Sequence record: OR992647.1
Origin: Escherichia phage ST-T-K
Reading direction: 5' to 3' (one strand)
Length of the DNA: 28,657 nucleotides
Shown here: one piece after another, positions 1 to 28,657 of the stretch
How positions within the stretch are numbered: the first letter of the stretch is position 1
How the letters are laid out: each line of letters opens with the position of its first letter
The notes under the pieces: model-generated
Database searches by the model: none
What the model was told of the DNA's origin: nothing
The model's input: only the letters and a program-made list of their open reading frames with translations
Position numbers and translations under genes: made by a program

Positions 1-2
1 TA

Positions 3-1127
3 CTGGTCAACGACGACATGGTGAAACAGTGCGACGCGTACATCGACCACTGGCGGCCCCTCCTTGAAGTAGCGGAGTTTGTCCAGCTTGAGATGCGCGC
101 CGATCTCACCCGTGTCTTGCATCCGGGCTTCGAGATAGACGGCAACAAGGTGAAGACGTTCGGTACTGCCGATATGGTCATGGTCATGAAGAAGACCGAC
201 GGCACGTACATGCTTATTGTTGGCGACCTGAAGACCGGGCGACATAAGGTCGAGGCGAAAGAAAACAAACAGCTTATGTTGTACGCGCTGGGACTGCTGC
301 GCAAGCTGCAAACCATGTACGACATTACGACCGTTCGCCTGGTAATCTTCCAGCCGTATTGCGGCGGGGCGTCGGAGTGGGATATTACAGTGGAAGCGCT
401 GGAGATATTCGCTAAGTTTGCGTCCAAGCGAGCGCTCGCGGCACTGGACGCGTATTCCCGCGGCAAGAAGGGACTTACCCGTGCCGACTTCCGACCGAGC
501 GTTGACGCCTGTCAGTGGTGCCGATTTGCGGATCAGTGTAGTGCCCGCGCTAAGGCCGCCATCGACACGATGACCCCACCAACGGCAACAGACGACGACC
601 TGGCGGACGACGTGAGCGTGGCGACAGAAGAAGAATGCGCCAACCACGACCGCAATACAGCCCGCGAAGCCCGGAAAGCGGCACGACGTGCGAAGCGCGG
701 CGATAAGGAAGAATCCAATGGCGCTATGAGCGCGGCGGAACTGCGTAGGGCATACGAAGGTCTTGACGCAATGCGCCAGCACATCAAGGCTATCGAGTCC
801 GCAGTATTCAAGGCCGTAATGGCGGGTGATGGCGAATCGCTGGGCCTCAAGATGGTTGCCGGCAAGGAAGGTAATCGCAAGTGGGCGGACGAGAGCGAAG
901 TGATTGAAATCTTCACGAAGGCCCGGATCAAGCGCGATGTAATGTATAAAGAAACATTGCTCAGTCCTACGGATGCCGAGAAGGTATTGAAGGACGAGAA
1001 ACCGAAAGTGTGGGCGAAGTTGTGTGATAAAATCACGCGCGCCCCGGCTAAACCGGTATTGGCACCAATCGACGACCCGCGCCCTGCGTGGTCAGAAGCT
1101 ACCGACGAGGATTTAGGTAATGAATAA
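3..1127 (+). CDS. PD-(D/E)XK nuclease, Cas4/RecB-like with Cys cluster (DUF2800-like); 5' end probably outside window
   Basis: Reading frame is open from the window edge to the first ATG at 18, which has no Shine-Dalgarno. Motifs TADMVMVMKK and LIVGDLKTG fit the D and D-x-K elements of RecB-type nucleases. Cys cluster CQWCRFADQC follows. C-terminal half is Lys/Ala/Glu-rich. Stop at 1125-1127. Confidence 0.55.
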   Translation: MVNDDMVKQCDAYIDHWRPLLEVAEFVQLEMRADLTRVLHPGFEIDGNKVKTFGTADMVMVMKKTDGTYMLIVGDLKTGRHKVEAKENKQLMLYALGLLRKLQTMYDITTVRLVIFQPYCGGASEWDITVEALEIFAKFASKRALAALDAYSRGKKGLTRADFRPSVDACQWCRFADQCSARAKAAIDTMTPPTATDDDLADDVSVATEEECANHDRNTAREARKAARRAKRGDKEESNGAMSAAELRRAYEGLDAMRQHIKAIESAVFKAVMAGDGESLGLKMVAGKEGNRKWADESEVIEIFTKARIKRDVMYKETLLSPTDAEKVLKDEKPKVWAKLCDKITRAPAKPVLAPIDDPRPAWSEATDEDLGNE

Positions 1128-1362
1128 AGTATTCGCATTCGTATTGATGATTATGCTCGGCGCGCTGGGCTTTATCCTGCATTGCGTGCAGGGCGTGTTA
1201 ATGGCGGCCTGGATGATTCGCCATCCGTCCCGCTGGCTGGACGACGGATATAGCGACGTCGCCGTCGACTGGGTTGCGAAGCACATCGACCGCCCGCCGT
1301 TAAGCTGGATCGAGAACGCCACCAACTACGTGACACGAAATCTTTTTAATAAAAGTGCTTGA
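1120..1362 (+). CDS. small membrane protein (one N-terminal TM helix), unknown function
   Basis: ATG at 1120 overlaps the upstream stop by 8 nt; GAGGA at 1107-1111. Hydrophobic segment FAFVLMIMLGALGFILHCVQGVLMAAWMI. Confidence 0.45.
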   Translation: MNKVFAFVLMIMLGALGFILHCVQGVLMAAWMIRHPSRWLDDGYSDVAVDWVAKHIDRPPLSWIENATNYVTRNLFNKSA

Positions 1363-1387
1363 CCGCTTAGACGCAACCAAGTAAATT
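1359..1387 (+). promoter_or_regulatory. candidate sigma70-type early promoter (TTGACC-17-TAAATT) overlapping two GCAACCAAG direct repeats
   Basis: TTGACC at 1359-1364, 17-nt spacer, TAAATT at 1382-1387. GCAACCAAG at 1373-1381 and 1389-1397, which is the reverse complement of the TTGGTTGC element seen at other early intergenic sites. Confidence 0.35.
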
Positions 1388-1451
1388 AGCAACCAAGCCG
1401 AACGGGGTGGCTAACAATAACCCCGATACATGCGAAATGAGGAATTTGAAA

Positions 1452-2240
1452 ATGGCTAAAGTCAACCTGAAAAATGTACGTGTATGCTTCCTGAAAATTT
1501 GGGAACGTGATACTCCTAAACAGGATGGACAAAAACCGGCATACCGTGCCGTGATTCTTCTTGATAAAGAAGATCCGCAGGTGGACAAAGTGGAAGCGGC
1601 AGCGCGCGCAGTGCTTACCGACAAGCTGAAATCCGAGAAGAACGCCGATAAGTGGATGGACCGCCACTACGCCCAGGATTCTAAGGAATGCGCGGTTCGT
1701 GACGGTGACGAGCGCGACGAAGTAACCGAAGAGTTTGAAGGCATGTTGTATATCAACGCCAAATCGTTCAAACAGCCTAACATCCAAACGTCACTGGGCG
1801 AGAAGCAGACCGAACAGGGTCTGACTATCGACGGCGACGAGATCGAAGGCCAGGAAATCTATTCCGGTTGTTATTGCAACGTGTCCCTGGATATTTGGGC
1901 GTGGAACAACACCAACGGCAAAGGCCTCGGTGCCGGTTTGATGGGTCTTCGCTTCCGCGACGACGGTGATTCCTTCGGTGGCGGCGGATCTTCTTGCTCC
2001 GACGATGACCTGGGTGACGATGACGAAGATGAAGCACCGCGCAAGTCTAAGAAGTCCAAACGTCGTGACGACGAAGACGAAGACGACAAGCCGCGCAAGT
2101 CCAAGAAATCCAAGCGCCGCGATGACGACGACGAAGACGAGGAAGATGAGAAACCTCGCAAGCGTCGTAAGTCCCGCGATGACGAAGATGAGGACGAAGA
2201 CGACGAAGACGAAGCACCACGTAAACGTCGCCGCCGTTAA
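1452..2240 (+). CDS. ssDNA-binding protein, T7 gp2.5-like (DUF2815-like) with repetitive acidic/basic C-terminal tail
   Basis: ATG at 1452 with GAGGAA at 1439-1444 (7-nt spacer); the ORF track's upstream GTG at 1407 lacks an RBS. Architecture resembles gp2.5-type SSBs (N-terminal MAKVNLKNVRV, glycine-rich segment, charged tail). Sits between nuclease and polymerase. Confidence 0.6.
   Translation: MAKVNLKNVRVCFLKIWERDTPKQDGQKPAYRAVILLDKEDPQVDKVEAAARAVLTDKLKSEKNADKWMDRHYAQDSKECAVRDGDERDEVTEEFEGMLYINAKSFKQPNIQTSLGEKQTEQGLTIDGDEIEGQEIYSGCYCNVSLDIWAWNNTNGKGLGAGLMGLRFRDDGDSFGGGGSSCSDDDLGDDDEDEAPRKSKKSKRRDDEDEDDKPRKSKKSKRRDDDDEDEEDEKPRKRRKSRDDEDEDEDDEDEAPRKRRRR
2001..2237 (+). repeat. in-frame imperfect tandem repeats encoding alternating poly-Asp/Glu and PRKSKKSKRR blocks
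   Basis: Translation shows DDDEDEAPRKSKKSKRRDDEDEDDKPRKSKKSKRRDDDDEDEEDEKPRKRRKSRDDEDEDEDDEDEAPRKRRRR; the underlying DNA shows repeated gacgaagacga / ccgcgcaagtccaag units. Confidence 0.7.
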
Positions 2241-2258
2241 GGGCAAAGCCCACTATTC

Positions 2259-2285
2259 AAGCCCGCTTAATGCGGGCTTTTTATT
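2259..2285 (+). terminator. rho-independent terminator after SSB gene
   Basis: Stem GCCCGC (2261-2266) / GCGGGC (2272-2277), loop TTAAT, then TTTTTATT. Confidence 0.7.
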
Positions 2286-2298
2286 AGGACAATGAAAA

Positions 2299-2469
2299 AT
2301 GCGTATTAAAGCCAGTGAAGTAAAAGTCGGAATGCGTGTGTGGTCCAAATTGCTGGGCGAGTATTTTACCGTTGCCGAGATTCGCAACAACGGCGAAGAG
2401 ATTGCCCTTTCCGACGGTATCTTCTCCATGATCGGCAGCGCTGACGCCGTAGTGAGGATAAAGCAATGA
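2299..2469 (+). CDS. small hypothetical protein (56 aa), translationally coupled to DNA polymerase
   Basis: Not in the ORF track (under 60 aa). ATG at 2299 with AGGA at 2286-2289; translates MRIKASEVKVGMRVWSKLLGEYFTVAEIRNNGEEIALSDGIFSMIGSADAVVRIKQ; TGA at 2467-2469 overlaps the polymerase ATG at 2466 (ATGA). Confidence 0.4.
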   Translation: MRIKASEVKVGMRVWSKLLGEYFTVAEIRNNGEEIALSDGIFSMIGSADAVVRIKQ

Positions 2470-4757
2470 AAGACTTAGAACGCCTATTTCTCGACACCGA
2501 GACGTTTAGCGGGGTGGACCTGAAGAAAGCAGGTGCGTATGCCTACGCGGAACACCCCACCACCGAGATTATGATTTGCACCTACGCCATCGACGAGGGC
2601 CGCGTGCAGACATGGGACGCCACTGAATCCCCAACAATGCCGCGTGAACTGCGCAAGGCGCTCCGCCGCGTATCCCGCAAGAAAGCAAAAATAGTGATGG
2701 CTAACGGCCTCCTGTTTGACCGCCTGGTTATCCGTGAAAAGTGGGGTATCGACCTGCCGGTAAGCCAGATCGAAGATACTATGATTATGGCCTTCCGACA
2801 CGCGCTGCCGGGTAGCCTCGATATGCAATGCCAGGTGCTGGGCGTTGACGCAGAGCACGCGAAGGATAAGGCGGGCAAGGCGCTGATCAAACGGTTCTGT
2901 AAGCCTACCCCTAAGACCTACAAAATCCGCCGCTACACCCGCGACACACACCCTGAAGAATGGGCTAAATTCCTGCGCTATGCCGCGCTGGATATTATCG
3001 CAATGCGTGAAGTCTACTGGCGCATACCGGACTGGGGTAACACGCCGAAGGAAGACGAAATCCTGCTTATTGACCAGTTGATTAACGACCGTGGCTTCTA
3101 TGTGGACGTTGACCTGGCTAACGCCGCGATCAAGGCGGTGCAGGTGCATAAAGAGGAATTGAAGGAAGAAGCCTGGGAACTGTTCGGCGGTAAGCTGACC
3201 GGCAATGACTTCCTGCCAATCCTGCGTGATATTGCCCCGGCGTTCACAATTCACAACGCGCAGAAATCCACGCTGAATGACTTGCTGGAAGATCCAGACT
3301 TCCCCGACGAGGGCAAAGTGCTTATTGAGATGCGCCTCGGTGCGTCATCAACGGCATCGACTAAATACAATCCGCTCGTAAACGGTCTTTCTGCCGATGG
3401 TCGCCGCCGTGGTTGTCTTCAGTATGGTGGGGCAAAGCGCACACTACGCTGGGCTGGTAAAGGCTTTCAACCTCAAAACCTGGCACGTGGCGAGTACAGT
3501 GATGACCACGAAGGGAAGATTAAGCGCCGCGAAGGTGAGAGCGACGTCTCGTTTTGGGTACGGTCGCACATGCTCACCAACGGCATCAACTCCCTGTTAC
3601 GCGGGACCGCGCACTGGGCGTATGACATATCGAAGCTGACCGCCTCGACCGTTCGCGGGTGCATTATCCCGGCTAAGGGCAAGAAGTTTGTCGTAGCGGA
3701 CTACTCCAACGTGGAAGGGCGCGGCCTTGCCTGGATCGCAGGCGAGAAAACCGCATTAATGGTGTTTAAGGCCGGACGCGATATCTATTGTGAAACTGCC
3801 GGTAAGATGTTCGGCCTCGACCCGGACTACATTAAAGCCAACCGCAAAGACTTGCGCCAGATTGGTAAGGCGTGTGAATTGGGGCTGGGCTATGGTGGCG
3901 GCGTTGCTGCGTTCTTGCAATTCGCTAAAAACCTGGGCCTCGACCTGTACGCAATGGCTGACGTCATGAAGGGTACATTCCCGGATCACATTTGGGCGGC
4001 GGCGAAGCGAGGCTATGAGTTTGCCCGCATCAACGAAGCGAAGCGACCGCCGAAGCCGGGCAAGAAAGACGAGCGCCCAACCTACATACTGCCTAAAAAT
4101 GTATGGTTGACCTGTGACGCGATTAAACGCATGTGGCGTGAGTCTCACCCGAAGACCGTAGATTTTTGGTCCGAGCTTGAGCACGCGGTGTTAAACGCAA
4201 TACGCAATCCGGGTAAGGCATACTGGGCTGGCGCGAACGTTCGCCCGGATGGTAAGAAAGCGCTCAAAATTGTTCGCACGAAGGCGAAGCATGACCCAAC
4301 CTTCGACGAGGAGCGCGACGACCCGAACGCGGCGGGCTGGTGGCTGAAGGTTGAGTTGCCGTCCGGGCGAATCATGAGCTACCCCGGCATCGCGTTGTCT
4401 GTCACTACCGAGATTGACGAAGACACCGGCAAGAAGCGCACCAGCACTCGCATAAAATACCAGGGCGAGAATCAGACTACGCGCCAGTGGGGATTCCAGT
4501 ACACCTACGGCGGCAAACTGACGGAGAACATCGTACAGGCGTTGTGCCGCGATATCCTCGCATGGTCCATGCCTGGTGTCGAAGCTGCGGGCTATGAAAT
4601 CGTCCTGTCAGTGCATGATGAATTGATCACCGAAGTGCCAGACACAGACGACTACACGACCGAGGAGCTATGCGCGCTGATGTGCGACCTGCCGATATGG
4701 GCGAACGGTTTCCCACTTGCCGCCGAAGGCGACATTATGTACCGGTACAGGAAGTAA
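2466..4757 (+). CDS. DNA polymerase, family A (Pol I-like) with N-terminal 3'-5' exonuclease domain
   Basis: 763 aa. N-terminal Exo I motif DTETFSG; polymerase motif B RQIGKACELGLGYGGG; motif C LSVHDELITEV. Confidence 0.9.
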   Translation: MKDLERLFLDTETFSGVDLKKAGAYAYAEHPTTEIMICTYAIDEGRVQTWDATESPTMPRELRKALRRVSRKKAKIVMANGLLFDRLVIREKWGIDLPVSQIEDTMIMAFRHALPGSLDMQCQVLGVDAEHAKDKAGKALIKRFCKPTPKTYKIRRYTRDTHPEEWAKFLRYAALDIIAMREVYWRIPDWGNTPKEDEILLIDQLINDRGFYVDVDLANAAIKAVQVHKEELKEEAWELFGGKLTGNDFLPILRDIAPAFTIHNAQKSTLNDLLEDPDFPDEGKVLIEMRLGASSTASTKYNPLVNGLSADGRRRGCLQYGGAKRTLRWAGKGFQPQNLARGEYSDDHEGKIKRREGESDVSFWVRSHMLTNGINSLLRGTAHWAYDISKLTASTVRGCIIPAKGKKFVVADYSNVEGRGLAWIAGEKTALMVFKAGRDIYCETAGKMFGLDPDYIKANRKDLRQIGKACELGLGYGGGVAAFLQFAKNLGLDLYAMADVMKGTFPDHIWAAAKRGYEFARINEAKRPPKPGKKDERPTYILPKNVWLTCDAIKRMWRESHPKTVDFWSELEHAVLNAIRNPGKAYWAGANVRPDGKKALKIVRTKAKHDPTFDEERDDPNAAGWWLKVELPSGRIMSYPGIALSVTTEIDEDTGKKRTSTRIKYQGENQTTRQWGFQYTYGGKLTENIVQALCRDILAWSMPGVEAAGYEIVLSVHDELITEVPDTDDYTTEELCALMCDLPIWANGFPLAAEGDIMYRYRK

Positions 4758-4761
4758 TATT

Positions 4762-4953
4762 ATGAAAGCAGAATTAAGCATAATGCGCGCTGGCGCGACG
4801 GACGATGACGAGATTCGAATCGTCCTTAGACTGGAACGTGGCAAGACCATAACGGCGCTTGTCTCGCCTGAAAACCTGGCGCTGGCGCTAACCGGTCGGT
4901 CTGACATACCGGTAGACCTCCGTCTGCGTAACGTGGAGTTGCAAACCAAATGA
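4762..4953 (+). CDS. hypothetical protein (63 aa)
   Basis: ATG at 4762, 4 nt after the polymerase stop; ends in ATGA overlap with the next gene at 4950. The track's longer version starts inside the polymerase gene. Confidence 0.45.
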   Translation: MKAELSIMRAGATDDDEIRIVLRLERGKTITALVSPENLALALTGRSDIPVDLRLRNVELQTK

Positions 4954-5228
4954 CTCCAGAAGGCAAGATACAAAGTCACCTGATGAAGCTGGTTAAAGCC
5001 GTTGGCGGATTCTGCCGTAAGGTGATATGGGAGGGGCGCTCAGGTGCGCCCGACCTGATTATTATCATAAACGGCAGAGTAGTATTCGTCGAAGTGAAGC
5101 GCCCCGGCGGAAAACCGAAGCCGCACCAGGTGCGAGAACATGAGCGAATGGCCCGCCGCGGTGCTGACGTTCGTGTTATAGACACCATAGCCGACTGTGA
5201 TTTATTGGTTGCTGAATTGGTCGCGTAG
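4950..5228 (+). CDS. VRR-NUC domain nuclease (PD-(D/E)XK)
   Basis: 92 aa; motif GAPDLIIIINGRVVFVEVKRPGG carries the PD...(E)VK signature; C-terminal HQVREHE is typical of VRR-NUC. Confidence 0.8.
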   Translation: MTPEGKIQSHLMKLVKAVGGFCRKVIWEGRSGAPDLIIIINGRVVFVEVKRPGGKPKPHQVREHERMARRGADVRVIDTIADCDLLVAELVA

Positions 5229-5237
5229 CGGTATAGT
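5205..5237 (+). promoter_or_regulatory. candidate early promoter with paired TTGGTTGC / TTGGTCGC elements
   Basis: TTGGTTGC at 5205-5212 and TTGGTCGC at 5217-5224; -35-like TTGCTG at 5209-5214, 17-nt spacer, TATAGT at 5232-5237; precedes the ATG at 5269. Lies within the 3' end of the VRR-NUC gene. Confidence 0.4.
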
Positions 5238-5268
5238 GTGCCGGTTAGCCCTATCGAGGATTTTAGAA

Positions 5269-5442
5269 ATGATTGAAGAAAAACGTTGTAGTAATTGCGG
5301 CTGTATCAAGCCGCTATCCCAGTTCCACAAATACACCGGGAAGACCGCGCGAAGTCCGGACGGGCATCGGGCCGAGTGCAAATCGTGCCGCAATAAGAAA
5401 GAGCGTGAACGGCAGCGCCGCTACCGCGCAGAACAAGAATAA
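5269..5442 (+). CDS. zinc-ribbon protein with basic C-terminus (candidate DNA-binding regulator)
   Basis: ATG at 5269 with GAGGA at 5256-5260; CSNCGC ... CKSCRNKKERERQRRYR gives a C-x2-C ... C-x2-C arrangement plus Arg/Lys-rich tail. Confidence 0.55.
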   Translation: MIEEKRCSNCGCIKPLSQFHKYTGKTARSPDGHRAECKSCRNKKERERQRRYRAEQE

Positions 5443-5449
5443 TCAATAC

Positions 5450-5472
5450 GGCGGGCTTGTCCCGCCCTTTTT
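5450..5472 (+). terminator. rho-independent terminator
   Basis: Stem GGCGGG (5450-5455) / CCCGCC (5461-5466), loop CTTGT, then C plus TTTTT (5468-5472). Confidence 0.65.
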
Positions 5473-5484
5473 GGAGACATGACG

Positions 5485-5703
5485 ATGAAAGAACATTACC
5501 GACTCACCAAGCTGGGCGAGTGCAAACCAGGTGATCGCGTGTGGTTTATTGCGGGCATGAATCACCCGCTGCCGCTGACAGTGTGCTGGCAGAAGTTTAA
5601 GAGCTTCCGCTCGACCGGTGTGCACATCGGACACGCCACCAACTACGACGCCACAAAGAGGAACTGGAACTGTGAAACCGAAGTCTGGAAAAAGGCGGAA
5701 TAA
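5485..5703 (+). CDS. hypothetical protein (72 aa)
   Basis: ATG at 5485 with GGAGA at 5473-5477 (7-nt spacer); stop TAA at 5701-5703, 4 nt before the helicase start. Confidence 0.5.
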   Translation: MKEHYRLTKLGECKPGDRVWFIAGMNHPLPLTVCWQKFKSFRSTGVHIGHATNYDATKRNWNCETEVWKKAE

Positions 5704-5707
5704 AGAG

Positions 5708-7132
5708 ATGGCAAGATTCCGACGTCGCGAATACCAGAAGTTGATAACCGCGTTTATTCTCAAGCACGAACGTTGCAATATTTGGGCGACAATGGGATCC
5801 GGTAAAACCGGCGCGACTATGTGGGCGCTCAACAAAATGTTCCAGACTGGCATCCTATCCAACCAGGAGGACCGCGTACTGGTGCTGGCCCCGCTGCGCG
5901 TTGCGTCGGGTACGTGGCCCCCGGAACAAGAAAAATGGAGATTCCCCGCCCTGCTGGTGGTAGACGGCACCGGGCCGGAGAAGGACCGCATTGCAGCGCT
6001 TGAAAGCGACGCTAACGTGGTTTGTGTTAACTACGATGTGGTTGAGTGGCTTGTAGAGTATTGCGGCGACGAGTGGCCTTTTACGGTCGTTGTTGCCGAT
6101 GAATCCACTAAGCTGAAAGGCTACCGCAGTAAGCAGGGCAGTAAGCGCGCACGCGCACTGGCGGCGATTGCACATAAGCACGTCAAGCGCTGGATCAACC
6201 TGACCGGCACGCCAGCACCAAACGGACTGAAAGACCTATGGGGTCAGACGTGGTTTGTCGACGGTGGCGAACGCCTCGGCAGTAGCTATCAGGCATTCAC
6301 CGACCGCTGGTTTATTAGCAAGCCTGTTAAGCCAGGCAGCTTCACTATGCAGCACGCCCCGCTCAAGAACTCCGAGAAGGAGATCCAACAACGCCTGTCA
6401 GACGTGTCGCTTACCGTTGATGCGGCTGAATACTTCGGATGTGACAAGCCAATCTATACGCCGGTTGTTGTGGACCTGCCGAAGAAAGCCCGCAGGATTT
6501 ACGACCAGTTCGAGAGCGAGCTATTTGCCGAACTGGAAAGCGGAACAGTGGAAGCGGCGAACGCTGCGGCGAAGACCATCAAGTGCCTCCAGCTTGCTTC
6601 CGGGGCCGTGTATAAGGTGGACGAGGACGGCGAACGGACCGACGAGTGGGAGAAGATTCACGACGCCAAGCTGGACGCGCTGGAAAGTATAGTAGAGGAG
6701 TTGAACGGCGCGCCGTTGCTCGTTGCGTATCAGTACAAGCACGACCTGGCACGTCTGAAGAAGAAATTTCCCCACGGCGTTGCGATGGGTAAGGGTAAGC
6801 AGGGTAATAAGGATATGGAAGCGTGGAACAGGGGCGAGATTCCCATCATGTTCGCACACCCAGCATCAGCGGGTCACGGCCTCAACTTGCAGGACGGAGG
6901 TCATCACCTGGCTATCTTCTCAGATACGTGGAACTATGAGCACTTTGCGCAGATCGTGGAGCGTATCGGGCCGGTCCGCCAGATGCAAGCCGGACACCCT
7001 CGACCGGTATTCGTCTATATTATCCAGGCACGCGGAACACTGGACGAACTGGTGGCCGACCGCCGCGACGGTAAGCGCGATATCCAGGACGATTTGATGG
7101 AATATATGAAAGCTAAGAAGGTGCGCAAGTGA
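5708..7132 (+). CDS. SNF2/DEAD-like superfamily 2 helicase
   Basis: Walker A MGSGKTG; motif II VVVADESTKL; C-terminal helicase region HPASAGHGLNLQDGGHHLAIFSDTWN. Start ATG at 5708 chosen over the track's upstream start, which overlaps the previous gene. Confidence 0.85.
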   Translation: MARFRRREYQKLITAFILKHERCNIWATMGSGKTGATMWALNKMFQTGILSNQEDRVLVLAPLRVASGTWPPEQEKWRFPALLVVDGTGPEKDRIAALESDANVVCVNYDVVEWLVEYCGDEWPFTVVVADESTKLKGYRSKQGSKRARALAAIAHKHVKRWINLTGTPAPNGLKDLWGQTWFVDGGERLGSSYQAFTDRWFISKPVKPGSFTMQHAPLKNSEKEIQQRLSDVSLTVDAAEYFGCDKPIYTPVVVDLPKKARRIYDQFESELFAELESGTVEAANAAAKTIKCLQLASGAVYKVDEDGERTDEWEKIHDAKLDALESIVEELNGAPLLVAYQYKHDLARLKKKFPHGVAMGKGKQGNKDMEAWNRGEIPIMFAHPASAGHGLNLQDGGHHLAIFSDTWNYEHFAQIVERIGPVRQMQAGHPRPVFVYIIQARGTLDELVADRRDGKRDIQDDLMEYMKAKKVRK

Positions 7133-7824
7133 TTATCTGGTCATTATTCGACGGCAGCGGCTTGATGATAGAGCGTGCTGCCGAGATGGGGCATAAGTGC
7201 TACTGTTTCAACTACTCCGAAGCCGATCACGGGTCTTACCTGGACTACCGGATTTATGGGCGCGGTATCCGCTATCGTAATGAGTTTATCGATCTGGACT
7301 TCGTGGACCGAGCTATGAATGGCGATTTCGGCACGCCGGATATTATCTACGCGTTTCCGCCGTGCACGGATCTAGCGGTTAGCGGTGCGCCAGCTTTCCC
7401 GCGCAAGCGTGCGAACGACCCAGCCTTTCAGCTTAAGGCCGTGCGCACCGCGAAGATTGCCGCTTACCTGGGTGACTTCTTTGAAGTGCCATATATGATT
7501 GAAAATCCGCGCAGTGTGCTATCCACCCAGTGGCGCAAGCCCAACCACTCGTTTGATCCGTGGGAGTACGGCGGATATCTGCCGGTGGATGACGTGCATC
7601 CGTTGTTCCCGGAATACATCAACGACCGCGATTCATATCCAAAGCTGACCTGTTTATGGACTGGCAACGGCTTTCGTATGCCAGAGAAAAAGCCGGTATT
7701 CGTTGAAAAAGGGTACTCGAAGCAGTATAGTCGCCTCGGTGGCAAATCTGCCCGCACCAAATTAATCCGGTCGCTCACTCCGCGCGGCTTCGCAATAGCA
7801 GTCAATGAGGAAAATTTAAAATGA
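7129..7824 (+). CDS. C5-cytosine methyltransferase-like protein, minimal (no recognisable target-recognition domain)
   Basis: GTG at 7129 overlaps the helicase stop (GTGA). Motif I-like LFDGSG, motif IV-like FPPCTDL (Pro-Cys), motif VI-like IENP. Only 231 aa. Confidence 0.55.
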   Translation: MIIWSLFDGSGLMIERAAEMGHKCYCFNYSEADHGSYLDYRIYGRGIRYRNEFIDLDFVDRAMNGDFGTPDIIYAFPPCTDLAVSGAPAFPRKRANDPAFQLKAVRTAKIAAYLGDFFEVPYMIENPRSVLSTQWRKPNHSFDPWEYGGYLPVDDVHPLFPEYINDRDSYPKLTCLWTGNGFRMPEKKPVFVEKGYSKQYSRLGGKSARTKLIRSLTPRGFAIAVNEENLK

Positions 7825-8144
7825 ATACTACATTCGAAGCCATCGACTTCTCGGTCGCAATGACTAACCAGTTATTCACCTACGACAGTAAGACCGGCGT
7901 CATCCGTCTGAAGTCCACCGGCTGCAAGATTGGCAACCTCAACACTGCCGATGGCGGCACGCGTATCGAATGCAACGGCAAGACGCTGTCTGGCGCGCGC
8001 GTGGCGTGGATTATTGAGACTGGCAATACAATCCCTCCCGGCTTCGCCGTTGTGTGTCGCCAGCGCACGCCAGGACACTACGGCAACCGCATGAGCAACC
8101 TGTATTTGGTAGACGTAGCGCGCGACCCGAATTTTTATGAATAA
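7821..8144 (+). CDS. hypothetical protein, weak resemblance to a degenerate HNH_3-type domain
   Basis: ATG at 7821 overlaps the upstream stop (ATGA). Segment ARVAWIIETGN ... GHYGNRMSNLYLV loosely resembles HNH_3 domains, but the catalytic His-Asn-His pattern is not intact. Confidence 0.4.
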   Translation: MNTTFEAIDFSVAMTNQLFTYDSKTGVIRLKSTGCKIGNLNTADGGTRIECNGKTLSGARVAWIIETGNTIPPGFAVVCRQRTPGHYGNRMSNLYLVDVARDPNFYE

Positions 8145-8145
8145 A

Positions 8146-8178
8146 TTGGTTGCGTAATTAGGTTGGTTGCATTATCTT
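8146..8178 (+). promoter_or_regulatory. paired TTGGTTGC elements with promoter-like hexamers
   Basis: TTGGTTGC at 8146-8153 and 8163-8170 (17 bp apart), followed by ATTATCTT; possible -35 TTGCGT (8150-8155) and -10 TATCTT (8173-8178). Confidence 0.4.
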
Positions 8179-8180
8179 AA

Positions 8181-8206
8181 GGGTGTCCGGTTGGACGCCC
8201 TTTTTA
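8181..8206 (+). terminator. terminator-like hairpin with T-tract immediately upstream of an RBS
   Basis: Stem GGGTGTCC (8181-8188) / GGACGCCC (8193-8200) with one G-U pair, loop GGTT, then TTTTTAAT. Confidence 0.55.
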
Positions 8207-8224
8207 ATACCTGGAGACATTACG

Positions 8225-8689
8225 ATGAAAATTTTACAAGAAGAGAAAAATTACTGGGCTGCGCAATGCCTCGAAGCCCGCGAACAGGCCGAACGCGCGA
8301 ACGCGCTGGCGGATACATACCTGGCGAGCTACGAAGGAGAGGAGAAGGTGCGCAAGGAGCTAGAGGAGCGCTTCGAACTACTTTTCGAACTGATGGGGAT
8401 TATGCAGCGCACCGGATACACAACCAGCGTTGCGCTAAACCGCGTAACTGCCGACGCCCTGCGTGAGCACTGCAAACGTGCCGAGGAGTACGTGCGTCCT
8501 ATGGGCCGCCGGACTTCGATCCCCCGTAAAGACCTGGTGCTGATAGCGTGGCGCAATACAATAAACGGCAATTATTACTCCGATAATCGCCCGCTTAGCG
8601 CCGAGGAAGCAAAGCGCGTGCAACGCGTCATCGGTAAAGGCGATAAGGTTCCACTATACGCGTTAGACACCGACCATGACGGAGAATGA
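8225..8689 (+). CDS. hypothetical protein (154 aa)
   Basis: ATG at 8225 with GGAGA at 8213-8217 (7-nt spacer); the leader is near-identical to that of the 5485 gene; 3' end overlaps the Dam start by 14 nt. Confidence 0.55.
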   Translation: MKILQEEKNYWAAQCLEAREQAERANALADTYLASYEGEEKVRKELEERFELLFELMGIMQRTGYTTSVALNRVTADALREHCKRAEEYVRPMGRRTSIPRKDLVLIAWRNTINGNYYSDNRPLSAEEAKRVQRVIGKGDKVPLYALDTDHDGE

Positions 8690-9161
8690 GCAGAAGGATA
8701 GCTGGCGCACGCCGCCAGCTTTATTTAAACCGCTGCGCCGCAAGTACCGATTCCGTTACGATATGGCGGCAAGCGACACCAATCACCTGCTACCGCGCTA
8801 CTTCACGGCAGAGCATAGCGCGCTTGATGCGGACTGGTCAGAGTTGAAAGGGTGGAAGTGGTGCAATCCGCCGTACTCCGATCCGCTGCCGTGGGTCGAG
8901 TGCGCTGCGCACGGACGCCGTACTGTCATGCTACTGAATCAGGACACGTCAACGAAGTGGGCGAAGCTGGCCCGGAAGACTGCCAATATGATAATTCTTC
9001 TGGACTGGCGTGTGCGATTCACCCATGCTGTGACCGGCGAAGTTGGGCCGAGCAATAACAAGTGCCAGCAATTGATAATATTTGATGAAGCGCCGCCCAT
9101 CGGCAGCGCACAAATTGAAATAATGAGCGAGAGAGAACTACATGAATATCTTAATCGTTGA
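8676..9161 (+). CDS. DNA N6-adenine methyltransferase, phage Dam type
   Basis: 161 aa with catalytic motif WCNPPYSD (NPPY); size and layout match the small phage Dam family. Confidence 0.8.
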   Translation: MTENEQKDSWRTPPALFKPLRRKYRFRYDMAASDTNHLLPRYFTAEHSALDADWSELKGWKWCNPPYSDPLPWVECAAHGRRTVMLLNQDTSTKWAKLARKTANMIILLDWRVRFTHAVTGEVGPSNNKCQQLIIFDEAPPIGSAQIEIMSERELHEYLNR

Positions 9162-9366
9162 CCGCGACCCCGCGGTAGTAGACCAAATGCAAAGGGACTA
9201 TAACATTGACCCGCGCCGCGACCGTGTGGTGCGCGTATCCCGACCAGAATCCATAATGAGCCTGGACCTTACCGGTTGGCTTGTCATAACCAAGCGTTGC
9301 CATTTCGTATGCAACTCCGTTACTGCGCGAAGCGCCCGTCACACCCTTATTGAGAGCTTAAAATGA
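9142..9366 (+). CDS. hypothetical protein (74 aa), coupled between Dam and the HAD phosphatase
   Basis: ATG at 9142 with GAGAGA upstream; overlaps the Dam 3' end by 20 nt and ends in an ATGA overlap with the next gene at 9363. Confidence 0.4.
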   Translation: MNILIVDRDPAVVDQMQRDYNIDPRRDRVVRVSRPESIMSLDLTGWLVITKRCHFVCNSVTARSARHTLIESLK

Positions 9367-9833
9367 AACTACTGATTTGTGATCTGGATGGCGTTATTAA
9401 TGGTTCAAGTGATGCGCGTGCTGACCTGGTGCCCGGCATAAAAACCAAATCAACCTTTTGGGCGAAGTGGCACAAAGCACACGTACGCGAAGACCTTAAC
9501 ATGGATATGCTGCCGCTGCTGCGCATGTACAAAGCGCAAGGCTTCGAGATAGCGTATCTGACTAACCGGCAGCGCGAATGCTGGGACACGACCGCCAAGC
9601 AATTGGAAGTATTCCCGACGGGCCGGTTGTTCATGCGCCACATGCTGGATGACACCCCACCGCCGGAATTTAAGGCGTGCGCTGTGTTCCAAATGGTTTG
9701 CTATGCGGACGTGTCAGAACTGGTCATCATTGAAGACTGCCCGAAGAATATCGAAGCCATCCGTCGCGCGTGCGGCGATCTGGTCCCGAAAATTTATGCT
9801 ATAAACGTCGCTAAATTCACTTGCAACCAATAG
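9363..9833 (+). CDS. HAD-superfamily phosphatase (possible 5'(3')-deoxyribonucleotidase-like)
   Basis: N-terminal LICDLDGVI fits the HAD DxDG(T/V) nucleophile motif; 156 aa. Confidence 0.6.
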   Translation: MKLLICDLDGVINGSSDARADLVPGIKTKSTFWAKWHKAHVREDLNMDMLPLLRMYKAQGFEIAYLTNRQRECWDTTAKQLEVFPTGRLFMRHMLDDTPPPEFKACAVFQMVCYADVSELVIIEDCPKNIEAIRRACGDLVPKIYAINVAKFTCNQ

Positions 9834-9849
9834 TTGGTCGCATTATAGT
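9821..9849 (+). promoter_or_regulatory. candidate early promoter with inverted TTGCAACCAA / TTGGTCGC elements
   Basis: TTGCAACCAA at 9821-9830 and TTGGTCGC at 9834-9841 form an imperfect inverted repeat; -35 TTGCAA (9821-9826), 17-nt spacer, -10 TATAGT (9844-9849). Confidence 0.45.
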
Positions 9850-9894
9850 TAACTCGTTGGGGGCAATCCGGCCCCCACTAAAAGGAAAAACATC

Positions 9895-10488
9895 ATGAAA
9901 GCATTTGAATACTGCAAGAACGCCGCCACCACTATGGAACAGCGCGGGAAAGAAAACGGCTATGACAACGCGAAAGAAGAACGCAGCGCTAAACAGATCG
10001 CTGCCGTGTTTAACGCGCTTACCGGTCGCGACCTGACCGAGCAAGAAGCCTGGACCTTCCTGATCTGCCTGAAGCTGGTGCGCCAGCACCGTAAGCACCA
10101 GGAAGACAATATTGTTGATCTGGTTGCGTATTCCGCCTTGCTGGGCGAGTCTTACATGACCGTGCATGACGAGATTCAGGTCGATACAACGGCAGCGCAA
10201 TTCGACAGCCTCAAGGGTTGGCCTATCAAGACCAGCGGCGCGTTCAAGCCTTCGGACCTGTCCGTGCGCCTTGACGGCGAGATTAATGCGTATAACAGCG
10301 CAATGCGCGTTGCCGGGGATACGGTGGCCTCGTTCGGAAAGACTGTTAAAGCTGCCAATTTCGGTGTGGCAGATCAAGAAGTACAGCCTATGGTAGTGCT
10401 CACTGGCGAGGATGGGTCCAAAATCCTCATGACGCCGGAAGACTTCCGCAACATGGAAAAAACACTGGTGACTAGCGCACTTAAATAA
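9895..10488 (+). CDS. hypothetical protein (197 aa)
   Basis: ATG at 9895 preceded by AAAGGAAAAA; no motif recognised with confidence. Confidence 0.6.
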   Translation: MKAFEYCKNAATTMEQRGKENGYDNAKEERSAKQIAAVFNALTGRDLTEQEAWTFLICLKLVRQHRKHQEDNIVDLVAYSALLGESYMTVHDEIQVDTTAAQFDSLKGWPIKTSGAFKPSDLSVRLDGEINAYNSAMRVAGDTVASFGKTVKAANFGVADQEVQPMVVLTGEDGSKILMTPEDFRNMEKTLVTSALK

Positions 10489-10530
10489 TTCTAATAGCGG
10501 GCTTCGGCCCGCAGCAATGAGGGCTTCACA

Positions 10531-11106
10531 ATGTACGGCGAATACGAAATAACCGGTAAACAATTCCACATAGCGGCAATGTTGGCGAGCGTCGAGTTTG
10601 ACCAGTGGCGATTAAAGTCTGACGCGTGCAAGCAAAGCCGACTTGTCGGTGTGCTGGGCGAGATGTTTGCGGGCATGTACCTTGAAGGGCAGGCAGGCGG
10701 GCGTAGTTGTATCCCGCAAGGCTTGCTTATGCGTACCGGCCTGTTTAGCGCCAATACTATCGACCGCGGCGATATTATCATGGTCGGTAAACGCAAGGTT
10801 AAGTCCGGCCCCGACTTCCGTGAGCACATGATTGATGCCGTCTGGACCTACGAGGTCAAAGCCACCAGCGGCATCCGTCGCGGACTGGTAGAGGCGCGTT
10901 GCGCTCGCGAGTATCTCACCCGTCGAGTTGCCGGTGTTATCCTGGTGGGCGTATCGTTCGGGCAACATAGCGCACACGGCGTGATTGAGGATATCGCGGA
11001 ACCATACGTGATTGTCAACGACTGGCCGTTGGTGGAAGTAGAAGGTAAGGAGTATTACGAAAGTCCGCTGGTGCGGCGCAAAATGGACTGGGAAAACTCA
11101 AACTAA
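10531..11106 (+). CDS. hypothetical protein (191 aa), possible PD-(D/E)XK-like core
   Basis: ATG at 10531 with GAGGG at 10518-10522; GDIIMVG ... WTYEVKA gives a D ... E-x-K pattern (weak). Confidence 0.55.
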   Translation: MYGEYEITGKQFHIAAMLASVEFDQWRLKSDACKQSRLVGVLGEMFAGMYLEGQAGGRSCIPQGLLMRTGLFSANTIDRGDIIMVGKRKVKSGPDFREHMIDAVWTYEVKATSGIRRGLVEARCAREYLTRRVAGVILVGVSFGQHSAHGVIEDIAEPYVIVNDWPLVEVEGKEYYESPLVRRKMDWENSN

Positions 11107-11130
11107 AAAAGGGGCCGCGTGGCCCCTTCT
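11105..11130. terminator. bidirectional terminator between convergent early and late transcription
   Basis: AAAAAA (11105-11110), stem GGGGCC (11111-11116) / GGCCCC (11121-11126), loop GCGT, then TTCT. Lies between the plus-strand stop at 11106 and the minus-strand stop at 11133. Confidence 0.7.
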
Positions 11131-11132
11131 CA

Positions 11133-12659
11133 TTACTTACCTTCCAGCTTTTCTACTTTCTGCAACAGGTGAACGAAGGCAGCACACAGGTCCATCAACA
11201 GCACGTTACTGTCAAGCGACAGCACATCGTCGGTGTATCCGATCTCCTTTTGCTCGACAATCTCGTTCCCTTCCTCGTCCACGCCAACAACAACGTCCTC
11301 GTAGATTCCATGCCCTGGCAGCAAGTGCACATATTCTGGATCAATCATGGCCAGGTCCTGCGCGATAAGGCCGTAACGCTGTACGTCCGACTCCTTATAC
11401 TTAAACATTGCTGGTAGCCATTGCCGCACTCGGTTGTAACTTTCCGCGCCGTCCGTGTATTGGATTTCTTTCTTCACGTCCCGGTCTGATAGCGGTGCTT
11501 TCTGAAACTCCGACGACGATGGGTTGCCGCTGTTACCCTGAATCAGACGCCCATCCGGCAGGAAGCGGAATAGCGCCTCAGTTTCCCCATTCTTCCACGC
11601 GTGGATCCGGTAGTCTGAAATATGAGTGTCACCGGCACGAACAAGGCCCGCGCGCGCCCAGTCAGCGTACCACTTGTACATTATTTGCCCGACCCAATTG
11701 TCGATGCCCATCGAGGCGTTTGATAGAATTAAGCCGTTAGCCTCCACGTCATTGAATGTTAATGATTCGCCACCGTTCAGGCGTAATGTTGCGTGTTTAA
11801 CGTTACTGTCATCGCCCACCCCCAAAATGTTGCGCGCGGCGTACTTGTCGGCAACGTCCGCTAGGTTCTGCGACTTCTGCATGAACTTAGTGGGGTCGAT
11901 TGCGTTTTTGAAGTCCTCCGCTTCGTCGCGGTATCCTTGCGCTGCATCGCGGGCCGCTTGTGCGTCAGTCTTCGCCGTGTTGGCCTGATCTCGAATAGCG
12001 CCAGTGTCAGTCTTAATTTGATTAGTCTGGTCCTTGATGGACTGCGTATCTGTCTTAATCTGGTCGGTTTGCGTCTTGATCGTATTGGTGGCGTCGTGGA
12101 TTGCCTGCGTATCGGTCTTAATCTGGTCGGTTTGCGTCTTGATCGTATTAGTATCGTTCTTGAAGCCTTCGGCCTCGTCGCGGTATCCTTTCGCTGCGAC
12201 CTCAGATGCGGAGGCTTGTTGTTGCAGGTTGCGCATTTCCACCGGGTCGATCTGCTTCATTAGCTGCGACAGGTAGCCCCATGACATACCCTGCATTACT
12301 GTGCCGTTCGGTAACGTAACTGTGATTTCTTCAGCGTCGCCGAAGATTGCACGCCAGTTGTTCTCGTCCGCAATAAGCATACGCAGTGCTTTCTGTGCCT
12401 GGACTGTTACGCCCATCGTTGCCAGCGACATGGTATCGCGCGCAACGCCATCCCATGCAAGGCCGGATGCCGTCGGGCCGTCAAACGGCAGCACCAAAGT
12501 AAGCCCGGTGTTGCTTTCGATAGATTCGATCGCGATAGTGTAGGGGACTTGCCCCACTACGACAGAAAGGAAATCACCGGCTTTGAACGCCGAAAACGTC
12601 GTACCGGTCCCCGTTACCGACCGGCTGTTATTGGTTAATAAGATAGTACCCGCTGCCAT
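11133..12659 (-). CDS. tail fiber protein with heptad repeats and C-terminal intramolecular chaperone (peptidase S74) domain
   Basis: 508 aa. Central repeats IKTQTDQ / IKTDTQA (~10 heptads) flanked by YRDEAEGFKN and YRDEAEDFKN, reminiscent of T7 gp17-type fibers. C-terminus SDRDVKKEIQY ... YGLIAQDLAMIDPEYV ... LLQKVEKLEGK matches the endosialidase-chaperone autoprocessing domain. RBS AAGAGGA before ATG. Confidence 0.85.
   Translation of the reverse strand: MAAGTILLTNNSRSVTGTGTTFSAFKAGDFLSVVVGQVPYTIAIESIESNTGLTLVLPFDGPTASGLAWDGVARDTMSLATMGVTVQAQKALRMLIADENNWRAIFGDAEEITVTLPNGTVMQGMSWGYLSQLMKQIDPVEMRNLQQQASASEVAAKGYRDEAEGFKNDTNTIKTQTDQIKTDTQAIHDATNTIKTQTDQIKTDTQSIKDQTNQIKTDTGAIRDQANTAKTDAQAARDAAQGYRDEAEDFKNAIDPTKFMQKSQNLADVADKYAARNILGVGDDSNVKHATLRLNGGESLTFNDVEANGLILSNASMGIDNWVGQIMYKWYADWARAGLVRAGDTHISDYRIHAWKNGETEALFRFLPDGRLIQGNSGNPSSSEFQKAPLSDRDVKKEIQYTDGAESYNRVRQWLPAMFKYKESDVQRYGLIAQDLAMIDPEYVHLLPGHGIYEDVVVGVDEEGNEIVEQKEIGYTDDVLSLDSNVLLMDLCAAFVHLLQKVEKLEGK
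12042..12149 (-). repeat. in-frame tandem repeat within the tail fiber gene
   Basis: 45-bp unit ctgcgtatc(t/g)gtcttaatctggtcggtttgcgtcttgatcgtatt at 12042-12086 and 12105-12149 (one mismatch, 63-bp period), within a run of related heptad-coding units. Confidence 0.65.
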
Positions 12660-12677
12660 AGCTGAATCCTCTTAAAA

Positions 12678-12710
12678 TTGGTTGCATTCTTGATTGAGCG
12701 GTGCAATACT
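12678..12710 (+). promoter_or_regulatory. candidate promoter of the moron (TTGGTTGC element, extended -10)
   Basis: TTGGTTGC at 12678-12685; -35 TTGCAT (12682-12687), 17-nt spacer, TG at 12702-12703, -10 AATACT (12705-12710). Lies in the divergent region between the fiber start and the lipoprotein gene. Confidence 0.4.
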
Positions 12711-12740
12711 AAAACTCAACCAAATATAGGAGATGATAAC

Positions 12741-12962
12741 ATGAAAACTTTAATTATGATTTGTGCGGTCCTTTTGTCCGGTTGTGCTGTAGAACGCAAC
12801 AACGGCGATTGCATTACGGTTGCTTACGGTAGCTGCATGTTACGCTACATTGACGGGCAAAAAGTCCCTGCCGGTGATGTGGACATGCGCTTCACTGGTC
12901 TGTCTGCCGATAGCGACGGCAATTTTTCCGGTACAGTATCAGTTAAATCACGGGAGTGGTAA
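12741..12962 (+). CDS. small lipoprotein, candidate Cor/Llp-like superinfection-exclusion protein
   Basis: ATG at 12741 with AGGAG at 12728-12732; MKTLIMICAVLLSGC has a lipobox (LLSGC) following a signal peptide; 73 aa; sits next to the receptor-binding tail genes. Confidence 0.6.
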   Translation: MKTLIMICAVLLSGCAVERNNGDCITVAYGSCMLRYIDGQKVPAGDVDMRFTGLSADSDGNFSGTVSVKSREW

Positions 12963-12964
12963 TA

Positions 12965-13930
12965 ATGGGCGCTGGAATACTCATCGACTACAACGACGGA
13001 CGACCGATTATGGAGATAACTGCCGGTTTGCGCGCTCCGTCATACTGCACTACGTTTGACCAGCGCTGCCAGTCCGACAAGACGCTGACCATTAATACCC
13101 CGCTAACCCCAGGGTCGGATCTTGTCGTTGCGCTCACGCGCCCGGTAGAAGTGCTTGAGGTGTTCGACCAGACGCTGGTTCTCCCCGACCCGTTCTACGT
13201 GACGTCGGTACAGCGCAACGGGGATAGTGGAATTATCCTTCGAGGCGCGGACGCGCATAACGCATACAGCGGCCTCCCGCAATGGGCGGGTATAATTATG
13301 GAAGTGCTGCCGGTGGGGTCACGCAATGCGGGCTTACTGGTGGCGAACTCGACAGACTTCACCGCGATTTCCAACGTGTCCCGGTTAATGACCTGCCGCT
13401 ACGCGCAGCGCGTGCACGTGAACGGTAGTATGCCTTTGCCTGTGGGCGGTATCCCGTTCGCGCGCTGGGATAATGGCAACGTATCGGTAGGCTTCGATGG
13501 TAGTAGTATCATCGTCCGCAATTCGTCTTATGGCGGGATTGATGACGTCGGGGCCGAAGTGGACTTGGATCTGGTTATCTTCAACAATACGCCGCCATCA
13601 CCGGGGACTGGTATCACCATGACGAACAACCAGGGGCAGGTCACGTTCTCGACCGTTAACAAGCCGTTTGTGCTCAATTCGGTAATTAATATCGGCACCG
13701 GCGGTCAGAATATCGGCAATAGCCTCGTACAGCTTTCATATACCGGCGCGCTCATTGAGAACAACAGCGGCTACAACCACGTTCGAATGAACGGGATACG
13801 CATGGCGGGTAACGTGGTTAGTGCGGCGCGTAATCGCGTAATCGGTAACTACTCACGGCAGCAATTCCAGATGCCTGACCGCAACATAACCGTCCCAACC
13901 CCGTTACTCGTCATACCTAACATGTATTAA
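12965..13930 (+). CDS. hypothetical Gly/Asn/Ser/Val-rich protein (321 aa), co-transcribed with the lipoprotein
   Basis: ATG at 12965 with GGGAG at 12952-12956, 2 nt after the lipoprotein stop; composition suggests a beta-rich fiber-like or surface protein; followed by a terminator. Confidence 0.55.
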   Translation: MGAGILIDYNDGRPIMEITAGLRAPSYCTTFDQRCQSDKTLTINTPLTPGSDLVVALTRPVEVLEVFDQTLVLPDPFYVTSVQRNGDSGIILRGADAHNAYSGLPQWAGIIMEVLPVGSRNAGLLVANSTDFTAISNVSRLMTCRYAQRVHVNGSMPLPVGGIPFARWDNGNVSVGFDGSSIIVRNSSYGGIDDVGAEVDLDLVIFNNTPPSPGTGITMTNNQGQVTFSTVNKPFVLNSVINIGTGGQNIGNSLVQLSYTGALIENNSGYNHVRMNGIRMAGNVVSAARNRVIGNYSRQQFQMPDRNITVPTPLLVIPNMY

Positions 13931-13953
13931 AAAGGGGCCATCCGGCCCCTTCT
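13928..13953. terminator. bidirectional terminator between the moron and J
   Basis: AAAAAG, stem GGGGCC (13934-13939) / GGCCCC (13944-13949), loop ATCC, then TTCTCA; nearly identical to the 11105-11130 terminator. Confidence 0.7.
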
Positions 13954-13956
13954 CAT

Positions 13957-16900
13957 TTACCACGTCCCGACTTTAACCCTTCCCCCTCCAGGTAATGGCA
14001 CGTTGACGCCCGTTGCGTCGATCGTAACGGACCCGCCGGAGAATCCGAAATTACCCGTAGTCGCGAACAAGTTGCCGCGTACCGTTACGTTGTTGAACTC
14101 CGCCCCGCCATCCTTCGCGATACGCCAGCCGCTGTTACCTGGATTCCAGTTATTGGATTGCAGCGTGTCCGTGATCTGCGCGAAGTTAATAGACGCGTTC
14201 TTGATTCGTGCCGTGTCAATATACACCTGCCCGCCGTCAACGATAAACGCGGACGAAAGCGATCCATTAGACGGGTGCATGATATAGAACTGGTCCGCCT
14301 TGAACGCGATGCGGGATTTAACCGCGCCACCTTCCGCCACAACGGAAAGCTGCATACCAGCATCGTAGTACGTCCCGTTATACGTCACGCCAGCTTTAAG
14401 ACTGTAGGTGGCGCTGCCGCCAGCATGGTTAAACGATGACGTCATCTTCTGCTCGATAGCTGCGGACTGCTGACCGAACTGTGCCGCTACCTGGGTCTTA
14501 TACTCCGCCAGCGCGCCCGCTACGTCTGCCGTTGCCGTTTGTACCTGCTGGATGGCAGCTTCCTGTTCCCCGAACTTAGCGGCAACAGTTTGTTGATACT
14601 GGGCGAACGCTTGTTCGTGCGTGCTTTGCGCAGTCTGCAACGTGTGGATTGACGCTTCCGCATCGTCAAGGCGTGTGCCGATCAGCGTTTCCAGTTGCGC
14701 TACGGCCTCGTTTGCGTCCACCGCAACGTTGTACGCCACCTTGATTTCCGCATAAATCCCTTGATACTCGGAGCGGGCGTTGAATAGCTGCTGGGCGTCC
14801 GTTAGCATCGACTCATAGATGCCTTGCGGAATTGTGTCGATTGCTTCCTGGAAGTGTTTACCGTCCTCGGAAGTCAAAAACTCGTCATCAAGCCCCTGCA
14901 TGTACTCGTCAACTTTGTCACTCACCTGTCCGTCAAACGGGTCTGACCAGTCTGACAGGTTGCCGATTTTATCCGCTACACGGGCGCGCAACTGCTGGTA
15001 GATCCCGAACTCCAGCGACGTTTGCGCATAGTCCGACCCCGGATATGGGACGTTGGTCAAGAATCTCCATTCAGTTTCACCCAGCTTGCGCACTTCAAGC
15101 TCGGTATACGAAATATCCGTTGCGGCGTTGTTGTGATTCCACTTCCACAAAATTTGGTGAAGGCCAGAAATCGCGTTGGTGATGATTGGCGCGTTTAGCC
15201 CTCCAAGACGACCCTCGACCGGCGTGATTGCGGATGACACCCACGGGGATGAAATCTCGCCCATACCGATCGCGCGGACGCGTGCCTGGTAGTTACCAGA
15301 AAACACGTTCGGGATGTGCGCGCCGTTCGAGGCCGTGCGGGGAATGTTCACCCAGTCGTTGCCCCACTGGATTTCCAGATTCTGCAAGCTGGTACGTCGC
15401 CACTGGATTTCGTATACAACGGCATCCTTCACCGGTGGGAAAACAATATCCACGTTAGTGATTAGCTGGCCTTGTGATGAAATCTGCGACGGGGTGATGG
15501 TAACGGATTCTGGCCCCTTCATTACGCCGTCCGGCACTTGAGTGAAGATACCTGGATCAAGACGCGCGCCATTATCAACGGCATCATATTTGCTATCGTT
15601 GTACTCAATCCCGCGCACCGAAAAAGTGCTGGTAGCGTCGTCATATTCCAGATCGGTGATGCGGAACTTCTGCAACTGGATATCGTCGCCATCAACGCAA
15701 AACGGCTGATCAGGAATCGGGTCGGCGTCCAGTGCGGTTTTTAGCGTGACCGCGTTGCCGTTGACGCTGGCAATCTCGCGAGTCTCCACATTACCGCTAT
15801 CGGTGCGCACCAGGAATTTGTCCCCAGGGCGGAACGTGATTTCGCTGTCCGTGTTCAGCACGGTGCGCGTGCCCGGATCTGACAACAGGCGTCCGCCGCG
15901 TGTCTCGAATCCGCCAGAAATGTTAGTATCCGCGATTGCGACTACGCTCCCCGGAATAAAGAATAGCCCCTCCATGCCAACCTTGAAGCTAACTTGCTGG
16001 TCAAGCTGGTTGGAGATTAGCGCCCAGTGCCCGCGGCGTTGCGCTTCGGATTCACGCGTACAGCCGATCGCCGTAATATCAAGGCGGTTAATCTTATGGC
16101 GGCGCACCAGTTCGACACGTTGGCCCGTTGCGATGGCATCTTCATAATGGTTCTTCGGGTTGCCGTAGGCTACCGCGAACGTGGAATACCGAGTTTTCTG
16201 GCTTCCTGATGCGTAGTCGAATCGACCATCAATGACCGAGGCGTTTGTGATAGTGTGCGATACCGCTGCGACCGGCTGGTCACTGACGATATTCAACATC
16301 TGGTTGCCCCACCAGGTCATTCCGGCAAAGATAGCCGCTAAATCCTTCAGCACGGTCCATGCGTCGGTCTGCGACTGAATGTACATATCATTCTTAAATC
16401 GGATTTCCTGTCCGCCGTTGCCGTCACTGACTTTCTGATCGCAGCGCTGTGCAATCTGGTAGAGCGCGTACCGGTTTAGCATTTGCGGCTTGACACGACG
16501 ACCAAGGCCGAAGCGCTCAGTAATACAAATATCGTACCAGTGCCACGCAGGGTTATCCGTCCATGCGCGTTTAAATGTGCCATCCCAGTCCCCCGAATAG
16601 GTATGATTAATCGGGTCGTAGTTGTTCGGGACCAGCACCTTGCGGCCTTTGCACTTGATTGACACTCGCGGGATATTCTGGAACGCCTTAGCGTCGAACT
16701 CCACGAACAACAGCGCGGTTAGCGGGTAACGCAGACGGGCGTCGATAATCTCAGTAATGGATTGTACCTGGATATCGTTGACCACTTTTGCCGATGTGGA
16801 ATCAGCCGTTGTGCGGTGCACCTCCACGCGCCAGCCGGTGTTGACGTTCGGCGGTAATTCGATGCGGTGGTCGCGCTCATACAGCGACATTGTTTTACCA

Positions 16901-17403
16901 ACGGCAGCGAATGTAAACTCCCGCGGATCAGCATTATCGGTATACACAACAATTTTATAGTCGATGCGCCCGCCCACCAGATCGCCATTATCTTCGTTGG
17001 TGTACAGGGCAGGAATACCGATTCGAATGCGCACCGCGTCCAGACTGGTATCCGAAATCTGGCGGACCCACGGCTGGCCCTGTTCCAGTTTTACGCCTAC
17101 TGTTTGCTCGCTTTCCACCGCTGAAAAACCGTGAATCACATCCTGGTGCTGCGTGCCGGGGCGGAACTCCACGCGCGCGCCGGGGAAGTTATCCGACAGG
17201 TCGGCGTTCTGGATCGGTGTGCCGTCCAGGTATACACGCTGCCGTAATTCGTTAGGGTCGGGAATGCCTTCAAATTCGCCCTCGCCCAGTGCGAGCAAGA
17301 TGCGGATTTTAGCCAGCGAATGCAGGCTATCAGGCGTCTCCTGTGGGGTGTGCTGTTTGCCTCCGCCGCCTTTATGGCCCGTGACGTCGTATACAATCGT
17401 CAT
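13957..17403 (-). CDS. central tail fiber / host specificity protein, lambda gpJ-like
   Basis: 1148 aa. N-terminus GHKGGGGKQHTPQETPDSL ... VEFRPGTQHQDVIHGF parallels the lambda J N-terminus as recalled. ATGA overlap with the upstream gene. Confidence 0.9.
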   Translation of the reverse strand: MTIVYDVTGHKGGGGKQHTPQETPDSLHSLAKIRILLALGEGEFEGIPDPNELRQRVYLDGTPIQNADLSDNFPGARVEFRPGTQHQDVIHGFSAVESEQTVGVKLEQGQPWVRQISDTSLDAVRIRIGIPALYTNEDNGDLVGGRIDYKIVVYTDNADPREFTFAAVGKTMSLYERDHRIELPPNVNTGWRVEVHRTTADSTSAKVVNDIQVQSITEIIDARLRYPLTALLFVEFDAKAFQNIPRVSIKCKGRKVLVPNNYDPINHTYSGDWDGTFKRAWTDNPAWHWYDICITERFGLGRRVKPQMLNRYALYQIAQRCDQKVSDGNGGQEIRFKNDMYIQSQTDAWTVLKDLAAIFAGMTWWGNQMLNIVSDQPVAAVSHTITNASVIDGRFDYASGSQKTRYSTFAVAYGNPKNHYEDAIATGQRVELVRRHKINRLDITAIGCTRESEAQRRGHWALISNQLDQQVSFKVGMEGLFFIPGSVVAIADTNISGGFETRGGRLLSDPGTRTVLNTDSEITFRPGDKFLVRTDSGNVETREIASVNGNAVTLKTALDADPIPDQPFCVDGDDIQLQKFRITDLEYDDATSTFSVRGIEYNDSKYDAVDNGARLDPGIFTQVPDGVMKGPESVTITPSQISSQGQLITNVDIVFPPVKDAVVYEIQWRRTSLQNLEIQWGNDWVNIPRTASNGAHIPNVFSGNYQARVRAIGMGEISSPWVSSAITPVEGRLGGLNAPIITNAISGLHQILWKWNHNNAATDISYTELEVRKLGETEWRFLTNVPYPGSDYAQTSLEFGIYQQLRARVADKIGNLSDWSDPFDGQVSDKVDEYMQGLDDEFLTSEDGKHFQEAIDTIPQGIYESMLTDAQQLFNARSEYQGIYAEIKVAYNVAVDANEAVAQLETLIGTRLDDAEASIHTLQTAQSTHEQAFAQYQQTVAAKFGEQEAAIQQVQTATADVAGALAEYKTQVAAQFGQQSAAIEQKMTSSFNHAGGSATYSLKAGVTYNGTYYDAGMQLSVVAEGGAVKSRIAFKADQFYIMHPSNGSLSSAFIVDGGQVYIDTARIKNASINFAQITDTLQSNNWNPGNSGWRIAKDGGAEFNNVTVRGNLFATTGNFGFSGGSVTIDATGVNVPLPGGGRVKVGTW

Positions 17404-18017
17404 TCGTTCAAATCCTCGGTTACGATTCCGGCTGAAATAATAGCGCCGCCGATCTCACGCTCGCCCCATAATACACCAAGTGCCGTACCTTGCGCGGTCG
17501 TGTTTACAGGCCCGCCAAACGCATACGACGCCTTGTTATCCACGTCCTGCCGTGTCTGCAATCCTTTCGGTTGTGGTGACAGCAATTGCATAGCGCCGCC
17601 CAGCGCAAGCGACATACCAAAAGAAAACGTCGCCGTCCCAATAGCGGCAGCGGTCGCAGCGGAAGCACCGAAAGCGGCAGCGGCAAGCCCGCCGGTGTAG
17701 AACGACGCCACCACGATAGCTACGCCAGCCAGCAATTGTCCGAGTCCGCTTTTAGCACCAGTCATAACCGGCGCGATGGTAACTACGCGGTCGCCGTGGA
17801 ACTCCCCTAACTCGCCATAGCCGGTCATTGTGTGATTACCCTTGCGCACCTTAAACATCATGTTTCCCAAGTGGGCCGACATTAGAAAGTCCTGTAAGCC
17901 GGGTAACTTCACGCATAGGCCGGTGATACCCTCGCCAGGTGTGAAACAGTCCAGCTTGTGCACTTTACCAAAACGACGTCCTAAGACGCCGTACAATTTA
18001 AATGTGGTCATTGCCAT
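17400..18017 (-). CDS. tail assembly protein, lambda gpI-like
   Basis: 205 aa; N-terminal region followed by a Gly/Ala-rich hydrophobic C-terminal half (AGVAIVVASFYTGGLAAAAFGASAATAAAIG), as in gpI; position between K and J. Confidence 0.8.
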   Translation of the reverse strand: MAMTTFKLYGVLGRRFGKVHKLDCFTPGEGITGLCVKLPGLQDFLMSAHLGNMMFKVRKGNHTMTGYGELGEFHGDRVVTIAPVMTGAKSGLGQLLAGVAIVVASFYTGGLAAAAFGASAATAAAIGTATFSFGMSLALGGAMQLLSPQPKGLQTRQDVDNKASYAFGGPVNTTAQGTALGVLWGEREIGGAIISAGIVTEDLNE

Positions 18018-18748
18018 TCTGTAATATCCCCAGGTAAGTCTTTATGACGTACCCATTTAACCACATTGTCGCGGAAAAATCCTGCCCGGAAGGGGACCAC
18101 GCTCGACAGGCTGCCGTAGATATGGTGCAGTAGTTGGTTGCCCGGAAGGAAGATCCCAGCATGGTTAGGCACTGGCGCGCTAATCTGCATGATGACCATC
18201 GCCCCCGGTGTATTCTCCTCGCACTCCCGGAACCCCGCATCATACCAGTTATCCATGTACAGGCTTTCGCCCATTTCCCACCAGTTATACGGCACGCGGA
18301 AGTCAGGAAGAATCACGCCCTGCTTTTTGTGCCAGTCCATGACGAGGCCATAGCAATCCGTAATTCCGAGAACAAATCGGCGACCTACCAGCGGCGGGTC
18401 TTCCGGGTCGATCTCGATAAAGTCGCCATACTCATTGGTGATGGTCCACACAATGCCGCTGCCGTTGCATCCGTTAACGTCCCCCAATGACGGGGTTAGA
18501 TCCCTCTGTCCGGGATGTGAGTGGACTACGCGCACGACGTCGCCAATATCCTCGGCGTCCATCCATGCCATATCACTAATGGTAAACGCGTCCTTACGCG
18601 AGCGCGCGCCGGTCGGGTCTTCGAACACGTTCATGCACGGGACGAATACTTGTTTGCGGCCCACCATGACGACCAGGCCGCAGGCTTCTTCAGGCAGACA
18701 TGCCGCAACGTGTGCGGCGATATCGCTCTTAACCTTCTTCGTTAACAT
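18008..18748 (-). CDS. tail assembly protein, lambda gpK-like (JAB/MPN plus NlpC/P60 domains)
   Basis: JAMM-like EEACGLVV ... VHSHPGQRDLTPSLGD; NlpC/P60-like DCYGLV and HAGIFL; 246 aa. Confidence 0.85.
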   Translation of the reverse strand: MLTKKVKSDIAAHVAACLPEEACGLVVMVGRKQVFVPCMNVFEDPTGARSRKDAFTISDMAWMDAEDIGDVVRVVHSHPGQRDLTPSLGDVNGCNGSGIVWTITNEYGDFIEIDPEDPPLVGRRFVLGITDCYGLVMDWHKKQGVILPDFRVPYNWWEMGESLYMDNWYDAGFRECEENTPGAMVIMQISAPVPNHAGIFLPGNQLLHHIYGSLSSVVPFRAGFFRDNVVKWVRHKDLPGDITEWQ

Positions 18749-18750
18749 GA

Positions 18751-19539
18751 CTACCCCTTAATTAATCTGGACCCCGGAAAGCCGCCATAATCCAGCACCG
18801 CCGCTTTCGGGTCCGCAAGCCCTTGTCCGAATCGAAGGTAACAGTCTGACAAACAGCCGCCACATCGGTCCATATCCATCGCGATTACTTCATTGCCGCG
18901 TTCGTCATAATACTTGATGCCTGGCTGTGCAAGGTTCCAGGTGCACCCGTCGCCGCTGGCGTACTTCCCATTGAGCGCCCATTCGCACATATTCATGATT
19001 TGGCGGCGTGGGACTACTTGCCCCTCCATATCCGCGGGTGAGGATAATGCGAAGGTGATTTGTTTGCCCGGATTGCGACCGACCTGTGAGTCGATGTAAA
19101 ACTCCTGGACACGCTTTTGCGTTGGGTCTGGATCTGGCCCGTTGTCCAGGAACTTAGCAAACGTGTCGATGATTTCAACCTTCGCGCCCAGTAGCTGGTC
19201 GTGATTCAGCGATAGCCGGGTGATAATCCCGCCAATATCGACGATAGTTAGCTGTGGTTCTGCTGCCGTTGATGTGGAGAAGTTGAGGCCGGATAAATCG
19301 AAGGGCCAAAATTCGAACTCCTGCCCGCCGAAGAAGATAGATTTTGGCTTTAGCTTGTCCTCGTCGCCACCGGCGGCAGCAATATCTTCGGCAGTGTGCG
19401 GAATAAAGCAATAATGAAAATAGTGGTGGCCCGCGCCGATCGCGCCGTCGCCCGGCTCCACGTCCTGCGCATCAATGTGAATCAGGCGAACGCGGCCCGA
19501 TGGGTCAAAGCGCGTCGCCTCACGATATAGTTTATTCAT
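18751..19539 (-). CDS. minor tail protein, lambda gpL-like
   Basis: 262 aa; C-terminal Cys cluster CGGCLSDC ... C as in lambda L; position between M-like and K. Confidence 0.8.
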   Translation of the reverse strand: MNKLYREATRFDPSGRVRLIHIDAQDVEPGDGAIGAGHHYFHYCFIPHTAEDIAAAGGDEDKLKPKSIFFGGQEFEFWPFDLSGLNFSTSTAAEPQLTIVDIGGIITRLSLNHDQLLGAKVEIIDTFAKFLDNGPDPDPTQKRVQEFYIDSQVGRNPGKQITFALSSPADMEGQVVPRRQIMNMCEWALNGKYASGDGCTWNLAQPGIKYYDERGNEVIAMDMDRCGGCLSDCYLRFGQGLADPKAAVLDYGGFPGSRLIKG

Positions 19540-20135
19540 CTTACGAATCCAATAGCTGTCTTAAGGGTGGCTGATACCGTTGCCGTGTAGTGTCCGTTGT
19601 CTGTGTACGACAAGCTCGAACGCTCGACCACGAATAAACCTGTTTCGCCATCCGGCGCGGTGACGACAAACGGCTTGACGAAGTGCCCGCGAAGGAAGTT
19701 GTACACCAATTTAGGGTCGCACCACTTGTCAGTAGTCAGTCCGATGAATTGCACGGGGAACTGTTTCGTCTCGGCGTTCGGGCCGTCTGCGATGTTCTGA
19801 CCATAGCCGTTACCGAATTGCAATTCCTCCGACCGGAAAGCCAACTGTACGTCACCTCCGCCCTGCAATTGCATGTGCCAGTAATAGGGCCATTCGTTTG
19901 ATCGCGGGTCGTGCGCTTCGATTAGTTCATAGGCTGCACCGGCTTTTGTCGGACCGGCCCAGTTATCCACCAGGGTGATGACGGTGTTTGAGTTGAATGC
20001 CGCAATCTTGCCGGTGTAGTCGTTGCCGTCGATGCGGGCAAATACGCGGACCTTCCCGATCTCGCTCAAGAACGCCGTCCCCGCGCCCGTGACGGTCTTA
20101 CTTCCGTTAGTTAGTGTGATTGTACCTTGTGCCAT
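19536..20135 (-). CDS. distal tail protein (gpM/Dit-like) with fiber-like N-terminal domain; start ambiguous (20135, 20168 or 20195)
   Basis: Located between tape measure and L. N-terminus MAQGTITLTNGSKTVTGAGTAF aligns with the tail fiber N-terminus. The alternative ATG at 20168 lies 5 nt after the tape measure stop. Confidence 0.6.
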   Translation of the reverse strand: MAQGTITLTNGSKTVTGAGTAFLSEIGKVRVFARIDGNDYTGKIAAFNSNTVITLVDNWAGPTKAGAAYELIEAHDPRSNEWPYYWHMQLQGGGDVQLAFRSEELQFGNGYGQNIADGPNAETKQFPVQFIGLTTDKWCDPKLVYNFLRGHFVKPFVVTAPDGETGLFVVERSSLSYTDNGHYTATVSATLKTAIGFVR

Positions 20136-20172
20136 AAAAAAAGCCCCCACGTTGGATGTGAGGGCCATTTTA

Positions 20173-22815
20173 TCATCGTTTGTATAGTACTCCACCCGGT
20201 TTCGTCGCTTTCACGATCTCGGCCTTGACCGACTCGGTGATTTGCTTTCCAAACGCCTGCGCGGTGCGTGGGTCCGGTCCGCTCACACTGGTGTCCGTCT
20301 TACCGGTCCCAGTGTAAACGTTGGTCGTTACAATCATCCCACCCCCTGCACCGGCAGCGGCAACGCCCAGTTTTCCATCCGGCCCGCGCTTAAGTGGCAT
20401 GATAGCCTCGGGTCCAGCCTCACCCATCAATCCAGCGCCCTTAGCGAACGCCTGAACGCCATAACTGAAAAAGGTGGGCTGGCTTACCACTTGACCGGAA
20501 TAGGCCGCGAGATTGCCTCCTGCGTACGCTCCGCCGTCTGCGTTCTTAGTGAGGCCCGAGAAGATAGCGCCGAACAATCCGTTTTTGCCGCCGTCACCGC
20601 CGAAAGCGCTAACGATGGATTTGAACGCCTGCGAGGTAGCCAGCTTGATTAATTCGCTCAGGATGGACTTAACCATATCCTTTGCGTTCAGCTTGCCTGT
20701 CTCGAAAAACTCGTTCATCGTGTCCTGCATAGCGCCGAACGTGAATTTTGTGAGTGACGTCATCTGCGTGTAGCCGTTCCCCATTTCATCCACGCTATCC
20801 TTAAGCCCGCGGCTGAAGCCATCCCACAACGAAGCGTTAGCACCGGTCTGTGCTTCCTGCACTTCGCGCAGCTTAGACACCGCGTTGTCAATATCAGTAT
20901 CGTTAGCGCCGACACGCTGAAGGCGGTCAATTAGCTGCAATTCTTCGCGCAGGTTAGCCGCTTCGCGAGTGGAAAGCGCATAGCCCGCGGCGGTGGCCCG
21001 TAGCTCGGCGTTCTGGTTCTTGATGAATGCCTCGACCTGGGCGTGTGCCTTGATCTGCTTCTCTTTCGCGTCCAGCAATTTGGCTTCTTCGACGATCTGC
21101 TCGCGTACCGCTTTAACCGCCTCGAACTCTGCCATTTGCTGCTTTTCTGCTGCCGTTAGTGTGCGTTCCTTGCTTGCTGCGACCATTTGCTCATTATCCG
21201 CCACCAGCTTATTCAACGCGGCCTGTGCGCGCTGCGTGCGGGTCTGCGTTGTGGCATTGGCTTCGATCTGCTTGCCGGACTCCTTAAGCTGTGCCAGTTC
21301 GCTCCGTGCGACCTCCAGCATTTTAACACCGGCATCGACGCGAATTGCCGCCGCCTTTTTCGGTGCGGGGTCTTTGTAGCGCTCGTTTACCTGCTTCACC
21401 GCCTCGGCTAGTTCTTTCTCGTTAATCACACCGCGCTTATTCAGTAAATTGAGGCGGGCGATCTCGTCGGCGCGCTTCTTCGCGTTGGTGGCAAATTCCT
21501 TCTCGAACGCGGCGCGGTCGCGGGCGGTGCGGTTGGCCTCCTCGTTCGCCTTCGCTGATTTGTCCGCAGCGCTGGCGTTGTCGCGCTCGGCACGGTTACG
21601 CAGGGTGAGCGACGCTACTACTTTTTCCTGTGCGACCAGTTCGCTATAAAGCATGTTAATACGTGCTTTCTGCGCGTCGGTCATTACCCCACCGGCAGCG
21701 TTTACCGCTTTCATCTCAGCATAGTAAGCCGTGGTCATGCGCTGCAATGACTCACGCGCTTTCATCTCGGACTCATTCGAGGACTGCGCGCGGCCCACAT
21801 CCAGGATGGCATCCCACATAGATTTAGCTGCCGATGTGACGACGTTCATCGATCGCTCAAGCGTACCCATGTTGGACTTGATCTCGTTGGTCATGCTGGT
21901 GAACGACGCCGCGGCTGTTTTGTTAGCCAGCGCCACCGCTTCGGTTTCGCGACCCGTCGTAACCAGTGACTGCACCTGCTGGATCTGCGCCTCGGTAACG
22001 ACGTGATACTTGTCCGCCAGTGCGCGCAGTCCGCCTACCGGGTCGTTGGACAATTTAGAGATAGACTCCACCACGTCCGCGATCGGCTGATTAGACACCT
22101 TCGCGAAGTCGTTCACCACTTTCGCCAGCGCGCCGAAGTCAGCACCAGCTTTAACACCTGCCGCCGCCAGCGCCTGAATTGTGTCACGCGTCTTGCTGAA
22201 TGATCCGCCCATGCGTTCGGCGTTCTCCGACAGCACCAGGATCTGGTTAGCGGTGAGGCCGGAGATGTTACCGGATAGCGCCAGCGTCTTATTCAGCGCC
22301 GCTACCTGGTTTTCTGCACGGGACGTAATTGCCACGCCTACGCCCAACGTTGCCGTTACCGCAGCAAGGCCGATCCCTACCGGACCGAGAAAGCCTGCAA
22401 CATAACGCAGCGTGTTACCCAGTCCGCCGAACGCCCCAGTTAACTGCGGTAACTGCTGAAGCATAACGCGGTGCACCGGCATACCCATCTCAAGCGTCAC
22501 CGCAATATCCTGTAACTGGAATGCGGCGTTGCGTGAGGCAAAGCCCAGGTTTTTGGTAGACATGCCTAAGCGGTTGGCAAGTCGCTCCTGTTTCGTCATG
22601 CCATCGGCGGCGCGCTGTGATTCAGTCGCTAACTTCCCCATTCCGCCCGCGGCGTCACTCGTCACCTTTTTCGAGTTGCCGAGGGTGTCGTTTAATTTCT
22701 TAACCTTGTTTTCGGTGTTCTCGGACTTCTGCGCGAATGAGTCCAGCACCGTATTCGCCGTTCTGATTTGTGCAACATCCGCCTTTAGCGTGATGCCTGC
22801 TGCTTGATCTGCCAT
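20173..22815 (-). CDS. tail tape measure protein
   Basis: 880 aa, Ala/Gln/Lys-rich predicted coiled coil with a Gly-rich hydrophobic C-terminal region; located between chaperone G/T and the distal tail genes; RBS GGGGA before ATG at 22815. Confidence 0.85.
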   Translation of the reverse strand: MADQAAGITLKADVAQIRTANTVLDSFAQKSENTENKVKKLNDTLGNSKKVTSDAAGGMGKLATESQRAADGMTKQERLANRLGMSTKNLGFASRNAAFQLQDIAVTLEMGMPVHRVMLQQLPQLTGAFGGLGNTLRYVAGFLGPVGIGLAAVTATLGVGVAITSRAENQVAALNKTLALSGNISGLTANQILVLSENAERMGGSFSKTRDTIQALAAAGVKAGADFGALAKVVNDFAKVSNQPIADVVESISKLSNDPVGGLRALADKYHVVTEAQIQQVQSLVTTGRETEAVALANKTAAASFTSMTNEIKSNMGTLERSMNVVTSAAKSMWDAILDVGRAQSSNESEMKARESLQRMTTAYYAEMKAVNAAGGVMTDAQKARINMLYSELVAQEKVVASLTLRNRAERDNASAADKSAKANEEANRTARDRAAFEKEFATNAKKRADEIARLNLLNKRGVINEKELAEAVKQVNERYKDPAPKKAAAIRVDAGVKMLEVARSELAQLKESGKQIEANATTQTRTQRAQAALNKLVADNEQMVAASKERTLTAAEKQQMAEFEAVKAVREQIVEEAKLLDAKEKQIKAHAQVEAFIKNQNAELRATAAGYALSTREAANLREELQLIDRLQRVGANDTDIDNAVSKLREVQEAQTGANASLWDGFSRGLKDSVDEMGNGYTQMTSLTKFTFGAMQDTMNEFFETGKLNAKDMVKSILSELIKLATSQAFKSIVSAFGGDGGKNGLFGAIFSGLTKNADGGAYAGGNLAAYSGQVVSQPTFFSYGVQAFAKGAGLMGEAGPEAIMPLKRGPDGKLGVAAAGAGGGMIVTTNVYTGTGKTDTSVSGPDPRTAQAFGKQITESVKAEIVKATKPGGVLYKR

Positions 22816-22890
22816 TATGCAGTCCCCTTTTTTATGCAGTTGCCGATTGACATTGTATCAGCGAATTTGAAACAAACCTTATTCAGTCTC

Positions 22891-22918
22891 AGACGAGGGG
22901 GGCCGTTAACCCCCGTCT
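22891..22918 (-). other. GC-rich hairpin without U-tract upstream of the tape measure gene
   Basis: Left arm agacg-a-ggggg (22891-22900) pairs with right arm cccccgtct (22910-22918), with one bulged A. Confidence 0.4.
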
Positions 22919-22936
22919 AGTCTGAAAGACTGGGAG

Positions 22937-23196
22937 TTGTCCCGCCTGTCCCGATCGGCTGAAACCCGCGGCAGCACTGACGGGGACGGGGTGCTGTCCC
23001 GCTTTGTCCCGCCCCTTGTTTGTCCCGCTTTTGTCCCGTTTGTTTTATGCACGAAATCTGAATAGGTATGCACCTTTTGGAGGTGGGACGGATCGGGACG
23101 TCCCGCTTGTCCCGCTTTGAGTTTATGCAATGAAAGTGAGTAGGTATGCAGTTTTACAGGGGCGGGACAAAACGGGACGTCCCGCTTGTCCCGCTT
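22937..23196. repeat. non-coding iteron array with palindromes and a ~79 bp tandem duplication
   Basis: At least 10 direct copies of (T)GTCCCGC between 22938 and 23194; two perfect palindromes GGGACGTCCC at 23095-23104 and 23174-23183; perfect 24-bp direct repeat CGGGACGTCCCGCTTGTCCCGCTT at 23094-23117 and 23173-23196; TAGGTATGCA at 23063-23072 and 23141-23150. Confidence 0.75.
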
Positions 23197-23198
23197 CA

Positions 23199-23522
23199 TT
23201 ATGCGGGGTTTTGCTGCGCCATTTCATCAAGCGCGATTCGTTCCATTAGCTTTATATCTTTAAATGCACGTTGCTCGTTTTCGATGCCATGCATCTTAAA
23301 CAGCCACCCCAGCACGCCGTAGTCAATGCCGTATGCGCCACCGAATCCGGTGCGCCATTGCGTAGCGCAATCCGTGAATACTGCGACTATCTTCGCGTTG
23401 TCGGGCCATAGCGCAACAGGCGGACAAACATCTTCGGGGGCCGCACCCCATAAACTTGAGGCCAAATCTTCGGAGGGTGGCGGCGGGCCATAAAAGCGTC
23501 GCGCCGCCTCAATTAGTTTTTT
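23199..23522 (-). CDS. T-frame extension of the tail assembly chaperone (G-T fusion via -1 frameshift)
   Basis: The -1 frame is open from the slippery site to the stop at 23199-23201; lambda-like G/G-T arrangement upstream of the tape measure gene. Confidence 0.6.
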   Translation of the reverse strand, partial: KKLIEAARRFYGPPPPSEDLASSLWGAAPEDVCPPVALWPDNAKIVAVFTDCATQWRTGFGGAYGIDYGVLGWLFKMHGIENEQRAFKDIKLMERIALDEMAQQNPA

Positions 23523-23875
23523 TCACGCAATCCCATCAGTTCGAGATAGTACGACGTATGAAACACGCCGAACGCACGGGGGTAGTTGACTACCAGGCGG
23601 CGGACGTTCTCCGCGTTAAATTGGTCTGGCAGATTCCAGCCTTCAGCGACGTGCATGATGGCCTCAACCATAACGTTAAAGCCGTCCGGGTCATTGTCGT
23701 CATATTCCGACAGCTTGCGTTCGGTGTCCTGCATGGTCTGCGAAAACTCGTCGATCGGGCGGTGGCGGACGGTAAAGGTCATCTTGCCCGGCTCGTTCTC
23801 ACCAGGGCGCGGGATCTCAATCGGCAGCTTAAAGGTCGGCTTAGGGTCAAGTGTGAAGAGTGGTGCTTTAGCCAT
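23513..23875 (-). CDS. tail assembly chaperone, lambda gpG-like
   Basis: 120 aa from ATG at 23875 (RBS GGAGAA); acidic protein between major tail and tape measure genes; ends at the slippery site. Confidence 0.75.
   Translation of the reverse strand: MAKAPLFTLDPKPTFKLPIEIPRPGENEPGKMTFTVRHRPIDEFSQTMQDTERKLSEYDDNDPDGFNVMVEAIMHVAEGWNLPDQFNAENVRRLVVNYPRAFGVFHTSYYLELMGLREKN
23516..23522 (-). other. programmed -1 frameshift slippery heptamer A-AAA-AAC
   Basis: Minus-strand mRNA reads GAA AAA AAC TAA at the end of G; a downstream stem GGCGGCG / CGCCGCC starts 8 nt after the heptamer. Confidence 0.55.
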
Positions 23876-23891
23876 TGTAATATTCTCCAAT

Positions 23892-23914
23892 AAAAAAGGG
23901 GCCGTTCTGGCCCC
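23892..23914 (-). terminator. rho-independent terminator after the major tail protein gene
   Basis: On the minus strand, stem GGGGCC / GGCCCC (23898-23914) followed by TTTTTT (23897-23892), immediately before the G RBS. Confidence 0.7.
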
Positions 23915-23944
23915 ATATTAACACTCGCTATTTAAGCGACCAAA

Positions 23945-24670
23945 TCAAGACAATGCCTCGACCAGATCCTTACGGTAGATAACCATATCAGACTGCATGG
24001 TCAGAGTGGATTGTACCGTTTCCACGTTGTTTACTTCAGCGGACGGAATCTTCTGGAAAGATACCTTAGCCGGGTAAATACGGATTTCACCTTTGCCGCT
24101 TGCTGCCGCTGGGTTAGTGAACTTAATCACAGTGGTTTTCTGTGTGTCGTCCAGGTCTTCCAGGATAGGGCGGATCGGGTCTTCTTCGTCGTGGGTGAAG
24201 GTGTAAGTCTGGACCAACGGGTTTTTCGTGGTGTTCAGACTGATCGCGGTGTTCACCTGCAACGGCTGGAAGGTAGTCGTCTGCTGGTCGCCACCCGACA
24301 CGGCAACGTTAGTGATAAACGGGAAGTCGATAAAGCTCGACACCTTCACCACTTCACCCGGCGTTCCAACCGCAAAAGCGCCGGTAGGGTATTTGGTGAC
24401 GTCTTCGGTGTCGAAGCGCGCCAGCGTCACGTCGTTAGTCTCCACTTTACCCACGATGAACGCGCGGTTAAGGGCACGGACCCACGGGGTTTTGGTGAAC
24501 ATTACCACGTCACCAACTGCCAGACCGTGAGAAGCCGCGCAGGTAATAACGCAACCAGTGGTAAGGTCGGAGATTGACGCGGTGGCGTTGGTAGCTGCCG
24601 TAACCGCGATGCCTGCGCCTAATACGGACCCAATCTGGACGCTGGACCCGTTAGGAAGTTGATAACCCAT
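23945..24670 (-). CDS. major tail protein
   Basis: 241 aa; RBS AGGAG 7 nt before ATG at 24670; position upstream of G/G-T; followed by a strong terminator. Confidence 0.7.
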   Translation of the reverse strand: MGYQLPNGSSVQIGSVLGAGIAVTAATNATASISDLTTGCVITCAASHGLAVGDVVMFTKTPWVRALNRAFIVGKVETNDVTLARFDTEDVTKYPTGAFAVGTPGEVVKVSSFIDFPFITNVAVSGGDQQTTTFQPLQVNTAISLNTTKNPLVQTYTFTHDEEDPIRPILEDLDDTQKTTVIKFTNPAAASGKGEIRIYPAKVSFQKIPSAEVNNVETVQSTLTMQSDMVIYRKDLVEALS

Positions 24671-24730
24671 AATGAAGCTCCTGTTTAGATATACGGATTA
24701 ATGATACAGCACGCGCAGAATTGCGCCAAA

Positions 24731-25153
24731 TCAGGCGCAACAGTTATACAGGACCGATACCACAATGCGGGCGCGGTCGTCGTCTTCAATCACCGAACTG
24801 GTGTAGGGCGCGTCCTGAAGCTGGAAAGCCGCGCCAGCAATCTTGACGACCTGCCACTTGTCCGACGTCGCGATGGCGTCAGCCAGTTCGCTCGCGTATT
24901 GTGTGCCAGTGCCCGCGGGGAACACTACGGCAACCTGATACACGCCTGCATAGATCCGGCCTTTCTGCTGAAAGCCTACAAACTGGGTCGGGGCCGGTAG
25001 CAGGTATGGCTCCAGGTAGACACCATTGCCGTTAGCGTGGTCCCCCTTCACGTTCTCCCAGTTAACCTTGATCGGGCGCTGGTTAGTGCTCAGGCTAACC
25101 GCTAACTCTTCTACTACGCTGTTAAGCGCCTTGCGGATTAGAGTATTGCTCAT
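24731..25153 (-). CDS. tail terminator-like protein (gpU position)
   Basis: 140 aa; call is by synteny immediately upstream of the major tail gene; start overlaps the upstream stop (TAATG). Confidence 0.5.
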   Translation of the reverse strand: MSNTLIRKALNSVVEELAVSLSTNQRPIKVNWENVKGDHANGNGVYLEPYLLPAPTQFVGFQQKGRIYAGVYQVAVVFPAGTGTQYASELADAIATSDKWQVVKIAGAAFQLQDAPYTSSVIEDDDRARIVVSVLYNCCA

Positions 25154-25746
25154 TATTTCACCTTAGAATTAATTTCTGCCGCTACGACGCGAACAATCCC
25201 CGCTGGCGCTTGTTTACTCCAGCCATACTCAAGCCGCTGCGCATACGGCACGTTGTTAGTAAACCAGATCGACCCGTATTCGCCAGAATCGTAATGCGCC
25301 AGCACGTCACGACCCGCGGCTAATGTTGCCGTTCCGGCCTTGTCCACTCGGTCAACAGCGCCGACAGCCGGACGGTCGAAAGACACCTGCCAGTTCCCCC
25401 GGAAGCGCCCGCCGGTGTAATTCTTCGCAGCCCAGCCACGCTGGCGGAACGTGACGTTGCCGTTTTTAGTCTTGAACGATACCAATACACTGGCGTGCTT
25501 CTTCTGCCCGCGCTTAAGTTTGCCGCCATTCTTGCGGCGCTGTGCGGCGTTCACCTTGCTCGCGTGCTGGCGGGCCATCGCGTAAGCCTTGTTAATCTTC
25601 CACCGGCGGGGGTCGCCCACCGGGGAGATCTCAATCAGGCGTCCGAGTATTTGCATACCGGTCGCCCGCACCGCCTTGTCGTTGTTCTCCTTCGTCTTAT
25701 CTACCCATGTTGCAATGGTAGCGGCGAACGAGTAGACCTCAGCCAC
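25153..25746 (-). CDS. tail completion / neck protein (gpZ position)
   Basis: 197 aa, basic; call is by synteny between head-tail joining and tail terminator genes. Confidence 0.45.
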   Translation of the reverse strand: MAEVYSFAATIATWVDKTKENNDKAVRATGMQILGRLIEISPVGDPRRWKINKAYAMARQHASKVNAAQRRKNGGKLKRGQKKHASVLVSFKTKNGNVTFRQRGWAAKNYTGGRFRGNWQVSFDRPAVGAVDRVDKAGTATLAAGRDVLAHYDSGEYGSIWFTNNVPYAQRLEYGWSKQAPAGIVRVVAAEINSKVK

Positions 25747-25747
25747 G

Positions 25748-26101
25748 TTAGCCCCTTAGCTGTAATTGAAACAGCATGGTAGTGCCCGCCGGTTGCAGGG
25801 GGGTTGGATTGATAACACGGTAATCTGTGTTATTCAGGTTAACCAGATCGCCTACCTGCACTTGCTCCGCCGCCTGGCATAAGAACTTAACATCACCGGC
25901 AATGACCCGAGTCCCGTCGATCTCACGGGGTTTGTACTCCTCTCGAAGTCCGATAATATCAAACGACGTTGGCGGGATTACTATCTCGTCGCCGTCTACG
26001 CGGTCAACCGACCCAGGACGCGTTACGGTAACTGTCATGCCGAATTTTTTAATCAACGGATTAACTTTCCGCTTTAAGCCTGCGTAGTCAAAGCCCGCCA
26101 T
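25748..26101 (-). CDS. head-tail joining / head closure protein
   Basis: 117 aa; call is by size and synteny in the connector gene block. Confidence 0.5.
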   Translation of the reverse strand: MAGFDYAGLKRKVNPLIKKFGMTVTVTRPGSVDRVDGDEIVIPPTSFDIIGLREEYKPREIDGTRVIAGDVKFLCQAAEQVQVGDLVNLNNTDYRVINPTPLQPAGTTMLFQLQLRG

Positions 26102-26207
26102 CGTCTTCCCCCTGCGCCGGTGTTTCCGGCGGTACTGGTTCCGGTTCTTGTTCCAGTGGCTGTTTAGTATTTGCAGCTATAATAGCCGCGAGTAATGCCG
26201 GATTCAT
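26088..26207 (-). CDS. possible small acidic Pro-rich ORF (39 aa) bridging two connector genes
   Basis: ATG at 26207 sits 1 nt after the upstream stop; translates MNPALLAAIIAANTKQPLEQEPEPVPPETPAQGEDDGGL; overlaps the next start. Confidence 0.25.
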   Translation of the reverse strand: MNPALLAAIIAANTKQPLEQEPEPVPPETPAQGEDDGGL

Positions 26208-26208
26208 A

Positions 26209-26709
26209 TTAACCCCTGTATACGTCAAAGTTACCTGCGGCGTTGCCGTCAGTGTCCACCCAGTATCCCAGCAAGCCATCCCACCACGGGAACGATACAC
26301 CGCTACCAATCGTCGCGGGGTCATATTCCATCGTGATCGGACCAACCGTTTCACGGGTAGTCTCCTTCCCACCGCCGATCGGAGAAATATCAATATCGTC
26401 CGCTACCAGCATCGCCAGCCGGTAAACTGCTTGCTCAACGGCAACGGGGATTGATGCGAAGTCTACGATCTGCCCGGCGGGCACTACCGCCACAACTTCA
26501 GTGAGCGTGTCGCGCACCGGCTTACCGTCCGACGGGTAATTGATGCGAGGCCATGCGTCGACCCCAGTCTGGTCTGCTTGTTCGCCGATCCAGTTGATGC
26601 CGTTAAGGAAGTCATTAACGATGGTAAGGTGTCGCGTTGCATCGCCCAGCGTAATCTCAACGCCTCGCGCAGCGGCATAATCAGTAAAGGTTTGCGGGTC
26701 GCCATACAT
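26209..26709 (-). CDS. head-tail connector / adaptor protein
   Basis: 166 aa from ATG at 26709 (RBS AGGAG, 9-nt spacer) directly after the capsid terminator; first gene after the major capsid protein. Confidence 0.55.
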   Translation of the reverse strand: MYGDPQTFTDYAAARGVEITLGDATRHLTIVNDFLNGINWIGEQADQTGVDAWPRINYPSDGKPVRDTLTEVVAVVPAGQIVDFASIPVAVEQAVYRLAMLVADDIDISPIGGGKETTRETVGPITMEYDPATIGSGVSFPWWDGLLGYWVDTDGNAAGNFDVYRG

Positions 26710-26723
26710 TTTATTCACTCCTA

Positions 26724-26748
26724 TAAAAAAGGCGGGCATAAGCCCGCC
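26724..26748 (-). terminator. rho-independent terminator after the major capsid gene
   Basis: On the minus strand, stem GGGCGGGC / GCCCGCC with loop TTAT, followed by TTTTTT. Confidence 0.7.
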
Positions 26749-26767
26749 CCTTTGGGATGTGCGCCGA

Positions 26768-27868
26768 TTAAGACGCGCTGGTCGGAGTCAGCGTAACCAG
26801 TACGCCAGCCGTTTCCTTGATGTTACGGGTCGGCACGGCCTGTGCTGCCTGGGTCTTGCGACGGCCTTTAGTATCGCCATCACCCACCGCGCCAACGTCC
26901 TGCACGGTCGCAGGTGCGTTGTCTACCTGGCCCTGGTCCAGTTCCCAGTTGTCCTTAGTGGTGATATCCGCCAGCGTGAACGAACGTACACCTTCAACCG
27001 GAGTACGAGCGGACGCCTTCAGACGGTAGCCTTTAACAGCCACGTTGAAGTCGAACTCACCCTGCCACCAGCGCTCGATGTTCTCGTTACCGCCTTTTTC
27101 CTGCGCCAGCATATCGAGGCCGTTGGTGGTAACTGCAACCGCGCCAGGGACCAGACCCAGCATTTTTCCCGCGCCCATAGCATCGGCAGCGGCATCGGAG
27201 ATAATGAAACGACGGCCCAGGCCATCACCCATTACTTGCAGATCGCCGATCGCGAATACCTGCTCCGCGGAAGGAAGCGCCTGATAGGCAATGAAGTTAG
27301 CCCAGGTAACGCCATCCATAAACCAGGACTTAATCAAAGACGCCTGATCGCCGAACTTAGAAGCCGCCAGCGGGAAGTCTGCCAGGGTCGGGAAGGTTCG
27401 ACCGCCAACGCCATCTACGCGCGCCGGTTGGGTGTATGCTGCCGCTGCGTTGCTCTCGATCGCCGCTTTACTTGCGCCAATACCGGCCTTCAGGTAATGC
27501 AGCATAATCGCTTGAGTAGCCTGTGCCGCAATCTCAGCCGCAACGCTGTTAACGTTGGTTTCGATCTTAGCCATCATAGCCTTAGTGATTGCTACCGGAC
27601 CCACTTTCGCGGAGAGGTTAACCGAGTTGGTCAGCATACGCGCCAGCACTTTAGCGGTTGCCGGTGTGCCAACAGGCGCATATGCGTTGCGGTCAGTAAC
27701 GAGGTTGGCGATCAAGCCGACGGACATTTTTTCTACAACGTCCTTCAGCACTTCACCTGTACCGAGAACAACAGCACCATTAGCGGCAGCGTTGAACACG
27801 TTCAGGTTGTCGGGGATCATTTGCGTAACCGCGGTAACGAGTTTACGCTGGAACACTGTTAAAGACAT
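26768..27868 (-). CDS. major capsid protein
   Basis: 366 aa, Ala/Val/Gly/Thr-rich; RBS AAAGGA 7 nt before ATG at 27868; lies between scaffold and connector genes; followed by a terminator. The overlapping plus-strand ORF is Arg/Cys-rich and was rejected. Confidence 0.7.
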   Translation of the reverse strand: MSLTVFQRKLVTAVTQMIPDNLNVFNAAANGAVVLGTGEVLKDVVEKMSVGLIANLVTDRNAYAPVGTPATAKVLARMLTNSVNLSAKVGPVAITKAMMAKIETNVNSVAAEIAAQATQAIMLHYLKAGIGASKAAIESNAAAAYTQPARVDGVGGRTFPTLADFPLAASKFGDQASLIKSWFMDGVTWANFIAYQALPSAEQVFAIGDLQVMGDGLGRRFIISDAAADAMGAGKMLGLVPGAVAVTTNGLDMLAQEKGGNENIERWWQGEFDFNVAVKGYRLKASARTPVEGVRSFTLADITTKDNWELDQGQVDNAPATVQDVGAVGDGDTKGRRKTQAAQAVPTRNIKETAGVLVTLTPTSAS

Positions 27869-27935
27869 ATCGAAATCCTTTGAGTTGTGAGCATTCGCCC
27901 AGTGACGTTAATGTTACCTTAGATTTACGCGCTCG

Positions 27936-27959
27936 CAAAATCGCCCGCTTTCGCGGGCG
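27936..27959 (-). terminator. hairpin / partial terminator between scaffold and capsid genes
   Basis: On the minus strand, stem CGCCCGC / GCGGGCG with GAAA loop, followed by ATTTTG. Confidence 0.45.
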
Positions 27960-27965
27960 GTCTGC

Positions 27966-28628
27966 TTACTCGTCGTCGCCCATCTTAGCGATGATATCCC
28001 CTGCCTGTTTCGTCAGGTCTGTGATACCGAAGCTATGGCCCATCGTGATTTTAGACTTCGCATCTTCGATAACCTGTGTCGGTTTGCTCGGAGCGCCACC
28101 GGCTGGCGTGCCCGCCAGGACGGATGCAAAATCAGCGTTATTACGGAACTCTTTTTCAAGCTCGTCCATAGTCAGAGCGGACGGTTTGCCATCCTGCAAG
28201 ACACGCACCTTCAAGCTGCCGTCTTCGCCGTCTTCCAGCGCGAGGCGCTCCATTACGTGGCGTTGCATGATGCCAGCATTCTTACCAAATAGCTTCGATG
28301 CCAGGTCTTTGGCAGCGCTGCCGATAGTAAGGTCGTGGATCTGCTTGCGATAGGATTCGATTTTCCCCGATGTGTCAGCTTCGTGTTTTGCCAACTTATC
28401 CTTCCAGGATTTATCGATCGCTTCGAGGTCGCCATTTTTGCGCGCGGCGGCTTCCTCTTTCTCTTTCGCAAGGCGCTCGGCTTCGGCGCGGCGTTCAGCT
28501 TCTGCCTTCTTCTCGCTCACCAGCTTTGCGTTGTTGTCTTTCAGACCCTTGATTTCCGCCTGTACTTCTTCAGCGGACATAAATGTTGCTTTATACCCGT
28601 CACCATCGGCAACAAAAAGCGCCTTCAT
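27966..28628 (-). CDS. scaffolding protein (start uncertain; frame stays open to the window end)
   Basis: Highly charged, Ala/Glu/Lys-rich predicted coiled-coil protein immediately upstream of the capsid gene. ATG at 28628, but there is no in-frame stop between it and the window edge. Confidence 0.55.
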   Translation of the reverse strand: MKALFVADGDGYKATFMSAEEVQAEIKGLKDNNAKLVSEKKAEAERRAEAERLAKEKEEAAARKNGDLEAIDKSWKDKLAKHEADTSGKIESYRKQIHDLTIGSAAKDLASKLFGKNAGIMQRHVMERLALEDGEDGSLKVRVLQDGKPSALTMDELEKEFRNNADFASVLAGTPAGGAPSKPTQVIEDAKSKITMGHSFGITDLTKQAGDIIAKMGDDE

Positions 28629-28657
28629 ACCTTCCGGCAACGCGTCATATTCTGCTT

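Follow-up and report, generated by a model that had tools for sequence, protein, structure and literature searches.

The stretch of Escherichia phage ST-T-K analysed here (OR992647.1; 28,657 nt, hereafter the window) derives from a Dhillonvirus and hence from the group of E. coli siphophages typified by HK578, SSL-2009a and SO-1. Nearly all non-late promoters of this phage and its relatives contain the 9-base word ATTGGTTGC, an asymmetric motif of the form A-TTGGT(T/C)GC. Seven regions of the window contain the motif, and scored -35/-10 pairs are present at six of these and at most clusters of the relatives, each promoter site being correctly oriented for its gene (Table 1).

Table 1. Motif copies, predicted promoters and hairpins in the window.
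Feature	Position	Strand	Remarks
Promoter 1, TTGACC-17-TAAATT	1359..1387	+	precedes ssDNA-binding protein gene (ATG 1452); score 12.9
Motif copy (GCAACCAA on + strand)	1373..1380	-	promoter 1 spacer, ends 1 nt before -10
Motif copy	1389..1396	-	covers predicted start site of promoter 1
5' leader hairpin 3' of promoter 1	1403..1425	+	folding weak, z = -0.9
Motif copy fused to promoter 2 -35 (its TTGC begins the hexamer)	5205..5212	+	3' end of VRR-NUC gene
Promoter 2, TTGCTG-17-TATAGT (5209-5214/5232-5237)	5209..5237	+	precedes zinc-ribbon gene (ATG 5269); score 9.9
Motif copy (TTGGTCGC)	5217..5224	+	promoter 2 spacer
Motif copy fused to promoter 3 -35	8146..8153	+	
Promoter 3, TTGCGT-17-TATCTT (8150-8155/8173-8178)	8150..8178	+	precedes gene at 8225; score 7.8
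Motif copy	8163..8170	+	promoter 3 spacer, ends 2 nt before -10
Terminator-type hairpin and T-run, begins directly 3' of promoter 3 -10	8179..8205	+	-16.9 kcal/mol, z = -3.2
Promoter 4, TTGCAA-17-TATAGT (9821-9826/9844-9849)	9821..9849	+	precedes DUF6378 gene (ATG 9895); score 11.2
Motif copy, reverse, overlaps promoter 4 -35	9823..9830	-	inverted pair with 9834-9841
Motif copy	9834..9841	+	promoter 4 spacer, ends 2 nt before -10
5' leader hairpin without T-run (promoter 4)	9858..9877	+	-14.9 kcal/mol, z = -2.3
Motif copy fused to promoter 5 -35	12678..12685	+	
Promoter 5, TTGCAT-17-AATACT (12682-12687/12705-12710)	12682..12710	+	precedes lipoprotein gene (ATG 12741); score 6.3
One-mismatch copy (TCAACCAA on + strand)	12716..12723	-	just 3' of promoter 5; possible weak second site
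Exact motif copy	18134..18141	+	deep in minus-strand tail gene; best promoter score 0.8
Intrinsic terminator GGGGCC-AGAAC-GGCCCC and T6, abuts promoter 6 -10	23892..23914	-	z = -2.4
Promoter 6, TTGGTC-17-TAATAT	23915..23943	-	between major tail gene and tail chaperone gene (ATG 23875); score 8.0
Sixth motif site, TTGGTC acting as -35	23936..23943	-	54-nt gap following major tail gene

The window contains 11 copies of TTGGTYGC as compared to 2.63 +/- 1.42 expected from dinucleotide-preserving shuffles, none of 100 of which reached this number, and the four motif pairs with a distance of at most 40 bp compare with 0.15 expected for 11 random sites. These figures bear out a preliminary description of this DNA, which had reported the word as recurring, mostly in pairs, at five sites; all nine exact copies assigned to these sites were confirmed. 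The largely intergenic location that it had described also holds, as intergenic sequence makes up 5.2% of the window and wholly contains seven of the 11 copies (binomial P = 3e-7), and three further ones are found in the final 25 nt of genes, namely two in the VRR-NUC gene (end 5228) and one in another gene (end 9833). Since one-mismatch variants in the window are only at chance level (56 vs 55.8 expected), the motif is sharp. Complete genomes of relatives harbour 22-24 copies each, clustered at about 12 promoter regions, and ATTGGTTGC is their most over-represented 9-mer genome-wide (15 vs 0.43 and 13 vs 0.41 expected).

Ten of the window copies, seven forward and three reverse, are located within promoter footprints. 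The remaining one, at 18134-18141(+), is probably a chance occurrence, since promoter context is absent there. Together with the copy at 23936-23943(-), it nevertheless contradicts the earlier statement that the late-gene region is free of the motif, and as the 23936 site drives tail genes, a role restricted to early promoters is not quite right either. The four sites for which a TTGC-based -35 hexamer, a 17-bp spacer and a -10 hexamer had been described correspond to promoters 2, 3, 4 and 5, unlike promoter 1 with its -35 separate from the motif. Promoter 5 additionally carries TG at the extended -10 position, and its site may represent a pair as well, because the one-mismatch partner TCAACCAA is conserved in relatives (L001-L003). 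In the -10 hexamers, T1, A2 and T6 are constant across relatives and the middle positions drift, as seen at promoter 1, where TAAATT, TAGATT, TACATT or TACTGT is found and TAnnnT is retained.

Relative to the start of the -10 hexamer, forward motifs begin at -27 (14 cases, -26 and -28 counted in), at -15 to -10 or at +4, and reverse motifs at -10/-9, at -19 to -16 (fused to TTGAC) or at +6/+7/+15. All promoter copies fall between about -40 and +15 of a promoter, either fused to the -35, in the spacer beside the -10, or over the start site. At the 14 promoters with the motif fixed at -27, the -35 is only TTGCnn. Pair spacings range from 9 to 35 bp in direct as well as inverted arrangement, and no fixed dimer geometry fits. 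The preliminary description had left the choice between a promoter architecture and an operator. The promoter association has good support from the hexamer spacing, the constraint on the -10 and the orientation. An operator is nevertheless the better reading as compared to a core-promoter element, since the position and the orientation of the word within the polymerase footprint differ between promoters; this variability likewise argues for a separate binding protein over polymerase contact.

Conservation is higher in the motif, with 91% of its columns invariant, than in the remaining intergenic columns, where this share is 66% (Fisher P = 1.3e-6). Paired copies are constant across relatives and the spacers between them variable, for example at promoter 3, and at promoter 2 the 12-bp spacing and the C variant are retained in L020, L023 and L025. 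The copy at 1373-1380 is invariant in 16 unique orthologous sequences, the divergent L020 among them, and its partner at 1389-1396 is kept in all Dhillonviruses and degenerate in L020. Exact copies at orthologous sites 1-3 are retained even in four lineages whose polymerase and helicase genes show only 68-75% identity, and the sixth motif copy is kept in L001-L003. With regard to the hairpins, L020 has one of unlike sequence at the place matching 1403-1425, and three compensatory pair changes in the hairpin at 8179-8205, whose 5' arm includes the predicted start site of promoter 3.

From our point of view, ATTGGTTGC is most likely the landing site of a small phage-made DNA-binding protein that controls these promoters. 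The zinc-ribbon protein (5269-5442), which had been proposed for such a role, resembles the zinc ribbons of Lar and endonuclease VII and has no match to a DNA-recognition domain; it was set aside in favour of a better candidate outside the window, namely a 109-aa HTH protein, whose gene directly precedes that of the helicase-primase and is located about 3 kb past the left end. Among about 20 early-region and small proteins scanned, this is the sole one with a DNA-binding domain match (HTH_23, HTH_28, Sigma70_r4_2). Across the 20 sequences aligned, no variation is seen in the last 60 residues, which include the recognition helix, the N-terminus is hypervariable, and the AF2 model (pLDDT 83) comprises a long helix, which suggests a coiled-coil, and a tri-helical C-terminal HTH. 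Protein and motif occur together in all lineages examined, with protein identities as low as 43%. In L020, L023 and L024, the promoter and the start codon of the HTH gene itself flank an exact motif copy, and a two-mismatch variant is found at the equivalent place in Dhillonvirus proper; for a putative regulator gene, a motif copy at this place is the usual signature of autoregulation. Judged only by co-occurrence and gene position, the HTH protein is probably the binder. Since the recognition helix of L025 differs (STIKNWIYRK vs STVRSWVRN) and the motif is unchanged, no co-variation ties the two together, and the binder may also be another small phage protein of unknown fold.

We consider a specific scenario, with a confidence that is evenly poised, in which a regulator encoded by the phage, probably the 109-aa HTH protein, uses the motifs as operators and has a mainly repressive effect. 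The operator word would be built into host-type (sigma-70) promoters of the non-late transcription units, and the regulator, produced from a near-consensus early promoter and then accumulating, would bind each motif copy. As the copies are positioned between about -40 and +15, occupancy should exclude or trap RNA polymerase and lower the activity of these promoters, which would amount to a global, Cro-like shut-off that includes autoregulation; where the motif takes the place of a good -35, activation may occur. We infer all three elements, i.e., protein binding, the HTH protein as binder and the repressive effect, from what is shown here, namely the motif with its enrichment, promoter context, conservation and lineage restriction, and the presence of the HTH gene. 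Such a system would represent an ordinary kind of phage gene control, of which we found no published description for the Dhillonvirus group, and the searchable literature yielded no promoter or transcript mapping for these phages.

An unlikely but tenable alternative is a positive promoter-specificity element, in which a phage protein at -27 substitutes for the weak -35 (TTGCnn) and recruits the host polymerase. The motif would then define a middle promoter class, as T4 MotA boxes or lambda CII sites do, and strong early promoters of the TTGAC type, which have a reversed motif in their spacer, would be repressed by this protein. The 14 forward copies at -26 to -28, whose TTGC provides the first four -35 bases, would also suit an activator by their fixed position, the total scores of the -27 class with its weaker -35 are lower (6-11) than those of the TTGAC-type (12-14), and motif orientation differs systematically between the two. 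However, most -27 promoters have one more copy that is located in the spacer or covers the -10 (-15 to -10, +4), which are rare positions for an activator, and TTGCnn with a good or extended -10 should suffice for sigma-70 alone. Further, a MotA-like or CII-like domain was not found in the proteins scanned, and direct reading of promoters 2-5 revealed no TTGC-N6-TTGC arrangement.

Whether the regulator is of phage or host origin had been left undecided in the preliminary description. The sister Guernseyvirinae, whose hosts are E. coli or Salmonella, have the motif at chance level with three copies each (Kagunavirus Bas74, Jerseyvirus wksl3), and this limitation to one phage lineage speaks for a regulator of the phage rather than of the host. 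Both sister phages have the replication module in common with the Dhillonviruses, but the small HTH gene found one to two genes upstream of their helicase-primase gene is a different one (annotations: excisionase and transcriptional regulator). Adoption of a host transcription factor site, e.g., that of CytR, whose preferred octamer GTTGCATT overlaps the motif, appears very improbable: the octamer is contained in two copies (8166 and 12681), but these are only two of the 10 promoter copies, the invariant TTGG lies outside of it, the tolerated T-to-C change disrupts the CytR core, and no CRP-like site is present within 80 bp of any copy.

It is just as improbable that the sites are conserved linkers, which mainly serve as recombination points for module exchange and have no dedicated binding protein, like PeSL cassettes, i.e., composite terminator/promoter motifs at indel junctions (PMC4122927, PMC2839356). 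Promoter and stem-loop cassettes are indeed present at four of the six sites, Bas83 has an extra gene inserted exactly 3' of the site-3 cassette, and L017 and L019 show a replacement of the sequence 5' of site 1. However, the cassettes have only 8-9 bases and the hexamers in common, which falls short of the length needed for efficient homologous exchange, and recognition by a protein accounts better for the finding that precisely these bases are strictly invariant in either orientation; a linker role would be compatible with such recognition. Least probable are replication-origin iterons for an initiator (HTH protein or helicase-primase) with secondary promoter copies: relatives do have five to seven copies in a non-coding 'region B' of about 500 bp just past the helicase-primase gene, which the HTH gene adjoins, and regions A and B are annotated as repeat regions in the SO-1 record, but the core common to both has a different iteron, GCGGGACA, of which region A in the window (about 22880-23200) holds at least eight copies and none of TTGGTTGC, the TTGGTTGC copies of region B flank the core, again in promoter-like contexts, and the window copies are pairs precisely placed in promoters over 22 kb.

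The proposed operators for a phage regulator most closely recall elements of several known systems. As in phage P1, where the C1 operators have 17 bp (ATTGCTCTAATAAATTT), an asymmetric word is dispersed genome-wide, single or paired and in either orientation, and overlaps the promoters of many separate operons and the control region of the (here putative) regulator itself. P1 is temperate, C1 maintaining lysogeny, whereas Dhillonviruses are virulent, and no similarity was detected between C1 (283 aa) and the HTH protein of 109 aa. T4 MotA boxes are likewise phage-specific 9-bp words that replace or overlap the -35 with the sigma-70 -10 kept, and are recognised by a small phage DNA-binding protein, as presumed here. 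They occupy one fixed position (about -30) in one orientation and require AsiA, unlike the Dhillonvirus motif with its variable positions and orientations, and no homologue of MotA or AsiA was seen among the proteins scanned. The stoperators of Cluster A mycobacteriophages have a single orientation relative to transcription. Going by the outline in PMC9283540, their repressor recognises an asymmetric sequence at numerous dispersed genomic sites, which is the point of likeness, and they terminate transcription elongation there; the Dhillonvirus copies differ by their location in promoter footprints (10 of 11) and mixed orientation, and hosts, proteins and motifs are unrelated. With T4-type PeSLs (PMC2839356, PMC4122927) they share short repeated intergenic cassettes of a host-type early promoter and an adjacent stem-loop, some at insertion or replacement junctions, yet PeSLs are longer near-identical repeats that are thought to act in recombination, whereas recurrence in Dhillonvirus is limited to the 9-bp word and the hexamers, the stem-loops having no sequence relationship to one another. 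Lastly, lambdoid operators are 17-bp palindromes in two control regions as opposed to asymmetric 9-mers at about 12 promoters, but the logic proposed here is that of lambda Cro/CI, in which an early-made HTH protein shuts down early promoters and its own.

The octamer TTGGTYGC occurs 11 times without mismatch in the window, compared to 2.63 ± 1.42 occurrences in shuffled sequences, and none of 100 shuffles reached 11. The comparison with a shuffled expectation proposed in the preliminary description thus gave an excess, and the nine motif positions reported there were all confirmed exactly. It reported no copy in the late region, and this is wrong: a further minus-strand copy (23936-23943) stands in promoter context in the gap that follows the major tail gene. 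Four pairs of copies no more than 40 bp apart were counted (0.15 expected), and seven of the 11 copies are wholly non-coding (5.2% of the window; P = 3e-7), with three more lying within the last 25 nt of a gene. The copy at 18134, deep within a tail gene and without promoter context, is probably a chance occurrence. One-mismatch variants are found at chance frequency, hence the word is sharp, and its context adds one base per side, A-TTGGT(T/c)GC-a.

The first 12 kb of the window is 88-95% identical to about 140 complete Dhillonvirus genomes of the HK578, SSL-2009a and SO-1 type, siphophages with E. coli, Shigella and Sodalis as hosts, the nearest relative being vB_EcoS-101114BS4 (94.6%). By comparison with annotated relatives, the plus strand up to approximately position 11100 represents a replication and DNA-metabolism module (see table). 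An Rfam search of the window returned no match.

Six motif-bearing promoters, numbered as sites 1-6, are predicted in this layout. Each consists of a TTGACA-like -35 and a TATAAT-like -10 hexamer within the 16-18 bp spacing of sigma-70 promoters, in all cases with a 17-bp spacer, and is located 37-65 nt before a co-oriented start codon (scores of 6.3-12.9 bits). These scores derive from a weighted -35/-10 scan, used in place of a generic promoter scan that showed no enrichment (10 hits versus 10.2 expected in shuffles) and found two of the six sites, as TTGCnn, with three to four of six matches, falls below its threshold. Across lineages the middle positions of the -10 drift while T1, A2 and T6 are kept, which is the pattern expected of working sigma-70 promoters such as those predicted here.

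Coordinates of genes and of predicted motif-bearing promoters in the window
Feature	Coordinates	Strand	Content, or -35 / -10 hexamers	-10 variants across lineages
Replication and DNA-metabolism module	1 to ~11100	+	exonuclease, gp2.5-like ssDNA-binding protein, DNA polymerase, VRR-NUC, zinc ribbon; further helicase, two methyltransferases, HNH, ligase-like protein, kinase-like protein	
Tail fibre gene	11133-12659	-		
Lipoprotein and membrane-protein pair	12741-13930	+		
Tail and head genes	beyond the lipoprotein/membrane-protein pair	-		
Site 1 promoter (motif 1373-1396)	1359-1387	+	TTGACC / TAAATT	TAAATT/TAGATT/TACATT/TACTGT
Site 2 promoter (motif 5205-5224)	5209-5237	+	TTGCTG / TATAGT	TATAGT/TATGAT/TATATT
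Site 3 promoter (motif 8146-8170)	8150-8178	+	TTGCGT / TATCTT	TATCTT/TATATT/TAACTT/TAATAT
Site 4 promoter (motif 9823-9841)	9821-9849	+	TTGCAA / TATAGT	
Site 5 promoter (motif 12678-12685)	12682-12710	+	TTGCAT / AATACT, TG at extended -10 position	
Site 6 promoter (motif 23936-23943)	23943-23915	-	TTGGTC / TAATAT	

Ten of the 11 copies in the window fall within the polymerase footprint (-40 to +15), seven of them in forward and three in reverse orientation. Offsets (motif start minus best -10 start) were computed for the window and a further four genomes and fall into several classes. Forward copies are found at -27, where their TTGC opens the -35 (14 cases including -26 and -28), at -15 to -10 within the spacer, and at +4, where they overlap the -10 at its end. 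In reverse orientation, copies end 1-2 nt short of the -10 (offsets -10 or -9), cover the start site or early leader (+6, +7 or +15), or are fused to a TTGAC -35 as TTGACGCAACCAA. Paired copies are spaced by 9 to 35 bp and can be direct or inverted. Since a polymerase contact would have one position and one orientation, this arrangement argues for a separately bound protein. As judged from sequence, the motif resembles an operator more than a core promoter element, and at most of the offset classes its occupancy would block polymerase. From our point of view, it may best be read as the operator word of a putative phage-encoded regulator whose action would be mainly repressive.

Complete Dhillonvirus genomes contain 22-24 exact copies, clustered at about 12 promoter-like regions, which beyond the window include the divergent early control region and the non-coding region after the helicase-primase gene. 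In two of them, ATTGGTTGC is the most over-represented 9-mer (15 versus 0.43 and 13 versus 0.41 expected). When the six orthologous regions are aligned, 91% of the motif columns prove invariant compared to 66% of the other intergenic columns (P = 1.3e-6), and the two copies of site 3 are fixed while the stretch that separates them varies (GTAATTAGG, ATAATCATA, ATAAGCATA). Four divergent metagenomic lineages (L020, L023, L024 and L025), with 68-75% identity in the polymerase and helicase genes, still carry 11-17 exact copies per 10-20 kb at orthologous sites and with unchanged pair spacings. In the Guernseyvirinae, which have the replication module in common with Dhillonvirus (about 65% polymerase identity), there are three copies per genome, as expected by chance (Kagunavirus Bas74 of E. 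coli and Jerseyvirus wksl3 of Salmonella); the word thus characterises a single phage lineage and does not belong to the host transcription machinery. An IMG/VR scan for paired motifs returned mostly chance matches in unrelated contigs. A literature search with the 8-mer yielded primers only, and neither the motif nor a promoter or transcript map or start sites were found in the literature searched for promoters and transcriptomes of Dhillonvirus, HK578, SSL-2009a and SO-1. Overall, the motif is real, conserved and lineage-specific.

As to the protein that might bind it, the zinc-ribbon protein suggested in the preliminary description shows similarity only to the zinc ribbons of Lar and endonuclease VII and was dropped. 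Pfam and PHROG scans, run on ten window proteins that are small or unassigned and on ten from the early region of the closest relative, gave a single DNA-binding match, a 109-aa protein with a helix-turn-helix (HTH) at residues 65-105 (HTH_23, HTH_28, Sigma70_r4_2). Its gene (40634-40963 in the related genome L002) is located directly upstream of the helicase-primase gene, about 3 kb past the left end of the window, behind a near-consensus promoter (TTGACA-17-TAGTTT). Homologues were found in this phage group only. In the AlphaFold model (pLDDT 83), a short helix and one of 55 residues are accompanied by a tri-helical HTH, and fold and sequence comparisons with the PDB gave generic HTH matches only (DeoR, IstA, resolvase, LuxR; E about 1). 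Residues 47-106, with the recognition helix among them, do not vary in 20 aligned sequences, and the first 45 residues are hypervariable. In the homologues P0001-P0026 this N-terminal stretch is lineage-specific, which suggests that it is under diversifying pressure, perhaps exerted by a host partner or a defence sensor.

In L020, L023 and L024, an exact GCAACCAA lies between the promoter and the start codon of the HTH gene, and in Dhillonvirus proper TAACCAAT occupies the corresponding leader position; such a motif in the gene's own leader suggests autoregulation. The HTH protein co-occurs with the motif in the lineages examined, and the Guernseyvirinae, without the motif, carry a different small HTH gene one or two genes upstream of the helicase-primase gene (annotated as excisionase or transcriptional regulator). 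In a homologue of 43% identity, several residues of the recognition helix differ and the motif is unchanged, which leaves no co-variation by which to link the two. The sequence comparisons are consistent with the HTH protein as a candidate binder.

Hairpins follow four of the six promoters (sites 1, 3, 4 and 6), with T-runs at sites 3 and 6. At the latter two (8173-8205, and 23920-23892 on the minus strand), the terminator hairpin and T-run come directly after the -10 and the predicted start lies in the 5' arm or loop; upstream transcripts would therefore terminate, and locally initiated ones, without the hairpin, would read on. Given this geometry, each unit would depend on its own motif-bearing promoter. 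The pairing of the site-3 hairpin is kept in L020 through three double (compensatory) changes. A second kind of terminator/promoter overlap is seen at late-type promoters without the motif, namely those of the major tail gene (TTGGCG-17-TATCAT; 24701-24729, minus strand) and the small terminase (TTGGTG-17-TATAAT; L002 3520-3560), where the -35 lies within a hairpin (a terminator in L002).

It is possible that the protein acting at the motif is an activator or has a dual role, for which the fixed geometry and the weak -35 hexamers of the -27 class would speak. One could speculate further that a single very small HTH protein, its DNA-reading head invariant and its N-terminal domain hypervariable, together with one asymmetric 9-bp operator runs nearly the whole non-late programme of this virulent siphophage. 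The strong TTGAC-type early promoters, with the motif reversed in the spacer or at +1, would then be switched off, the TTGC-type internal promoters, with the motif forward at -27, would be switched on or licensed, and promoters placed before terminator hairpins would insulate the units, with expression proceeding via local re-initiation. We consider this extended scheme rather unlikely; if true, regulator and operator would form an orthogonal set for E. coli that is both compact and portable.

In relatives, junctions of insertions and replacements coincide exactly with promoter cassette borders. An additional 80-aa gene is present in Bas83 directly after the site-3 cassette (junction at window position 8225; 26905-27148 in L001), and in two further related genomes (L017, L019) the sequence is unrelated as far as the A/T tract that precedes promoter 1 (window 1300-1345). 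These junctions are reminiscent of the PeSL-mediated shuffling in T4-type phages. The coincidence of two indel junctions with cassettes is compatible with the motif being purely a PeSL-like recombination linker, but this would leave the strict invariance of nine bases in both orientations unexplained, and the cassettes share only about 9 bp and the hexamers, not long near-identical repeats.

A host factor as the binder is unlikely because the motif is restricted to one lineage. For CytR, the octamer GTTGCATT, which overlaps the word, is contained in two of ten copies and the conserved TTGG lies outside of it, and a CytR/CRP arrangement was rejected as TGTGA-N6-TCACA (up to two mismatches) has no match within 80 bp of any copy.

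Other repeats are present as well. The region 22880-23200 (minus-strand reading), flanked by the tape-measure gene (20173-22815) and the tail chaperone genes, contains a dense GCGGGACA(A)/TTGTCCCGC array, with eight exact copies that are all intergenic, as well as long inverted repeats and TGCATA(A/C) repeats. The block that follows the helicase-primase gene (L002 43320-43530) is homologous to it, the two being annotated as repeat regions A and B in the SO-1 record, and the GCGGGACA block may be an origin or another cis-acting site. ACGGCAGC/GCTGCCGT and their relatives (ACGGCAAC, CGCTGCCG) are strongly over-represented too (31 versus about 3 expected in L002; 15-22 in the window). All window copies of ACGGCAGC and ACGGCAAC are coding; each of the three frames is used, and the sense strand predominates (11 of 15 for ACGGCAGC). 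That TTGGTYGC itself represents origin iterons at the window sites is unlikely, as its copies are single or paired and in promoters, with no array of at least three beside an initiator gene, and as the repeat region at about 22880-23200 is made of GCGGGACA, without TTGGTTGC.

In the 81-bp gap at 12660-12740, the tail fibre gene (minus strand, start at 12659) and the lipoprotein gene (plus strand) diverge. By eye, a minus-strand TAGTAT overlaps the plus-strand -10 almost exactly, and no minus-strand -35 was found in this gap.

Several known promoter arrangements were also rejected. The motif is spread from -28 to +15 in both orientations and is not the one fixed box of T4 MotA, and MotA or AsiA had no match among the about 20 small proteins scanned (Pfam, PHROGs). 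The lambda CII arrangement, TTGC-N6-TTGC straddling the -35, does not fit TTGC tetrads that are at least 13 bp apart or absent when read directly, and a sigma-54 arrangement is ruled out by the spacings on direct reading.

In therapy and defence-system collections such as BASEL, Dhillonviruses rank with the most common siphophages of E. coli. For this widely used genus, the motif supplies a ready-made map of about 12 promoters in each genome (six in the window), points to a single named candidate regulator and offers an explanation for the co-ordination of the replication, exclusion and tail-chaperone units. If the protein-operator pair is confirmed, E. coli engineering would gain a small, orthogonal repressor, and conditional phage mutants could be made with its help. 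Control by the motif would be of a kind familiar in phages, a lineage-specific regulator with promoter sites, and a new example with practical value.

Among known systems, the C1 repressor of P1 is one of the two closest functional analogues by virtue of its dispersed asymmetric operators, without homology. The nearest architectural analogue are the PeSL promoter/terminator cassettes of T4-type phages (PMC2839356, PMC4122927), the likeness being an early promoter beside a stem-loop between genes, as at sites 1, 3, 4 and 6. The repressor sites of Cluster A mycobacteriophages (PMC9283540) are the other close functional analogue. The motif copies (seven forward, three reverse) lie in promoter footprints, unlike the Cluster A stoperators, which have one orientation relative to transcription and block elongation away from promoters. 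The motif system is outside P1 C1, Cluster A and PeSL by homology, and their specific defining features are not found in it. By analogy, it is predicted to work like a phage repressor-operator network.

Follow-up and report, generated by a model that had tools for sequence, protein, structure and literature searches.

The SSB gene, its neighbours and its fold

The stretch of DNA analysed here (the window, 28,657 nt) is that of a Dhillonvirus-like (HK578-like) E. coli siphophage, and it carries on its plus strand a predicted gene for an SSB of the T7-gp2.5/Enc34 type, PF10991, formerly DUF2815 (1452..2240; 262 aa plus stop). The reading frame first opens with a GTG at 1407 and ends with the stop at 2238-2240; the start adopted is the ATG at 1452 (MAKVNL...), which is preceded by GAGGAA and is the one used in annotated related phages. 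The gene is present in 160 phage records at 85-96% nucleotide identity. A sigma-70-like element 5′ of it (1359..1387, plus strand; TTGACC and TAAATT separated by 17 nt, 9/12 matches in a consensus scan) is a putative promoter, a role that we infer from its sequence. Directly 3′ of the stop there is an intrinsic-terminator-like hairpin with a T-run (2259..2289, plus strand; an 8-pair stem with six GC pairs, then TTTATT), and related records carry an annotated terminator at the equivalent position. Upstream lies the gene of a DUF2800 PD-(D/E)XK exonuclease, whose 5′ end is outside the window and whose C-terminus, SEATDEDLGNE, is encoded at 1092..1124 (plus strand). The gene order exonuclease, SSB, large downstream gene is kept in the eight metagenomic loci for which DNA was at hand and in a ninth known only as a gene table; the large downstream gene has a PF00476 (DNA_pol_A) match in six of these nine loci, weak or faint in three of the six, and no Pfam match in two.

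The preliminary description had taken the protein for a gp2.5-type SSB, and this assignment is borne out by both profile and structure. The PF10991 Enc34_ssDNA-bd profile scores 111.2 bits (cut-off 26; E 5.8e-32), with aa 3-193 on profile positions 2-172 of 176, while the AlphaFold2 (AF2) model matches in Foldseek the structures 4klk (DUF2815; E 2e-12), 5odl (Enc34 SSB; 8e-12) and 1je5 (T7 gp2.5; 2e-6), and the sequence itself matches the structures 4klk, 4jg2 and 5odj. The OB-fold predicted ssDNA-binding core, as delimited by AF2 and Foldseek, spans aa 1-175 (1452..1976, plus strand) and is modelled with a mean pLDDT of 89-98 per 10-residue block up to residue 170; 155 of the 262 residues have a pLDDT of at least 90. 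In a phmmer alignment to 5odj (chain numbering offset by 2), the Enc34 stacking residue Trp150 (T7 Tyr158) has W149 as its counterpart and Asn154 has N153; Tyr156, the other stacking residue, stands opposite N155 and is therefore not conserved. The core is followed by a glycine hinge, GGGGSSC (aa 176-182; 1977..1997, plus strand), recognized from conservation and the model: F175 and G176 are kept in at least 90% of 66 aligned homologues, and pLDDT falls below 50 at residues 178-183.

Anatomy, variation and selection of the charged tail

The tail that follows FGGGG covers aa 180-262 (nt 1989-2237, 83 aa) and contains 38 D/E, 28 K/R, 8 S and 4 P, with a net charge of -10 and a charged fraction of 0.80. 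It has four basic blocks. The earlier account of an alternating acidic and basic tail of about 80 aa is confirmed, its coordinates 2001-2237 (79 codons) falling within this segment. From the hinge onward the order is a proximal acidic-hydrophobic motif, SDDDLGD (aa 183-189; 1998..2018, plus strand), and then four units of the form (D/E)6-12-(A/K)-P-(K/R/S)7-9, each of 17-20 aa. Repeat search and composition analysis delimit, on the plus strand, unit 1 as DDDEDEAPRKSKKSKRR (DDDEDE-AP-RKSKKSKRR; 2016..2066), unit 2 as DDEDEDDKPRKSKKSKRR (DDEDEDD-KP-RKSKKSKRR; 2067..2120) and unit 3 as DDDDEDEEDEKPRKRRKSR (DDDDEDEEDE-KP-RKRRKSR; 2121..2177); unit 4, which includes the basic C-terminus, is DDEDEDEDDEDEAPRKRRRR (DDEDEDEDDEDE-AP-RKRRRR; 2178..2237, plus strand). 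Like a canonical acidic SSB tail, this is a disordered, net-negative C-terminal segment, but it is not purely acidic with a hydrophobic or aromatic end. It holds 28 K/R and ends in PRKRRRR rather than in acid, so the canonical acidic-hydrophobic tip is absent, and its sole hydrophobic residue is the internal L187.

The blockiness of the tail is beyond chance. A kappa-like measure of charge segregation is 0.59 versus 0.11 in 5000 composition-preserving shuffles (z = 10.7), and there are 8 runs of charge sign, compared with 33 on average and never fewer than 17 in 20000 shuffles, which places the tail among strongly segregated polyampholyte intrinsically disordered regions (IDRs). Disorder prediction, which had been suggested as a check, points the same way, with a mean pLDDT of 45-54 per 10-residue block from residue 181 (65 for 171-180) and a three-residue helical turn at residues 184-186 as the only secondary structure modelled. 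A single alpha-helix (ER/K, SAH) was considered and rejected: the model has no long helix, and the tail is Asp-rich, with one Pro per unit and charge blocks of 6-12 residues. When all 210 stop-to-stop ORFs of 60 aa or more on the two strands of the window are compared, the SSB is alone in having acidic and basic blocks together. A homology search with the tail only (75-aa query) gave no match at E ≤ 1e-3 among 8000 word-sharing candidates, and no account of the charged tail was found in the literature searched for it.

The imperfect DNA tandem repeats that had been proposed to encode the tail were recovered by TRF (period 54, 2.3 copies, 81% matches, score 159, 2016-2140), and a repeat search found a 54-nt family of three copies (100/78/61%) and a 48-nt family of six; overall, the repeat period is 51-60 nt and the coding strand is strongly purine-rich. 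Alternative-frame ORFs over the repeat (1966-2295 on the plus strand, 1791-2246 and 1871-2161 on the minus strand) were rejected as a side effect of GA-rich codons, given the free variation at third positions of frame 0. The expectation that such a repeat varies in length also proved correct, since close relatives have two, three or four basic blocks, and a conserved, non-repetitive tail of equal length was seen in no relative. Unit loss in relatives is in frame, with breakpoints at repeat-homologous points: unit 2 is deleted in HK578-type and EK99P-1-type relatives, and unit 3 is deleted or fused in SECphi4, EP23-type and 22664B1 relatives. The vB_EcoS-22664B1 sequence shows in addition an apparent 2-nt insertion in the tail, which may be a sequencing error. 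Among full-length matches in sampled phage records the gene spans 723-792 nt, and the shortest protein seen has 218 aa. Recombination or slippage between the DNA repeats adds and removes units in frame, and the existence of viable phages with each of these unit numbers means that unit number is not tightly constrained. The peptide, on the other hand, is under purifying selection, with synonymous sites as divergent as in the fold (tail pN 0.032, pS 0.319, ratio 0.10; fold pN 0.016, pS 0.277, ratio 0.059). Of the 14 aligned Dhillonvirus sequences, 13 share the ending ...EDEAPRKRRRR without change, and the other has DEDKAPRKRRRR instead.

The spread of such tails was surveyed with a fold-only query against 50%-identity cluster representatives; a full-length search is biased toward look-alike tails because its candidates are chosen by shared words, and this the fold-only search corrects. 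At E ≤ 1e-3 the PF10991 family amounts to about 2400 clusters. Tails with basic blocks occur in ~10% of the nearest family clusters, with 1-11 units, and ~90% have no basic block. The repeat tail is a conserved architecture of Dhillonvirus, Guernseyvirinae and several distant metagenomic lineages. Guernseyvirinae (Jerseyvirus, Kagunavirus) have one unit, Dhillonvirus has 2-4 and metagenomic relatives reach 11, and no member of the Dhillonvirus/Guernseyvirinae clade that was seen lacks a basic block. Given the single unit in Guernseyvirinae and the ~90% of clusters with none, the module is not essential for the function of the fold. Its grammar is shared by lineages with only 25-35% fold identity: Pro stands within the first three residues in 91% of 439 basic blocks, giving an x-Pro start, and internal blocks mostly end in RSR. 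Each added unit brings ~14.7 aa and ~-1.25 charge; net charge is near -9 for tails of 2-4 units, compared with -8.2 in short tails of the canonical kind. Of 141 family tails that lack basic blocks, 140 terminate in acid followed by a hydrophobic residue, and some distant relatives carry a DDDDIPF or DDDDLPF terminus after the repeats. Tail expansion is independent in several lineages, whose tail-coding DNA repeats have other periods (39-42/81 and 54-60/114 nt); the 13 Fitch changes on a neighbour-joining tree of the fold, which is without support values, are a rough sign of several gains and losses.

Candidate roles of the tail

A [DE][DE][FLYWI] motif occurs within the first 25 tail residues of 219 of 261 family members, and in the SSB studied here SDDDLGD aligns with the groove-lying part of the Enc34 ORF6 tail. 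In Enc34, DUF2815 and gp2.5 crystals, proximal tails occupy the β-sheet groove of a neighbour (PMC5686142). From these alignments SDDDLGD is presumed to be a docking peptide, the family-wide counterpart of the canonical SSB tail.

An unplanned result was that TDEDLGNE at the end of the upstream exonuclease resembles the proximal SDDDLGDD of the SSB. Across lineages, the exonuclease tail co-varies with the motif of its cognate SSB, within the bounds set by short acidic peptides and few independent lineages: cognate pairs gave 238 versus 179 ± 14.7, a value reached by 16 of 40320 permutations (eight independent lineages), in a test for which every segment used contained the motif. This co-variation suggests how the DUF2800-DUF2815 pair, a widespread putative recombination module, is physically coupled.

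The best explanation of the tail, one that includes its repeat anatomy, turnover and selection, is that it joins a docking motif to an electrostatic linker and self-association module, and we give this reading about an even chance of being right. SDDDLGD would do the job of the classical tail, filling the OB groove of its own or a neighbouring SSB and docking partner proteins; against such a role stands the lack of a C-terminal aromatic or hydrophobic residue, which is essential in T7 gp2.5. The repeat units would serve as nearly charge-neutral modules that lengthen the tail and leave its canonical net charge of about -9 unchanged. With the charges gathered into blocks, acidic blocks could pair with basic ones inside a single tail, which would give a compact, salt-sensitive, autoinhibited state, and also between the tails of adjacent SSBs; the basic blocks might in addition bind nucleic acid. 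On ssDNA one would expect more cooperativity or self-association, and strands should anneal more easily; we infer block pairing, the gain in cooperativity and the help in annealing from the charge pattern alone. One repeated tail would then merge roles that T4 gp32 splits between a basic N-terminal LAST motif and an acidic C-domain.

It is unlikely that the repeats are instead a neutral low-complexity expansion, in which slippage makes the units and selection wants only disorder and a rough charge balance. Such an expansion would accommodate the range of 2 to 4 units among propagating isolates, the near-neutral charge of the units, their absence from most family members and the position of retron-Eco8 escape mutations in the fold (T56P) or the upstream region, not in the tail. 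It fits poorly with a tail pN/pS of 0.10 at unreduced synonymous divergence, with the persistence of the x-Pro start and RSR end in distant folds, with a basic block in every Dhillonvirus and Guernseyvirinae member seen, and with independent expansion in several lineages.

A more ambitious proposal, and an improbable one in our judgement, makes the abundant SSB a self-associating scaffold: neighbouring tails would pair through their acidic and basic blocks and assemble with ssDNA into a salt-sensitive condensate or cooperative coat in which the replication-recombination machinery is concentrated. The DUF2800 exonuclease and similar clients would be drawn in by their copy of the SSB's docking peptide. 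If this were true, unit number would tune material properties, and the system would be a bacterial-virus counterpart of nucleolar scaffolds built from D/E tracts and K blocks, with natural alleles of 1-11 units.

Quite doubtful is the idea that the basic blocks act on their own as a nucleic-acid-binding or condensing module of the histone-H1 SPKK or arginine-rich type, with which the abundant SSB would coat or compact dsDNA or RNA. At 7-10 residues, the K/R/S/P-rich blocks do resemble known non-specific DNA-binding tails, PRKRRRR stands at the very C-terminus, and removal of the acidic tail extends the binding of Enc34 ORF6 to dsDNA (PMC5686142). Each basic block is bordered, however, by an acidic block of at least its own size, and charge stays negative as units accumulate; DNA condensation, which had been raised in the preliminary description, is disfavoured because the net charge of the tail is -10. 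The gene also sits in a replication module with its own promoter and terminator, and no packaging or nucleoid role is indicated.

We are equally sceptical that tail length is an arms-race trait, the number of units helping to evade or decoy host defences that sense the SSB. Dhillonvirus SSBs do trigger such systems, the co-expressed SECphi4 homologue eliciting retron Eco8 toxicity (bioRxiv 10.1101/2022.08.27.505566) and a Dhillonvirus SSB triggering type III Sir2-HerA (PMC13434337), and close relatives differ chiefly in the tail; in the modelling consulted, the tail is hidden. The SECphi4 escape mutations from Eco8, by contrast, are T56P in the fold and one listed in the intergenic region 5′ of the SSB homologue, with none in the tail, and deletion of the T7 C-tail was without effect on Eco8 activation (10.1101/2025.11.11.687766). 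The low pN/pS also argues against diversifying selection on the sequence.

That the repeat is primarily a DNA-level element (origin iterons, a recombination or regulatory site) with an incidental peptide is very improbable and largely refuted: its tandem, purine-rich 51-60-nt repeats have a precedent in the origin iterons inside the lambda replication gene O, but pS is no lower in the tail (0.32) than in the fold (0.28) while replacements are rare, the two PRKSKKSKRR copies of units 1 and 2 encode the same peptide in 30 nt with five synonymous and no replacement differences, and distant lineages keep the peptide grammar with other DNA periods and sequences.

The relatives offer a natural allelic series of proteins that are easy to purify, in phages (BASEL collection, SECphi4) that are genetically tractable, and for this reason the system could show directly how charge patterning and length of a disordered tail tune SSB cooperativity, annealing and hand-off to partners.

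Comparison with known systems

E. coli SSB shares the logic of a fold followed by a long disordered spacer and a short acidic docking peptide (tip DDDIPF), but it has a terminal tip and a Gly/Gln/Pro-rich linker with hardly any charge, whereas here 80% of the spacer is charged, in blocks, and the motif precedes the repeats. The E. coli linker is reported to affect cooperativity and phase separation (10.1101/2022.01.17.476650).

T4 gp32 likewise has a monomeric SSB core flanked by a disordered acidic domain and a short peptide rich in K/R/S/T. Its LAST motif, which binds the core of the adjacent SSB, and its acidic domain control cooperativity and autoinhibition. The fold is unrelated, and the basic and acidic elements occur once each at opposite ends, whereas here there are four alternations in one tail; blocks such as RKSKKSKRR are K/R/S-rich and not the exact LAST pattern (K/R)3(S/T)2. 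The basic motif of gp32 is a reported precedent for motif-driven cooperativity (PMC12893549).

The alternation of acidic and K/R/S/P-rich tracts is also found in the N-terminus of nucleolin, in Nopp140 and in other nucleolar proteins with D/E tracts and K blocks, an analogy only, with no homology and, in this bacterial virus, much shorter units. In eukaryotic blocky polyampholyte IDRs, high charge segregation promotes compaction and condensates. We know of no phosphorylation system for the phage tail, unlike the nucleolar IDRs.

The exonuclease copy of the SSB peptide may be likened to the T7 helicase-primase gp4 and gp2.5, whose common acidic C-terminal tails dock on the gp5 polymerase: in both cases two proteins of one replication/recombination module carry the same short acidic-hydrophobic peptide, the partner being the helicase gp4 in T7 and a PD-(D/E)XK exonuclease here.

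Enc34 ORF6, other PF10991 SSBs and T7 gp2.5 share with this SSB a homologous OB core that is left through a Gly-rich segment, a proximal [DE][DE][F/L] motif in a net-negative, disordered tail, a DUF2800 exonuclease upstream and a family-A polymerase downstream. In the window, PolA is encoded at 2466-4757. The tails of these known SSBs, for example in Enc34 (...WDEDEV) and T7 (...DDDF), are 15-30 aa long and purely acidic with a hydrophobic or aromatic end, in contrast to the 83 aa, 28 K/R and terminal RRRR found here. SSBs of the T7 type are the textbook case of a short acidic tail with an aromatic end that switches between the DNA groove and partners. The charged tail, conserved and selected, breaks this rule with an internal acidic-hydrophobic motif, a variable number of charge-dipole units and an arginine terminus.

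A charged, repeat-built tail on a gp2.5-type SSB

The gene at 1452-2240 encodes an SSB of 262 residues, and its assignment to the gp2.5 type in the preliminary description was correct, since residues 3-193 match PF10991 (Enc34_ssDNA-bd, formerly DUF2815; E 5.8e-32), the sequence matches solved DUF2815 (4klk, 4jg2) and Enc34 (5odj) structures, W149 and N153 align with the Enc34 stacking residue Trp150 and with Asn154, and Foldseek matches an AlphaFold2 model (66 homologues; residues 1-175 confident, pLDDT mostly >90) to 4klk, 5odl and T7 gp2.5 (1je5). The SSB region is matched at 85-96% nucleotide identity by 160 phage records, nearly all of E. coli or Shigella Dhillonvirus (HK578-like siphophages), and annotations in these 160 deposited genomes call the gene product 'Gp2.5-like ssDNA binding and annealing protein' or hypothetical.

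Beyond F175-GGGG, the tail of 83 residues (nt 1989-2237) consists of SSCSDDDLG and four units, DDDEDE-AP-RKSKKSKRR (2016-2066), DDEDEDD-KP-RKSKKSKRR (2067-2120), DDDDEDEEDE-KP-RKRRKSR (2121-2177) and DDEDEDEDDEDE-AP-RKRRRR (2178-2237). It is 80% charged (38 D/E, 28 K/R; net charge -10) and its charges are segregated, with a kappa-like value of 0.59 vs 0.11 in shuffles (z = 10.7) and 8 charge-sign runs vs 33 expected, the lowest among 20000 shuffles being 17. TRF reports a period of 54 at 2016-2140 (2.3 copies, 81% matches), and a repeat search adds a third, more degenerate copy to the 54-nt family and a 48-nt family extending to unit 4. The AlphaFold2 tail has a pLDDT of ∼45-54, and its sole secondary structure is a three-residue helical turn (184-186). 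Similar acidic/basic blocks are absent from the other window ORFs of at least 60 aa on both strands. A 34-nt, 97% match of nt 2177-2210 (query 726-759), in GA-rich acidic-run codons, to the 267-kb genomes of the unrelated Erwinia jumbo phages pEa_SNUABM_16 and pEa_SNUABM_28 (H158-H160) is probably a low-complexity coincidence with another D/E-rich protein.

The SSB gene is preceded by a DUF2800 PD-(D/E)XK exonuclease gene (ending at 1127, its 5′ end beyond the window), a small ORF (1120-1362) and a predicted sigma-70-like promoter (1359-1387), and is followed by a strong terminator-like hairpin (2259-2279) and a T-run 3′ of the stop codon and a 56-aa ORF (2299-2469, +) whose stop overlaps the start of the family-A DNA polymerase gene (2466-4757) in the ATGA at 2466-2469. 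This ORF is a homolog of the 'protein of unknown function (56aa)' of SECphi6 and SECphi18, and differs from the SECphi4, SECphi6, and SECphi18 versions by 1-2 residues. Defense-escape mutants of SECphi6 and SECphi18 carry an E21 frameshift in this protein, in a block of Table S2 that also holds the SECphi18 polymerase change R171L, which the text assigns to Borvo (bioRxiv 10.1101/2022.08.27.505566). The exonuclease-SSB module is interrupted by HNH homing-endonuclease genes in the relatives L018, L023, and L026, and the distant L023 also has a Tad2-like (PF11195) anti-defense gene (5721-5984) between the two genes.

Variation and distribution of the repeat units

Among 439 basic blocks from 120 tails, a sample that includes close relatives and whose counts are descriptive only, 91% have a proline within the first three residues, typically as (A/K/R)-P-(R/K), and internal blocks most commonly end in RSR. 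Median lengths are 9 residues for basic blocks and 6 for acidic runs. Each unit adds ∼14.7 residues and a net charge of only ∼-1.25, so that the net charge of tails built from 2-4 units stays near -9, almost the -8.2 of canonical short tails; the units thus act as nearly neutral spacers that lengthen a tail of preserved overall charge.

The predicted variation in copy number holds among close relatives. Of 14 Dhillonvirus sequences, each read to the stop codon, nine have four basic blocks, four have three (L007, L014, the fused allele L010, and SECphi4) and one has two (L009); 16, 22, or 39 residues are lost with junctions at repeat-homologous positions, and database clusters hold further alleles of 218 and 224 aa. 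Across 57 broadly sampled Dhillonvirus records the SSB gene mostly spans 771-792 nt, and in about one in five it is shorter or its alignment is lost within the tail. Two database versions (clusters P0005 and P0010; L032) have the tail in another frame (…AMTKMKHRARLRSPNVV…) that extends beyond the normal stop, and this frame is also open in the window (1966-2295). Relative to window 1960-2300, L032 (MZ234008.1, vB_EcoS-22664B1) owes this shift to a 2-nt insertion directly 3′ of the DDDLGD codons, together with a 57-nt unit deletion; as the normal frame is kept downstream, it reflects either an error of sequencing or a mutation of very recent date. The tail of L012 (IMGVR_UViG_3300045988_003101) breaks into ...DDAVSYTHLRAHET at the 3′ contig end, presumably translated sequencing-adapter sequence, which would make this end an assembly artifact within the repeat.

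Because a full-length search, with candidates chosen by shared words, favored similar tails, the family was surveyed with a fold-only query against 1.84 billion cluster representatives. A basic block is found in 13 of the 145 nearest usable representatives (two or more in nine), and the others have purely acidic tails of 15-40 residues with a hydrophobic last residue. Mapped onto a rough NJ tree built from the fold, the trait requires 13 changes for 120 positives vs 86 if shuffled, and so is strongly clustered yet present in several lineages. There is one unit (...DDLEDDEEDEAPRRERRRR) in Jerseyvirus SETP3 and Kagunavirus K1ind2 and RP180, two in Cornellvirus SP-031, three in Serratia phage Otaku, up to four in Dhillonvirus and up to 11 in metagenomic lineages, where the canonical acidic-hydrophobic tip is usually retained after the repeats (...RSRDDDVA, ...DDDDLPF, ...DDDDIPF). 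The metagenomic tails, too, are encoded by DNA tandem repeats, but the periods differ (39-42/81 and 54-60/114 nt), so that expansion is lineage-specific. The order DUF2800 exonuclease, SSB, large gene recurs at the eight metagenomic loci that have DNA sequence and at a ninth represented only by a gene table, and the large gene matches DNA_pol_A at six of the nine, three of them weakly or faintly. Two distant PF10991 representatives, P0184 and P0234, carry charged repeat tails of quite another kind, ∼160 aa of RD/GR/SR-type repeats (…GRDRGSDRDRSR…) in one and six DDDDDRGSRSRSR units in the other, a hint that the family has acquired alternating-charge tails repeatedly.

A similar peptide in the upstream exonuclease

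An [DE][DE][F/L/Y/W/I] motif closely follows the Gly hinge in 219 of 261 family members, as SDDDLGD in the window. In Enc34 ORF6, two DUF2815 crystal structures and gp2.5, the proximal tail segment occupies the concave β-sheet of a neighboring molecule, and Enc34 without its tail binds dsDNA as well (PMC5686142). Within the window the motif pattern occurs just twice, in the SSB proximal tail (1998-2018) and in the exonuclease C-terminus (1092-1124), which ends ...SEATDEDLGNE. Across the window and L017, L020, L021, and L023-L031, the short acidic-hydrophobic peptide at the end of the exonuclease varies in step with the motif of the cognate SSB, falling into L-, F-, and Y-types whose flanks also match: TDEDLGNE and SDDDLGDD in the window, ADEFNEED and ADDFEDDD in L023, GSAQSDFSQF and GSAKQDFKGF in L024, EYDDEED and DYDEEDD in L027, and EDDFEALPNESDLSDLI and EDDFDALDGADADDLV in L028. 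Cognate pairs from eight independent lineages score 238 vs 179 ± 14.7 when permuted, a score reached by 16 of 40320 permutations. This co-variation suggests a common docking site through which the exonuclease is coupled to the SSB or the replisome, and we read the two sequences as a shared docking peptide. The acidic tails of T7 gp2.5 and gp4 are interchangeable, and the exonuclease/SSB pair is likened to them.

Proposed role of the tail and alternatives

Tandem repeats encode a disordered, blocky polyampholyte tail that is conserved and under selection and whose number of units varies. In the proposed mechanism the proximal motif would retain classical groove binding and partner docking, while the repeat units would lengthen the tail with its net charge kept. 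Because opposite charges are segregated, units could pair within one tail, giving a compact, autoinhibited and salt-sensitive state, or between neighboring SSBs, and the basic blocks may contact nucleic acid; the SSBs would then be more cooperative or more prone to self-associate, and strands would anneal more easily. We give this whole explanation about an even chance, the doubt lying mostly in the mechanistic steps.

Neutral expansion, in which the units are merely tolerated, is unlikely. Over 91 sequence pairs, pN/pS is 0.10 in the tail (pN 0.032, pS 0.319) and 0.059 in the OB fold (pN 0.016, pS 0.277), such that synonymous sites in the tail drift at the pace of the fold and the peptide is retained; the two PRKSKKSKRR blocks of the window have five third-codon differences and no replacement differences. 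The tail is selected, and is neither junk nor a DNA element. An autonomous module that binds or condenses dsDNA or RNA is improbable, and the net negative charge of the tail speaks against it. Variation driven by host defense has a similarly small chance of being correct: Dhillonvirus SSBs trigger retron Eco8 (bioRxiv 10.1101/2022.08.27.505566) and type III Sir2-HerA (PMC13434337), but the escape mutations are T56P or lie upstream of the SSB gene, and removal of the T7 tail leaves Eco8 activation intact (10.1101/2025.11.11.687766). A DNA-level element is very improbable indeed, as free synonymous drift with a retained peptide argues against iterons or other DNA-level functions, and likewise against open alternative frames across the repeat.

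Our literature search found no paper describing or testing this tail. The gene itself is already in deposited genomes, and what is new is a T7-type SSB tail turned into a repeat-built polyampholyte with a basic end. A precedent for the proposed mechanism is T4 gp32, in which these tasks fall separately to a basic motif at the N-terminus and to the acidic C-domain (PMC12893549); T4 gp32 splits between two elements the roles proposed here for a single repeat tail.

Follow-up and report, generated by a model that had tools for sequence, protein, structure and literature searches.

Two hairpins in the replication operon of Escherichia phage ST-T-K (OR992647.1), each followed by a short T-run and by one of two almost identical 18-nt leaders, are most likely independent pieces of operon punctuation, each combining a Rho-independent terminator with a strong, stand-alone Shine-Dalgarno (SD) sequence (probability of about 0.7). 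Each hairpin would act as a terminator at the boundary of a gene block and would part the next gene from its upstream neighbor. With the genes separated by the hairpin, translational coupling would not be available, and the gene behind it would therefore carry a strong initiation region of its own (GGAG, 8 nt, AUG, and AAA). As such, the finding is standard operon punctuation of little importance, and the hairpins had already been annotated as putative terminators in a sister genome.

Genomic context and sequences compared

The 28,657 nt analyzed here (referred to as the window) belong to Dhillonvirus, i.e., to the HK578/SSL-2009a-like siphophages of E. coli, and are 89 to 94% identical to more than 150 GenBank genomes. 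Positions 1 to 11106, on the plus strand, cover the distal portion of a long operon devoted to replication and DNA metabolism (ca. 12 kb in total), the genes of which all point the same way and are presumably transcribed by the host RNA polymerase. The genes follow the order exonuclease, SSB, DNA polymerase, endonuclease, Lar-like protein, a 72-aa ORF, helicase, Dcm, HNH, ligase-like protein, Dam, PNK, and two more genes. In the annotation of phage WFI (MK373791), a “putative transcriptional terminator” is found at the homologs of positions 2259, 5450, 8181, and ca. 11111. The last one, GGGGCC-gcgt-GGCCCC (11111-11126, no strand assigned), marks the end of the operon and sits between the last plus-strand gene (ending at 11106) and the convergent tail fiber gene (ending at 11133). 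A scan of the whole window against Rfam at gathering thresholds matched 0 families.

The regions around the hairpins at 5450 (site 1) and 8181 (site 2) were aligned from 22 to 24 Dhillonvirus loci recovered from IMG/VR and GenBank. For the statistics of start sites, we used the 71 gene starts of Bas85, a close relative of the window with a complete genome. A literature search found nothing specific on promoters, terminators, or transcriptomes of Dhillonvirus, nor on the 9-mer ATTGGTTGC described below, and no transcript 5'- or 3'-end data, Term-seq, or RNA-seq for any Dhillonvirus.

Hairpin 1, its upstream unit, and the helicase block

At site 1 (5450-5472, plus strand), both a terminator scan and the WFI annotation point to the hairpin GGCGGG-cttgt-CCCGCC (5450-5466), which is followed by C and TTTTT (5467-5472). 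Fold prediction, proposed as a check in a preliminary description of this DNA, returned stable hairpins at both sites, with -11.3 kcal/mol (z = -2.15) for the six GC pairs of site 1 and -15.5 kcal/mol (z = -4.67) for the 8-bp stem of site 2. The site-1 stem is invariant in 22 sequences and uninformative on whether the structure is maintained. Its U-tract, C or A plus U5 and then GG, has a T-score of 2.2 and a d value of about -17, which is below the threshold of an approximate score of the d'Aubenton-Carafa type (modern energy parameters in the old formula). The hairpin begins 7 nt past the TAA at 5440-5442, a distance that is the same in every genome examined.

This stop codon belongs to a gene for a Lar-like/zinc-ribbon protein of 57 aa (5269-5442, plus strand; phrog_5558, Lar-like restriction alleviation protein, E = 3e-16), labeled “moron” by the annotators of Bas85. 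Upstream of it, the phylogenetic footprint revealed a promoter-like element (5204-5237, plus strand) with two boxes, ATTGGTTGC (5204-5212) and ATTGGTCGC (5216-5224), and with the hexamers TTGCTG as -35 (5209-5214) and TATAGT as -10 (5232-5237), separated by a 17-nt spacer. Across 21 loci, neither the boxes nor the -10 show any change, in contrast to the variable bases between them. Predicted promoter, single accessory gene, and hairpin together give site 1 the layout of a moron. No presence/absence polymorphism of the unit was found among the 21 Dhillonvirus loci, all of which have the promoter-like element, the beginning of the gene, and the 3' end of the gene with the hairpin.

Behind the hairpin, the first cistron is a 72-aa ORF of unknown function (5485-5703, plus strand; phrog_9291, E = 2e-46), and the helicase starts at 5708. 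Helicase, Dcm, and HNH have no recognizable promoter of their own carrying ATTGGTTGC boxes, and for this reason hairpin 1 would have to leak. It may be best described as a leaky attenuator, with expression of the helicase requiring read-through. A weak hairpin with a suboptimal U-tract would close the promoter-gene-terminator unit of the Lar-like gene.

Hairpin 2 and the promoter-like element abutting it

The hairpin of site 2 (8181-8205, plus strand), also annotated as a terminator in WFI, consists of GGGTGTCC-ggtt-GGACGCCC (8181-8200) and TTTTT (8201-8205). It starts 36 nt past the TAA at 8142-8144, and its U-tract (U5 and then AAU) has a T-score of 3.9 and a d value of about +23 on the same approximate scale. 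The sequence AATACCT lies between the T-run and leader 2. In 16 distinct variants of site 2, 98.4% of the cells are paired, versus 29 to 59% when the 3' partner is slid. One-sided wobble changes affect three pairs, and no two-sided substitution was found in the 16 variants. The two cells that appear unpaired are an alignment artifact produced by loci L009 and L014, in which the stem is one U-A pair longer, the loop is new, and the fold reaches -19.1 kcal/mol. The covariation evidence for the hairpin is modest. All the natural variants of the hairpins, at both sites, do fold. Both are putative intrinsic terminators of an already known kind, as annotated in the sister genome.

Immediately upstream, abutting the hairpin, the phylogenetic footprint suggests another promoter-like element (8145-8178, plus strand). 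Its boxes are ATTGGTTGC (8145-8153) and GTTGGTTGC (8162-8170), and its hexamers would be TTGCGT as -35 (8150-8155) and TATCTT as -10 (8173-8178), again 17 nt apart; most relatives have TTGCAT-17-TATATT. The boxes are invariant, the DNA between them is variable, and bases 1, 2, 5, and 6 of the -10 are invariant. With 7 to 8 of the 12 positions of the sigma-70 consensus, the element is below the threshold of the promoter scan and was not flagged by it. We also considered CATTAT (8170-8175) as the -10 and discarded it, as its key positions change in loci L006 and L032, while in TATCTT/TATATT/TACATT the flanking T/A positions stay the same.

Only 2 nt separate the -10 from the hairpin, the predicted transcription start (ca. 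8183-8186) falls within the 5' arm of the latter, and an RNA starting at 8185 would retain only a 4-bp stem. Incoming transcripts would then stop at hairpin 2, the stronger terminator, and a new transcript would start at the same place, lacking the full hairpin when it comes from this promoter. The two sites therefore seem not to be functionally equivalent. It should be noted that we infer termination efficiencies, read-through, promoter activity, and start sites from the DNA sequence.

Sequence and distribution of the two leaders

Leader 1 (GGAGACATGACGATGAAA, 5473-5490, plus strand) has its SD GGAG at 5473-5476, followed after 8 nt by ATG (5485-5487) and AAA. Leader 2 (GGAGACATTACGATGAAA, 8213-8230, plus strand) has the same arrangement, with GGAG at 8213-8216, 8 nt, ATG at 8225-8227, and AAA. 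Both fit the pattern GGAGACAT(G/T)ACGATGAAA, that is, 17 of the 18 positions are identical and there is one mismatch. Allowing up to three mismatches, the pattern has just two matches in the window, with 0.01 expected. The basic observation of the preliminary description, a hairpin with T5 and then a leader matching at 17/18 positions at both sites, was confirmed in the sequence. Its wording as a “near-identical terminator plus leader cassette” is appropriate for the 18-nt leader, to which the common string CGCCCTTTTT can be added, but not for the rest. The stems (6 bp and 8 bp) have different sequences, and loops and spacing also differ; at site 1 the SD follows the T-run directly (0 nt, but 1 nt in most relatives), and at site 2 they are 7 nt apart.

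At both sites, GGAG stands 8 nt upstream of an ATG that opens a conserved ORF, and annotators have placed gene starts at or near the leader ATGs. The reading of the hairpins as terminators and of the 18-mer as a translation initiation leader is supported by conservation, by the WFI annotation of the hairpins, and by the conserved ORFs opened by these ATGs, and it is probably correct. Some GenBank annotators use the ATG at 5479 as the start at site 1. This candidate was rejected, since it would leave GGAG only 2 nt upstream. Longer RNA contexts at both leaders had no significant extra structure (z of -0.92, -0.70, and +0.18), and no convincing alternative fold sequestering the SD was found in them.

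BLAST of the 51-nt element of site 1 gave 156 matching places spread over 154 phage records, or essentially one for each genome, all of them Dhillonvirus-like. An exact-pattern scan of IMG/VR gave no contig with two copies of the 18-mer. Five ORFs, unrelated and located on unrelated IMG/VR contigs, are likewise headed by the exact 18-mer, in no case with a hairpin in front of it. We considered a mobile leader cassette and rejected it, because these five matches outside Dhillonvirus are about what chance would give for the size of IMG/VR (a rough estimate of 4 to 5).

The terminator-leader design is found elsewhere with other sequences. A third case in the window, AAGCCCGC-ttaat-GCGGGCTT plus TTT and then AGGAcaatgaaaaATG (2259-2301, plus strand; annotated as a terminator in WFI), leads to a start at 2299 with a leader that differs from leaders 1 and 2. 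In Bas85, a terminator is directly followed by an SD at gp11, gp17, gp45, and gp50. Distant relatives of the helicase (loci L016 to L029) have the generic terminator-then-SD design with unrelated sequences; neither homologous hairpin or leader elements nor ATTGGTTGC boxes were found in them.

Conservation of the leaders and chance level

Within the genus, the 18-mer of site 1 is identical in 20 of 22 sequences and reads GGAGGC at its beginning in WFI and Bas85; the deletion in locus L005 takes out only bases located after it. At this site, there is almost no variation from the hairpin through the T-run and the leader to the first codons, and conservation is higher than in the flanking coding DNA. 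It was also observed that the site-1 leader, including its spacer, is conserved beyond the needs of a generic ribosome-binding site.

At site 2, the hairpin, the T-run, AATACC, GGAGAC, and ATGA(A/G)A are kept across the aligned relatives, but the six bases from GGAGAC to ATG are among the most variable of the region, although their length is constant. There are at least nine variants of this spacer in 24 sequences. The commonest is AACACG, and others are GACACG, GACACA, ATCACG, AGTGAG, GGTGAG, AGTGCT, and AGTGAT, while the ATTACG of the window is restricted to the clade that it forms with WFI and Bas85. In the divergent members L009 and L014, even the SD is different (GAGGAT). Thus, the identity between the two leaders is 17/18 in one subclade, typically 16/18 in the genus, and 14/18 in some members, and only GGAGAC-N6-ATGA(A/G)A is common to both leaders genus-wide. 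The lack of conservation in related phages that had been named as a refutation is thus found in part: the leader of site 1 is conserved, and the SD-to-ATG spacer of site 2 is not.

This common part is a recurrent way of starting genes in these phages. Bas85 gp49, gp54, and gp62 also start behind GGAGAC-N6-ATG, giving four matches versus 0.25 expected, and site 1 would be the fifth such start in most genomes. ATGAAA opens 12 of the 71 Bas85 genes. As a null model, we shuffled the columns over the 71 Bas85 gene starts and recorded the identity of the best pair, which was at least 17/18 in 1% of the shuffles and at least 16/18 in 4.8%. A spacer match of at least 5/6 is present in 39 of 2,485 gene pairs (1.6%), and for the 10 to 15 pairs within the start-site class, the probability of finding one is 0.15 to 0.22. 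The excess of the leader match over chance is borderline. The naive null gives p of ~0.01 for 17/18 and ~0.05 for the 16/18 typical of the genus, so that some of the similarity beyond the start form may have an origin of its own. The earlier argument that the leaders match far beyond what a ribosome-binding site and a start codon require retains the 1% of the shuffles in its favor, but 12 of the 18 positions (GGAGAC and ATGAAA) are the recurrent start form of the phage, and the spacer is at the chance level of its class. We conclude that the leaders are probably so alike because both contain a strong initiation region that the phage uses repeatedly and because, in one clade, their 6-nt spacers happen to agree.

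A variable gene slot behind each leader

In the window, the first cistron after terminator 2 is a 154-aa ORF (8225-8689, plus strand; phrog_10530, family “DNA ligase,” E = 3e-91). As originally described, the proteins downstream of the two leaders are unrelated: the 72-aa and the 154-aa proteins gave no BLASTP alignment and belong to different PHROG families, in both cases with full-length matches. Pfam gave nothing for the five small proteins flanking the sites, and PHROGs provided family names only.

Gene content varies in the first position behind each terminator. About half of the relatives have a small gene of 243 nt between leader 2 and the ligase-like ORF (77 records, i.e., WFI, Bas85, and 75 others, versus ~164 Dhillonvirus records overall), the product of which may, judging from the sequence, be a membrane protein. 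The window does not have this gene, and the indel is flanked by ATGAAA repeats. In locus L021, both the 243-nt gene and the ligase-like ORF are absent, and Dam is located directly behind leader 2. At site 1, the 72-aa ORF is missing from loci L004 and L005 owing to a deletion from TGAAA to TGAAA that joins ATGAAA to GTGAAA and leaves an ORF of 10 codons. There, an extra G (+1) restores the former stop codon, which adjoins the helicase start. This suggests selection for translation arriving at this start and the leader as an entry point for ribosomes into the block. Hairpin and leader persist where the first ORF behind them is deleted, inserted, or replaced.

The ATTGGTTGC boxes

The 9-mer ATTGGTTGC is a by-product of this analysis more interesting than the leaders themselves. 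It has 15 exact copies in Bas85, versus ~0.3 expected by chance when both strands of the 44.9 kb are counted, and four exact copies in the window, and its boxes are mostly paired and located at promoter-like sites. The early region of Bas85 and relatives encodes a small helix-turn-helix (HTH) protein (gp54 in Bas85) with a match to sigma-70 region 4, which is a candidate to bind these boxes. It is conceivable, although we put it forward only tentatively, that site 2 acts as a composite insulator and represents a class of promoters specific to the phage, in which transcription starts inside the 5' arm of the hairpin and the two ATTGGTTGC boxes are bound by a phage factor such as this HTH protein. 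If so, the same 60 bp would block incoming transcription and let their own transcripts pass, and the ATTGGTTGC boxes would mark co-regulated middle promoters across the genome. The similarity of the leaders would then be incidental, with hairpin plus leader being one half of a regulated restart module. In any case, the 9-mer seems a better target than the leaders for experiments on the timing of expression in the widely used BASEL-type phages.

Together, these elements provide a draft transcription map of the operon. In this draft, SSB forms one unit with a promoter and a terminator, the Lar-like gene forms another with a promoter and a leaky terminator, transcription restarts at a combined terminator and promoter ahead of ligase and Dam, and a convergent terminator closes the operon.

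Alternative explanations

The preliminary description had offered two interpretations of the leader match. According to one of them, it would be a shared post-transcriptional operator, with a phage or host factor recognizing GGAGACAUNACGAUGAAA on both mRNAs and co-regulating their translation or decay. The two leaders are indeed the most similar pair among the 71 gene starts (16/18 in Bas85, with the next best at 14/18), the site-1 leader is invariant including its spacer, and AC comes right after the SD with unusual frequency in this phage (GGAGAC six times and GAGGAC five times). However, the site-2 spacer varies freely even in close relatives, and because of this variation, a sequence-specific operator covering the spacer is unlikely; in L009 and L014, the SD itself has become GAGGAT. 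Besides, the spacer match is at the chance level given the class of translation initiation regions involved, and the annotations of Bas85 and WFI list no product resembling RegA or RegB. We see a shared operator as highly improbable. The second interpretation, a duplicated regulatory cassette, would have the terminator-leader unit copied from one site to the other or the leaders exchanged by gene conversion. The string CGCCCTTTTT common to both sites and the 17/18 leader are what copying would leave behind, as is GGAGACA..ACGATGAAA, present at both sites in most of the genus (16/18). Yet, the hairpins do not align, with stems and loops unrelated in sequence and length and T-run-to-SD distances of 0 to 1 versus 7 nt; the 51-nt element occupies essentially a single place per genome, and no IMG/VR contig carries two exact copies of the leader. 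Nor does the clade-specific spacer point to gene conversion: ATTACG is two changes away from AACACG, the commonest form, without having become ATGACG. Of all the explanations weighed here, this one is the least credible.

Two other possibilities concern what surrounds the leaders. The leader ending in ATGAAA might be a recombination joint, i.e., a microhomology linker for the gain and loss of accessory genes, as the 243-nt indel bounded by ATGAAA, the ATGAAA-GTGAAA deletion in L004 and L005, and the position of Dam behind the leader in L021 would indicate. Nevertheless, microhomologies of 5 to 6 nt are to be expected where many genes start with ATGAAA (12/71), and the junction in L021 is not at ATGAAA. 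Such a joint would account for the variability downstream but not for the conserved hairpin and leader, and as the explanation of the two elements it is unlikely. It is compatible with independent punctuation by terminators and strong SDs and is no true alternative to it. The other possibility is regulated read-through, with the hairpins stopping transcription early and a phage factor, either loaded like lambda Q at promoters that carry ATTGGTTGC boxes or acting on the RNA, permitting passage later; this would imply a temporal control of the helicase and ligase/Dam blocks. A helicase that looks essential is indeed located behind hairpin 1 without a box-carrying promoter, the location of the boxes, between -35 and -10, would suit the binding of a factor loaded at the promoter, and Bas85 has the HTH protein with the match to sigma-70 region 4 in its early region. 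But hairpin 1 is weak and 7 nt from the stop codon, so passive read-through would be sufficient, the annotations of WFI and Bas85 contain no antiterminator homolog, and the hairpin of site 2 is too near the -10 for a promoter-proximal pause-and-load step. We consider regulated read-through quite unlikely.

Comparison with known systems

Internal Rho-independent terminators and attenuators are found in phage early operons, such as the lambda tR1/tL1-type stops or those placed behind highly expressed genes. The elements described here are similar in having a GC hairpin and a U-run between co-oriented genes and a next cistron with its own SD, and their downstream genes would likewise rely on read-through or on a new promoter. 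They are different in that no antiterminator was detected and in the U-tract of site 1, which is short, interrupted, and 7 nt from the stop. The U-rich tract of typical intrinsic terminators has 7 to 9 nt and is immediately 3' of the stem; at both our sites it is short. Morons, a concept developed for HK97 and HK022, are promoter-gene-terminator units in phage genomes. Site 1 is equivalent in its succession of promoter-like element (5209-5237), Lar-like gene (5269-5442), and hairpin (5450-5472), but the unit is present in 21 of 21 loci, and it shares the orientation of the surrounding operon in a virulent phage, where expression from a prophage has no role. In T4, the RegA repressor and the RegB nuclease, which cuts at GGAG SDs, provide post-transcriptional control of early mRNAs. 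The idea of several early mRNAs with a recognizable sequence in their initiation region is the one behind the preliminary description; in the case studied here, however, the site-2 spacer is not conserved, no homolog of these proteins is annotated, and the full 18-mer is found in two genes only.

In the recently described promoter-coupled terminators, a -10 follows closely on the T-tract, and the DNA of the stem-loop also serves as the -35 (preprint by Fletcher et al. 2026, doi 10.64898/2026.08.19.745784). Site 2 is only loosely alike, in concentrating terminator and promoter signals of adjacent units within a few tens of bp, but its promoter-like element is upstream, with the -10 ending 2 nt before the hairpin, and inspection of 5467-5490 and 8201-8224 found no suitably placed -10-like TAnnnT hexamer past the T-runs. 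Finally, lambda tR2 is almost fully repressed when located 8 to 9 bp from a stop codon and reaches its maximum at more than 30 bp (Li et al. 2015, PMC4824070). By analogy with this masking by ribosomes, measured with a plasmid reporter, the hairpin of site 1, at 7 nt, would fall in the repressed range, and that of site 2, at 36 nt, in the fully active one.

Boxes at promoter-like sites

Exact copies of the 9-mer ATTGGTTGC were found in the window at 5204-5212, 8145-8153, 9823-9831 (minus strand) and 12677-12685, together with copies carrying one mismatch at 1373-1381 and 1389-1397 (both on the minus strand), 5216-5224 and 8162-8170. The 44.9-kb genome of Bas85, one of the related phages compared, contains 15 exact copies, when ca. 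0.3 would be expected by our own calculation. The boxes are mostly paired and overlap the -35 and the spacer beside the -10 of sigma-70-like promoters. Across the genus, boxes and -10 elements are invariant and the DNA between these elements is variable; no boxes were found in the more distant helicase relatives. ATTGGTTGC probably represents a promoter or operator box specific to the phage. A candidate for the protein binding it is a 109-aa product of Bas85 (36931-37260 of that genome, outside the window), annotated as "transposase," whose C-terminal HTH gives above-threshold matches to HTH_23 and Sigma70_r4_2.

An inverted pair of these boxes is borne by a further promoter-like site (TTGCAA-17-TATAGT), within 9821-9876. 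About 10 nt after it lies a conserved GC hairpin without a U-run (GGGGGC-aatccg-GCCCCC, 9859-9876), both arms of which are altered in two of the compared loci, L015 and L035 (GGGAGGC...GCCTCC). This hairpin resembles a stem-loop at the 5' terminus of the transcript of the gene that begins at 9895. The top sigma-70 match in the first 14 kb of the window (TTGAAA-17-TATAGT, 7703-7731, 10 of 12 consensus positions) is found inside the Dcm gene and may act as an internal promoter for the homing-endonuclease-like HNH gene, which begins ca. 90 nt farther downstream (7821).

Gene content behind the two leaders

The gene slot behind the leader of site 2, the terminator hairpin and leader preceding the ligase-like gene, differs among the relatives. 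At 8326-8568, corresponding to window position 8225, phage WFI (MK373791) encodes an 80-aa protein (phrog_18961) that, judged from its sequence, looks like a small membrane protein. Its gene, 243 nt in length, occurs behind this leader in 77 phage records but not in the window, and ATGAAA repeats flank the indel. In an IMG/VR locus (L021, 6506-6620, homologous to window positions 8213 and 8676), the ligase-like gene and the 243-nt gene are both missing, and the Dam methyltransferase gene directly follows the leader. A terminator scan of the window also returned the hairpin AGCTGGCG-cacgc-CGCCAGCT, followed by TTATTT, at 8700-8720, in the 5'-terminal part of the Dam gene and just past the stop of the ligase-like gene; it is conserved in L021 too.

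Behind the leader of site 1, which precedes the helicase gene, the 72-aa ORF (window 5485-5703) has been deleted between TGAAA repeats in two other IMG/VR loci (L004 and L005), leaving an ORF of 10 codons. An additional G in both brings back the original stop codon beside the helicase start, which suggests that translation has to arrive at this point, i.e., that it is coupled to that of the helicase. An antisense ORF of 182 aa (5443-5991, minus strand), which crosses the site 1 hairpin and leader as well as the beginning of the helicase gene, is probably spurious.

Comparison with other phages

Among 71 gene starts of Bas85, AC unusually often comes directly after the Shine-Dalgarno sequence, with GGAGAC at six starts and GAGGAC at five, a preference that anti-Shine-Dalgarno complementarity does not explain; GGAGAC also stands in the leaders at window positions 5473 and 8213. 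The annotation of Sodalis phage SO-1 (1-2585) splits the DNA polymerase gene by a group I intron that contains an HNH endonuclease; the polymerase gene of the window (2466-4757) is continuous.

Follow-up and report, generated by a model that had tools for sequence, protein, structure and literature searches.

The gene and its neighbourhood

The window analysed here, a 28,657-nucleotide stretch of Escherichia phage ST-T-K (sequence record OR992647.1), belongs to a lytic, Dhillonvirus-like coliphage. All features described below lie on its plus strand. At 7129–7824, the ORF listing and direct reading of the sequence give an open reading frame for a 231-aa protein, with a GTG start and a TGA stop. 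It is a probable compact C5-cytosine methyltransferase gene, an assignment which draws on the reading frame itself, a match to PHROG 757 (E = 3e-81 over residues 1–229, profile search), the predicted fold and 53% identity to the Dcm-like protein of phage Bas06. The length of 231 aa and the motifs LFDGSG, FPPCTDL and IENP reported in the first-pass annotation are all present, the motifs at residues 6–11, 76–82 and 124–127, and the combination of reading frame and motifs lies far beyond chance level.

At the upstream junction (7115–7132), a Shine-Dalgarno-like AAGAAGG (7115–7121) and a 7-nt spacer precede the GTG (7129–7131), which overlaps the TGA stop of the helicase gene (7130–7132), the two sharing the letters GTGA. 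This arrangement bears out the earlier proposal that the gene is translationally coupled to the helicase. At the other end, the methyltransferase stop overlaps the ATG at 7821 of the next reading frame as ATGA. The upstream gene encodes a SNF2-family helicase (5618–7132; PF00176, 5.7e-11), which relatives annotate at 1,425 bp (PaulFeyerabend gp37), implying an ATG start at 5708. Downstream lies a 107-aa HNH-endonuclease-like reading frame (7821–8144; phrog_99, 3.7e-15) with no Pfam match, and further on a second, unrelated methyltransferase of the Dam-like N6-adenine type (8676–9161; PF05869, 2.4e-35; a PADLOC orphan MTase).

Phage Jersey also carries an overlapping methyltransferase-helicase pair. 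In Bas06 and Webervirus small genes stand between the two, the Bas06 helicase is non-homologous to that of the window, and Phi1 has no helicase nearby. The adjacency is read here not as an obligate pair but as shared placement in the replication module, where the methyltransferase would be expressed alongside phage replication genes.

Family membership and conserved motifs

The protein belongs to PHROG 757, as indicated by the full-length profile match and by an architecture of about 210–260 aa. Homologs were found in 1,517 phage records, about 145 of them at 95–99% identity, and the family comprises 2,764 representative clusters at 50% identity, with top matches mostly of 200–260 aa. In one relative the protein forms a fusion with a Dam DNA methyltransferase. 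Many deposited Dhillonvirus genomes label the protein as a cytosine methyltransferase, including Dcm-like, and many other records carry it as a hypothetical protein; this inconsistency arises because Pfam, NCBIfam and PADLOC do not recognise the family, although some relatives do pass PF00145. The novelty implied by the first-pass annotation is therefore not upheld, since the gene is already annotated as a C5-cytosine methyltransferase in many Dhillonvirus genomes, and it is an orphan phage C5-methyltransferase from a family already known.

The window protein gave no match in Pfam, PF00145 included, even at E ≤ 10, and none in NCBIfam, PADLOC or the PDB sequences. The PF00145 search that had been suggested as a check thus fails for this protein and succeeds for some relatives only: P0023 and P0026 pass with 28.5 and 24.7 bits (cut-off 22), over motifs I–IV only, and at E ≤ 1 the model matches 22 of 59 family members. 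Searched against PDB sequences, the family profile returned one insignificant, in-register match, to M.HaeIII. Alignment of family profile A1 with E. coli K-12 Dcm by hhalign gave a probability of 0.2 and an E-value of 0.26 over a spurious 29 columns. Since the sequences show no detectable relationship to E. coli Dcm, the term “Dcm-like” describes function, not descent.

The order of motifs is nevertheless readable in the alignment and in the structural model. Motif I, LFDGSG (residues 6–11; 7144–7161), is the SAM-binding glycine loop after strand 1, placed by alignment to the motif I register of M.HaeIII; FDGSG begins at residue 7 (F7-D-G9-S-G11), in agreement with an FxGxG pattern, and G11, at least 90% conserved, is its sole residue kept family-wide, the actinophage clade having CDLTG. 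Motif IV, FPPCTDL (residues 76–82; 7354–7374), contains PPC at residues 77–79, with the Pro-Cys dipeptide after strand 4 and the predicted nucleophile Cys79. In one relative, an intein interrupts the protein beside this motif. Motif VI, IENP (residues 124–127; 7498–7509), carries the ENV-type Glu125 in an ENP variant (residues 125–127) at the end of strand 5 (122–127). P78, C79, E125, N126 and P127 are invariant in 70 aligned sequences with identities down to 31%, and P77 and T80 are at least 90% conserved.

The C-terminal part departs further from the canonical plan. Between motifs VII and VIII lies a loop (residues 151–169; 7579–7635), of which about 14 residues are an insertion found only in the enterobacterial-phage clade and a gap in the actinophage clade; the model gives it no regular secondary structure and high pLDDT. 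It leads into a motif VIII-like segment, YPKLTCLWTG (residues 170–179; 7636–7665), modelled as a strand at 174–179. The canonical QxRxR is absent here, the protein reading Y170-P-K172-L-T174-C-L-W177, and Y170, K172, T174 and W177 are invariant; judging from this conservation, K172 may stand in for the motif VIII arginine. After a short variable slot, RMPEKKPVFVEKGYSKQYSRL (residues 183–203; 7675–7737), a merged motif IX/X-like segment, RSLTPRGFAIAV (residues 214–225; 7768–7803), opens the last helix. R214, S215, P218, G220 and A224 are invariant in it, and around R214-S-L-T-P-R-G-F the model has helices at 208–214 and 219–229. R219 is not conserved; actinophage members have Met or Thr there.

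Fold, chemistry and the case for an active enzyme

The model adopts a class I Rossmann SAM-methyltransferase fold whose nearest solved structures are DNA C5-cytosine methyltransferases, closest among them the DNMT3 enzymes, with moderate similarity (TM 0.45–0.57); the fold prediction proposed in the first-pass annotation therefore came out in its favour. The catalytic domains of DNMT3A and DNMT3B share 12–18% identity with the window protein; they differ in having about 285 aa, a TRD loop of roughly 50 residues and DNMT3L-assisted tetramers that act on CpG. With M.HhaI, M.HaeIII and E. coli Dcm/M.EcoRII (PF00145), the protein shares the order of motifs I, IV and VI, the chemistry and the Rossmann core, but it is about 100–240 residues shorter (E. 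coli Dcm has 472 aa), lacks a TRD domain and QxRxR, and has motifs IX and X merged.

The closest characterised protein is the Dcm of phage K42, which is near-identical to gp55 of KarlJaspers Bas06, itself 53% identical to the window protein end to end. Both sides belong to the same PHROG and family with the same architecture (231 aa in the window, 236 aa in the ortholog), both are orphan genes of lytic coliphages, and C79, E125 and K172 of the window correspond to C82, E128 and K175 of K42. They differ in lineage (Dhillonvirus for the window, Hanrivervirus for the ortholog), in their neighbour genes, in K176 of K42, which is Leu173 here, and in the variable slot. Wang and others described that K42 Dcm raised 5mC on the msDNA of retron Ec86 in vivo, as measured by LC-MS, that it triggers Ec86/Eco1 by methylating the msDNA stem-loop, and that phage lacking the gene escapes the defence (bioRxiv 10.1101/2023.08.16.553469; also cited as Cell Rep 2024;43:114857). 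The protein was mutated at C82 and E128, and the catalytic mutant was inactive; the host MG1655 is dcm+, yet 5mC was low in control msDNA (bioRxiv 10.1101/2023.08.16.553469).

Judging from the conserved motifs and this ortholog, the product of the reading frame is likely an orphan DNA cytosine-C5 methyltransferase that is active and depends on SAM (probability roughly 0.8). The earlier description of the protein as C5-cytosine-methyltransferase-like stands as regards the fold, the invariant Pro-Cys and Glu-Asn pairs and the 5mC made by the 53%-identical ortholog, and falls short as regards PF00145 and QxRxR. In the literature search, no experiment on the window protein or on any Dhillonvirus ortholog was found, and nothing specific on methyltransferase phenotypes of Dhillonviruses or SECphi18. 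In the proposed reaction, the target cytosine would be flipped out of the DNA, its C6 attacked by Cys79 (motif IV, PPC) and its N3 protonated by Glu125 (motif VI, ENP); SAM would be held by the FDGSG loop and by the E31/D33-H34 and I54-D55 segments, the methyl group would move to C5, and beta-elimination would then free 5-methylcytosine.

The failure of all curated family models, and the missing canonical motif VIII and TRD, would also fit a relic without catalytic activity, or a protein that has kept the fold for DNA binding or regulation. This reading is highly improbable, given that catalytic and cofactor motifs are kept across relatives (thousands in the family; 70 sequences aligned), that Dhillonvirus proteins are 97–99% identical where the DNA around the gene has 90–94% nucleotide identity, a sign of purifying selection, and that the activity of the ortholog is lost in its catalytic mutant. 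An RNA methyltransferase of the Dnmt2-like tRNA type, or a modifier acting at the nucleotide level rather than on DNA, has an equally slim chance. The suggestion in the first-pass annotation of another base or nucleotide modification is likewise disfavoured by the 5mC product of the ortholog, by the Dam-fused relative and by the absence of accessory modification genes among the annotated genes of the window.

Transfer of a non-methyl group was also considered, for example carboxymethyl from carboxy-SAM, as by CmoX, which would yield 5-carboxymethylcytosine or a mixture. CmoX enzymes are recognised by an SPPC motif, an Arg replacing the motif X Asn and a cmoA or ligase gene nearby in the genome (PMC12783734). 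The characterised SpCmoX, a 333-aa chain (PDB 8yf3), has SPPC, is encoded near cmoA and the ligase, accepts no cofactor but Cx-SAM and acts on GC (PMC12783734); its accessory genes are absent among the window genes examined. CmoX homologs are defined by SPPC together with R350, and the window protein has FPPC. The Arg at position 219 varies to Met or Thr in actinophages, and no cmoA or amide-ligase gene occurs among the annotated neighbours. DNMT3A also has Arg at the position equivalent to R219 and uses SAM. On these grounds, and with 5mC found by LC-MS for the K42 ortholog, a Cx-SAM/CmoX identity was set aside, and transfer of a non-methyl group is regarded as very unlikely.

Target recognition and biological role

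Only about 34 residues, mostly loop in the model, separate G179, at the end of the motif VIII-like strand, from R214, and in neither the model nor the family alignment are motifs VIII and IX separated by a target-recognition domain of their own. The first-pass observation that no TRD is recognisable is thereby supported, and the alignment places insertions of 30–45 aa at this very position in family relatives. Discrete sequence types and insertions at the TRD position are the usual mark of specificity-determining regions in C5-methyltransferases, as in TRD swapping. The slot at residues 183–203, a vestige of the TRD, is modelled with lower pLDDT (76–82) and represents a “G[YFW]SxQ” subtype, one of three discrete slot types found in the family besides the insertion-bearing relatives; the K42 type is “DNPGW”. 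Compared with Bas06, 1 of 23 slot positions is identical (4%), against 79–85% in the flanking segments. This lack of relationship between the slots of the two types is a new observation of this work.

The enzyme would essentially be a bare catalytic domain in which the TRD position holds only about 20 non-conserved residues, so that DNA would be read by short loops. Candidates are the catalytic loop (80–100), the WRKP loop (135–138), the 151–169 insert and the slot itself (183–203), and dimerisation as in the DNMT3 enzymes is possible.

As regards the site that is methylated, the inner cytosine of CCWGG was proposed for K42 from msDNA CCTGG mutants and by analogy with host Dcm (bioRxiv 10.1101/2023.08.16.553469), and the stem-loop mutants behind this assignment could also disturb effector binding. 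Where the first-pass annotation suggested a short-motif or non-specific methylase, the ortholog work argues indirectly for a CCWGG-type site, and the target of the window enzyme is possibly CCWGG-like. With a slot only 4% identical between the two types, the proposal for K42 is not simply transferable. The literature search found no directly mapped target sequence for any family member. Neither CCWGG nor other C-containing palindromes gave observed/expected counts, in the window or in one relative, that told anything about specificity.

An active C5-cytosine DNA methyltransferase with a different, much shorter or relaxed target is a tentative alternative to CCWGG, in which the targets differ because the “G[YFW]SxQ” and “DNPGW” types share no related sequence in the one stretch that occupies the TRD position. 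The contrast between the slot and its flanks, the three slot types with their insertion-bearing relatives, the indirectness of the CCWGG assignment even for K42, and the DNMT3 enzymes as nearest solved folds, which read only CpG, speak for it. Against it, the window contains 84 CCWGG sites (observed/expected 0.86), an abundance that would make their protection useful. Very relaxed specificity is further disfavoured by the isolation of many Dhillonviruses on wild-type MG1655, which carries McrBC; dense RmC methylation would meet restriction in this McrBC+ host. It is conceivable, though rather doubtful, that the window type reads DNA unlike any characterised C5-methyltransferase, with short loops in place of a TRD and perhaps as a DNMT3-like dimer, its non-CCWGG target being set by the slot of about 20 residues.

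For an active C5-methyltransferase, the likely role would be self-methylation of replicating phage DNA, blunting cytosine-sensitive restriction. Against this putative anti-restriction benefit, the BASEL study reported that in Drexlerviridae methyltransferase genes could not be tied in any simple way to resistance against restriction. The cost would be that host defences can sense the same activity, as with retron Ec86/Eco1 and the K42 ortholog; a literature search for Eco1 (Ec86) tests on Dhillonviruses found nothing specific.

Orphan methyltransferases of phages shape host range, as they blunt restriction yet can give the phage away to sensors such as Ec86/Eco1. The DNA of this phage probably carries 5mC in addition to Dam-type 6mA. 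Both Ec86-type retrons and 5mC-dependent restriction could plausibly act against it. The name “Dcm-like” is no proof of CCWGG specificity. If the slot does set a non-CCWGG target in the way outlined above, this very large family would offer a minimal scaffold, made by nature, on which specificities of cytosine methylation can be swapped, and the defences that sense modification and to which a phage is exposed would vary with its slot type.

Gene, fold and catalytic residues

The methyltransferase gene is a 231-codon open reading frame with a GTG start at 7129-7824 (+), in which the three strings behind the first-pass annotation of a minimal C5-cytosine methyltransferase are read in the sequence: LFDGSG at residues 6-11, FPPCTDL at residues 76-82, including Cys79, and IENP at residues 124-127. 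Its start codon (7129-7131) overlaps the upstream gene's stop, TGA at 7130-7132, and lies behind AAGAAGG at 7115-7121; the methyltransferase stop in turn overlaps an ATG at 7821 that opens the following ORF. Translational coupling is therefore plausible both upstream and downstream.

A confident AlphaFold2 model built from 70 sequences (mean pLDDT 90.8, pTM 0.89, no segment <50) was compared with the PDB by Foldseek, which returned 50 matches at E<=0.001 (best E about 2e-6; TM 0.45-0.57), all DNMT3A/3B/3C catalytic domains save the prophage methyltransferase 3g7u. Model and search agree on a class I SAM-dependent methyltransferase fold, and the mismatch of fold that the first-pass annotation had allowed for was not seen. 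The first half of the model comprises strand 2-6, a helix, strands 23-28 and 47-51, a helix and strand 72-75; the second half comprises two helices, strands 122-127, 140-142 and 174-179, and three short helices. Motif I follows strand 1, PPC (motif IV) follows strand 4, ENP (motif VI) lies on strand 5, a motif VIII-like YPKLTCLWTG lies on the last strand, and RSLTPRGFAIAV, a merged motif IX/X, opens the final helix.

Across two clades, only 31% identical to each other, the invariant residues include P78, C79, S85, G86, K93, E125, N126, P127, P144, D168, Y170, K172, T174, W177, P185, R214, S215, P218, G220 and A224. The protein lacks the canonical motif VIII sequence QxRxR, for which K172 may substitute. 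The best-supported mechanism is standard C5-methyltransferase chemistry, in which the target cytosine would first be flipped out, Cys79 would attack C6 while Glu125 protonates N3, the SAM methyl group would then move to C5, and the product would be released by beta-elimination. Both residues are among the invariant positions, and it is very improbable that the protein is an inactive relic.

Searches with the protein gave zero matches in Pfam (even at E<=10), NCBIfam, PADLOC and the PDB sequences; PHROG 757, 'DNA methyltransferase', matches it over its full length (3e-81). PF00145 was touched at E<=1 by 22 of the 59 aligned family members, and Pfam's own threshold was passed by two relatives, 61-62% identical to the window protein, whose matches span profile positions 4-94 alone, corresponding to motifs I to IV. 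Motifs I and IV of the family profile are also in register with M.HaeIII, in an alignment without significance. The sequence link to canonical C5-methyltransferases is thus real, for the N-terminal half only. Comparison with E. coli Dcm found nothing, so 'Dcm-like' is a functional nickname and not evidence of Dcm kinship. When 1.84 billion representatives were searched with a profile, 2,764 clusters were recovered at E<=0.001; the best 150 of them are mostly 200-260 aa long, so the small size characterises the family and does not reflect truncation.

Genomic setting and probable role

The region shares 90-94% nucleotide identity with many Dhillonvirus (HK578-like) E. coli siphophages, and the gene is placed within the replication module, in the order family A DNA polymerase, VRR-NUC nuclease, small ORFs, SNF2-type helicase, methyltransferase, HNH-like ORF, PHROG 'DNA ligase' ORF, Dam-like N6-adenine methyltransferase, 74-aa ORF and HAD phosphatase-like ORF. 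The methyltransferase lacks any apparent restriction endonuclease partner and is therefore an orphan enzyme of a lytic phage. Its most likely role would be to shield replicating phage DNA from cytosine-sensitive restriction, which is kept conditional since the BASEL study found that, among Drexlerviridae, carrying methyltransferase genes did not correlate in any simple way with resistance to restriction. The Dam-like enzyme at 8676-9161 (+; PF05869, 2.4e-35; PADLOC oMTase) is a second orphan methyltransferase, unrelated to the C5 enzyme, so the phage DNA likely carries both 6mA and 5mC. The six-base palindromes GAATTC, CTGCAG, CCCGGG and GAGCTC are absent from the window (1-28657; expected 0.7-5.7 each) and CTAG occurs at 0.17 of expectation, a typical restriction-avoidance signature alongside two methyltransferases.

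Several neighbouring calls deserve comment. The helicase ORF is listed at 5618-7132 (+; GTG start at 5618, 504 aa); relatives have it annotated at 1,425 bp, implying an ATG start at 5708 (MARFRRREYQ…), and the first 90 nt, at the 5' end, of the listed ORF overlap a 74-aa ORF at 5479-5703. The HNH-like ORF at 7821-8144 (+; 107 aa) matches PHROG 99 'HNH endonuclease' (3.7e-15) and no Pfam HNH model, and by eye its usual HNH histidine/asparagine positions seem degenerate (…VVCRQRTPGHYGNRMSNL…); Jersey, too, carries an HNH gene, placed two genes downstream. The ORF at 8183-8689 (+) has a very strong match to PHROG 10530 (3.6e-91) and no Pfam domain; at 168 aa it is far below canonical ligase size, and its 'DNA ligase' label calls for caution. 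The 74-aa ORF at 9142-9366 (+; phrog_10685, 6e-42) is flanked by the Dam-like methyltransferase and HAD phosphatase-like genes. Its length and position are those reported for Ksap1, the protein of Dhillonvirus SECphi18 that Klebsiella Avs2 senses (PMC11564622), and the window phage may therefore also encode a Ksap1-like Avs2 trigger. A Cys-rich ORF at 5197-5442 (+; 81 aa) matches 'Lar-like restriction alleviation protein' (1.8e-17) as well as PHROGs for endonuclease VII/HNH, a possible further anti-restriction or nuclease function; the gene call is uncertain because other small ORFs overlap it. Finally, the 197-aa ORF at 9895-10488 (+) matches DUF6378 (4e-9) and PHROGs labelled 'phosphofructokinase', a label that is probably misleading.

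Relatives, and detection of the K42 ortholog by retron Ec86

Proteins 95-99% identical to the window protein occur in about 145 phage records, those of SECphi18, HK578-like phages and BASEL Dhillonviruses among them; their annotations vary, with 'hypothetical protein' at one end and 'Dcm-like C5 cytosine methyltransferase' at the other. Phage KarlJaspers Bas06 gp55 is 53% identical to it end to end (E 9e-84). Wang and others worked on phage K42, 95.4% identical to Bas06 (bioRxiv 10.1101/2023.08.16.553469, a preprint cited as published in Cell Rep 2024;43:114857). K42 dcm is 711 bp, the same length as Bas06 gp55, which has C82, E128, K175 and K176 exactly where the K42 Dcm mutations are numbered; the window equivalents are C79, E125, K172 and L173. 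In that study, retron Ec86 escapers bore dcm lesions, Dcm expression was toxic solely with Ec86 present, msDNA 5mC by LC-MS was high with wild-type Dcm and not with the quadruple mutant, alteration of the msDNA stem-loop CCTGG abolished defence, and Dcm was encoded by 34 of 35 phages sensitive to Ec86, spanning three families (bioRxiv 10.1101/2023.08.16.553469). A related phage enzyme is therefore linked by experiment to 5mC on DNA and to defence triggering; detection by Ec86 is a liability established for the K42 ortholog only. The feature first noted from the sequence is real and its fold was read correctly; the enzyme falls within a phage family that is known, widespread and previously annotated, one member of which has been characterised by experiment.

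Family architectures further favour DNA as the probable substrate. Among members from the profile search, P0273, of 563 aa, is a fusion with a D12-class Dam DNA methyltransferase (PF02086, 2.5e-48), P0375 has a C-terminal HNH_2 nuclease domain, and P0383 has a Hint/LAGLIDADG intein inserted adjoining the PPC motif. The BFVD entries A0A6J5SE15 and A0A6J5NPY6 are two large phage proteins that embed the methyltransferase fold; the larger of the two, of 1,397 aa, is named 'Helicase/UvrB, N-terminal', and the other has 1,126 aa. That the window enzyme acts on RNA or a nucleotide is highly unlikely.

Specificity and the target-recognition slot

CCWGG as the target of K42 Dcm is suggested by analogy with host Dcm and by the stem-loop mutants, which could equally disturb effector contacts; even in dcm+ MG1655, control msDNA was low in 5mC (bioRxiv 10.1101/2023.08.16.553469). 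The 84 CCWGG sites in the window (observed/expected 0.86) speak neither for nor against this target, and one that differs from CCWGG or is relaxed is a real, if minority, possibility. Older digests with EcoRII-resistant Klebsiella phage DNA are confounded by host Dcm. A 2013 study described Webervirus KP36 as without a cytosine methyltransferase and ascribed the resistance to host Dcm (PMC3620542). Webervirus relatives encode a Pfam-invisible family member of about 42% identity, as in Klebsiella phage 13 (3489-4181).

The lack of a recognisable target-recognition domain (TRD), noted at first pass, is borne out: just about 34 residues, mostly loop, separate G179 from R214. Because relatives hold 30-45-residue insertions there, this position is the family's variable TRD slot, nearly empty in the window protein, which is essentially a bare catalytic domain. 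A second variable element, of about 14 residues inside 151-169, occurs in the enterobacterial-phage clade only. Identity to Bas06 is 51% in the core (1-150), 58% in segment 151-169, 85% in the motif VIII region (170-182) and 79% at the C-terminus (204-231), falling to 4% (1/23 aligned positions) in the TRD slot (183-203). The 59 aligned sequences fall into three slot types: about 32 share G[YFW]SxQ with the window protein, 22 have the actinophage form PDNRIH, and 5 have DNPGW, as in K42 and Bas06; two of the seven sequences labelled NPGW by script have PGWSDQ and were reassigned to the G[YFW]SxQ type. In canonical enzymes TRDs read sequence, and if the slot helps to do so here, specificity may vary among slot types. 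The residual interest lies in how an enzyme of about 230 aa without a TRD picks its target, and in whether or not the slot types have distinct specificities.

Follow-up and report, generated by a model that had tools for sequence, protein, structure and literature searches.

The two plus-strand genes located between the tail-tip gene J and the lateral tail fibre gene of Escherichia phage ST-T-K (sequence record OR992647.1) are both already known, and form the published LptD host-recognition cassette of Dhillonvirus coliphages. We analyzed a 28,657-nt stretch of this record (the window), the whole of which is Dhillonvirus DNA with 95% identity to phage vB_EcoS-101114BS4. We are highly confident that the phage is a virulent Dhillonvirus coliphage and that the two-gene unit is its host-recognition cassette. 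The unit very probably corresponds to a known pair, a terminal receptor-binding protein (RBP) that binds LptD and its cognate exclusion lipoprotein.

The layout of the locus was as the original prediction had described it. The ORFs bore out two plus-strand genes running against the tail operon between J and the fibre gene, in the same orientation and flanked on both sides by minus-strand tail genes (Table 1). The stop codon of the first gene is separated from the start codon of the second by 2 nt. The RBP gene (stop at 13930) and J (stop at 13957) converge, with 26 nt between their stop codons, while the lateral tail fibre gene, whose product ends in an S74 intramolecular-chaperone domain, and the cassette are transcribed divergently. 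The J-like protein, presumed to be the carrier of the RBP, was found to be 94.7% identical to Oekolampad gp24, a "J-like tail tip protein". Rfam, tRNA, and tandem-repeat scans gave no match in or near the locus. Searches of NCBIfam and PADLOC matched neither cassette protein, indicating that neither is a catalogued component of a defence system.

Table 1 Features of the cassette and its flanks in the window.
Feature	Position	Strand	Basis or remark
Lateral tail fibre gene, 508 aa	11133..12659	-	phrog_1980 E 6e-117; PF13884
Candidate sigma-70-like promoter, weak	12682..12710	+	TTGCAT, 17 nt, TGcAATACT (extended -10)
Shine-Dalgarno sequence AGGAGA	12728..12733	+	Ends 7 nt before the lipoprotein ATG; conserved in relatives
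Gene for Rtp45-family lipoprotein (putative superinfection exclusion), 73 aa	12741..12962	+	PF24052 E 6.9e-21; phrog_4281 E 1.1e-32
Gene for predicted terminal receptor-binding protein, 321 aa, Pfam DUF6453	12965..13930	+	PF20051 E 2.7e-118
Hairpin AAGGGGCC-ATCC-GGCCCCTT	13932..13951	.	Folding; sits between the RBP-gene and J stop codons
Last ~38 J codons, travelling with the cassette	13957..14072	-	blastn breakpoints and drop in J identity versus HK578
J-like central tail-tip protein gene, 1148 aa	13957..17403	-	PF24801, PF09327, PF13550; phrog_31

The second gene runs from an ATG to a TAA codon and is preceded by GGGAG at 12952-12956. In a PDB sequence search its product matched 9rpt_C, the RBP of phage Oekolampad (Bas18) on LptDE, over residues 1-321 (E 1.4e-182). 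The two proteins are identical at 273 of 321 positions (85.0%) without gaps, which identifies the 321-aa protein as the terminal RBP rather than the new exclusion partner or receptor-binding accessory that had been proposed. The accompanying proposal that the locus is a host-range determinant was borne out. A cryo-EM structure shows RBP_Oeko on the open LptDE translocon (PDB 9RPT), and both its binding and infection by Oekolampad are lost with the LptD point mutants Y671N and D352Y (PMC12685063). Gln299 of RBP_Oeko, which contacts LptD Ser350 (PMC12685063), is kept in the RBP of the window and was the only published contact residue that could be checked. The DUF6453 model scored the RBP at 395 bits (cut-off 25), RBP_Oeko at 405, the HK578 allele at 412, and the Klebsiella allele at 286. 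LptD is also the mapped receptor for more distant alleles. The RBP of VogelGryff is 62% identical, and host mutants resistant to that phage map to lptD. The HK578 allele is 36% identical and of the Rtp44/Rtp45-like type found in AugustePiccard, a type that has also been mapped to lptD. By homology, the RBP allele of the window is predicted to bind LptD.

We inferred the fold of the RBP solely from its identity to the solved chain, as a single-sequence AF2 model (pLDDT 28.9, pTM 0.19) was unusable. The RBPs of this family, that of Oekolampad included, have been modelled as compact double beta-sandwiches (Black et al. 2025), so the earlier description "fibre-like" is not apt. The richness in Gly, Asn, and Ser that had been noted is only mild (G 10.3%, V 10.0%, N 9.0%, S 7.5%). 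The database label "membrane protein" was rejected, since no hydrophobic segment was found in the RBP (maximum KD19 1.23). In an alignment of 11 alleles, an N-terminal motif (GIxIDxNDG..M.ITAG.R) and a C-terminal motif (P.xY) were kept even in alleles with ~30% identity. The RBP of the window carries the conserved N-terminal segment and a C-terminal PNMY; the conserved residues have been placed at the tail-proximal base of the RBP (Black et al. 2025).

The first gene starts at ATG 12741, behind the Shine-Dalgarno sequence, and the resulting 73-aa product is annotated in all relatives. The start given originally, at 12678, is not the real one; it is a TTG from which a 94-aa ORF was called mechanically. 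The original prediction of a lipobox lipoprotein of the size of Cor or Llp was confirmed. The predicted signal peptide comprises codons 1-14 (12741-12782), followed by the lipidated Cys15 (codon 12783-12785), with an n-region MKT, a hydrophobic core LIMICAVLL, and a lipobox L-S-G-C that includes Cys15. The signal reads MKTLIMICAVLLSG, then C-A, and the Ala at +2 is not an inner-membrane retention residue. The signal was judged by pattern fit; of all ORFs with a Met start and 50 aa or more in the six frames of the whole window (321 in total), this gene alone fitted the pattern. The mature lipoprotein has 59 aa and contains Cys24 and Cys32.

The lipoprotein scored 74.4 bits against PF24052 (Phage_lipoprotein; gathering cut-off 27), the family into which Rtp45 itself also falls. 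A PDB sequence search matched it to 9rps_D (Rtp45, E 2.8e-8), and Cys24 and Cys32 align with the disulphide cysteines Cys30-Cys38 of Rtp45. It is identical at 71 of 73 positions (97.3%) to Oekolampad gp26, which is SE_Oeko (bas18_0026), the sequence of which is printed in SI Fig. S5 of PMC12685063. In its solved structure, Rtp45 sits on the periplasmic side of LptDE (PDB 9RPS). This homology to Rtp45 and SE_Oeko supports the proposal that the lipoprotein would block the phage's own receptor, and the analogy suggests that this receptor is LptD rather than FhuA. The exclusion phenotype is thus a putative one. Rtp45, whose structure underlies the exclusion mechanism in the publications consulted, shares only 35% identity with the lipoprotein of the window, SE_Oeko resisted expression in the hands of the authors who described it, and we found no plating assay of exclusion for Rtp45 or SE_Oeko in those publications.

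The proposed homology to Cor or Llp did not hold. Phrog_1119, named Cor superinfection exclusion protein, covers only residues 1-30 of the lipoprotein, which is the signal peptide (E 6.5e-4). The PDB search at E<=10 had Rtp45 first and no chain named Llp, where we assumed that Llp is present in the PDB, and PF24052 was the only Pfam match. By analogy, the 73-aa lipoprotein probably works like Cor or Llp without being a member of either family. It is hardly credible that the lipoprotein is instead a lysis protein of the u-spanin type. A homologue in vB_EcoS_Chapo is annotated "u-spanin" and spanins are also small lipoproteins, but the protein has no C-terminal transmembrane segment (the last 20 residues have a mean hydropathy of -0.6), its gene lies outside any lysis cassette, and its homologue Rtp45 was solved on LptDE.

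The two genes had also been predicted to have a promoter-like element of their own and a terminator. A hairpin downstream of the RBP gene was borne out by folding; the promoter is weak and was missed by the consensus scan. The candidate promoter consists of TTGCAT at 12682-12687 and a -10 hexamer at 12705-12710, with only 3/6 and 4/6 matches to the consensus, respectively. It is conserved in Oekolampad and HK578, inside an intergenic region with 91% identity. A consensus promoter and terminator scan of 12400-14200 called neither the candidate promoter nor the intergenic hairpin, and its total matches were at chance level. The promoter and the expression timing of the cassette are putative. The hairpin is GC-rich; its folding energies are -15.7 kcal/mol (z -3.4) for the plus and -20.0 kcal/mol (z -4.5) for the minus strand. 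A U-run (UUUUU) follows it on the minus strand only, so that it suits termination of J at least as well as that of the cassette. It is likely a bidirectional intrinsic terminator, although the location of its U-tract, in the transcript of the minus strand, favours J over the cassette. In HK578 the same place is taken by a hairpin that differs in sequence, and the depositors of WFI and Rogue1 annotated a terminator at the equivalent position. Another terminator-like site, at 12905-12921 inside the lipoprotein gene, was dropped, its fold being no more stable than that of shuffled controls (z -1.1).

The lipoprotein and RBP genes probably share one transcript, which would run against the tail operon. 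A single transcript for both genes is hard to square with an early action of the lipoprotein. The receptor block could be the same and yet have another main payoff, namely that newly released virions are spared inactivation by LptD in the debris of lysed cells, rather than early superinfection exclusion. For T5 Llp, protection from inactivation by debris has already been put forward. With the lipoprotein gene ending only 2 nt before the RBP gene, and a one-base overlap of the annotated genes in HK578 and Rogue1, both proteins are likely made from one transcript, simultaneously; a PNAS paper gives both benefits for SE factors. On the other hand, protection from debris is compatible with true superinfection exclusion, and the candidate promoter is sigma-70-like and could fire early. 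We regard debris protection as the main payoff as a possibility that merits attention, though not the favoured one.

Gene order and orientation were found to be identical in eight relatives (Oekolampad, HK578, WF5505, EK99P-1, WFI, SO-1, ULIM2, and Rogue1). The two-gene unit was observed at the same position in every Dhillonvirus relative examined, as well as in ULIM2 and Rogue1 of the Drexlerviridae. Searching the cassette DNA against 5,426 complete E. coli genomes, we found no similar DNA, which argues against a prophage moron. In Klebsiella Webervirus, a homologous 318-aa gene lies directly after J on the same strand. The cassette is the "RBP locus" that Maffei et al. (2021) described downstream of gpJ.

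These results bear on the original reading of the locus as a moron, that is, a dispensable, independently transcribed accessory unit of a Cor- or Llp-type lipoprotein and a novel non-structural exclusion partner or receptor-binding helper. The genes are oriented opposite to the tail genes and flanked by a hairpin, other phages carry cor and lom at this site between J and the fibre gene, and PHROGs lists the 321-aa family as "membrane protein" under "moron, auxiliary metabolic gene and host takeover". We nevertheless consider this reading highly improbable. The constant site in the relatives, the absence from E. coli genomes, and the co-oriented Webervirus homologue all speak against it, as do the close identity of the 321-aa protein to a demonstrated receptor binder, its lack of a hydrophobic segment, and the restriction of the Cor match to the signal peptide. 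The term moron is thus not retained for a unit in which one gene encodes the RBP.

The host-recognition cassette appears to be a modular unit. In a blastn comparison with HK578, which carries another LptD allele, DNA homology breaks between 12755 and 14072. The gap spans the mature lipoprotein, the RBP, the terminator, and the J C-terminus. Consistent with this, the identity of J to that of HK578 is 0.60 in residues 1101-1148 and 0.82-1.00 in the other 50-residue blocks. These sequence comparisons indicate that the cassette is horizontally exchanged among small siphophages together with the last ~38 J codons.

The RBP gene showed signs of both constraint and exchange. Compared with Oekolampad, its dN/dS is about 0.09, which indicates purifying selection. 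Its dS (1.10) is roughly double the values of the lipoprotein and J genes on either side (0.45-0.50), suggesting that the allele is older or has recombined. The 48 positions at which the protein departs from RBP_Oeko include clusters at 237-240, 246-247, 284-289, and 305-309 and are enriched at family-variable positions (Mann-Whitney p 4e-9), so the fine specificity for the LptD loops could differ. The clusters are partly common to EK99P-1 and WF5505, and intragenic recombination between RBP sub-alleles is evident, for example in EK99P-1. Such substitutions and recombination could also mean that the RBP allele, while unchanged in fold and architecture, now recognizes a different outer-membrane receptor or the LptD variant of another host. 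This is very unlikely in our view, given the purifying selection, the 97% conservation of the partner lipoprotein, and the mapping to LptD of phages whose family members share only about 36-62% identity. In addition, the BASEL authors predict LptD as the target of Bas83 and Bas85, two phages with ~85% identity to the window in their cassette DNA.

A more speculative idea, which we hold to be rather unlikely, is that the sub-allele changes which the RBP has in common with EK99P-1 and WF5505 (237-240, 246-247, and 284-289) might alter contacts with the LptD loops, and that the lipoprotein-RBP operon might couple receptor blocking to RBP production. If true, the altered contacts could allow escape from some LptD resistance mutations or a wider host range. 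The idea of a coupling device rests on the tight operon with the lipoprotein gene first, its orientation against the tail genes, and the hairpin shared with J.

In the mechanism that we propose for the LptD-binding pair, the RBP would be made in the cytoplasm without a signal peptide and would presumably be joined, by non-covalent contacts, to the distal tip of the central fibre formed by the J-like protein. This putative docking on J would occur through the conserved N- and C-terminal segments of the RBP. By analogy with Oekolampad, to which LptD mutations confer resistance, the other end would bind the extracellular loops of LptD (for RBP_Oeko, EL3-5 and EL11) and enter the lumen of the LptDE lipopolysaccharide translocon in its open state, and binding would commit the phage to DNA ejection. 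The lipoprotein would be exported and lipidated at Cys15; as the Ala at +2 provides no inner-membrane retention signal, its destination would be the outer membrane, in the inner leaflet. There it may bind the periplasmic side of LptD and displace loop EL4 outward, by analogy with Rtp45, so that docking of the RBP would be prevented. Infected cells would then be shielded from superinfection, and progeny would not be wasted on cell debris. The hairpin terminator, shared with J, would separate the cassette from J.

The analysis provides an in silico assignment of LptD as the phage's terminal receptor and explains the odd orientation of the genes. It also reveals that public annotation trails the literature, since the RBP family still appears as DUF6453, "membrane protein", or "hypothetical protein" and under the moron and auxiliary category of PHROGs. 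A reader working from sequence alone can therefore easily call the RBP family novel. LptD is an essential, conserved outer-membrane target, which gives pairs of an LptD-targeting RBP and an exclusion protein applied interest, a case already made in published work.

We compared the cassette with known systems. It shares its position downstream of J with lambda-type J-stf morons such as lom. It differs from them in that it is found in virulent phages, encodes an RBP, and is present in all relatives examined, with no similar DNA found in complete E. coli genomes. The Cor lipoproteins of T1, phi80, N15, and HK022, which mediate FhuA exclusion, are of similar size, are likewise lipoproteins, and are encoded beside J or tail-fibre genes. 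They differ in that their receptor is other than LptD, and the similarity is confined to the signal peptide and lipobox. In T5, pb5 (oad) and Llp offer an alike arrangement, with an RBP on the central fibre and an adjacent small, periplasm-facing outer-membrane lipoprotein that inactivates the same receptor. The receptor of the T5 pair is FhuA, compared with LptD for the cassette, and no sequence relationship was detected in Pfam and PDB sequence searches. Llp acts by long-range allostery, while Rtp45 acts by steric displacement of EL4.

The rtp44/rtp45 pair of Rtp (Drexlerviridae) belongs to the same two families, DUF6453 and PF24052. It is also located downstream of J with the lipoprotein gene first, uses LptD as the receptor, and has the conserved disulphide cysteines. 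The corresponding locus DNA of AugustePiccard is ~93% identical to that of Rtp (Maffei et al. 2021). The alleles of HK578 and Rogue1 are annotated as similar to rtp44/rtp45, and their two genes overlap by one base, whereas those of the window are 2 nt apart. The HK578 version shows about 36% (RBP) and 43% (lipoprotein) identity to the window. The RBP locus of Oekolampad (gp25 and gp26), with RBP_Oeko structures in PDB 9RPT, 9RPW, and 9RQI, differs from the window in the RBP substitutions described above, in a lateral fibre with only ~58% identity (285 of 491 aligned residues), and in the terminator loop, which is GGAT instead of ATCC. Its gene order, orientation, protein lengths (321 and 73 aa), flanking genes, and Pfam families are those of the window.

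We found two plus-strand ORFs flanked by two minus-strand genes, one for the J-like tail-tip protein and one for the lateral tail fibre, at the site where the original prediction had placed a moron with its own promoter and terminator, encoding a lipoprotein and a possible new exclusion partner or accessory protein. Replication genes occupy the plus strand as far as 11106, and the minus strand carries the head and tail genes. Mechanical listing starts the first ORF at TTG 12678; the ORF is real, but a Shine-Dalgarno sequence and all annotated relatives support ATG 12741 as the start, giving 73 aa. This protein carries a classical lipoprotein signal: MKT is followed by LIMICAVLL and the lipobox LSG/C15, with Ala at +2. 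Alone among 321 ORFs (Met-started, at least 50 aa, six frames), it matched a simple lipoprotein-signal pattern, in line with the predicted lipobox. The second gene starts 2 nt past the lipoprotein stop codon, with GGGAG 8 nt upstream. Its 321-aa product (G 10.3%, V 10.0%, N 9.0%, S 7.5%) lacks both a signal peptide and any hydrophobic segment (19-residue hydropathy peaks at 1.23). NCBIfam and PADLOC searches gave no match for either protein, and scans for Rfam families, tRNAs and tandem repeats found nothing at or around the locus.

Features of the two-gene cassette and its flanks
Feature	Coordinates	Strand	Details
Lateral tail-fibre gene	11133-12659	-	508 aa
Candidate promoter	12682-12710	+	TTGCAT-17-TGcAATACT; intergenic region 91% identical, element conserved
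Shine-Dalgarno of lipoprotein gene	12728-12733	+	AGGAGA
Lipoprotein gene	12741-12962	+	73 aa
RBP gene	12965-13930	+	ATG to TAA; 321 aa
GC-rich hairpin	13932-13951	both	occupies most of the 26-nt gap between convergent stop codons
J-like tail-tip gene	13957-17403	-	1148 aa

The 321-aa protein matched Pfam DUF6453 (395 bits) and phrog_1265, and its sole match among all PDB chains was 9rpt_C (E 1.4e-182, residues 1-321 to 1-321), the receptor-binding protein (RBP) of Oekolampad (Bas18, Dhillonvirus), solved by cryo-EM inserted in the open-state LPS translocon LptDE (PMC12685063). The two proteins are identical at 273 of 321 residues, without gaps. The Oekolampad protein, RBP_Oeko, was shown to bind the LptD extracellular loops EL3-5 and EL11 and to insert into the barrel, and the point mutations Y671N and D352Y in LptD eliminate both in vitro binding and infection (PMC12685063). 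By analogy, we infer that the allele in the window binds LptD. Gln299, the only RBP_Oeko contact residue that the paper identifies in its main text (PMC12685063), is conserved. VogelGryff, with a family member of 62% identity, has been mapped to LptD, as have phages carrying the Rtp44-like type seen in AugustePiccard, to which the HK578 allele (about 36% identity) belongs. The N-terminal ~25 residues and a C-terminal PNMY are kept even in alleles of only ~30% identity; Black et al. 2025 described a double beta-sandwich with conserved residues at the tail-proximal base and variable loops at the receptor-binding tip. Single-sequence AF2 gave no usable RBP model. Public labels of the family are outdated ('DUF6453', 'membrane protein', PHROG category 'moron'), and the hosts given for some cassette or protein matches are implausible (Acinetobacter phage NJ01, Campylobacter phages A131 and A121).

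The lipoprotein matched Pfam PF24052 and is identical at 71 of 73 residues to Oekolampad gp26, which is the superinfection-exclusion lipoprotein SE_Oeko (bas18_0026; sequence in SI Fig. S5, PMC12685063). It also aligned at both disulphide cysteines with PDB 9rps_D (E 2.8e-8), which is Rtp45, the phage Rtp lipoprotein whose structure shows it bound to LptDE at the periplasmic face. Expression of SE_Oeko was not achieved by the authors of the structure paper, and the literature searched yielded no plating assay of exclusion by the Rtp45/SE_Oeko type. Membership of the Cor and Llp families was rejected: the PHROG Cor family covers only residues 1-30, the signal peptide, and the PDB search gave no chain named Llp. 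One database homologue is labelled 'u-spanin'. The prediction was right in proposing an exclusion lipoprotein and a host-range locus, but its 'novel partner' is a characterised LptD-binding RBP type, and the whole two-gene module is already published.

The Rtp45 family of lipoproteins (PF24052) extends to phiEco32-like podophages (33-41% identity to that of the window; 124 bits to the Pfam model). The phiEco32 gene, phi32_106 (3968-4249 in locus L012), is a single gene adjoining tRNA-Arg in a group of small and presumably early genes, and DUF6453 genes are absent from its surroundings; other Kuravirus-like records also matched. The phiEco32 lipoprotein could block LptD as an orphan factor against competing siphophages; alternatively, it could hint that phiEco32-like podophages also use LptD.

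The moron reading was rejected. All relatives examined have the cassette at this site, the RBP is one of its two products, no cassette-like DNA was found among 5,426 complete E. coli genomes, and the Webervirus homologue is co-oriented directly after J. The predicted promoter was the weakest point: the element is conserved, but its hexamers match the consensus at 3/6 and 4/6 positions and it was not called by a consensus scan, whose overall number of matches was at chance level. As for a terminator, the hairpin folds on the plus (-15.7 kcal/mol, z -3.4) and minus strands (-20.0 kcal/mol, z -4.5); a five-U run follows it on the minus-strand transcript only, so it resembles a J terminator at least as much as one of the cassette. 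At the equivalent place, HK578 carries a hairpin that differs in sequence, and the deposited WFI and Rogue1 records have terminators annotated. The stems are the same in the window and Oekolampad, and the 4-nt loop ATCC (13940-13943) is replaced by its reverse complement GGAT (~7200-7203 in L001, the Oekolampad locus), a difference that resembles an inversion of the palindromic hairpin.

Over its first 25 kb, the window shares 95.2% identity with Escherichia phage vB_EcoS-101114BS4 and about 89-95% with the other best-matching Dhillonvirus genomes; the cassette by itself is 98.1% identical to those of WF5505 and 101114BS4. DNA homology with HK578, which has an Rtp44/45-type LptD allele, ends at 12755 and starts again at 14073, and J identity drops to 0.60 over residues 1101-1148. 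These breakpoints point to an exchangeable unit made up of the mature lipoprotein, the RBP, the terminator and the final ~38 J codons. The Oekolampad-type allele is itself mosaic (window 12965-13930 against loci L001 and L003-L006): the EK99P-1 RBP is Oekolampad-like to about residue 200 and then window-like. Compared with WF5505, the RBP gene is almost unchanged (dS 0.035), whereas dS reaches 0.23 in the lipoprotein gene. The RBP dN/dS of about 0.09 indicates purifying selection, and the 48 differences from RBP_Oeko are enriched at family-variable positions (p 4e-9); some of them are clustered and may alter how finely the protein discriminates among LptD variants or loops.

The lateral tail fibre is a second variable host-range locus, with only ~58% identity to that of Oekolampad. 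It has a conserved N-terminus, central near-repeated TNTIKTQTDQIKTDTQ motifs, in a stretch that also weakly matches coiled-coil families, and, at the C-terminus, an S74 intramolecular-chaperone domain; no DNA tandem repeats at or above the TRF threshold were found in its gene. The final plus-strand gene ahead of it (10531-11106) encodes a conserved uncharacterised protein (191 aa; phrog_10558, E 2e-118; no match in Pfam, NCBIfam or PADLOC), and Oekolampad and HK578 have an equal-length gene annotated at this position.

Oekolampad has exactly the layout of the window (lateral fibre, lipoprotein, RBP and J, with the middle two genes inverted), which is shared by HK578, WF5505, EK99P-1, WFI and SO-1, and by the Drexlerviridae phages ULIM2 and Rogue1. 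Maffei et al. (2021) found RBP loci to be common to, and exchanged among, small siphophages and to predict the receptor; the BASEL follow-up predicted LptD for Bas83-85, and the cassettes of Bas83 and Bas85 share ~85% DNA identity with that of the window. In the Webervirus Klebsiella phage vB_KpnS-K7 (L010 1-2457), J and the DUF6453 gene downstream of it share a strand and lie 1 nt apart, and the lipoprotein homologue is about 10 kb away (38245-38469 versus 27686-28639 in the record), so this RBP family is not always encoded in an inverted two-gene operon. In the Seuratvirus VogelGryff (L008 1376-1501), 125 nt separate the lateral fibre and RBP genes, an interval with no annotated lipoprotein; the adjacent exclusion gene may be missing from this LptD-dependent phage or located elsewhere in it.

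By analogy with RBP_Oeko, the RBP, presumably seated on the J tip, would bind LptD loops EL3-5 and EL11 and enter the barrel. The lipoprotein should be lipidated and then sorted to the outer membrane, where, like Rtp45, it would bind LptD from the periplasm and displace EL4 outward, preventing RBP docking. The close functional analogy, drawn by the authors of the structures themselves, is the T5 pb5/Llp pair, from which, according to them, this lipoprotein type differs in acting by a steric rather than an allosteric mechanism.

Follow-up and report, generated by a model that had tools for sequence, protein, structure and literature searches.

What does the first domain of a lateral tail fibre do on a structural ring protein of the tail tip? 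The question was raised by a stretch of 28,657 nt from Escherichia phage ST-T-K (OR992647.1; referred to as the window), in which the distal tail protein (DTP), a homologue of lambda gpM, and the lateral tail fibre begin with similar residues. Side-fibre attachment in siphophages is only now being worked out, and three or four solutions have emerged since 2023: Ig-like collars (T5 and Ur-lambda), a loop of the DTP (monocin) and the shaft of the central fibre (F-pyocins). A DTP with the first domain of the fibre is therefore a natural experiment. The first-pass annotation of the window had read the likeness either as a common anchor to one tail site or as a duplication between a baseplate protein and the fibre, and our results supported this interpretation in part.

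Homology of the two N-terminal modules

BLASTP alignment of the DTP open reading frame (19536-20195, 219 aa) with the 508-aa fibre revealed 29 identities in 70 gapless positions (41%, E = 8e-10), in which residue 1 of the fibre paired with residue 21 of the mechanical reading frame. The Smith-Waterman score was 115, far above every one of 5000 composition-preserving shuffles of either partner (mean 26-28, sd ~5, maximum 57-59), which corresponded to z = 17-19 and a Gumbel p of ~2e-11. The DTP module and the fibre module are homologous, as the first-pass annotation had claimed, over about 72 residues instead of the roughly 75 given there; its distance of about 7.5 kb held from start to start, but was ~6.9 kb from gene end to gene start. 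Residues G, T, S and A were abundant in both segments, as a chance or compositional likeness of two Gly/Thr-rich N-termini would have it, but this explanation can practically be dismissed since no shuffle came near the observed score, the PHROG and HMM matches were reciprocal, and the same positions were conserved family-wide. The in-register nucleotide identity of the two copies was no more than 46%, and 40% at third codon positions; the similarity is therefore an old protein-level homology, and recent gene conversion between the copies was ruled out. A module HMM found exactly two copies within the window, in the fibre (E 3e-32) and in the DTP (E 2e-29), and no further ones, the tail tube protein included. 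A second BLAST match, between the DTP core (residues 124-180 in the 199-aa numbering) and the S74 region of the fibre (residues 422-478; E 2e-4, z ~8), was rejected as chance, because its profile score of 2.0 was equalled or exceeded by 36 of 1346 scoring shuffles and its z dropped to ~0 with plain gpM homologues.

Gene boundaries, fold and distribution of the module

The DTP gene is located right after the tape measure gene and ahead of the gpL, gpK, gpI and gpJ homologues, all on the minus strand (Table 1). Its product matched phrog_9922 over the full length (E 9e-141), was near-identical to chain B of PDB 23gd, "Distal tail protein gp20" of the Oekolampad tail tip (E 2.6e-131), and was similar to the T1 DTP (9l9p_H; phmmer E 3.8e-12). 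It is a gpM-type protein, with the tail-tube fold and a place in the virion as the ring joining tube and hub, and its core belongs to the same family (PF05939) as lambda gpM and the T1 minor tail protein, which form the DTP ring of lambda-like siphophages. Our literature search found no description of PDB 23gd or of domain sharing between a DTP and a fibre. Translation almost certainly starts at the ATG at 20135, giving 199 aa; this form is annotated in the relatives Bas85, Oekolampad and HK578 and is also the length in PDB 23gd, and GGGGG is found 8 nt upstream of this ATG. With this start, 20136-20195 lies outside the DTP gene and probably does not contribute to the protein. The length of about 200 aa, some twice that of lambda gpM, agreed with the earlier estimate, and the PF05939 match (43.8 bits against a cut-off of 39) covered residues 106-207 of the reading frame only. 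The gpM proteins of lambda (109 aa), T1 (117 aa), N15 and ES18 (both 115 aa) lack the 72-residue β-barrel and the linker of the DTP. In the alignment, plain gpM homologues started 2-4 residues ahead of the WPYYW motif (DTP aa 82-86), and the module joined the core 2-4 residues ahead of where gpM normally begins.

Table 1. Tail genes and domains in the window
Feature	Position	Strand	Evidence or remark
Lateral tail fibre gene, 508 aa	11133..12659	-	phrog_1980 E 6e-117; lateral tail fibre annotation in BASEL Dhillonviruses
Fibre C-terminal intramolecular chaperone region (Peptidase_S74) and stop	11133..11489	-	PF13884 29.8 bits, aa 391-444
Fibre stem helix plus small β unit, aa 73-135	12255..12443	-	conserved in fibres; lacking in the DTP copy
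Fibre N-terminal β-barrel module, aa 1-72	12444..12659	-	BLASTP/Smith-Waterman against DTP; HMM E 3e-32
J-like central fibre / tip protein, 1148 aa	13957..17403	-	PF24801, PF13550, PF09327; PDB 23gd_D; F2-pyocin central fibre E 1e-225
J predicted α-helical coiled-coil shaft, ~aa 850-985; candidate fibre docking site	14449..14856	-	F-pyocin analogy
gpI homologue	17400-18017	-	
gpK homologue	18008-18748	-	
gpL-like hub protein	18751..19539	-	PF05100 124.8 bits; PDB 23gd_C
DTP gene, gpM homologue with N-terminal extra module	19536..20135	-	199 aa plus stop; PF05939, phrog_9922, PDB 23gd_B
gpM core (tail-tube fold), aa 82-199 plus stop	19536..19892	-	
DTP linker, aa 73-81 (LIEAHDPRSNE region)	19893..19919	-	homologue alignment; low pLDDT
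DTP fibre-type N-terminal β-barrel module, aa 1-72	19920..20135	-	fibre homology, HMM, AF2, fold matches
Upstream part of mechanical ORF	20136..20195	-	GTG-initiated; overlaps tape-measure 3' end (TMP end 20173)
Tape measure protein	20173..22815	-	PF06791, PF09718

The AF2 model of the DTP consisted of two domains, the module with six strands and a short helix (pLDDT 87-95, from a 60-row alignment; with 11 sequences its pLDDT was ~30) and a recognisable core. By this model and the alignment boundary, the DTP carries an additional globular domain besides its DTP core, as decorated DTPs do. The module fold matched the N-terminal domains that bind spikes and fibres to the particle (Phi92 gp150, phi297, AP22, K64-1, and Milano). 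We know of no carbohydrate-binding or adhesion activity for this fold.

A profile search with the module recovered 3203 cluster representatives at E<=1e-3, nearly all with the match at residues 1-73 of proteins of 250-800 aa; the module was also found in tandem arrays. It almost always formed the very beginning of a phage fibre, from residue 1, as in N15 gp25, ES18 gp33 and the side fibres of F-pyocins, and tail-fibre families of PHROGs matched it. Only the P0001 cluster among these representatives contained a gpM core, and the fusion was seen in Dhillonviruses only. The module of the DTP was homologous to that of the F-type pyocin side fibre PyoF13 (PDB 25ve, 25vj), with a phmmer E of 0.004 and a profile E of 6e-4 to 25ve. 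No specific donor emerged from the sampled fibre modules, to all of which it was ~35-48% identical, and the identity to the fibre module of its own phage was 28-43%. No Pfam family covers this module of ~72 residues, although it occurs in thousands of clusters, so that both the fibre N-termini and the DTP extension stay unannotated.

The fibre stem, the J shaft and relatives with plain gpM

The window fibre, 44-49% identical at its N-terminus to fibres of the N15 gp25 and ES18 gp33 type, resembled these and the F-pyocin side fibres in having a stem helix after the module. Residues T81, Q87, A91, L92, R93, D98, N101, W102 ... W127 of the stem were invariant in the window, L004, L006, N15 and ES18, and the stem region was 87-97% identical among Dhillonviruses. 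In the DTP, the module was followed by the 9-residue linker and the gpM core instead, without a stem; the DTP therefore falls outside the fibre family and carries the first domain of the fibre only. Pyocins, N15 and ES18 have the module on the fibre only, whereas Dhillonviruses have a second, stem-less copy on the DTP.

[quoted passage not shown] The F2-pyocin central fibre is homologous to J of the window, and the predicted shaft of J aligned with the distal coiled-coil part and the tip in both the F2-pyocin and the T1 central fibres; the QYG glycine in the J shaft was conserved across five phages. By analogy with the pyocins, the lateral fibre most likely docks through its module and stem on the J coiled-coil shaft. 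The confident part of the J alignment begins at F2 residue 978 and does not include the F2 kink and docking site (residues 953-956), which therefore could not be placed on J.

The close relatives L004, L005 and L006 encoded a plain gpM of 123 aa in the same tail module together with module-bearing fibres; the tail gene order was shared, and the tape measure, K, I and J proteins were same-sized. N15 gp17 and ES18 gp23 (115 aa) were also plain, while their fibres carried the module. The proteins of P0005-P0010 were plain gpM with 55-65% identity to the DTP core. In a sister lineage, gpL bore a different insertion instead. The coexistence of plain gpM with the fibre module in relatives implied that the DTP copy is not required for fibre attachment.

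Possible role of the module at the tube/tip junction

Lambda gpM forms a hexameric ring, and K2 and W6 near its N-terminus point towards the Stf collar outside the gpV/gpM junction (PMC12617516). With such a hexamer and its outward N-terminus, six DTP barrels should hang outside the tube/tip junction. Our preferred reading, to which we give a probability of about 0.5, is that domain shuffling in the Dhillonvirus lineage fused a fibre-type β-barrel of ~72 aa onto the N-terminus of a gpM-type DTP, and that the six barrels on tethers of ~9 residues would form a built-in accessory collar or decoration, while the fibre would dock by module and stem on the J-like shaft, like its homologues in the F2 and F7 pyocins. 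A plausible role of the DTP module would be weak surface adhesion or stabilisation of the junction rather than that of an obligatory fibre receptor. If so, the "anchor" barrel serves as a building block for general purposes. The module was retained in all of the ~190 Dhillonvirus records, a stronger conservation than one might expect of a dispensable ornament.

Decoration of a DTP has known parallels. T5 pb9, a tail-tube-like domain plus an OB-fold domain B, would be analogous; the DTP of monocin is also decorated or "evolved", by a C-terminal galectin-like domain. LSH1 gp24, a gpM homologue with an N-terminal galactose-binding-like domain (PMC13243795), is a precedent for a decoration at the N-terminus of this family. 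The predicted position of the DTP module is the same place where small domains, either N-terminal or dedicated ones, ring the tube/DTP junction and anchor side fibres, namely the collars of the Ur-lambda Stf N-domain and of T5 p132 and DT57C LtfC. These collars are Ig-like (or a six-strand sheet plus helix), 12-membered and non-covalent, whereas the DTP module is of a different fold, covalently tethered and expected in six copies, and is not an Ig-like collar domain.

The same position would suit a function as a docking platform, in which the N-terminal modules of the fibre pack against the six DTP barrels by lateral barrel-barrel contacts and together build a hetero-oligomeric collar where tube and tip meet, for instance from six DTP and six fibre modules with the third module of each fibre peripheral. 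The homologous module in the F2 pyocin forms a six-membered ring to which each side-fibre trimer contributes two of its three subunits (PMC13455828), and this self-association makes a fibre-recruiting role of the DTP copy plausible. Side fibres of Ur-lambda and T5 attach by 12-membered collars at exactly this junction (PMC12617516), the N-terminus of the DTP is the place where lambda gpM touches the Stf collar, module and fibre co-occurred in every Dhillonvirus record examined, and the DTP module was under purifying selection. However, fibres with module and stem occur beside plain gpM in L004, L005, L006, N15 and ES18 without an extra collar gene, the homologues of solved structure attach to the central fibre and not to the DTP, and PDB 23gd has no modelled fibre chain. 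The two modules also did not co-vary, their divergence being uncoupled: in bov16_1, the DTP module was 65-69% identical to the others while the fibre module was 94-97% identical to those of Oekolampad and HK578, and the window phage had the reverse pattern. We consider a platform of this kind possible but rather doubtful, and the stronger proposal that Dhillonviruses hard-wired half of the side-fibre collar into the DTP, with gp20 and fibre barrels co-assembling like-with-like, is unlikely. A mixed collar would add a fourth, so far undescribed way of attaching side fibres, would explain the presence of the first fibre domain on a structural ring protein, and would offer a handle for fibre swapping in a well-used genus (BASEL Dhillonviruses).

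The common anchor of the first-pass annotation, by which DTP and fibre would dock through the shared module to one same tail site, fared worse and is very improbable. The module is N-terminal in both proteins, and N-terminal domains of this fold attach spikes or fibres to virions in other phages; but the gpM core alone builds the ring in lambda, T1, N15, ES18 and P0005-P0010, the stem, which takes part in docking in pyocins, is missing from the DTP copy, and six DTP plus nine fibre copies on one site would turn into the mixed collar. It is also improbable, if less so, that the fusion was a historical accident and is now a functionless, near-neutral passenger, as could be suggested by the close relatives that lack the extra domain while the rest of their tail module is identical. 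The module did evolve faster than the core, with ω of 0.03-0.70 against 0.01-0.06 and dN 2-14 times higher (5-14 times in pairs without LM40P1). Yet ω of the module stayed under 1 in each of the 15 pairwise comparisons and was mostly 0.03-0.44, its reading frame and length were intact in the ~190 records at 70-99% identity, and AF2 predicted a well-folded domain. The DTP module is under purifying selection, although it changes several-fold faster than the core.

Homology and extent of the shared module

The homology between the N-terminal β-barrel modules of the gpM-like distal tail protein (DTP, gp20) and the lateral tail fibre is real. BLASTP aligned the domain that the first-pass annotation had proposed to be common to the Dit/M-like protein and the fibre with 29 of 70 identities, ungapped (E 8e-10). 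The Smith-Waterman score of 115 stood well clear of shuffled controls (with either partner shuffled 5000 times, the top score was 57-59; z 17-19), and chance similarity was a weak explanation. A module HMM found exactly two copies in the window, DTP and fibre. Their in-register nucleotide identity was just 46% (40% at third positions), which identified them as old paralogous modules and ruled out a recent conversion tract between them. A second, weaker HSP linked the gpM core (window 19596-19766, DTP aa 124-180) to the S74 chaperone region of the fibre (11226-11396, aa 422-478) with 36% identity over 59 aa (E 2e-4, z about 8); it vanished when the comparison was repeated with a profile of the gpM family and with plain homologues of gpM, and was probably due to chance.

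No description of the DTP-fibre homology was found in the literature. The BASEL papers noted the conservation of lateral-fibre N-termini and their probable role in attachment to the virion, and nothing further. DTPs with an extra domain and the mosaic reuse of fibre domains are well known generally, and an experimental structure of a protein near-identical to gp20 exists (PDB 23gd).

The similarity began at fibre residue 1, which aligned with Met21 of the mechanical ORF. Relatives were annotated with a 199-aa DTP starting at this residue, the deposited 23gd chain also has 199 aa, and GGGGG stands 8 nt before the Met codon; the gene therefore occupies 19536-20135. The interval originally assigned, 19536-20195, thus contains the gene, while its first 60 nt on the minus strand lie outside it. 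Public records disagree on the start, giving forms of 199, 212 (e.g. McMelon) and 218 aa (e.g. JLBYU60). The longer forms extend into the 3' end of the tape-measure gene (window 20135-20195 and the homologous regions in relatives), and the 199-aa form agrees with the chain in PDB and with the alignment to the fibre.

Tail gene order and gain of the module by gpM

The window showed 96% nucleotide identity to Escherichia phage vB_EcoS-101114BS4 and was co-linear with ~150 Dhillonvirus genomes, including HK578, JL1, SSL-2009a and BASEL isolates. Its minus strand carries a lambda-like tail module with the tail tube protein at one end and the J-like central fibre at the other. The lipoprotein and DUF6453 pair are an Rtp45-like superinfection-exclusion protein and an Rtp44/RBP_Oeko-like receptor-binding protein, as in Dhillonviruses and T1-like phages.

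Genes of the tail region other than the DTP gene
Feature	Position	Strand	Remarks
Tail tube protein	23945-24670	minus	
Tape measure	20173-22815	minus	
gpL-like hub	18751-19539	minus	
gpK-like	18008-18748	minus	
gpI-like	17400-18017	minus	
J-like central fibre	13957-17403	minus	
DUF6453 protein, receptor-binding protein	12956-13930	plus	324 aa, E 3e-118; between J and fibre
Lipoprotein ORF	12678-12962	plus	signal peptide MKTLIMICAVLLSGC inside mechanical ORF; between J and fibre
Lateral tail fibre	11133-12659	minus	

The closest relatives of the gpM core were plain proteins of 122-125 aa (55-65% identity) starting with MA-x-x-WPYYW. Alignment placed the module of the fused DTP (residues 1-72) and a 9-residue linker directly ahead of the same WPYYW motif. 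Three genomic contexts of these plain gpM proteins (L004, L005 and L006) shared the gene order of the window (880-aa TMP, 246-aa K, 205-206-aa I, 1085-1148-aa J, DUF6453 receptor-binding protein, lipoprotein, lateral fibre), and the gpM homologues of N15 and ES18 had 115 aa; hence the module joined gpM in the Dhillonvirus lineage. The lateral fibres of the three contexts carried module and stem, so the fibre N-terminal region also works where the DTP has no module.

In the Dhillonvirus-like metagenomic phages L004 (10362-11609) and L005 (6133-7380), both with a 123-aa gpM, the gpL homologue had 415 aa versus 262, owing to a ~150-aa insertion after residue ~57. This insertion had no Pfam match and weakly resembled part of the R4C "Megatron" protein (8gtc_M residues 502-617, E 1.7e-4). 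It seems to be another form of tail-tip decoration, and a DTP module versus a different gpL insertion in sister phages is the pattern expected for exchangeable surface decorations. Other N-terminal decorations are known on gpM-type DTPs, LSH1 gp24 being one case (PMC13243795).

The module also occurred in giant proteins of 1200-2900 aa (P0011, P0012, P0013, P0019 and P0115) as 10-13 tandem copies of ~65 residues followed by PKD domains; the "anchor" barrel thus serves as a repeat unit too. The gene for P0011 (L011 8001-12674) lay downstream of a tape measure gene on an 89-kb contig. Summed over the repeats, the arrays weakly matched PF05354 (lambda gpFII-type head-tail attachment protein).

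Divergence of the two modules

Selection was compared among six Dhillonvirus alleles, including the window. Omega was 0.03-0.70 for the DTP module versus 0.01-0.06 for the gpM core, and module dN was 2-14 times that of the core (5-14 times in every pair without the LM40P1 allele), so the module is constrained yet much freer than the ring-forming core. Its divergence was uncoupled from that of the fibre module. Compared with Oekolampad, HK578 and Bas85, bov16_1 had 94-97% identity in the fibre module yet just 65-69% in the DTP module; the latter range also covers its identity to the window DTP module. The window had a typical DTP module and a divergent fibre module (aa 1-72; 75-79% against five other Dhillonviruses, which shared 82-97% among themselves). 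The fibre N-module of the window was identical only in three close relatives (CHD5UKE2, WF5505 and 101114BS4). The conserved fibre N-terminal region reached about residue 127 and comprised module, stem helix and small β unit, the stem being best conserved (87-97%); the DTP copy corresponded to the first 72 residues only, without the stem. Further along, the window fibre shaft (aa ~165-215) contained near-perfect tandem repeats (TNTIKTQTDQIKTDTQ...).

Possible roles on the tail

In the hexameric ring formed by lambda gpM, the N-terminal K2 and W6 touch the Stf collar on the outside of the gpV/gpM junction (PMC12617516), and W6 corresponds to the WPYYW motif of the window DTP. By this comparison, six DTP-borne modules would hang on short tethers on the outer face of the tube/tip junction. 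We consider an accessory decoration or built-in collar, in a pb9-like arrangement, the most likely role (probability about 0.5), because the module is optional in sister lineages, lacks the stem, changes more quickly than the core and shows no co-variation with the fibre. The main rival, in which DTP barrels pack like with like against fibre barrels and so recruit them to a mixed collar, draws on the ring-forming habit of the module, its position in the DTP and its universal co-occurrence with the fibre within the genus; relatives with plain gpM and the absence of co-variation speak against it and leave it rather unlikely. A single anchor site on the tail common to both proteins, as first suggested, is a weak explanation, as is a neutral passenger, given the constraint on the DTP module.

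Alongside the decoration role, the lateral fibre itself would probably dock by module and stem on the J coiled-coil shaft, by analogy with F-pyocins. The central fibre of F2 is a strong homologue of the window J (E 1e-225), with distal shaft and tip in common. In the F2 pyocin a Gly kink forms the side-fibre docking site; the glycine of a QYG motif in the J shaft of the window is reminiscent of it, although alignment did not establish their equivalence. This conserved glycine was common to the window, L004, L006, N15 and ES18, and the coiled-coil shaft (about aa 880-960 of the window J) was 48 residues longer in the window and L004 than in L006, N15 and ES18.

Follow-up and report, generated by a model that had tools for sequence, protein, structure and literature searches.

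In a stretch of 28,657 nucleotides from Escherichia phage ST-T-K (sequence record OR992647.1), referred to here as the window, a short tail gene, G, is followed by a second open frame, T, which lies in the -1 frame relative to G. The question raised by this arrangement is whether the two frames are joined by a programmed -1 ribosomal frameshift, so that G is accompanied by a G-T fusion, or whether T is expressed in some other way. An earlier reading, made from the sequence alone, had identified the region as an instance of the conserved G/G-T frameshift of long-tailed phages. That identification is supported in the present work by the protein families to which the two parts belong, by the order of the genes around them, by a slippery heptamer in the correct phase, by the coding signal of the -1 frame and by the lack of a start codon for T. 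Judged from the sequence, a ribosomal -1 frameshift at A_AAA_AAC very probably produces G-T. The mechanism is a textbook one which is already known; what is missing is its annotation in the genus Dhillonvirus.

Organization of the slip site

All of the genes in the G/T part of the window lie on the minus strand, and the junction, read 5' to 3' on that strand, is ...TTG CGT GAA AAA AAC TAA TTGA GGCGGCG CGACGCTTTTATGGCC CGCCGCC ACC.... The sequence-only reading had described the end of G as GAA AAA AAC TAA, containing the heptamer A_AAA_AAC in place of the G_GGA_AAG of lambda, and both the codons and the position of the heptamer are borne out to the base (Table 1). From the first A of the heptamer the -1 frame runs AAA AAA CTA ATT GAG... 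and remains open for 107 sense codons, which agrees with the earlier estimate of about 106. The overlap between G and the -1 frame is exactly 7 nt, namely the heptamer itself, which has the form X_XXY_YYZ in the correct phase. Because a -1-frame TGA stands on the 5' side of the heptamer and the G stop stands on its 3' side, a -1 shift can yield a long product only if it takes place within these seven bases. The A tract at the slip site comprises seven consecutive A (23523..23517).

Table 1. Coordinates of the proposed frameshift signal, of G and T, and of the neighbouring tail genes in the window
Feature	Position	Strand	Details
Shine-Dalgarno GGAG of G	23885..23888	-	9 nt upstream of the ATG; read from sequence
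Gene G, tail assembly (tape measure) chaperone, 120 aa, 13.96 kDa	23513..23875	-	ATG 23875..23873; PF08748, PHROG 569
-1-frame stop TGA directly 5' of the heptamer	23523..23525	-	confines productive shifting to the heptamer
Slippery heptamer A_AAA_AAC	23516..23522	-	P site Lys119 AAA, A site Asn120 AAC; read from sequence
G stop TAA	23515..23513	-	adjoins the 3' end of the heptamer
Candidate stimulatory hairpin	23479..23508	-	arms GGCGGCG 23508..23502 and CGCCGCC 23485..23479; 16-nt loop; 7-nt spacer
T extension, -1 frame, 105 codons	23199..23516	-	CTA 23516..23514 to GCA, then stop TAA 23201..23199; PF08809, PHROG 680
Major tail (tube) protein gene, upstream of G	23945..24670	-	PF08813, E = 1.9e-32; PHROG 584
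Tape measure protein gene, 880 aa, downstream of T	20173..22815	-	PF06791 TMP_2, E = 7.6e-44, and PF09718

Gene families and the tail module

G matches the Pfam family Phage_TAC_4 over its full length (E = 3.7e-23) and is thus assigned to a recognised family of tail assembly chaperones; its start agrees with the N-terminus MAKAPLF of homologues which are also 120 aa long. When an AlphaFold model of G (pLDDT 86) was compared with BFVD, the best matches were “tape measure chaperone” proteins of Scapp, Ec_L1 and Solomon, together with eiAU Gp15, and the lengths of the Scapp and Solomon entries (236 and 210 aa) fit those of G-T fusion products. The T extension matches DUF1799 (E = 1.2e-19), and the predicted fusion of the two parts would have 225 aa and a mass of 25.55 kDa. 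In the PHROG profile 17368, of 213 positions, the first half corresponds to G and the last third to T; since both parts are covered, the profile probably has fused G-T proteins as members.

The order of the genes on the minus strand is major tail protein, G, T and tape measure protein, with a repeat-rich gap of 384 nt between T and the tape measure gene. The genes for the tail terminator and the major capsid protein lie upstream in the same module, and the region after the tape measure gene gives Pfam matches to Phage_min_tail, Phage_tail_L, Prok-JAB/NlpC-P60 and the GpJ tip domains, which are families of the minor tail and tip proteins of lambda.

Genus and existing annotation

The 1.2-kb region containing G and T is 93-96% identical at the nucleotide level to the corresponding region in more than 150 Dhillonvirus phage records (HK578/SO-1-like), which include HK578, SSL-2009a, JL1, EP23, Sodalis phage SO-1, rolling and CS16, and each of the 157 Dhillonvirus records aligns with at least 80% of the query. 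The window is assigned to Dhillonvirus on this basis. A search of complete E. coli genomes with the region gave no match, and the region is therefore not a prophage there.

Of 60 GenBank records of Dhillonvirus taken from across the ranking, none contains a joined G-T coding sequence, and in many records of the genus the T region is filled by two or three short “hypothetical proteins”. PGAP has annotated the homologues in HK639-like prophages as a “phage tail assembly chaperone” and a separate “DUF1799 domain-containing protein”. In two phages, Scapp of Serratia and Sweeny of Klebsiella, the homologues have already been annotated as frameshift coding sequences joined across the two frames, and for Stevie and U136B, which are T1-like, a frameshift is mentioned; in the literature searched on Dhillonvirus or HK578 and frameshifting, we found no description of this slip site in the genus. 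The published proteome of the phage EE09, the one Dhillonvirus proteome found, reports no T peptides; it was searched against annotated coding sequences only, with no G-T entry in the database, and peptides from T or from the junction could not appear in it. In the table of that proteome, the row for the chaperone carries inconsistent size data.

Conservation of the proposed shift among relatives

A word-indexed protein search yields few relatives of this region (2 matches, then 11). A tblastn search in which the conceptual G-T fusion served as the query matched 1159 phage records, and in almost all of the distant records listed, G and T were returned as two pieces in different frames. A first comparison was based on 113 loci, consisting of the window and 112 relatives (annotated relatives and 80 IMG/VR loci), in each of which G, its stop and the T frame were located. 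T lies in the -1 frame at 109 of the 113 loci, down to about 30% amino acid identity, and A_AAA_AAC abuts the G stop at 103 of them, including relatives with protein identities of 30-47%. Among the loci compared are those of T1, the Tls-like phage YSP2, the Rtp-like phage MM01, HK639 and Aeromonas phage pAEv1818, all with protein identities of 30-43%. Variant sites occur at a handful of loci: the heptamer is placed 9 nt ahead of the stop in Serratia phage ZDD2 (one locus), G_GGA_AAC is found instead at two loci (Pseudomonas phage D14P and a Ralstonia phage), and an A_AAG or A_AAA tetramer occupies the homologous Lys codon at four (Scapp, Sweeny, C119 and Re28-1). A further set of 80 T1-like loci contains A_AAA_AAC with the stop in 65 cases and the -1 arrangement in about 75. 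Given the recurrence of the heptamer in 103/113 and 65/80 loci, the heptamer and the -1 arrangement are beyond chance.

The form of the conservation is also informative about the kind of slippage which the site would support. In the T1-like loci the four-fold-degenerate codon which precedes the heptamer always ends in A (GTA, GCA or ACA), and the X position of the heptamer is therefore held. The length of the A run, in contrast, changes from seven in the window to six in T1/Tls/Rtp-like phages, and the phages with G_GGA_AAC have no long homopolymer at all. What is conserved is the phased pattern X_XXY_YYZ and not the run length, which argues for tandem tRNA slippage over stuttering by the polymerase. 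A Shine-Dalgarno-like upstream stimulator was also considered as an element of the signal and was rejected, because a conserved Gly codon located 8-12 nt before the heptamer freely takes any of the four bases as its third base (GGA, GGG, GGT, GGC) across clades.

Coding signal and start codon of T

In the aligned fusions, conservation at the protein level extends from the first residue after the slip: L121 is invariant, and it is followed by the pattern ..A(A/V)..Y.P.P..EL. The coding pattern was counted over 19-21 distinct Dhillonvirus sequences. The variable columns number 11, 6 and 76 at the first, second and third codon positions of G, and 25, 10 and 72 at those of the -1 frame. For the 18 codons that separate the slip site from the earliest possible initiator, the corresponding numbers are 4, 0 and 8, and the changes are nearly all synonymous. 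That possible initiator, TTG 23465, is replaced by TTA in 16 of 19 distinct Dhillonvirus relatives, no Shine-Dalgarno sequence was seen before it on reading the sequence, and the next ATG or GTG in the T frame occurs only some 70 codons in.

An exhaustive HMMER search with T alone as the query gave 938 T-family representatives, and no in-frame G-T fusion is present among the best 150 of these 938, all of which are 38-150 aa long with ragged N-termini. From the conservation, the coding pattern, the loss of the TTG and the absence of fused representatives, it follows that the two-frame arrangement is maintained by selection and that T is without a start of its own. T has no conserved start codon.

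The downstream hairpin

The sequence-only reading had proposed, as part of the signal, a GGCGGCG/CGCCGCC stem downstream of the heptamer. A stem of this sequence is found at the place given, and begins at the eighth nucleotide after the heptamer. Folding of the 48 nt that follow the heptamer gives an extended structure with a free energy of -17.1 kcal/mol. A comparison of the hairpin with dinucleotide shuffles over 91 nt is uninformative (z = -0.10), and a comparison of the MFE of the 48 nt with those of synonymous recodings in the T frame gives p = 0.145. Taken alone, the stem is not beyond chance, and much of it is present because Ala-Ala ... Pro-Pro-Pro is encoded in GC-rich codons.

The picture given by the relatives differs from clade to clade. 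In T1/Tls-like relatives, the hairpin found at this spacing (GGGCGGTTT/AAACCGCC) is more stable than the recodings (p = 0.002-0.01). In other clades the hairpin is no better than synonymous recoding, with p up to 0.9, and in several Drexlerviridae the heptamer is kept and the stem is lost. No covariation of the outer stem was detected by RNAalifold in 30 T1-like sequences, for which the consensus comprised 3 bp only, and after this result the proposal of a stimulator conserved across the whole family was dropped.

Within Dhillonvirus, the sites in and around the stem are nearly frozen. None of the five synonymous stem sites varies in the 19-21 sequences, against 68% of the third positions in the T frame (naive P about 0.004). 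Over the 16 codons which extend from Arg117 to where the 3' arm ends, 2 of 16 third positions vary, against 69% overall, with a permutation p = 0.0006 which is optimistic, the sequences being related; these codons form the least variable synonymous stretch in the 225 codons of G-T among 21 distinct Dhillonvirus sequences. The proposed role of the stem in the signal is therefore borne out in part: the stem exists and its sites are frozen in Dhillonvirus, but it is not above the recodings and is not family-wide. These observations weakly suggest that the stem acts as a frameshift stimulator. At most, the hairpin is plausibly a clade-specific enhancer rather than a defining part of the signal.

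Alternative explanations

Explanations in which no frameshift is programmed have to account for the two frames in other ways. The simplest is that the arrangement is an artefact, produced by a sequencing indel or a decaying gene, and that a single uninterrupted ORF is the true gene; indel errors classically arise in homopolymer tracts, and a few contigs do differ by one A. The same -1 arrangement is present, however, in 109/113 and about 75/80 loci, which were sequenced independently, on many platforms and from many clades, and the uniform match of the Dhillonvirus records and the absence of fusions among the best 150 T-family representatives also stand against this explanation, which is barely credible. 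Alternatively, T could be a separate gene with its own start, for which TTG 23465 and the ATT used in the record of SO-1 are examples; a frameshift would then be unnecessary. This is how most GenBank and PGAP records treat it, since they annotate a distinct downstream ORF (“DUF1799 domain-containing protein” or “hypothetical protein”), and the list of open reading frames of the window does contain an 88-aa ORF which opens with that TTG (23199..23465). Yet the TTG is mostly TTA in the relatives, has no Shine-Dalgarno sequence that could be seen and is far removed from the next ATG or GTG, while the 18 codons before it evolve as coding sequence and are conserved as protein across families. The starts that have been annotated are also inconsistent with one another, as are the ragged N-termini of the T-family representatives, and a separate T gene is accordingly most improbable.

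Two further explanations do give rise to a G-T product, and differ from tandem slippage by the ribosome in how the frame is changed. In transcriptional slippage, RNA polymerase would add one A on the A7 tract, giving a subset of mRNAs in which G and T are in frame and a protein with the junction ...REKK-LIEA.... The tract does consist of seven consecutive A, one inserted A does bring T into frame, and the in-frame exceptions among the relatives are one-base homopolymer variants: the IMG/VR contigs L033 and L034 carry A8, and HCF1 has one A fewer, from which the tract appears prone to length error at some step, be it copying by a polymerase or sequencing. The RNA polymerase of E. coli, on the other hand, needs runs of about nine or more to slip efficiently, and only A6 is found in T1/Tls/Rtp-like phages and no long homopolymer in the Pseudomonas and Ralstonia relatives with G_GGA_AAC. 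The A8 and A5 cases are moreover single contigs, one of them (HCF1) from a record flagged UNVERIFIED_ASMBLY, and are probably homopolymer errors, which leaves transcriptional slippage very unlikely. Somewhat less unlikely, but still improbable, is a termination-coupled slip of a single tRNA (a “shifty stop”), in which the P-site Asn-tRNA would move from AAC to AAA while a slow stop occupied the A site, giving the same protein product as tandem slippage. The stop codon does directly adjoin the heptamer in 103/105 and 65/80 loci. A single-tRNA slip has no need, however, of the full X_XXY_YYZ, which is kept down to the wobble A of the preceding four-fold-degenerate codon. In ZDD2, furthermore, the heptamer is 9 nt from the stop, and in the A_AAG-type relatives one sense codon lies between the Lys codon and the stop; adjacency of the stop is therefore not required. 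Tandem slippage of two tRNAs on the heptamer is the reading which is followed below.

Comparison with known systems

The best-known system of this kind is lambda gpG/gpGT, for which a -1 frameshift has been described (Levin, Hendrix & Casjens 1993; Xu, Hendrix & Duda 2004, as cited in PMC5313236 and PMC5009743). The locus in the window resembles it in the position of the genes, between those for the major tail protein and the tape measure protein and ahead of a lambda-like tail module, and in the proposed production of a short chaperone together with a rarer, C-terminally extended form, the ribosome slipping by -1 on an X_XXY_YYZ close to where G ends. It differs from lambda in that the heptamer is A_AAA_AAC and adjoins the G stop, where lambda has G_GGA_AAG, in the repeat-rich gap which separates T from the tape measure gene, and in the protein families: G belongs here to Phage_TAC_4 and T to DUF1799, which in Pfam are not the families of lambda G and T.

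The T1-like Drexlerviridae (T1, Tls/YSP2, Rtp-like phages, the Webervirus Sweeny and Stevie), HK639, Scapp and pAEv1818 are true homologues, with 30-43% amino acid identity over G and T. Most of this group share A_AAA_AAC and the stop at the homologous codon, and T1/Tls-like members share the spacing of the hairpin. In contrast, the tract is A7 (GAA AAA AAC) in Dhillonvirus and A6 in T1, the stem sequence and loop differ, and the gap between T and the tape measure gene is about 35-40 nt in the T1-like group, against 384 nt in the window.

The insA-insB' junction of IS1 carries the identical heptamer, functions in the same host, E. coli, and also gives rise to a rare fusion protein; it is a proven case of low-level -1 frameshifting, without an established stimulator in the account of Escoubas et al. 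1991 as cited in PMC4066793. The gene and its function (a transposase) are unrelated to those considered here, and the comparison bears only on whether the heptamer works in E. coli. Among phages of a different host, Acinetobacter phages Loki (gp12/gp13) and IME_AB3 have been discussed in PMC5313236, where an AAAAAAC beside the chaperone stop codon of Loki is pointed out, and it is through this description of the slip site that Loki resembles ST-T-K.

Proposed mechanism

That slippage takes place at this site is inferred, as are its efficiency, the part played by the hairpin and the binding partners of the products. In the proposed scheme, ribosomes would begin translation at the ATG of G, and most of them would terminate at its TAA and release the 120-aa G protein. 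With the Lys codon AAA in the P site and the Asn codon AAC in the A site, a small fraction would slip by one base in the 5' direction, with both tRNAs re-pairing on AAA AAA. Decoding after the slip would continue with CUA AUU GAG... for 105 more codons, giving the 225-aa G-T. Tandem slippage would retain Asn120, so that the predicted junction is ...LREKN-LIEAARR... and not ...REKK-L, and the hairpin, 7 nt downstream, may raise the frequency of slippage, the heptamer by itself being a weak site in E. coli.

In E. coli, A_AAA_AAC promotes frameshifting with low efficiency, yet it is the proven -1 site of IS1, and it is common in IS elements which need a rare fusion (PMC4066793). A weak heptamer fits the low ratio of G-T to G known from lambda. 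For HK97-like chaperone genes, 6-7% frameshifting has been measured (PMC3711429).

The roles of the two products can be proposed by analogy with lambda, in which, besides the mechanism of G/GT, the partners have been described, namely the tape measure protein for G and the major tail protein for T (PMC5009743). By this analogy the G part, common to both products, would attach to the tape measure protein; T (DUF1799), the rare part, would bring in the major tail protein so that polymerization of the tube starts on the tape measure, and neither G nor G-T would remain in the virion. A more ambitious proposal is that the abutting stop and the clade-specific hairpin together form a tuned, termination-coupled stimulator of a poor heptamer and, in addition, that DUF1799 is never a free protein and exists only as the T domain of a fusion; this combined proposal is unlikely.

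Significance

The feature is an ordinary one for long-tailed phages and implies no new biology. Its value lies mainly in annotation: once the shift is recognised, the locus can be credited with its correct 225-aa product, DUF1799 can be assigned the part of a T domain, and false ORFs can be removed. These corrections are relevant to phage engineering, to the databases used in proteomics searches and to studies of the defence systems which sense tail chaperones.

The gap between T and the tape measure gene

The interval from the T stop to the tape measure start is much longer in the window, at 384 nt, than in the T1 and HK639 relatives, where only about 35-40 nt lie at this junction. In the record of the Dhillonvirus SO-1 the gap is labelled "region A" and resembles a "region B" that comes after the helicase/primase gene. 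The gap is rich in repeats: it contains at least nine copies of GCGGGAC(A/G), a motif which occurs 11 times in the whole window against 3.3 expected, as well as two long direct repeats with a spacing of 78-79 nt and two copies of the palindrome CGGGACGTCCCG. The gap may serve as an array for regulator binding or as an origin-like element.

The 97-aa ORF within the repeats is probably spurious, to judge from its sequence, because it had no match in searches of Pfam and PHROG and because its protein sequence, with KRDKRD and KAGQ repeats, simply mirrors the underlying DNA repeats. The published infected-cell proteome table of the Dhillonvirus EE09 lists CDS21, "tape measure chaperone", with two peptides and as "103 aa, 11.0 kDa", a size that fits EE09_18, the homologue of the 97-aa ORF, and not G (120 aa, 14.0 kDa). 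This mismatch is either an error in the table or else a sign that the repeat-region ORF is translated.

Features in and around the G-T region, with one prophage homologue
Feature	Coordinates	Strand	Remarks
Non-coding gap	22816-23198		384 nt; T stop to tape measure start
97-aa ORF	22906-23199	-	within repeat region
Antisense ORF, 145 aa	23456-23893	+	opposite G
Antisense ORF, 111 aa	23586-23921	+	opposite G
Terminator-like hairpin	23898-23914	-	GGGGCCAGAACGGCCCC then T6; between major tail protein gene and G
E. coli prophage homologue	NZ_CP010170.1 2820960-2821603		example

Features flanking and opposite G

A terminator is annotated in HK639, Scapp and CS16 at the same place as the window's terminator-like hairpin, which probably reduces transcription of the chaperone and tape measure genes relative to that of the tube protein. 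The two antisense ORFs are typical shadow ORFs of GC-rich coding sequence, and the ORF listing of the window gave no evidence that either is a gene.

The A tract and the annotation of T

In a few of the related loci the A tract at the slip site differs by one base: it is A8 near position 919 in two IMG/VR contigs (L033 and L034), which places G-T in a single frame, and it is one base shorter in Citrobacter phage HCF1 (L025/L035), whose record bears the flag UNVERIFIED_ASMBLY. These differences are probably homopolymer sequencing errors, though they could be natural variants.

T is entered by PGAP and by most depositors, for the E. coli prophage homologues and in Dhillonvirus GenBank records, either as a stand-alone "DUF1799 domain-containing protein" or split into several short hypothetical ORFs; the ORFs annotated in the T region are of 51 and 31 aa in Bas83 and of 51 and 38 aa in EE09. 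DUF1799 appears to be the T domain of a G-T fusion.
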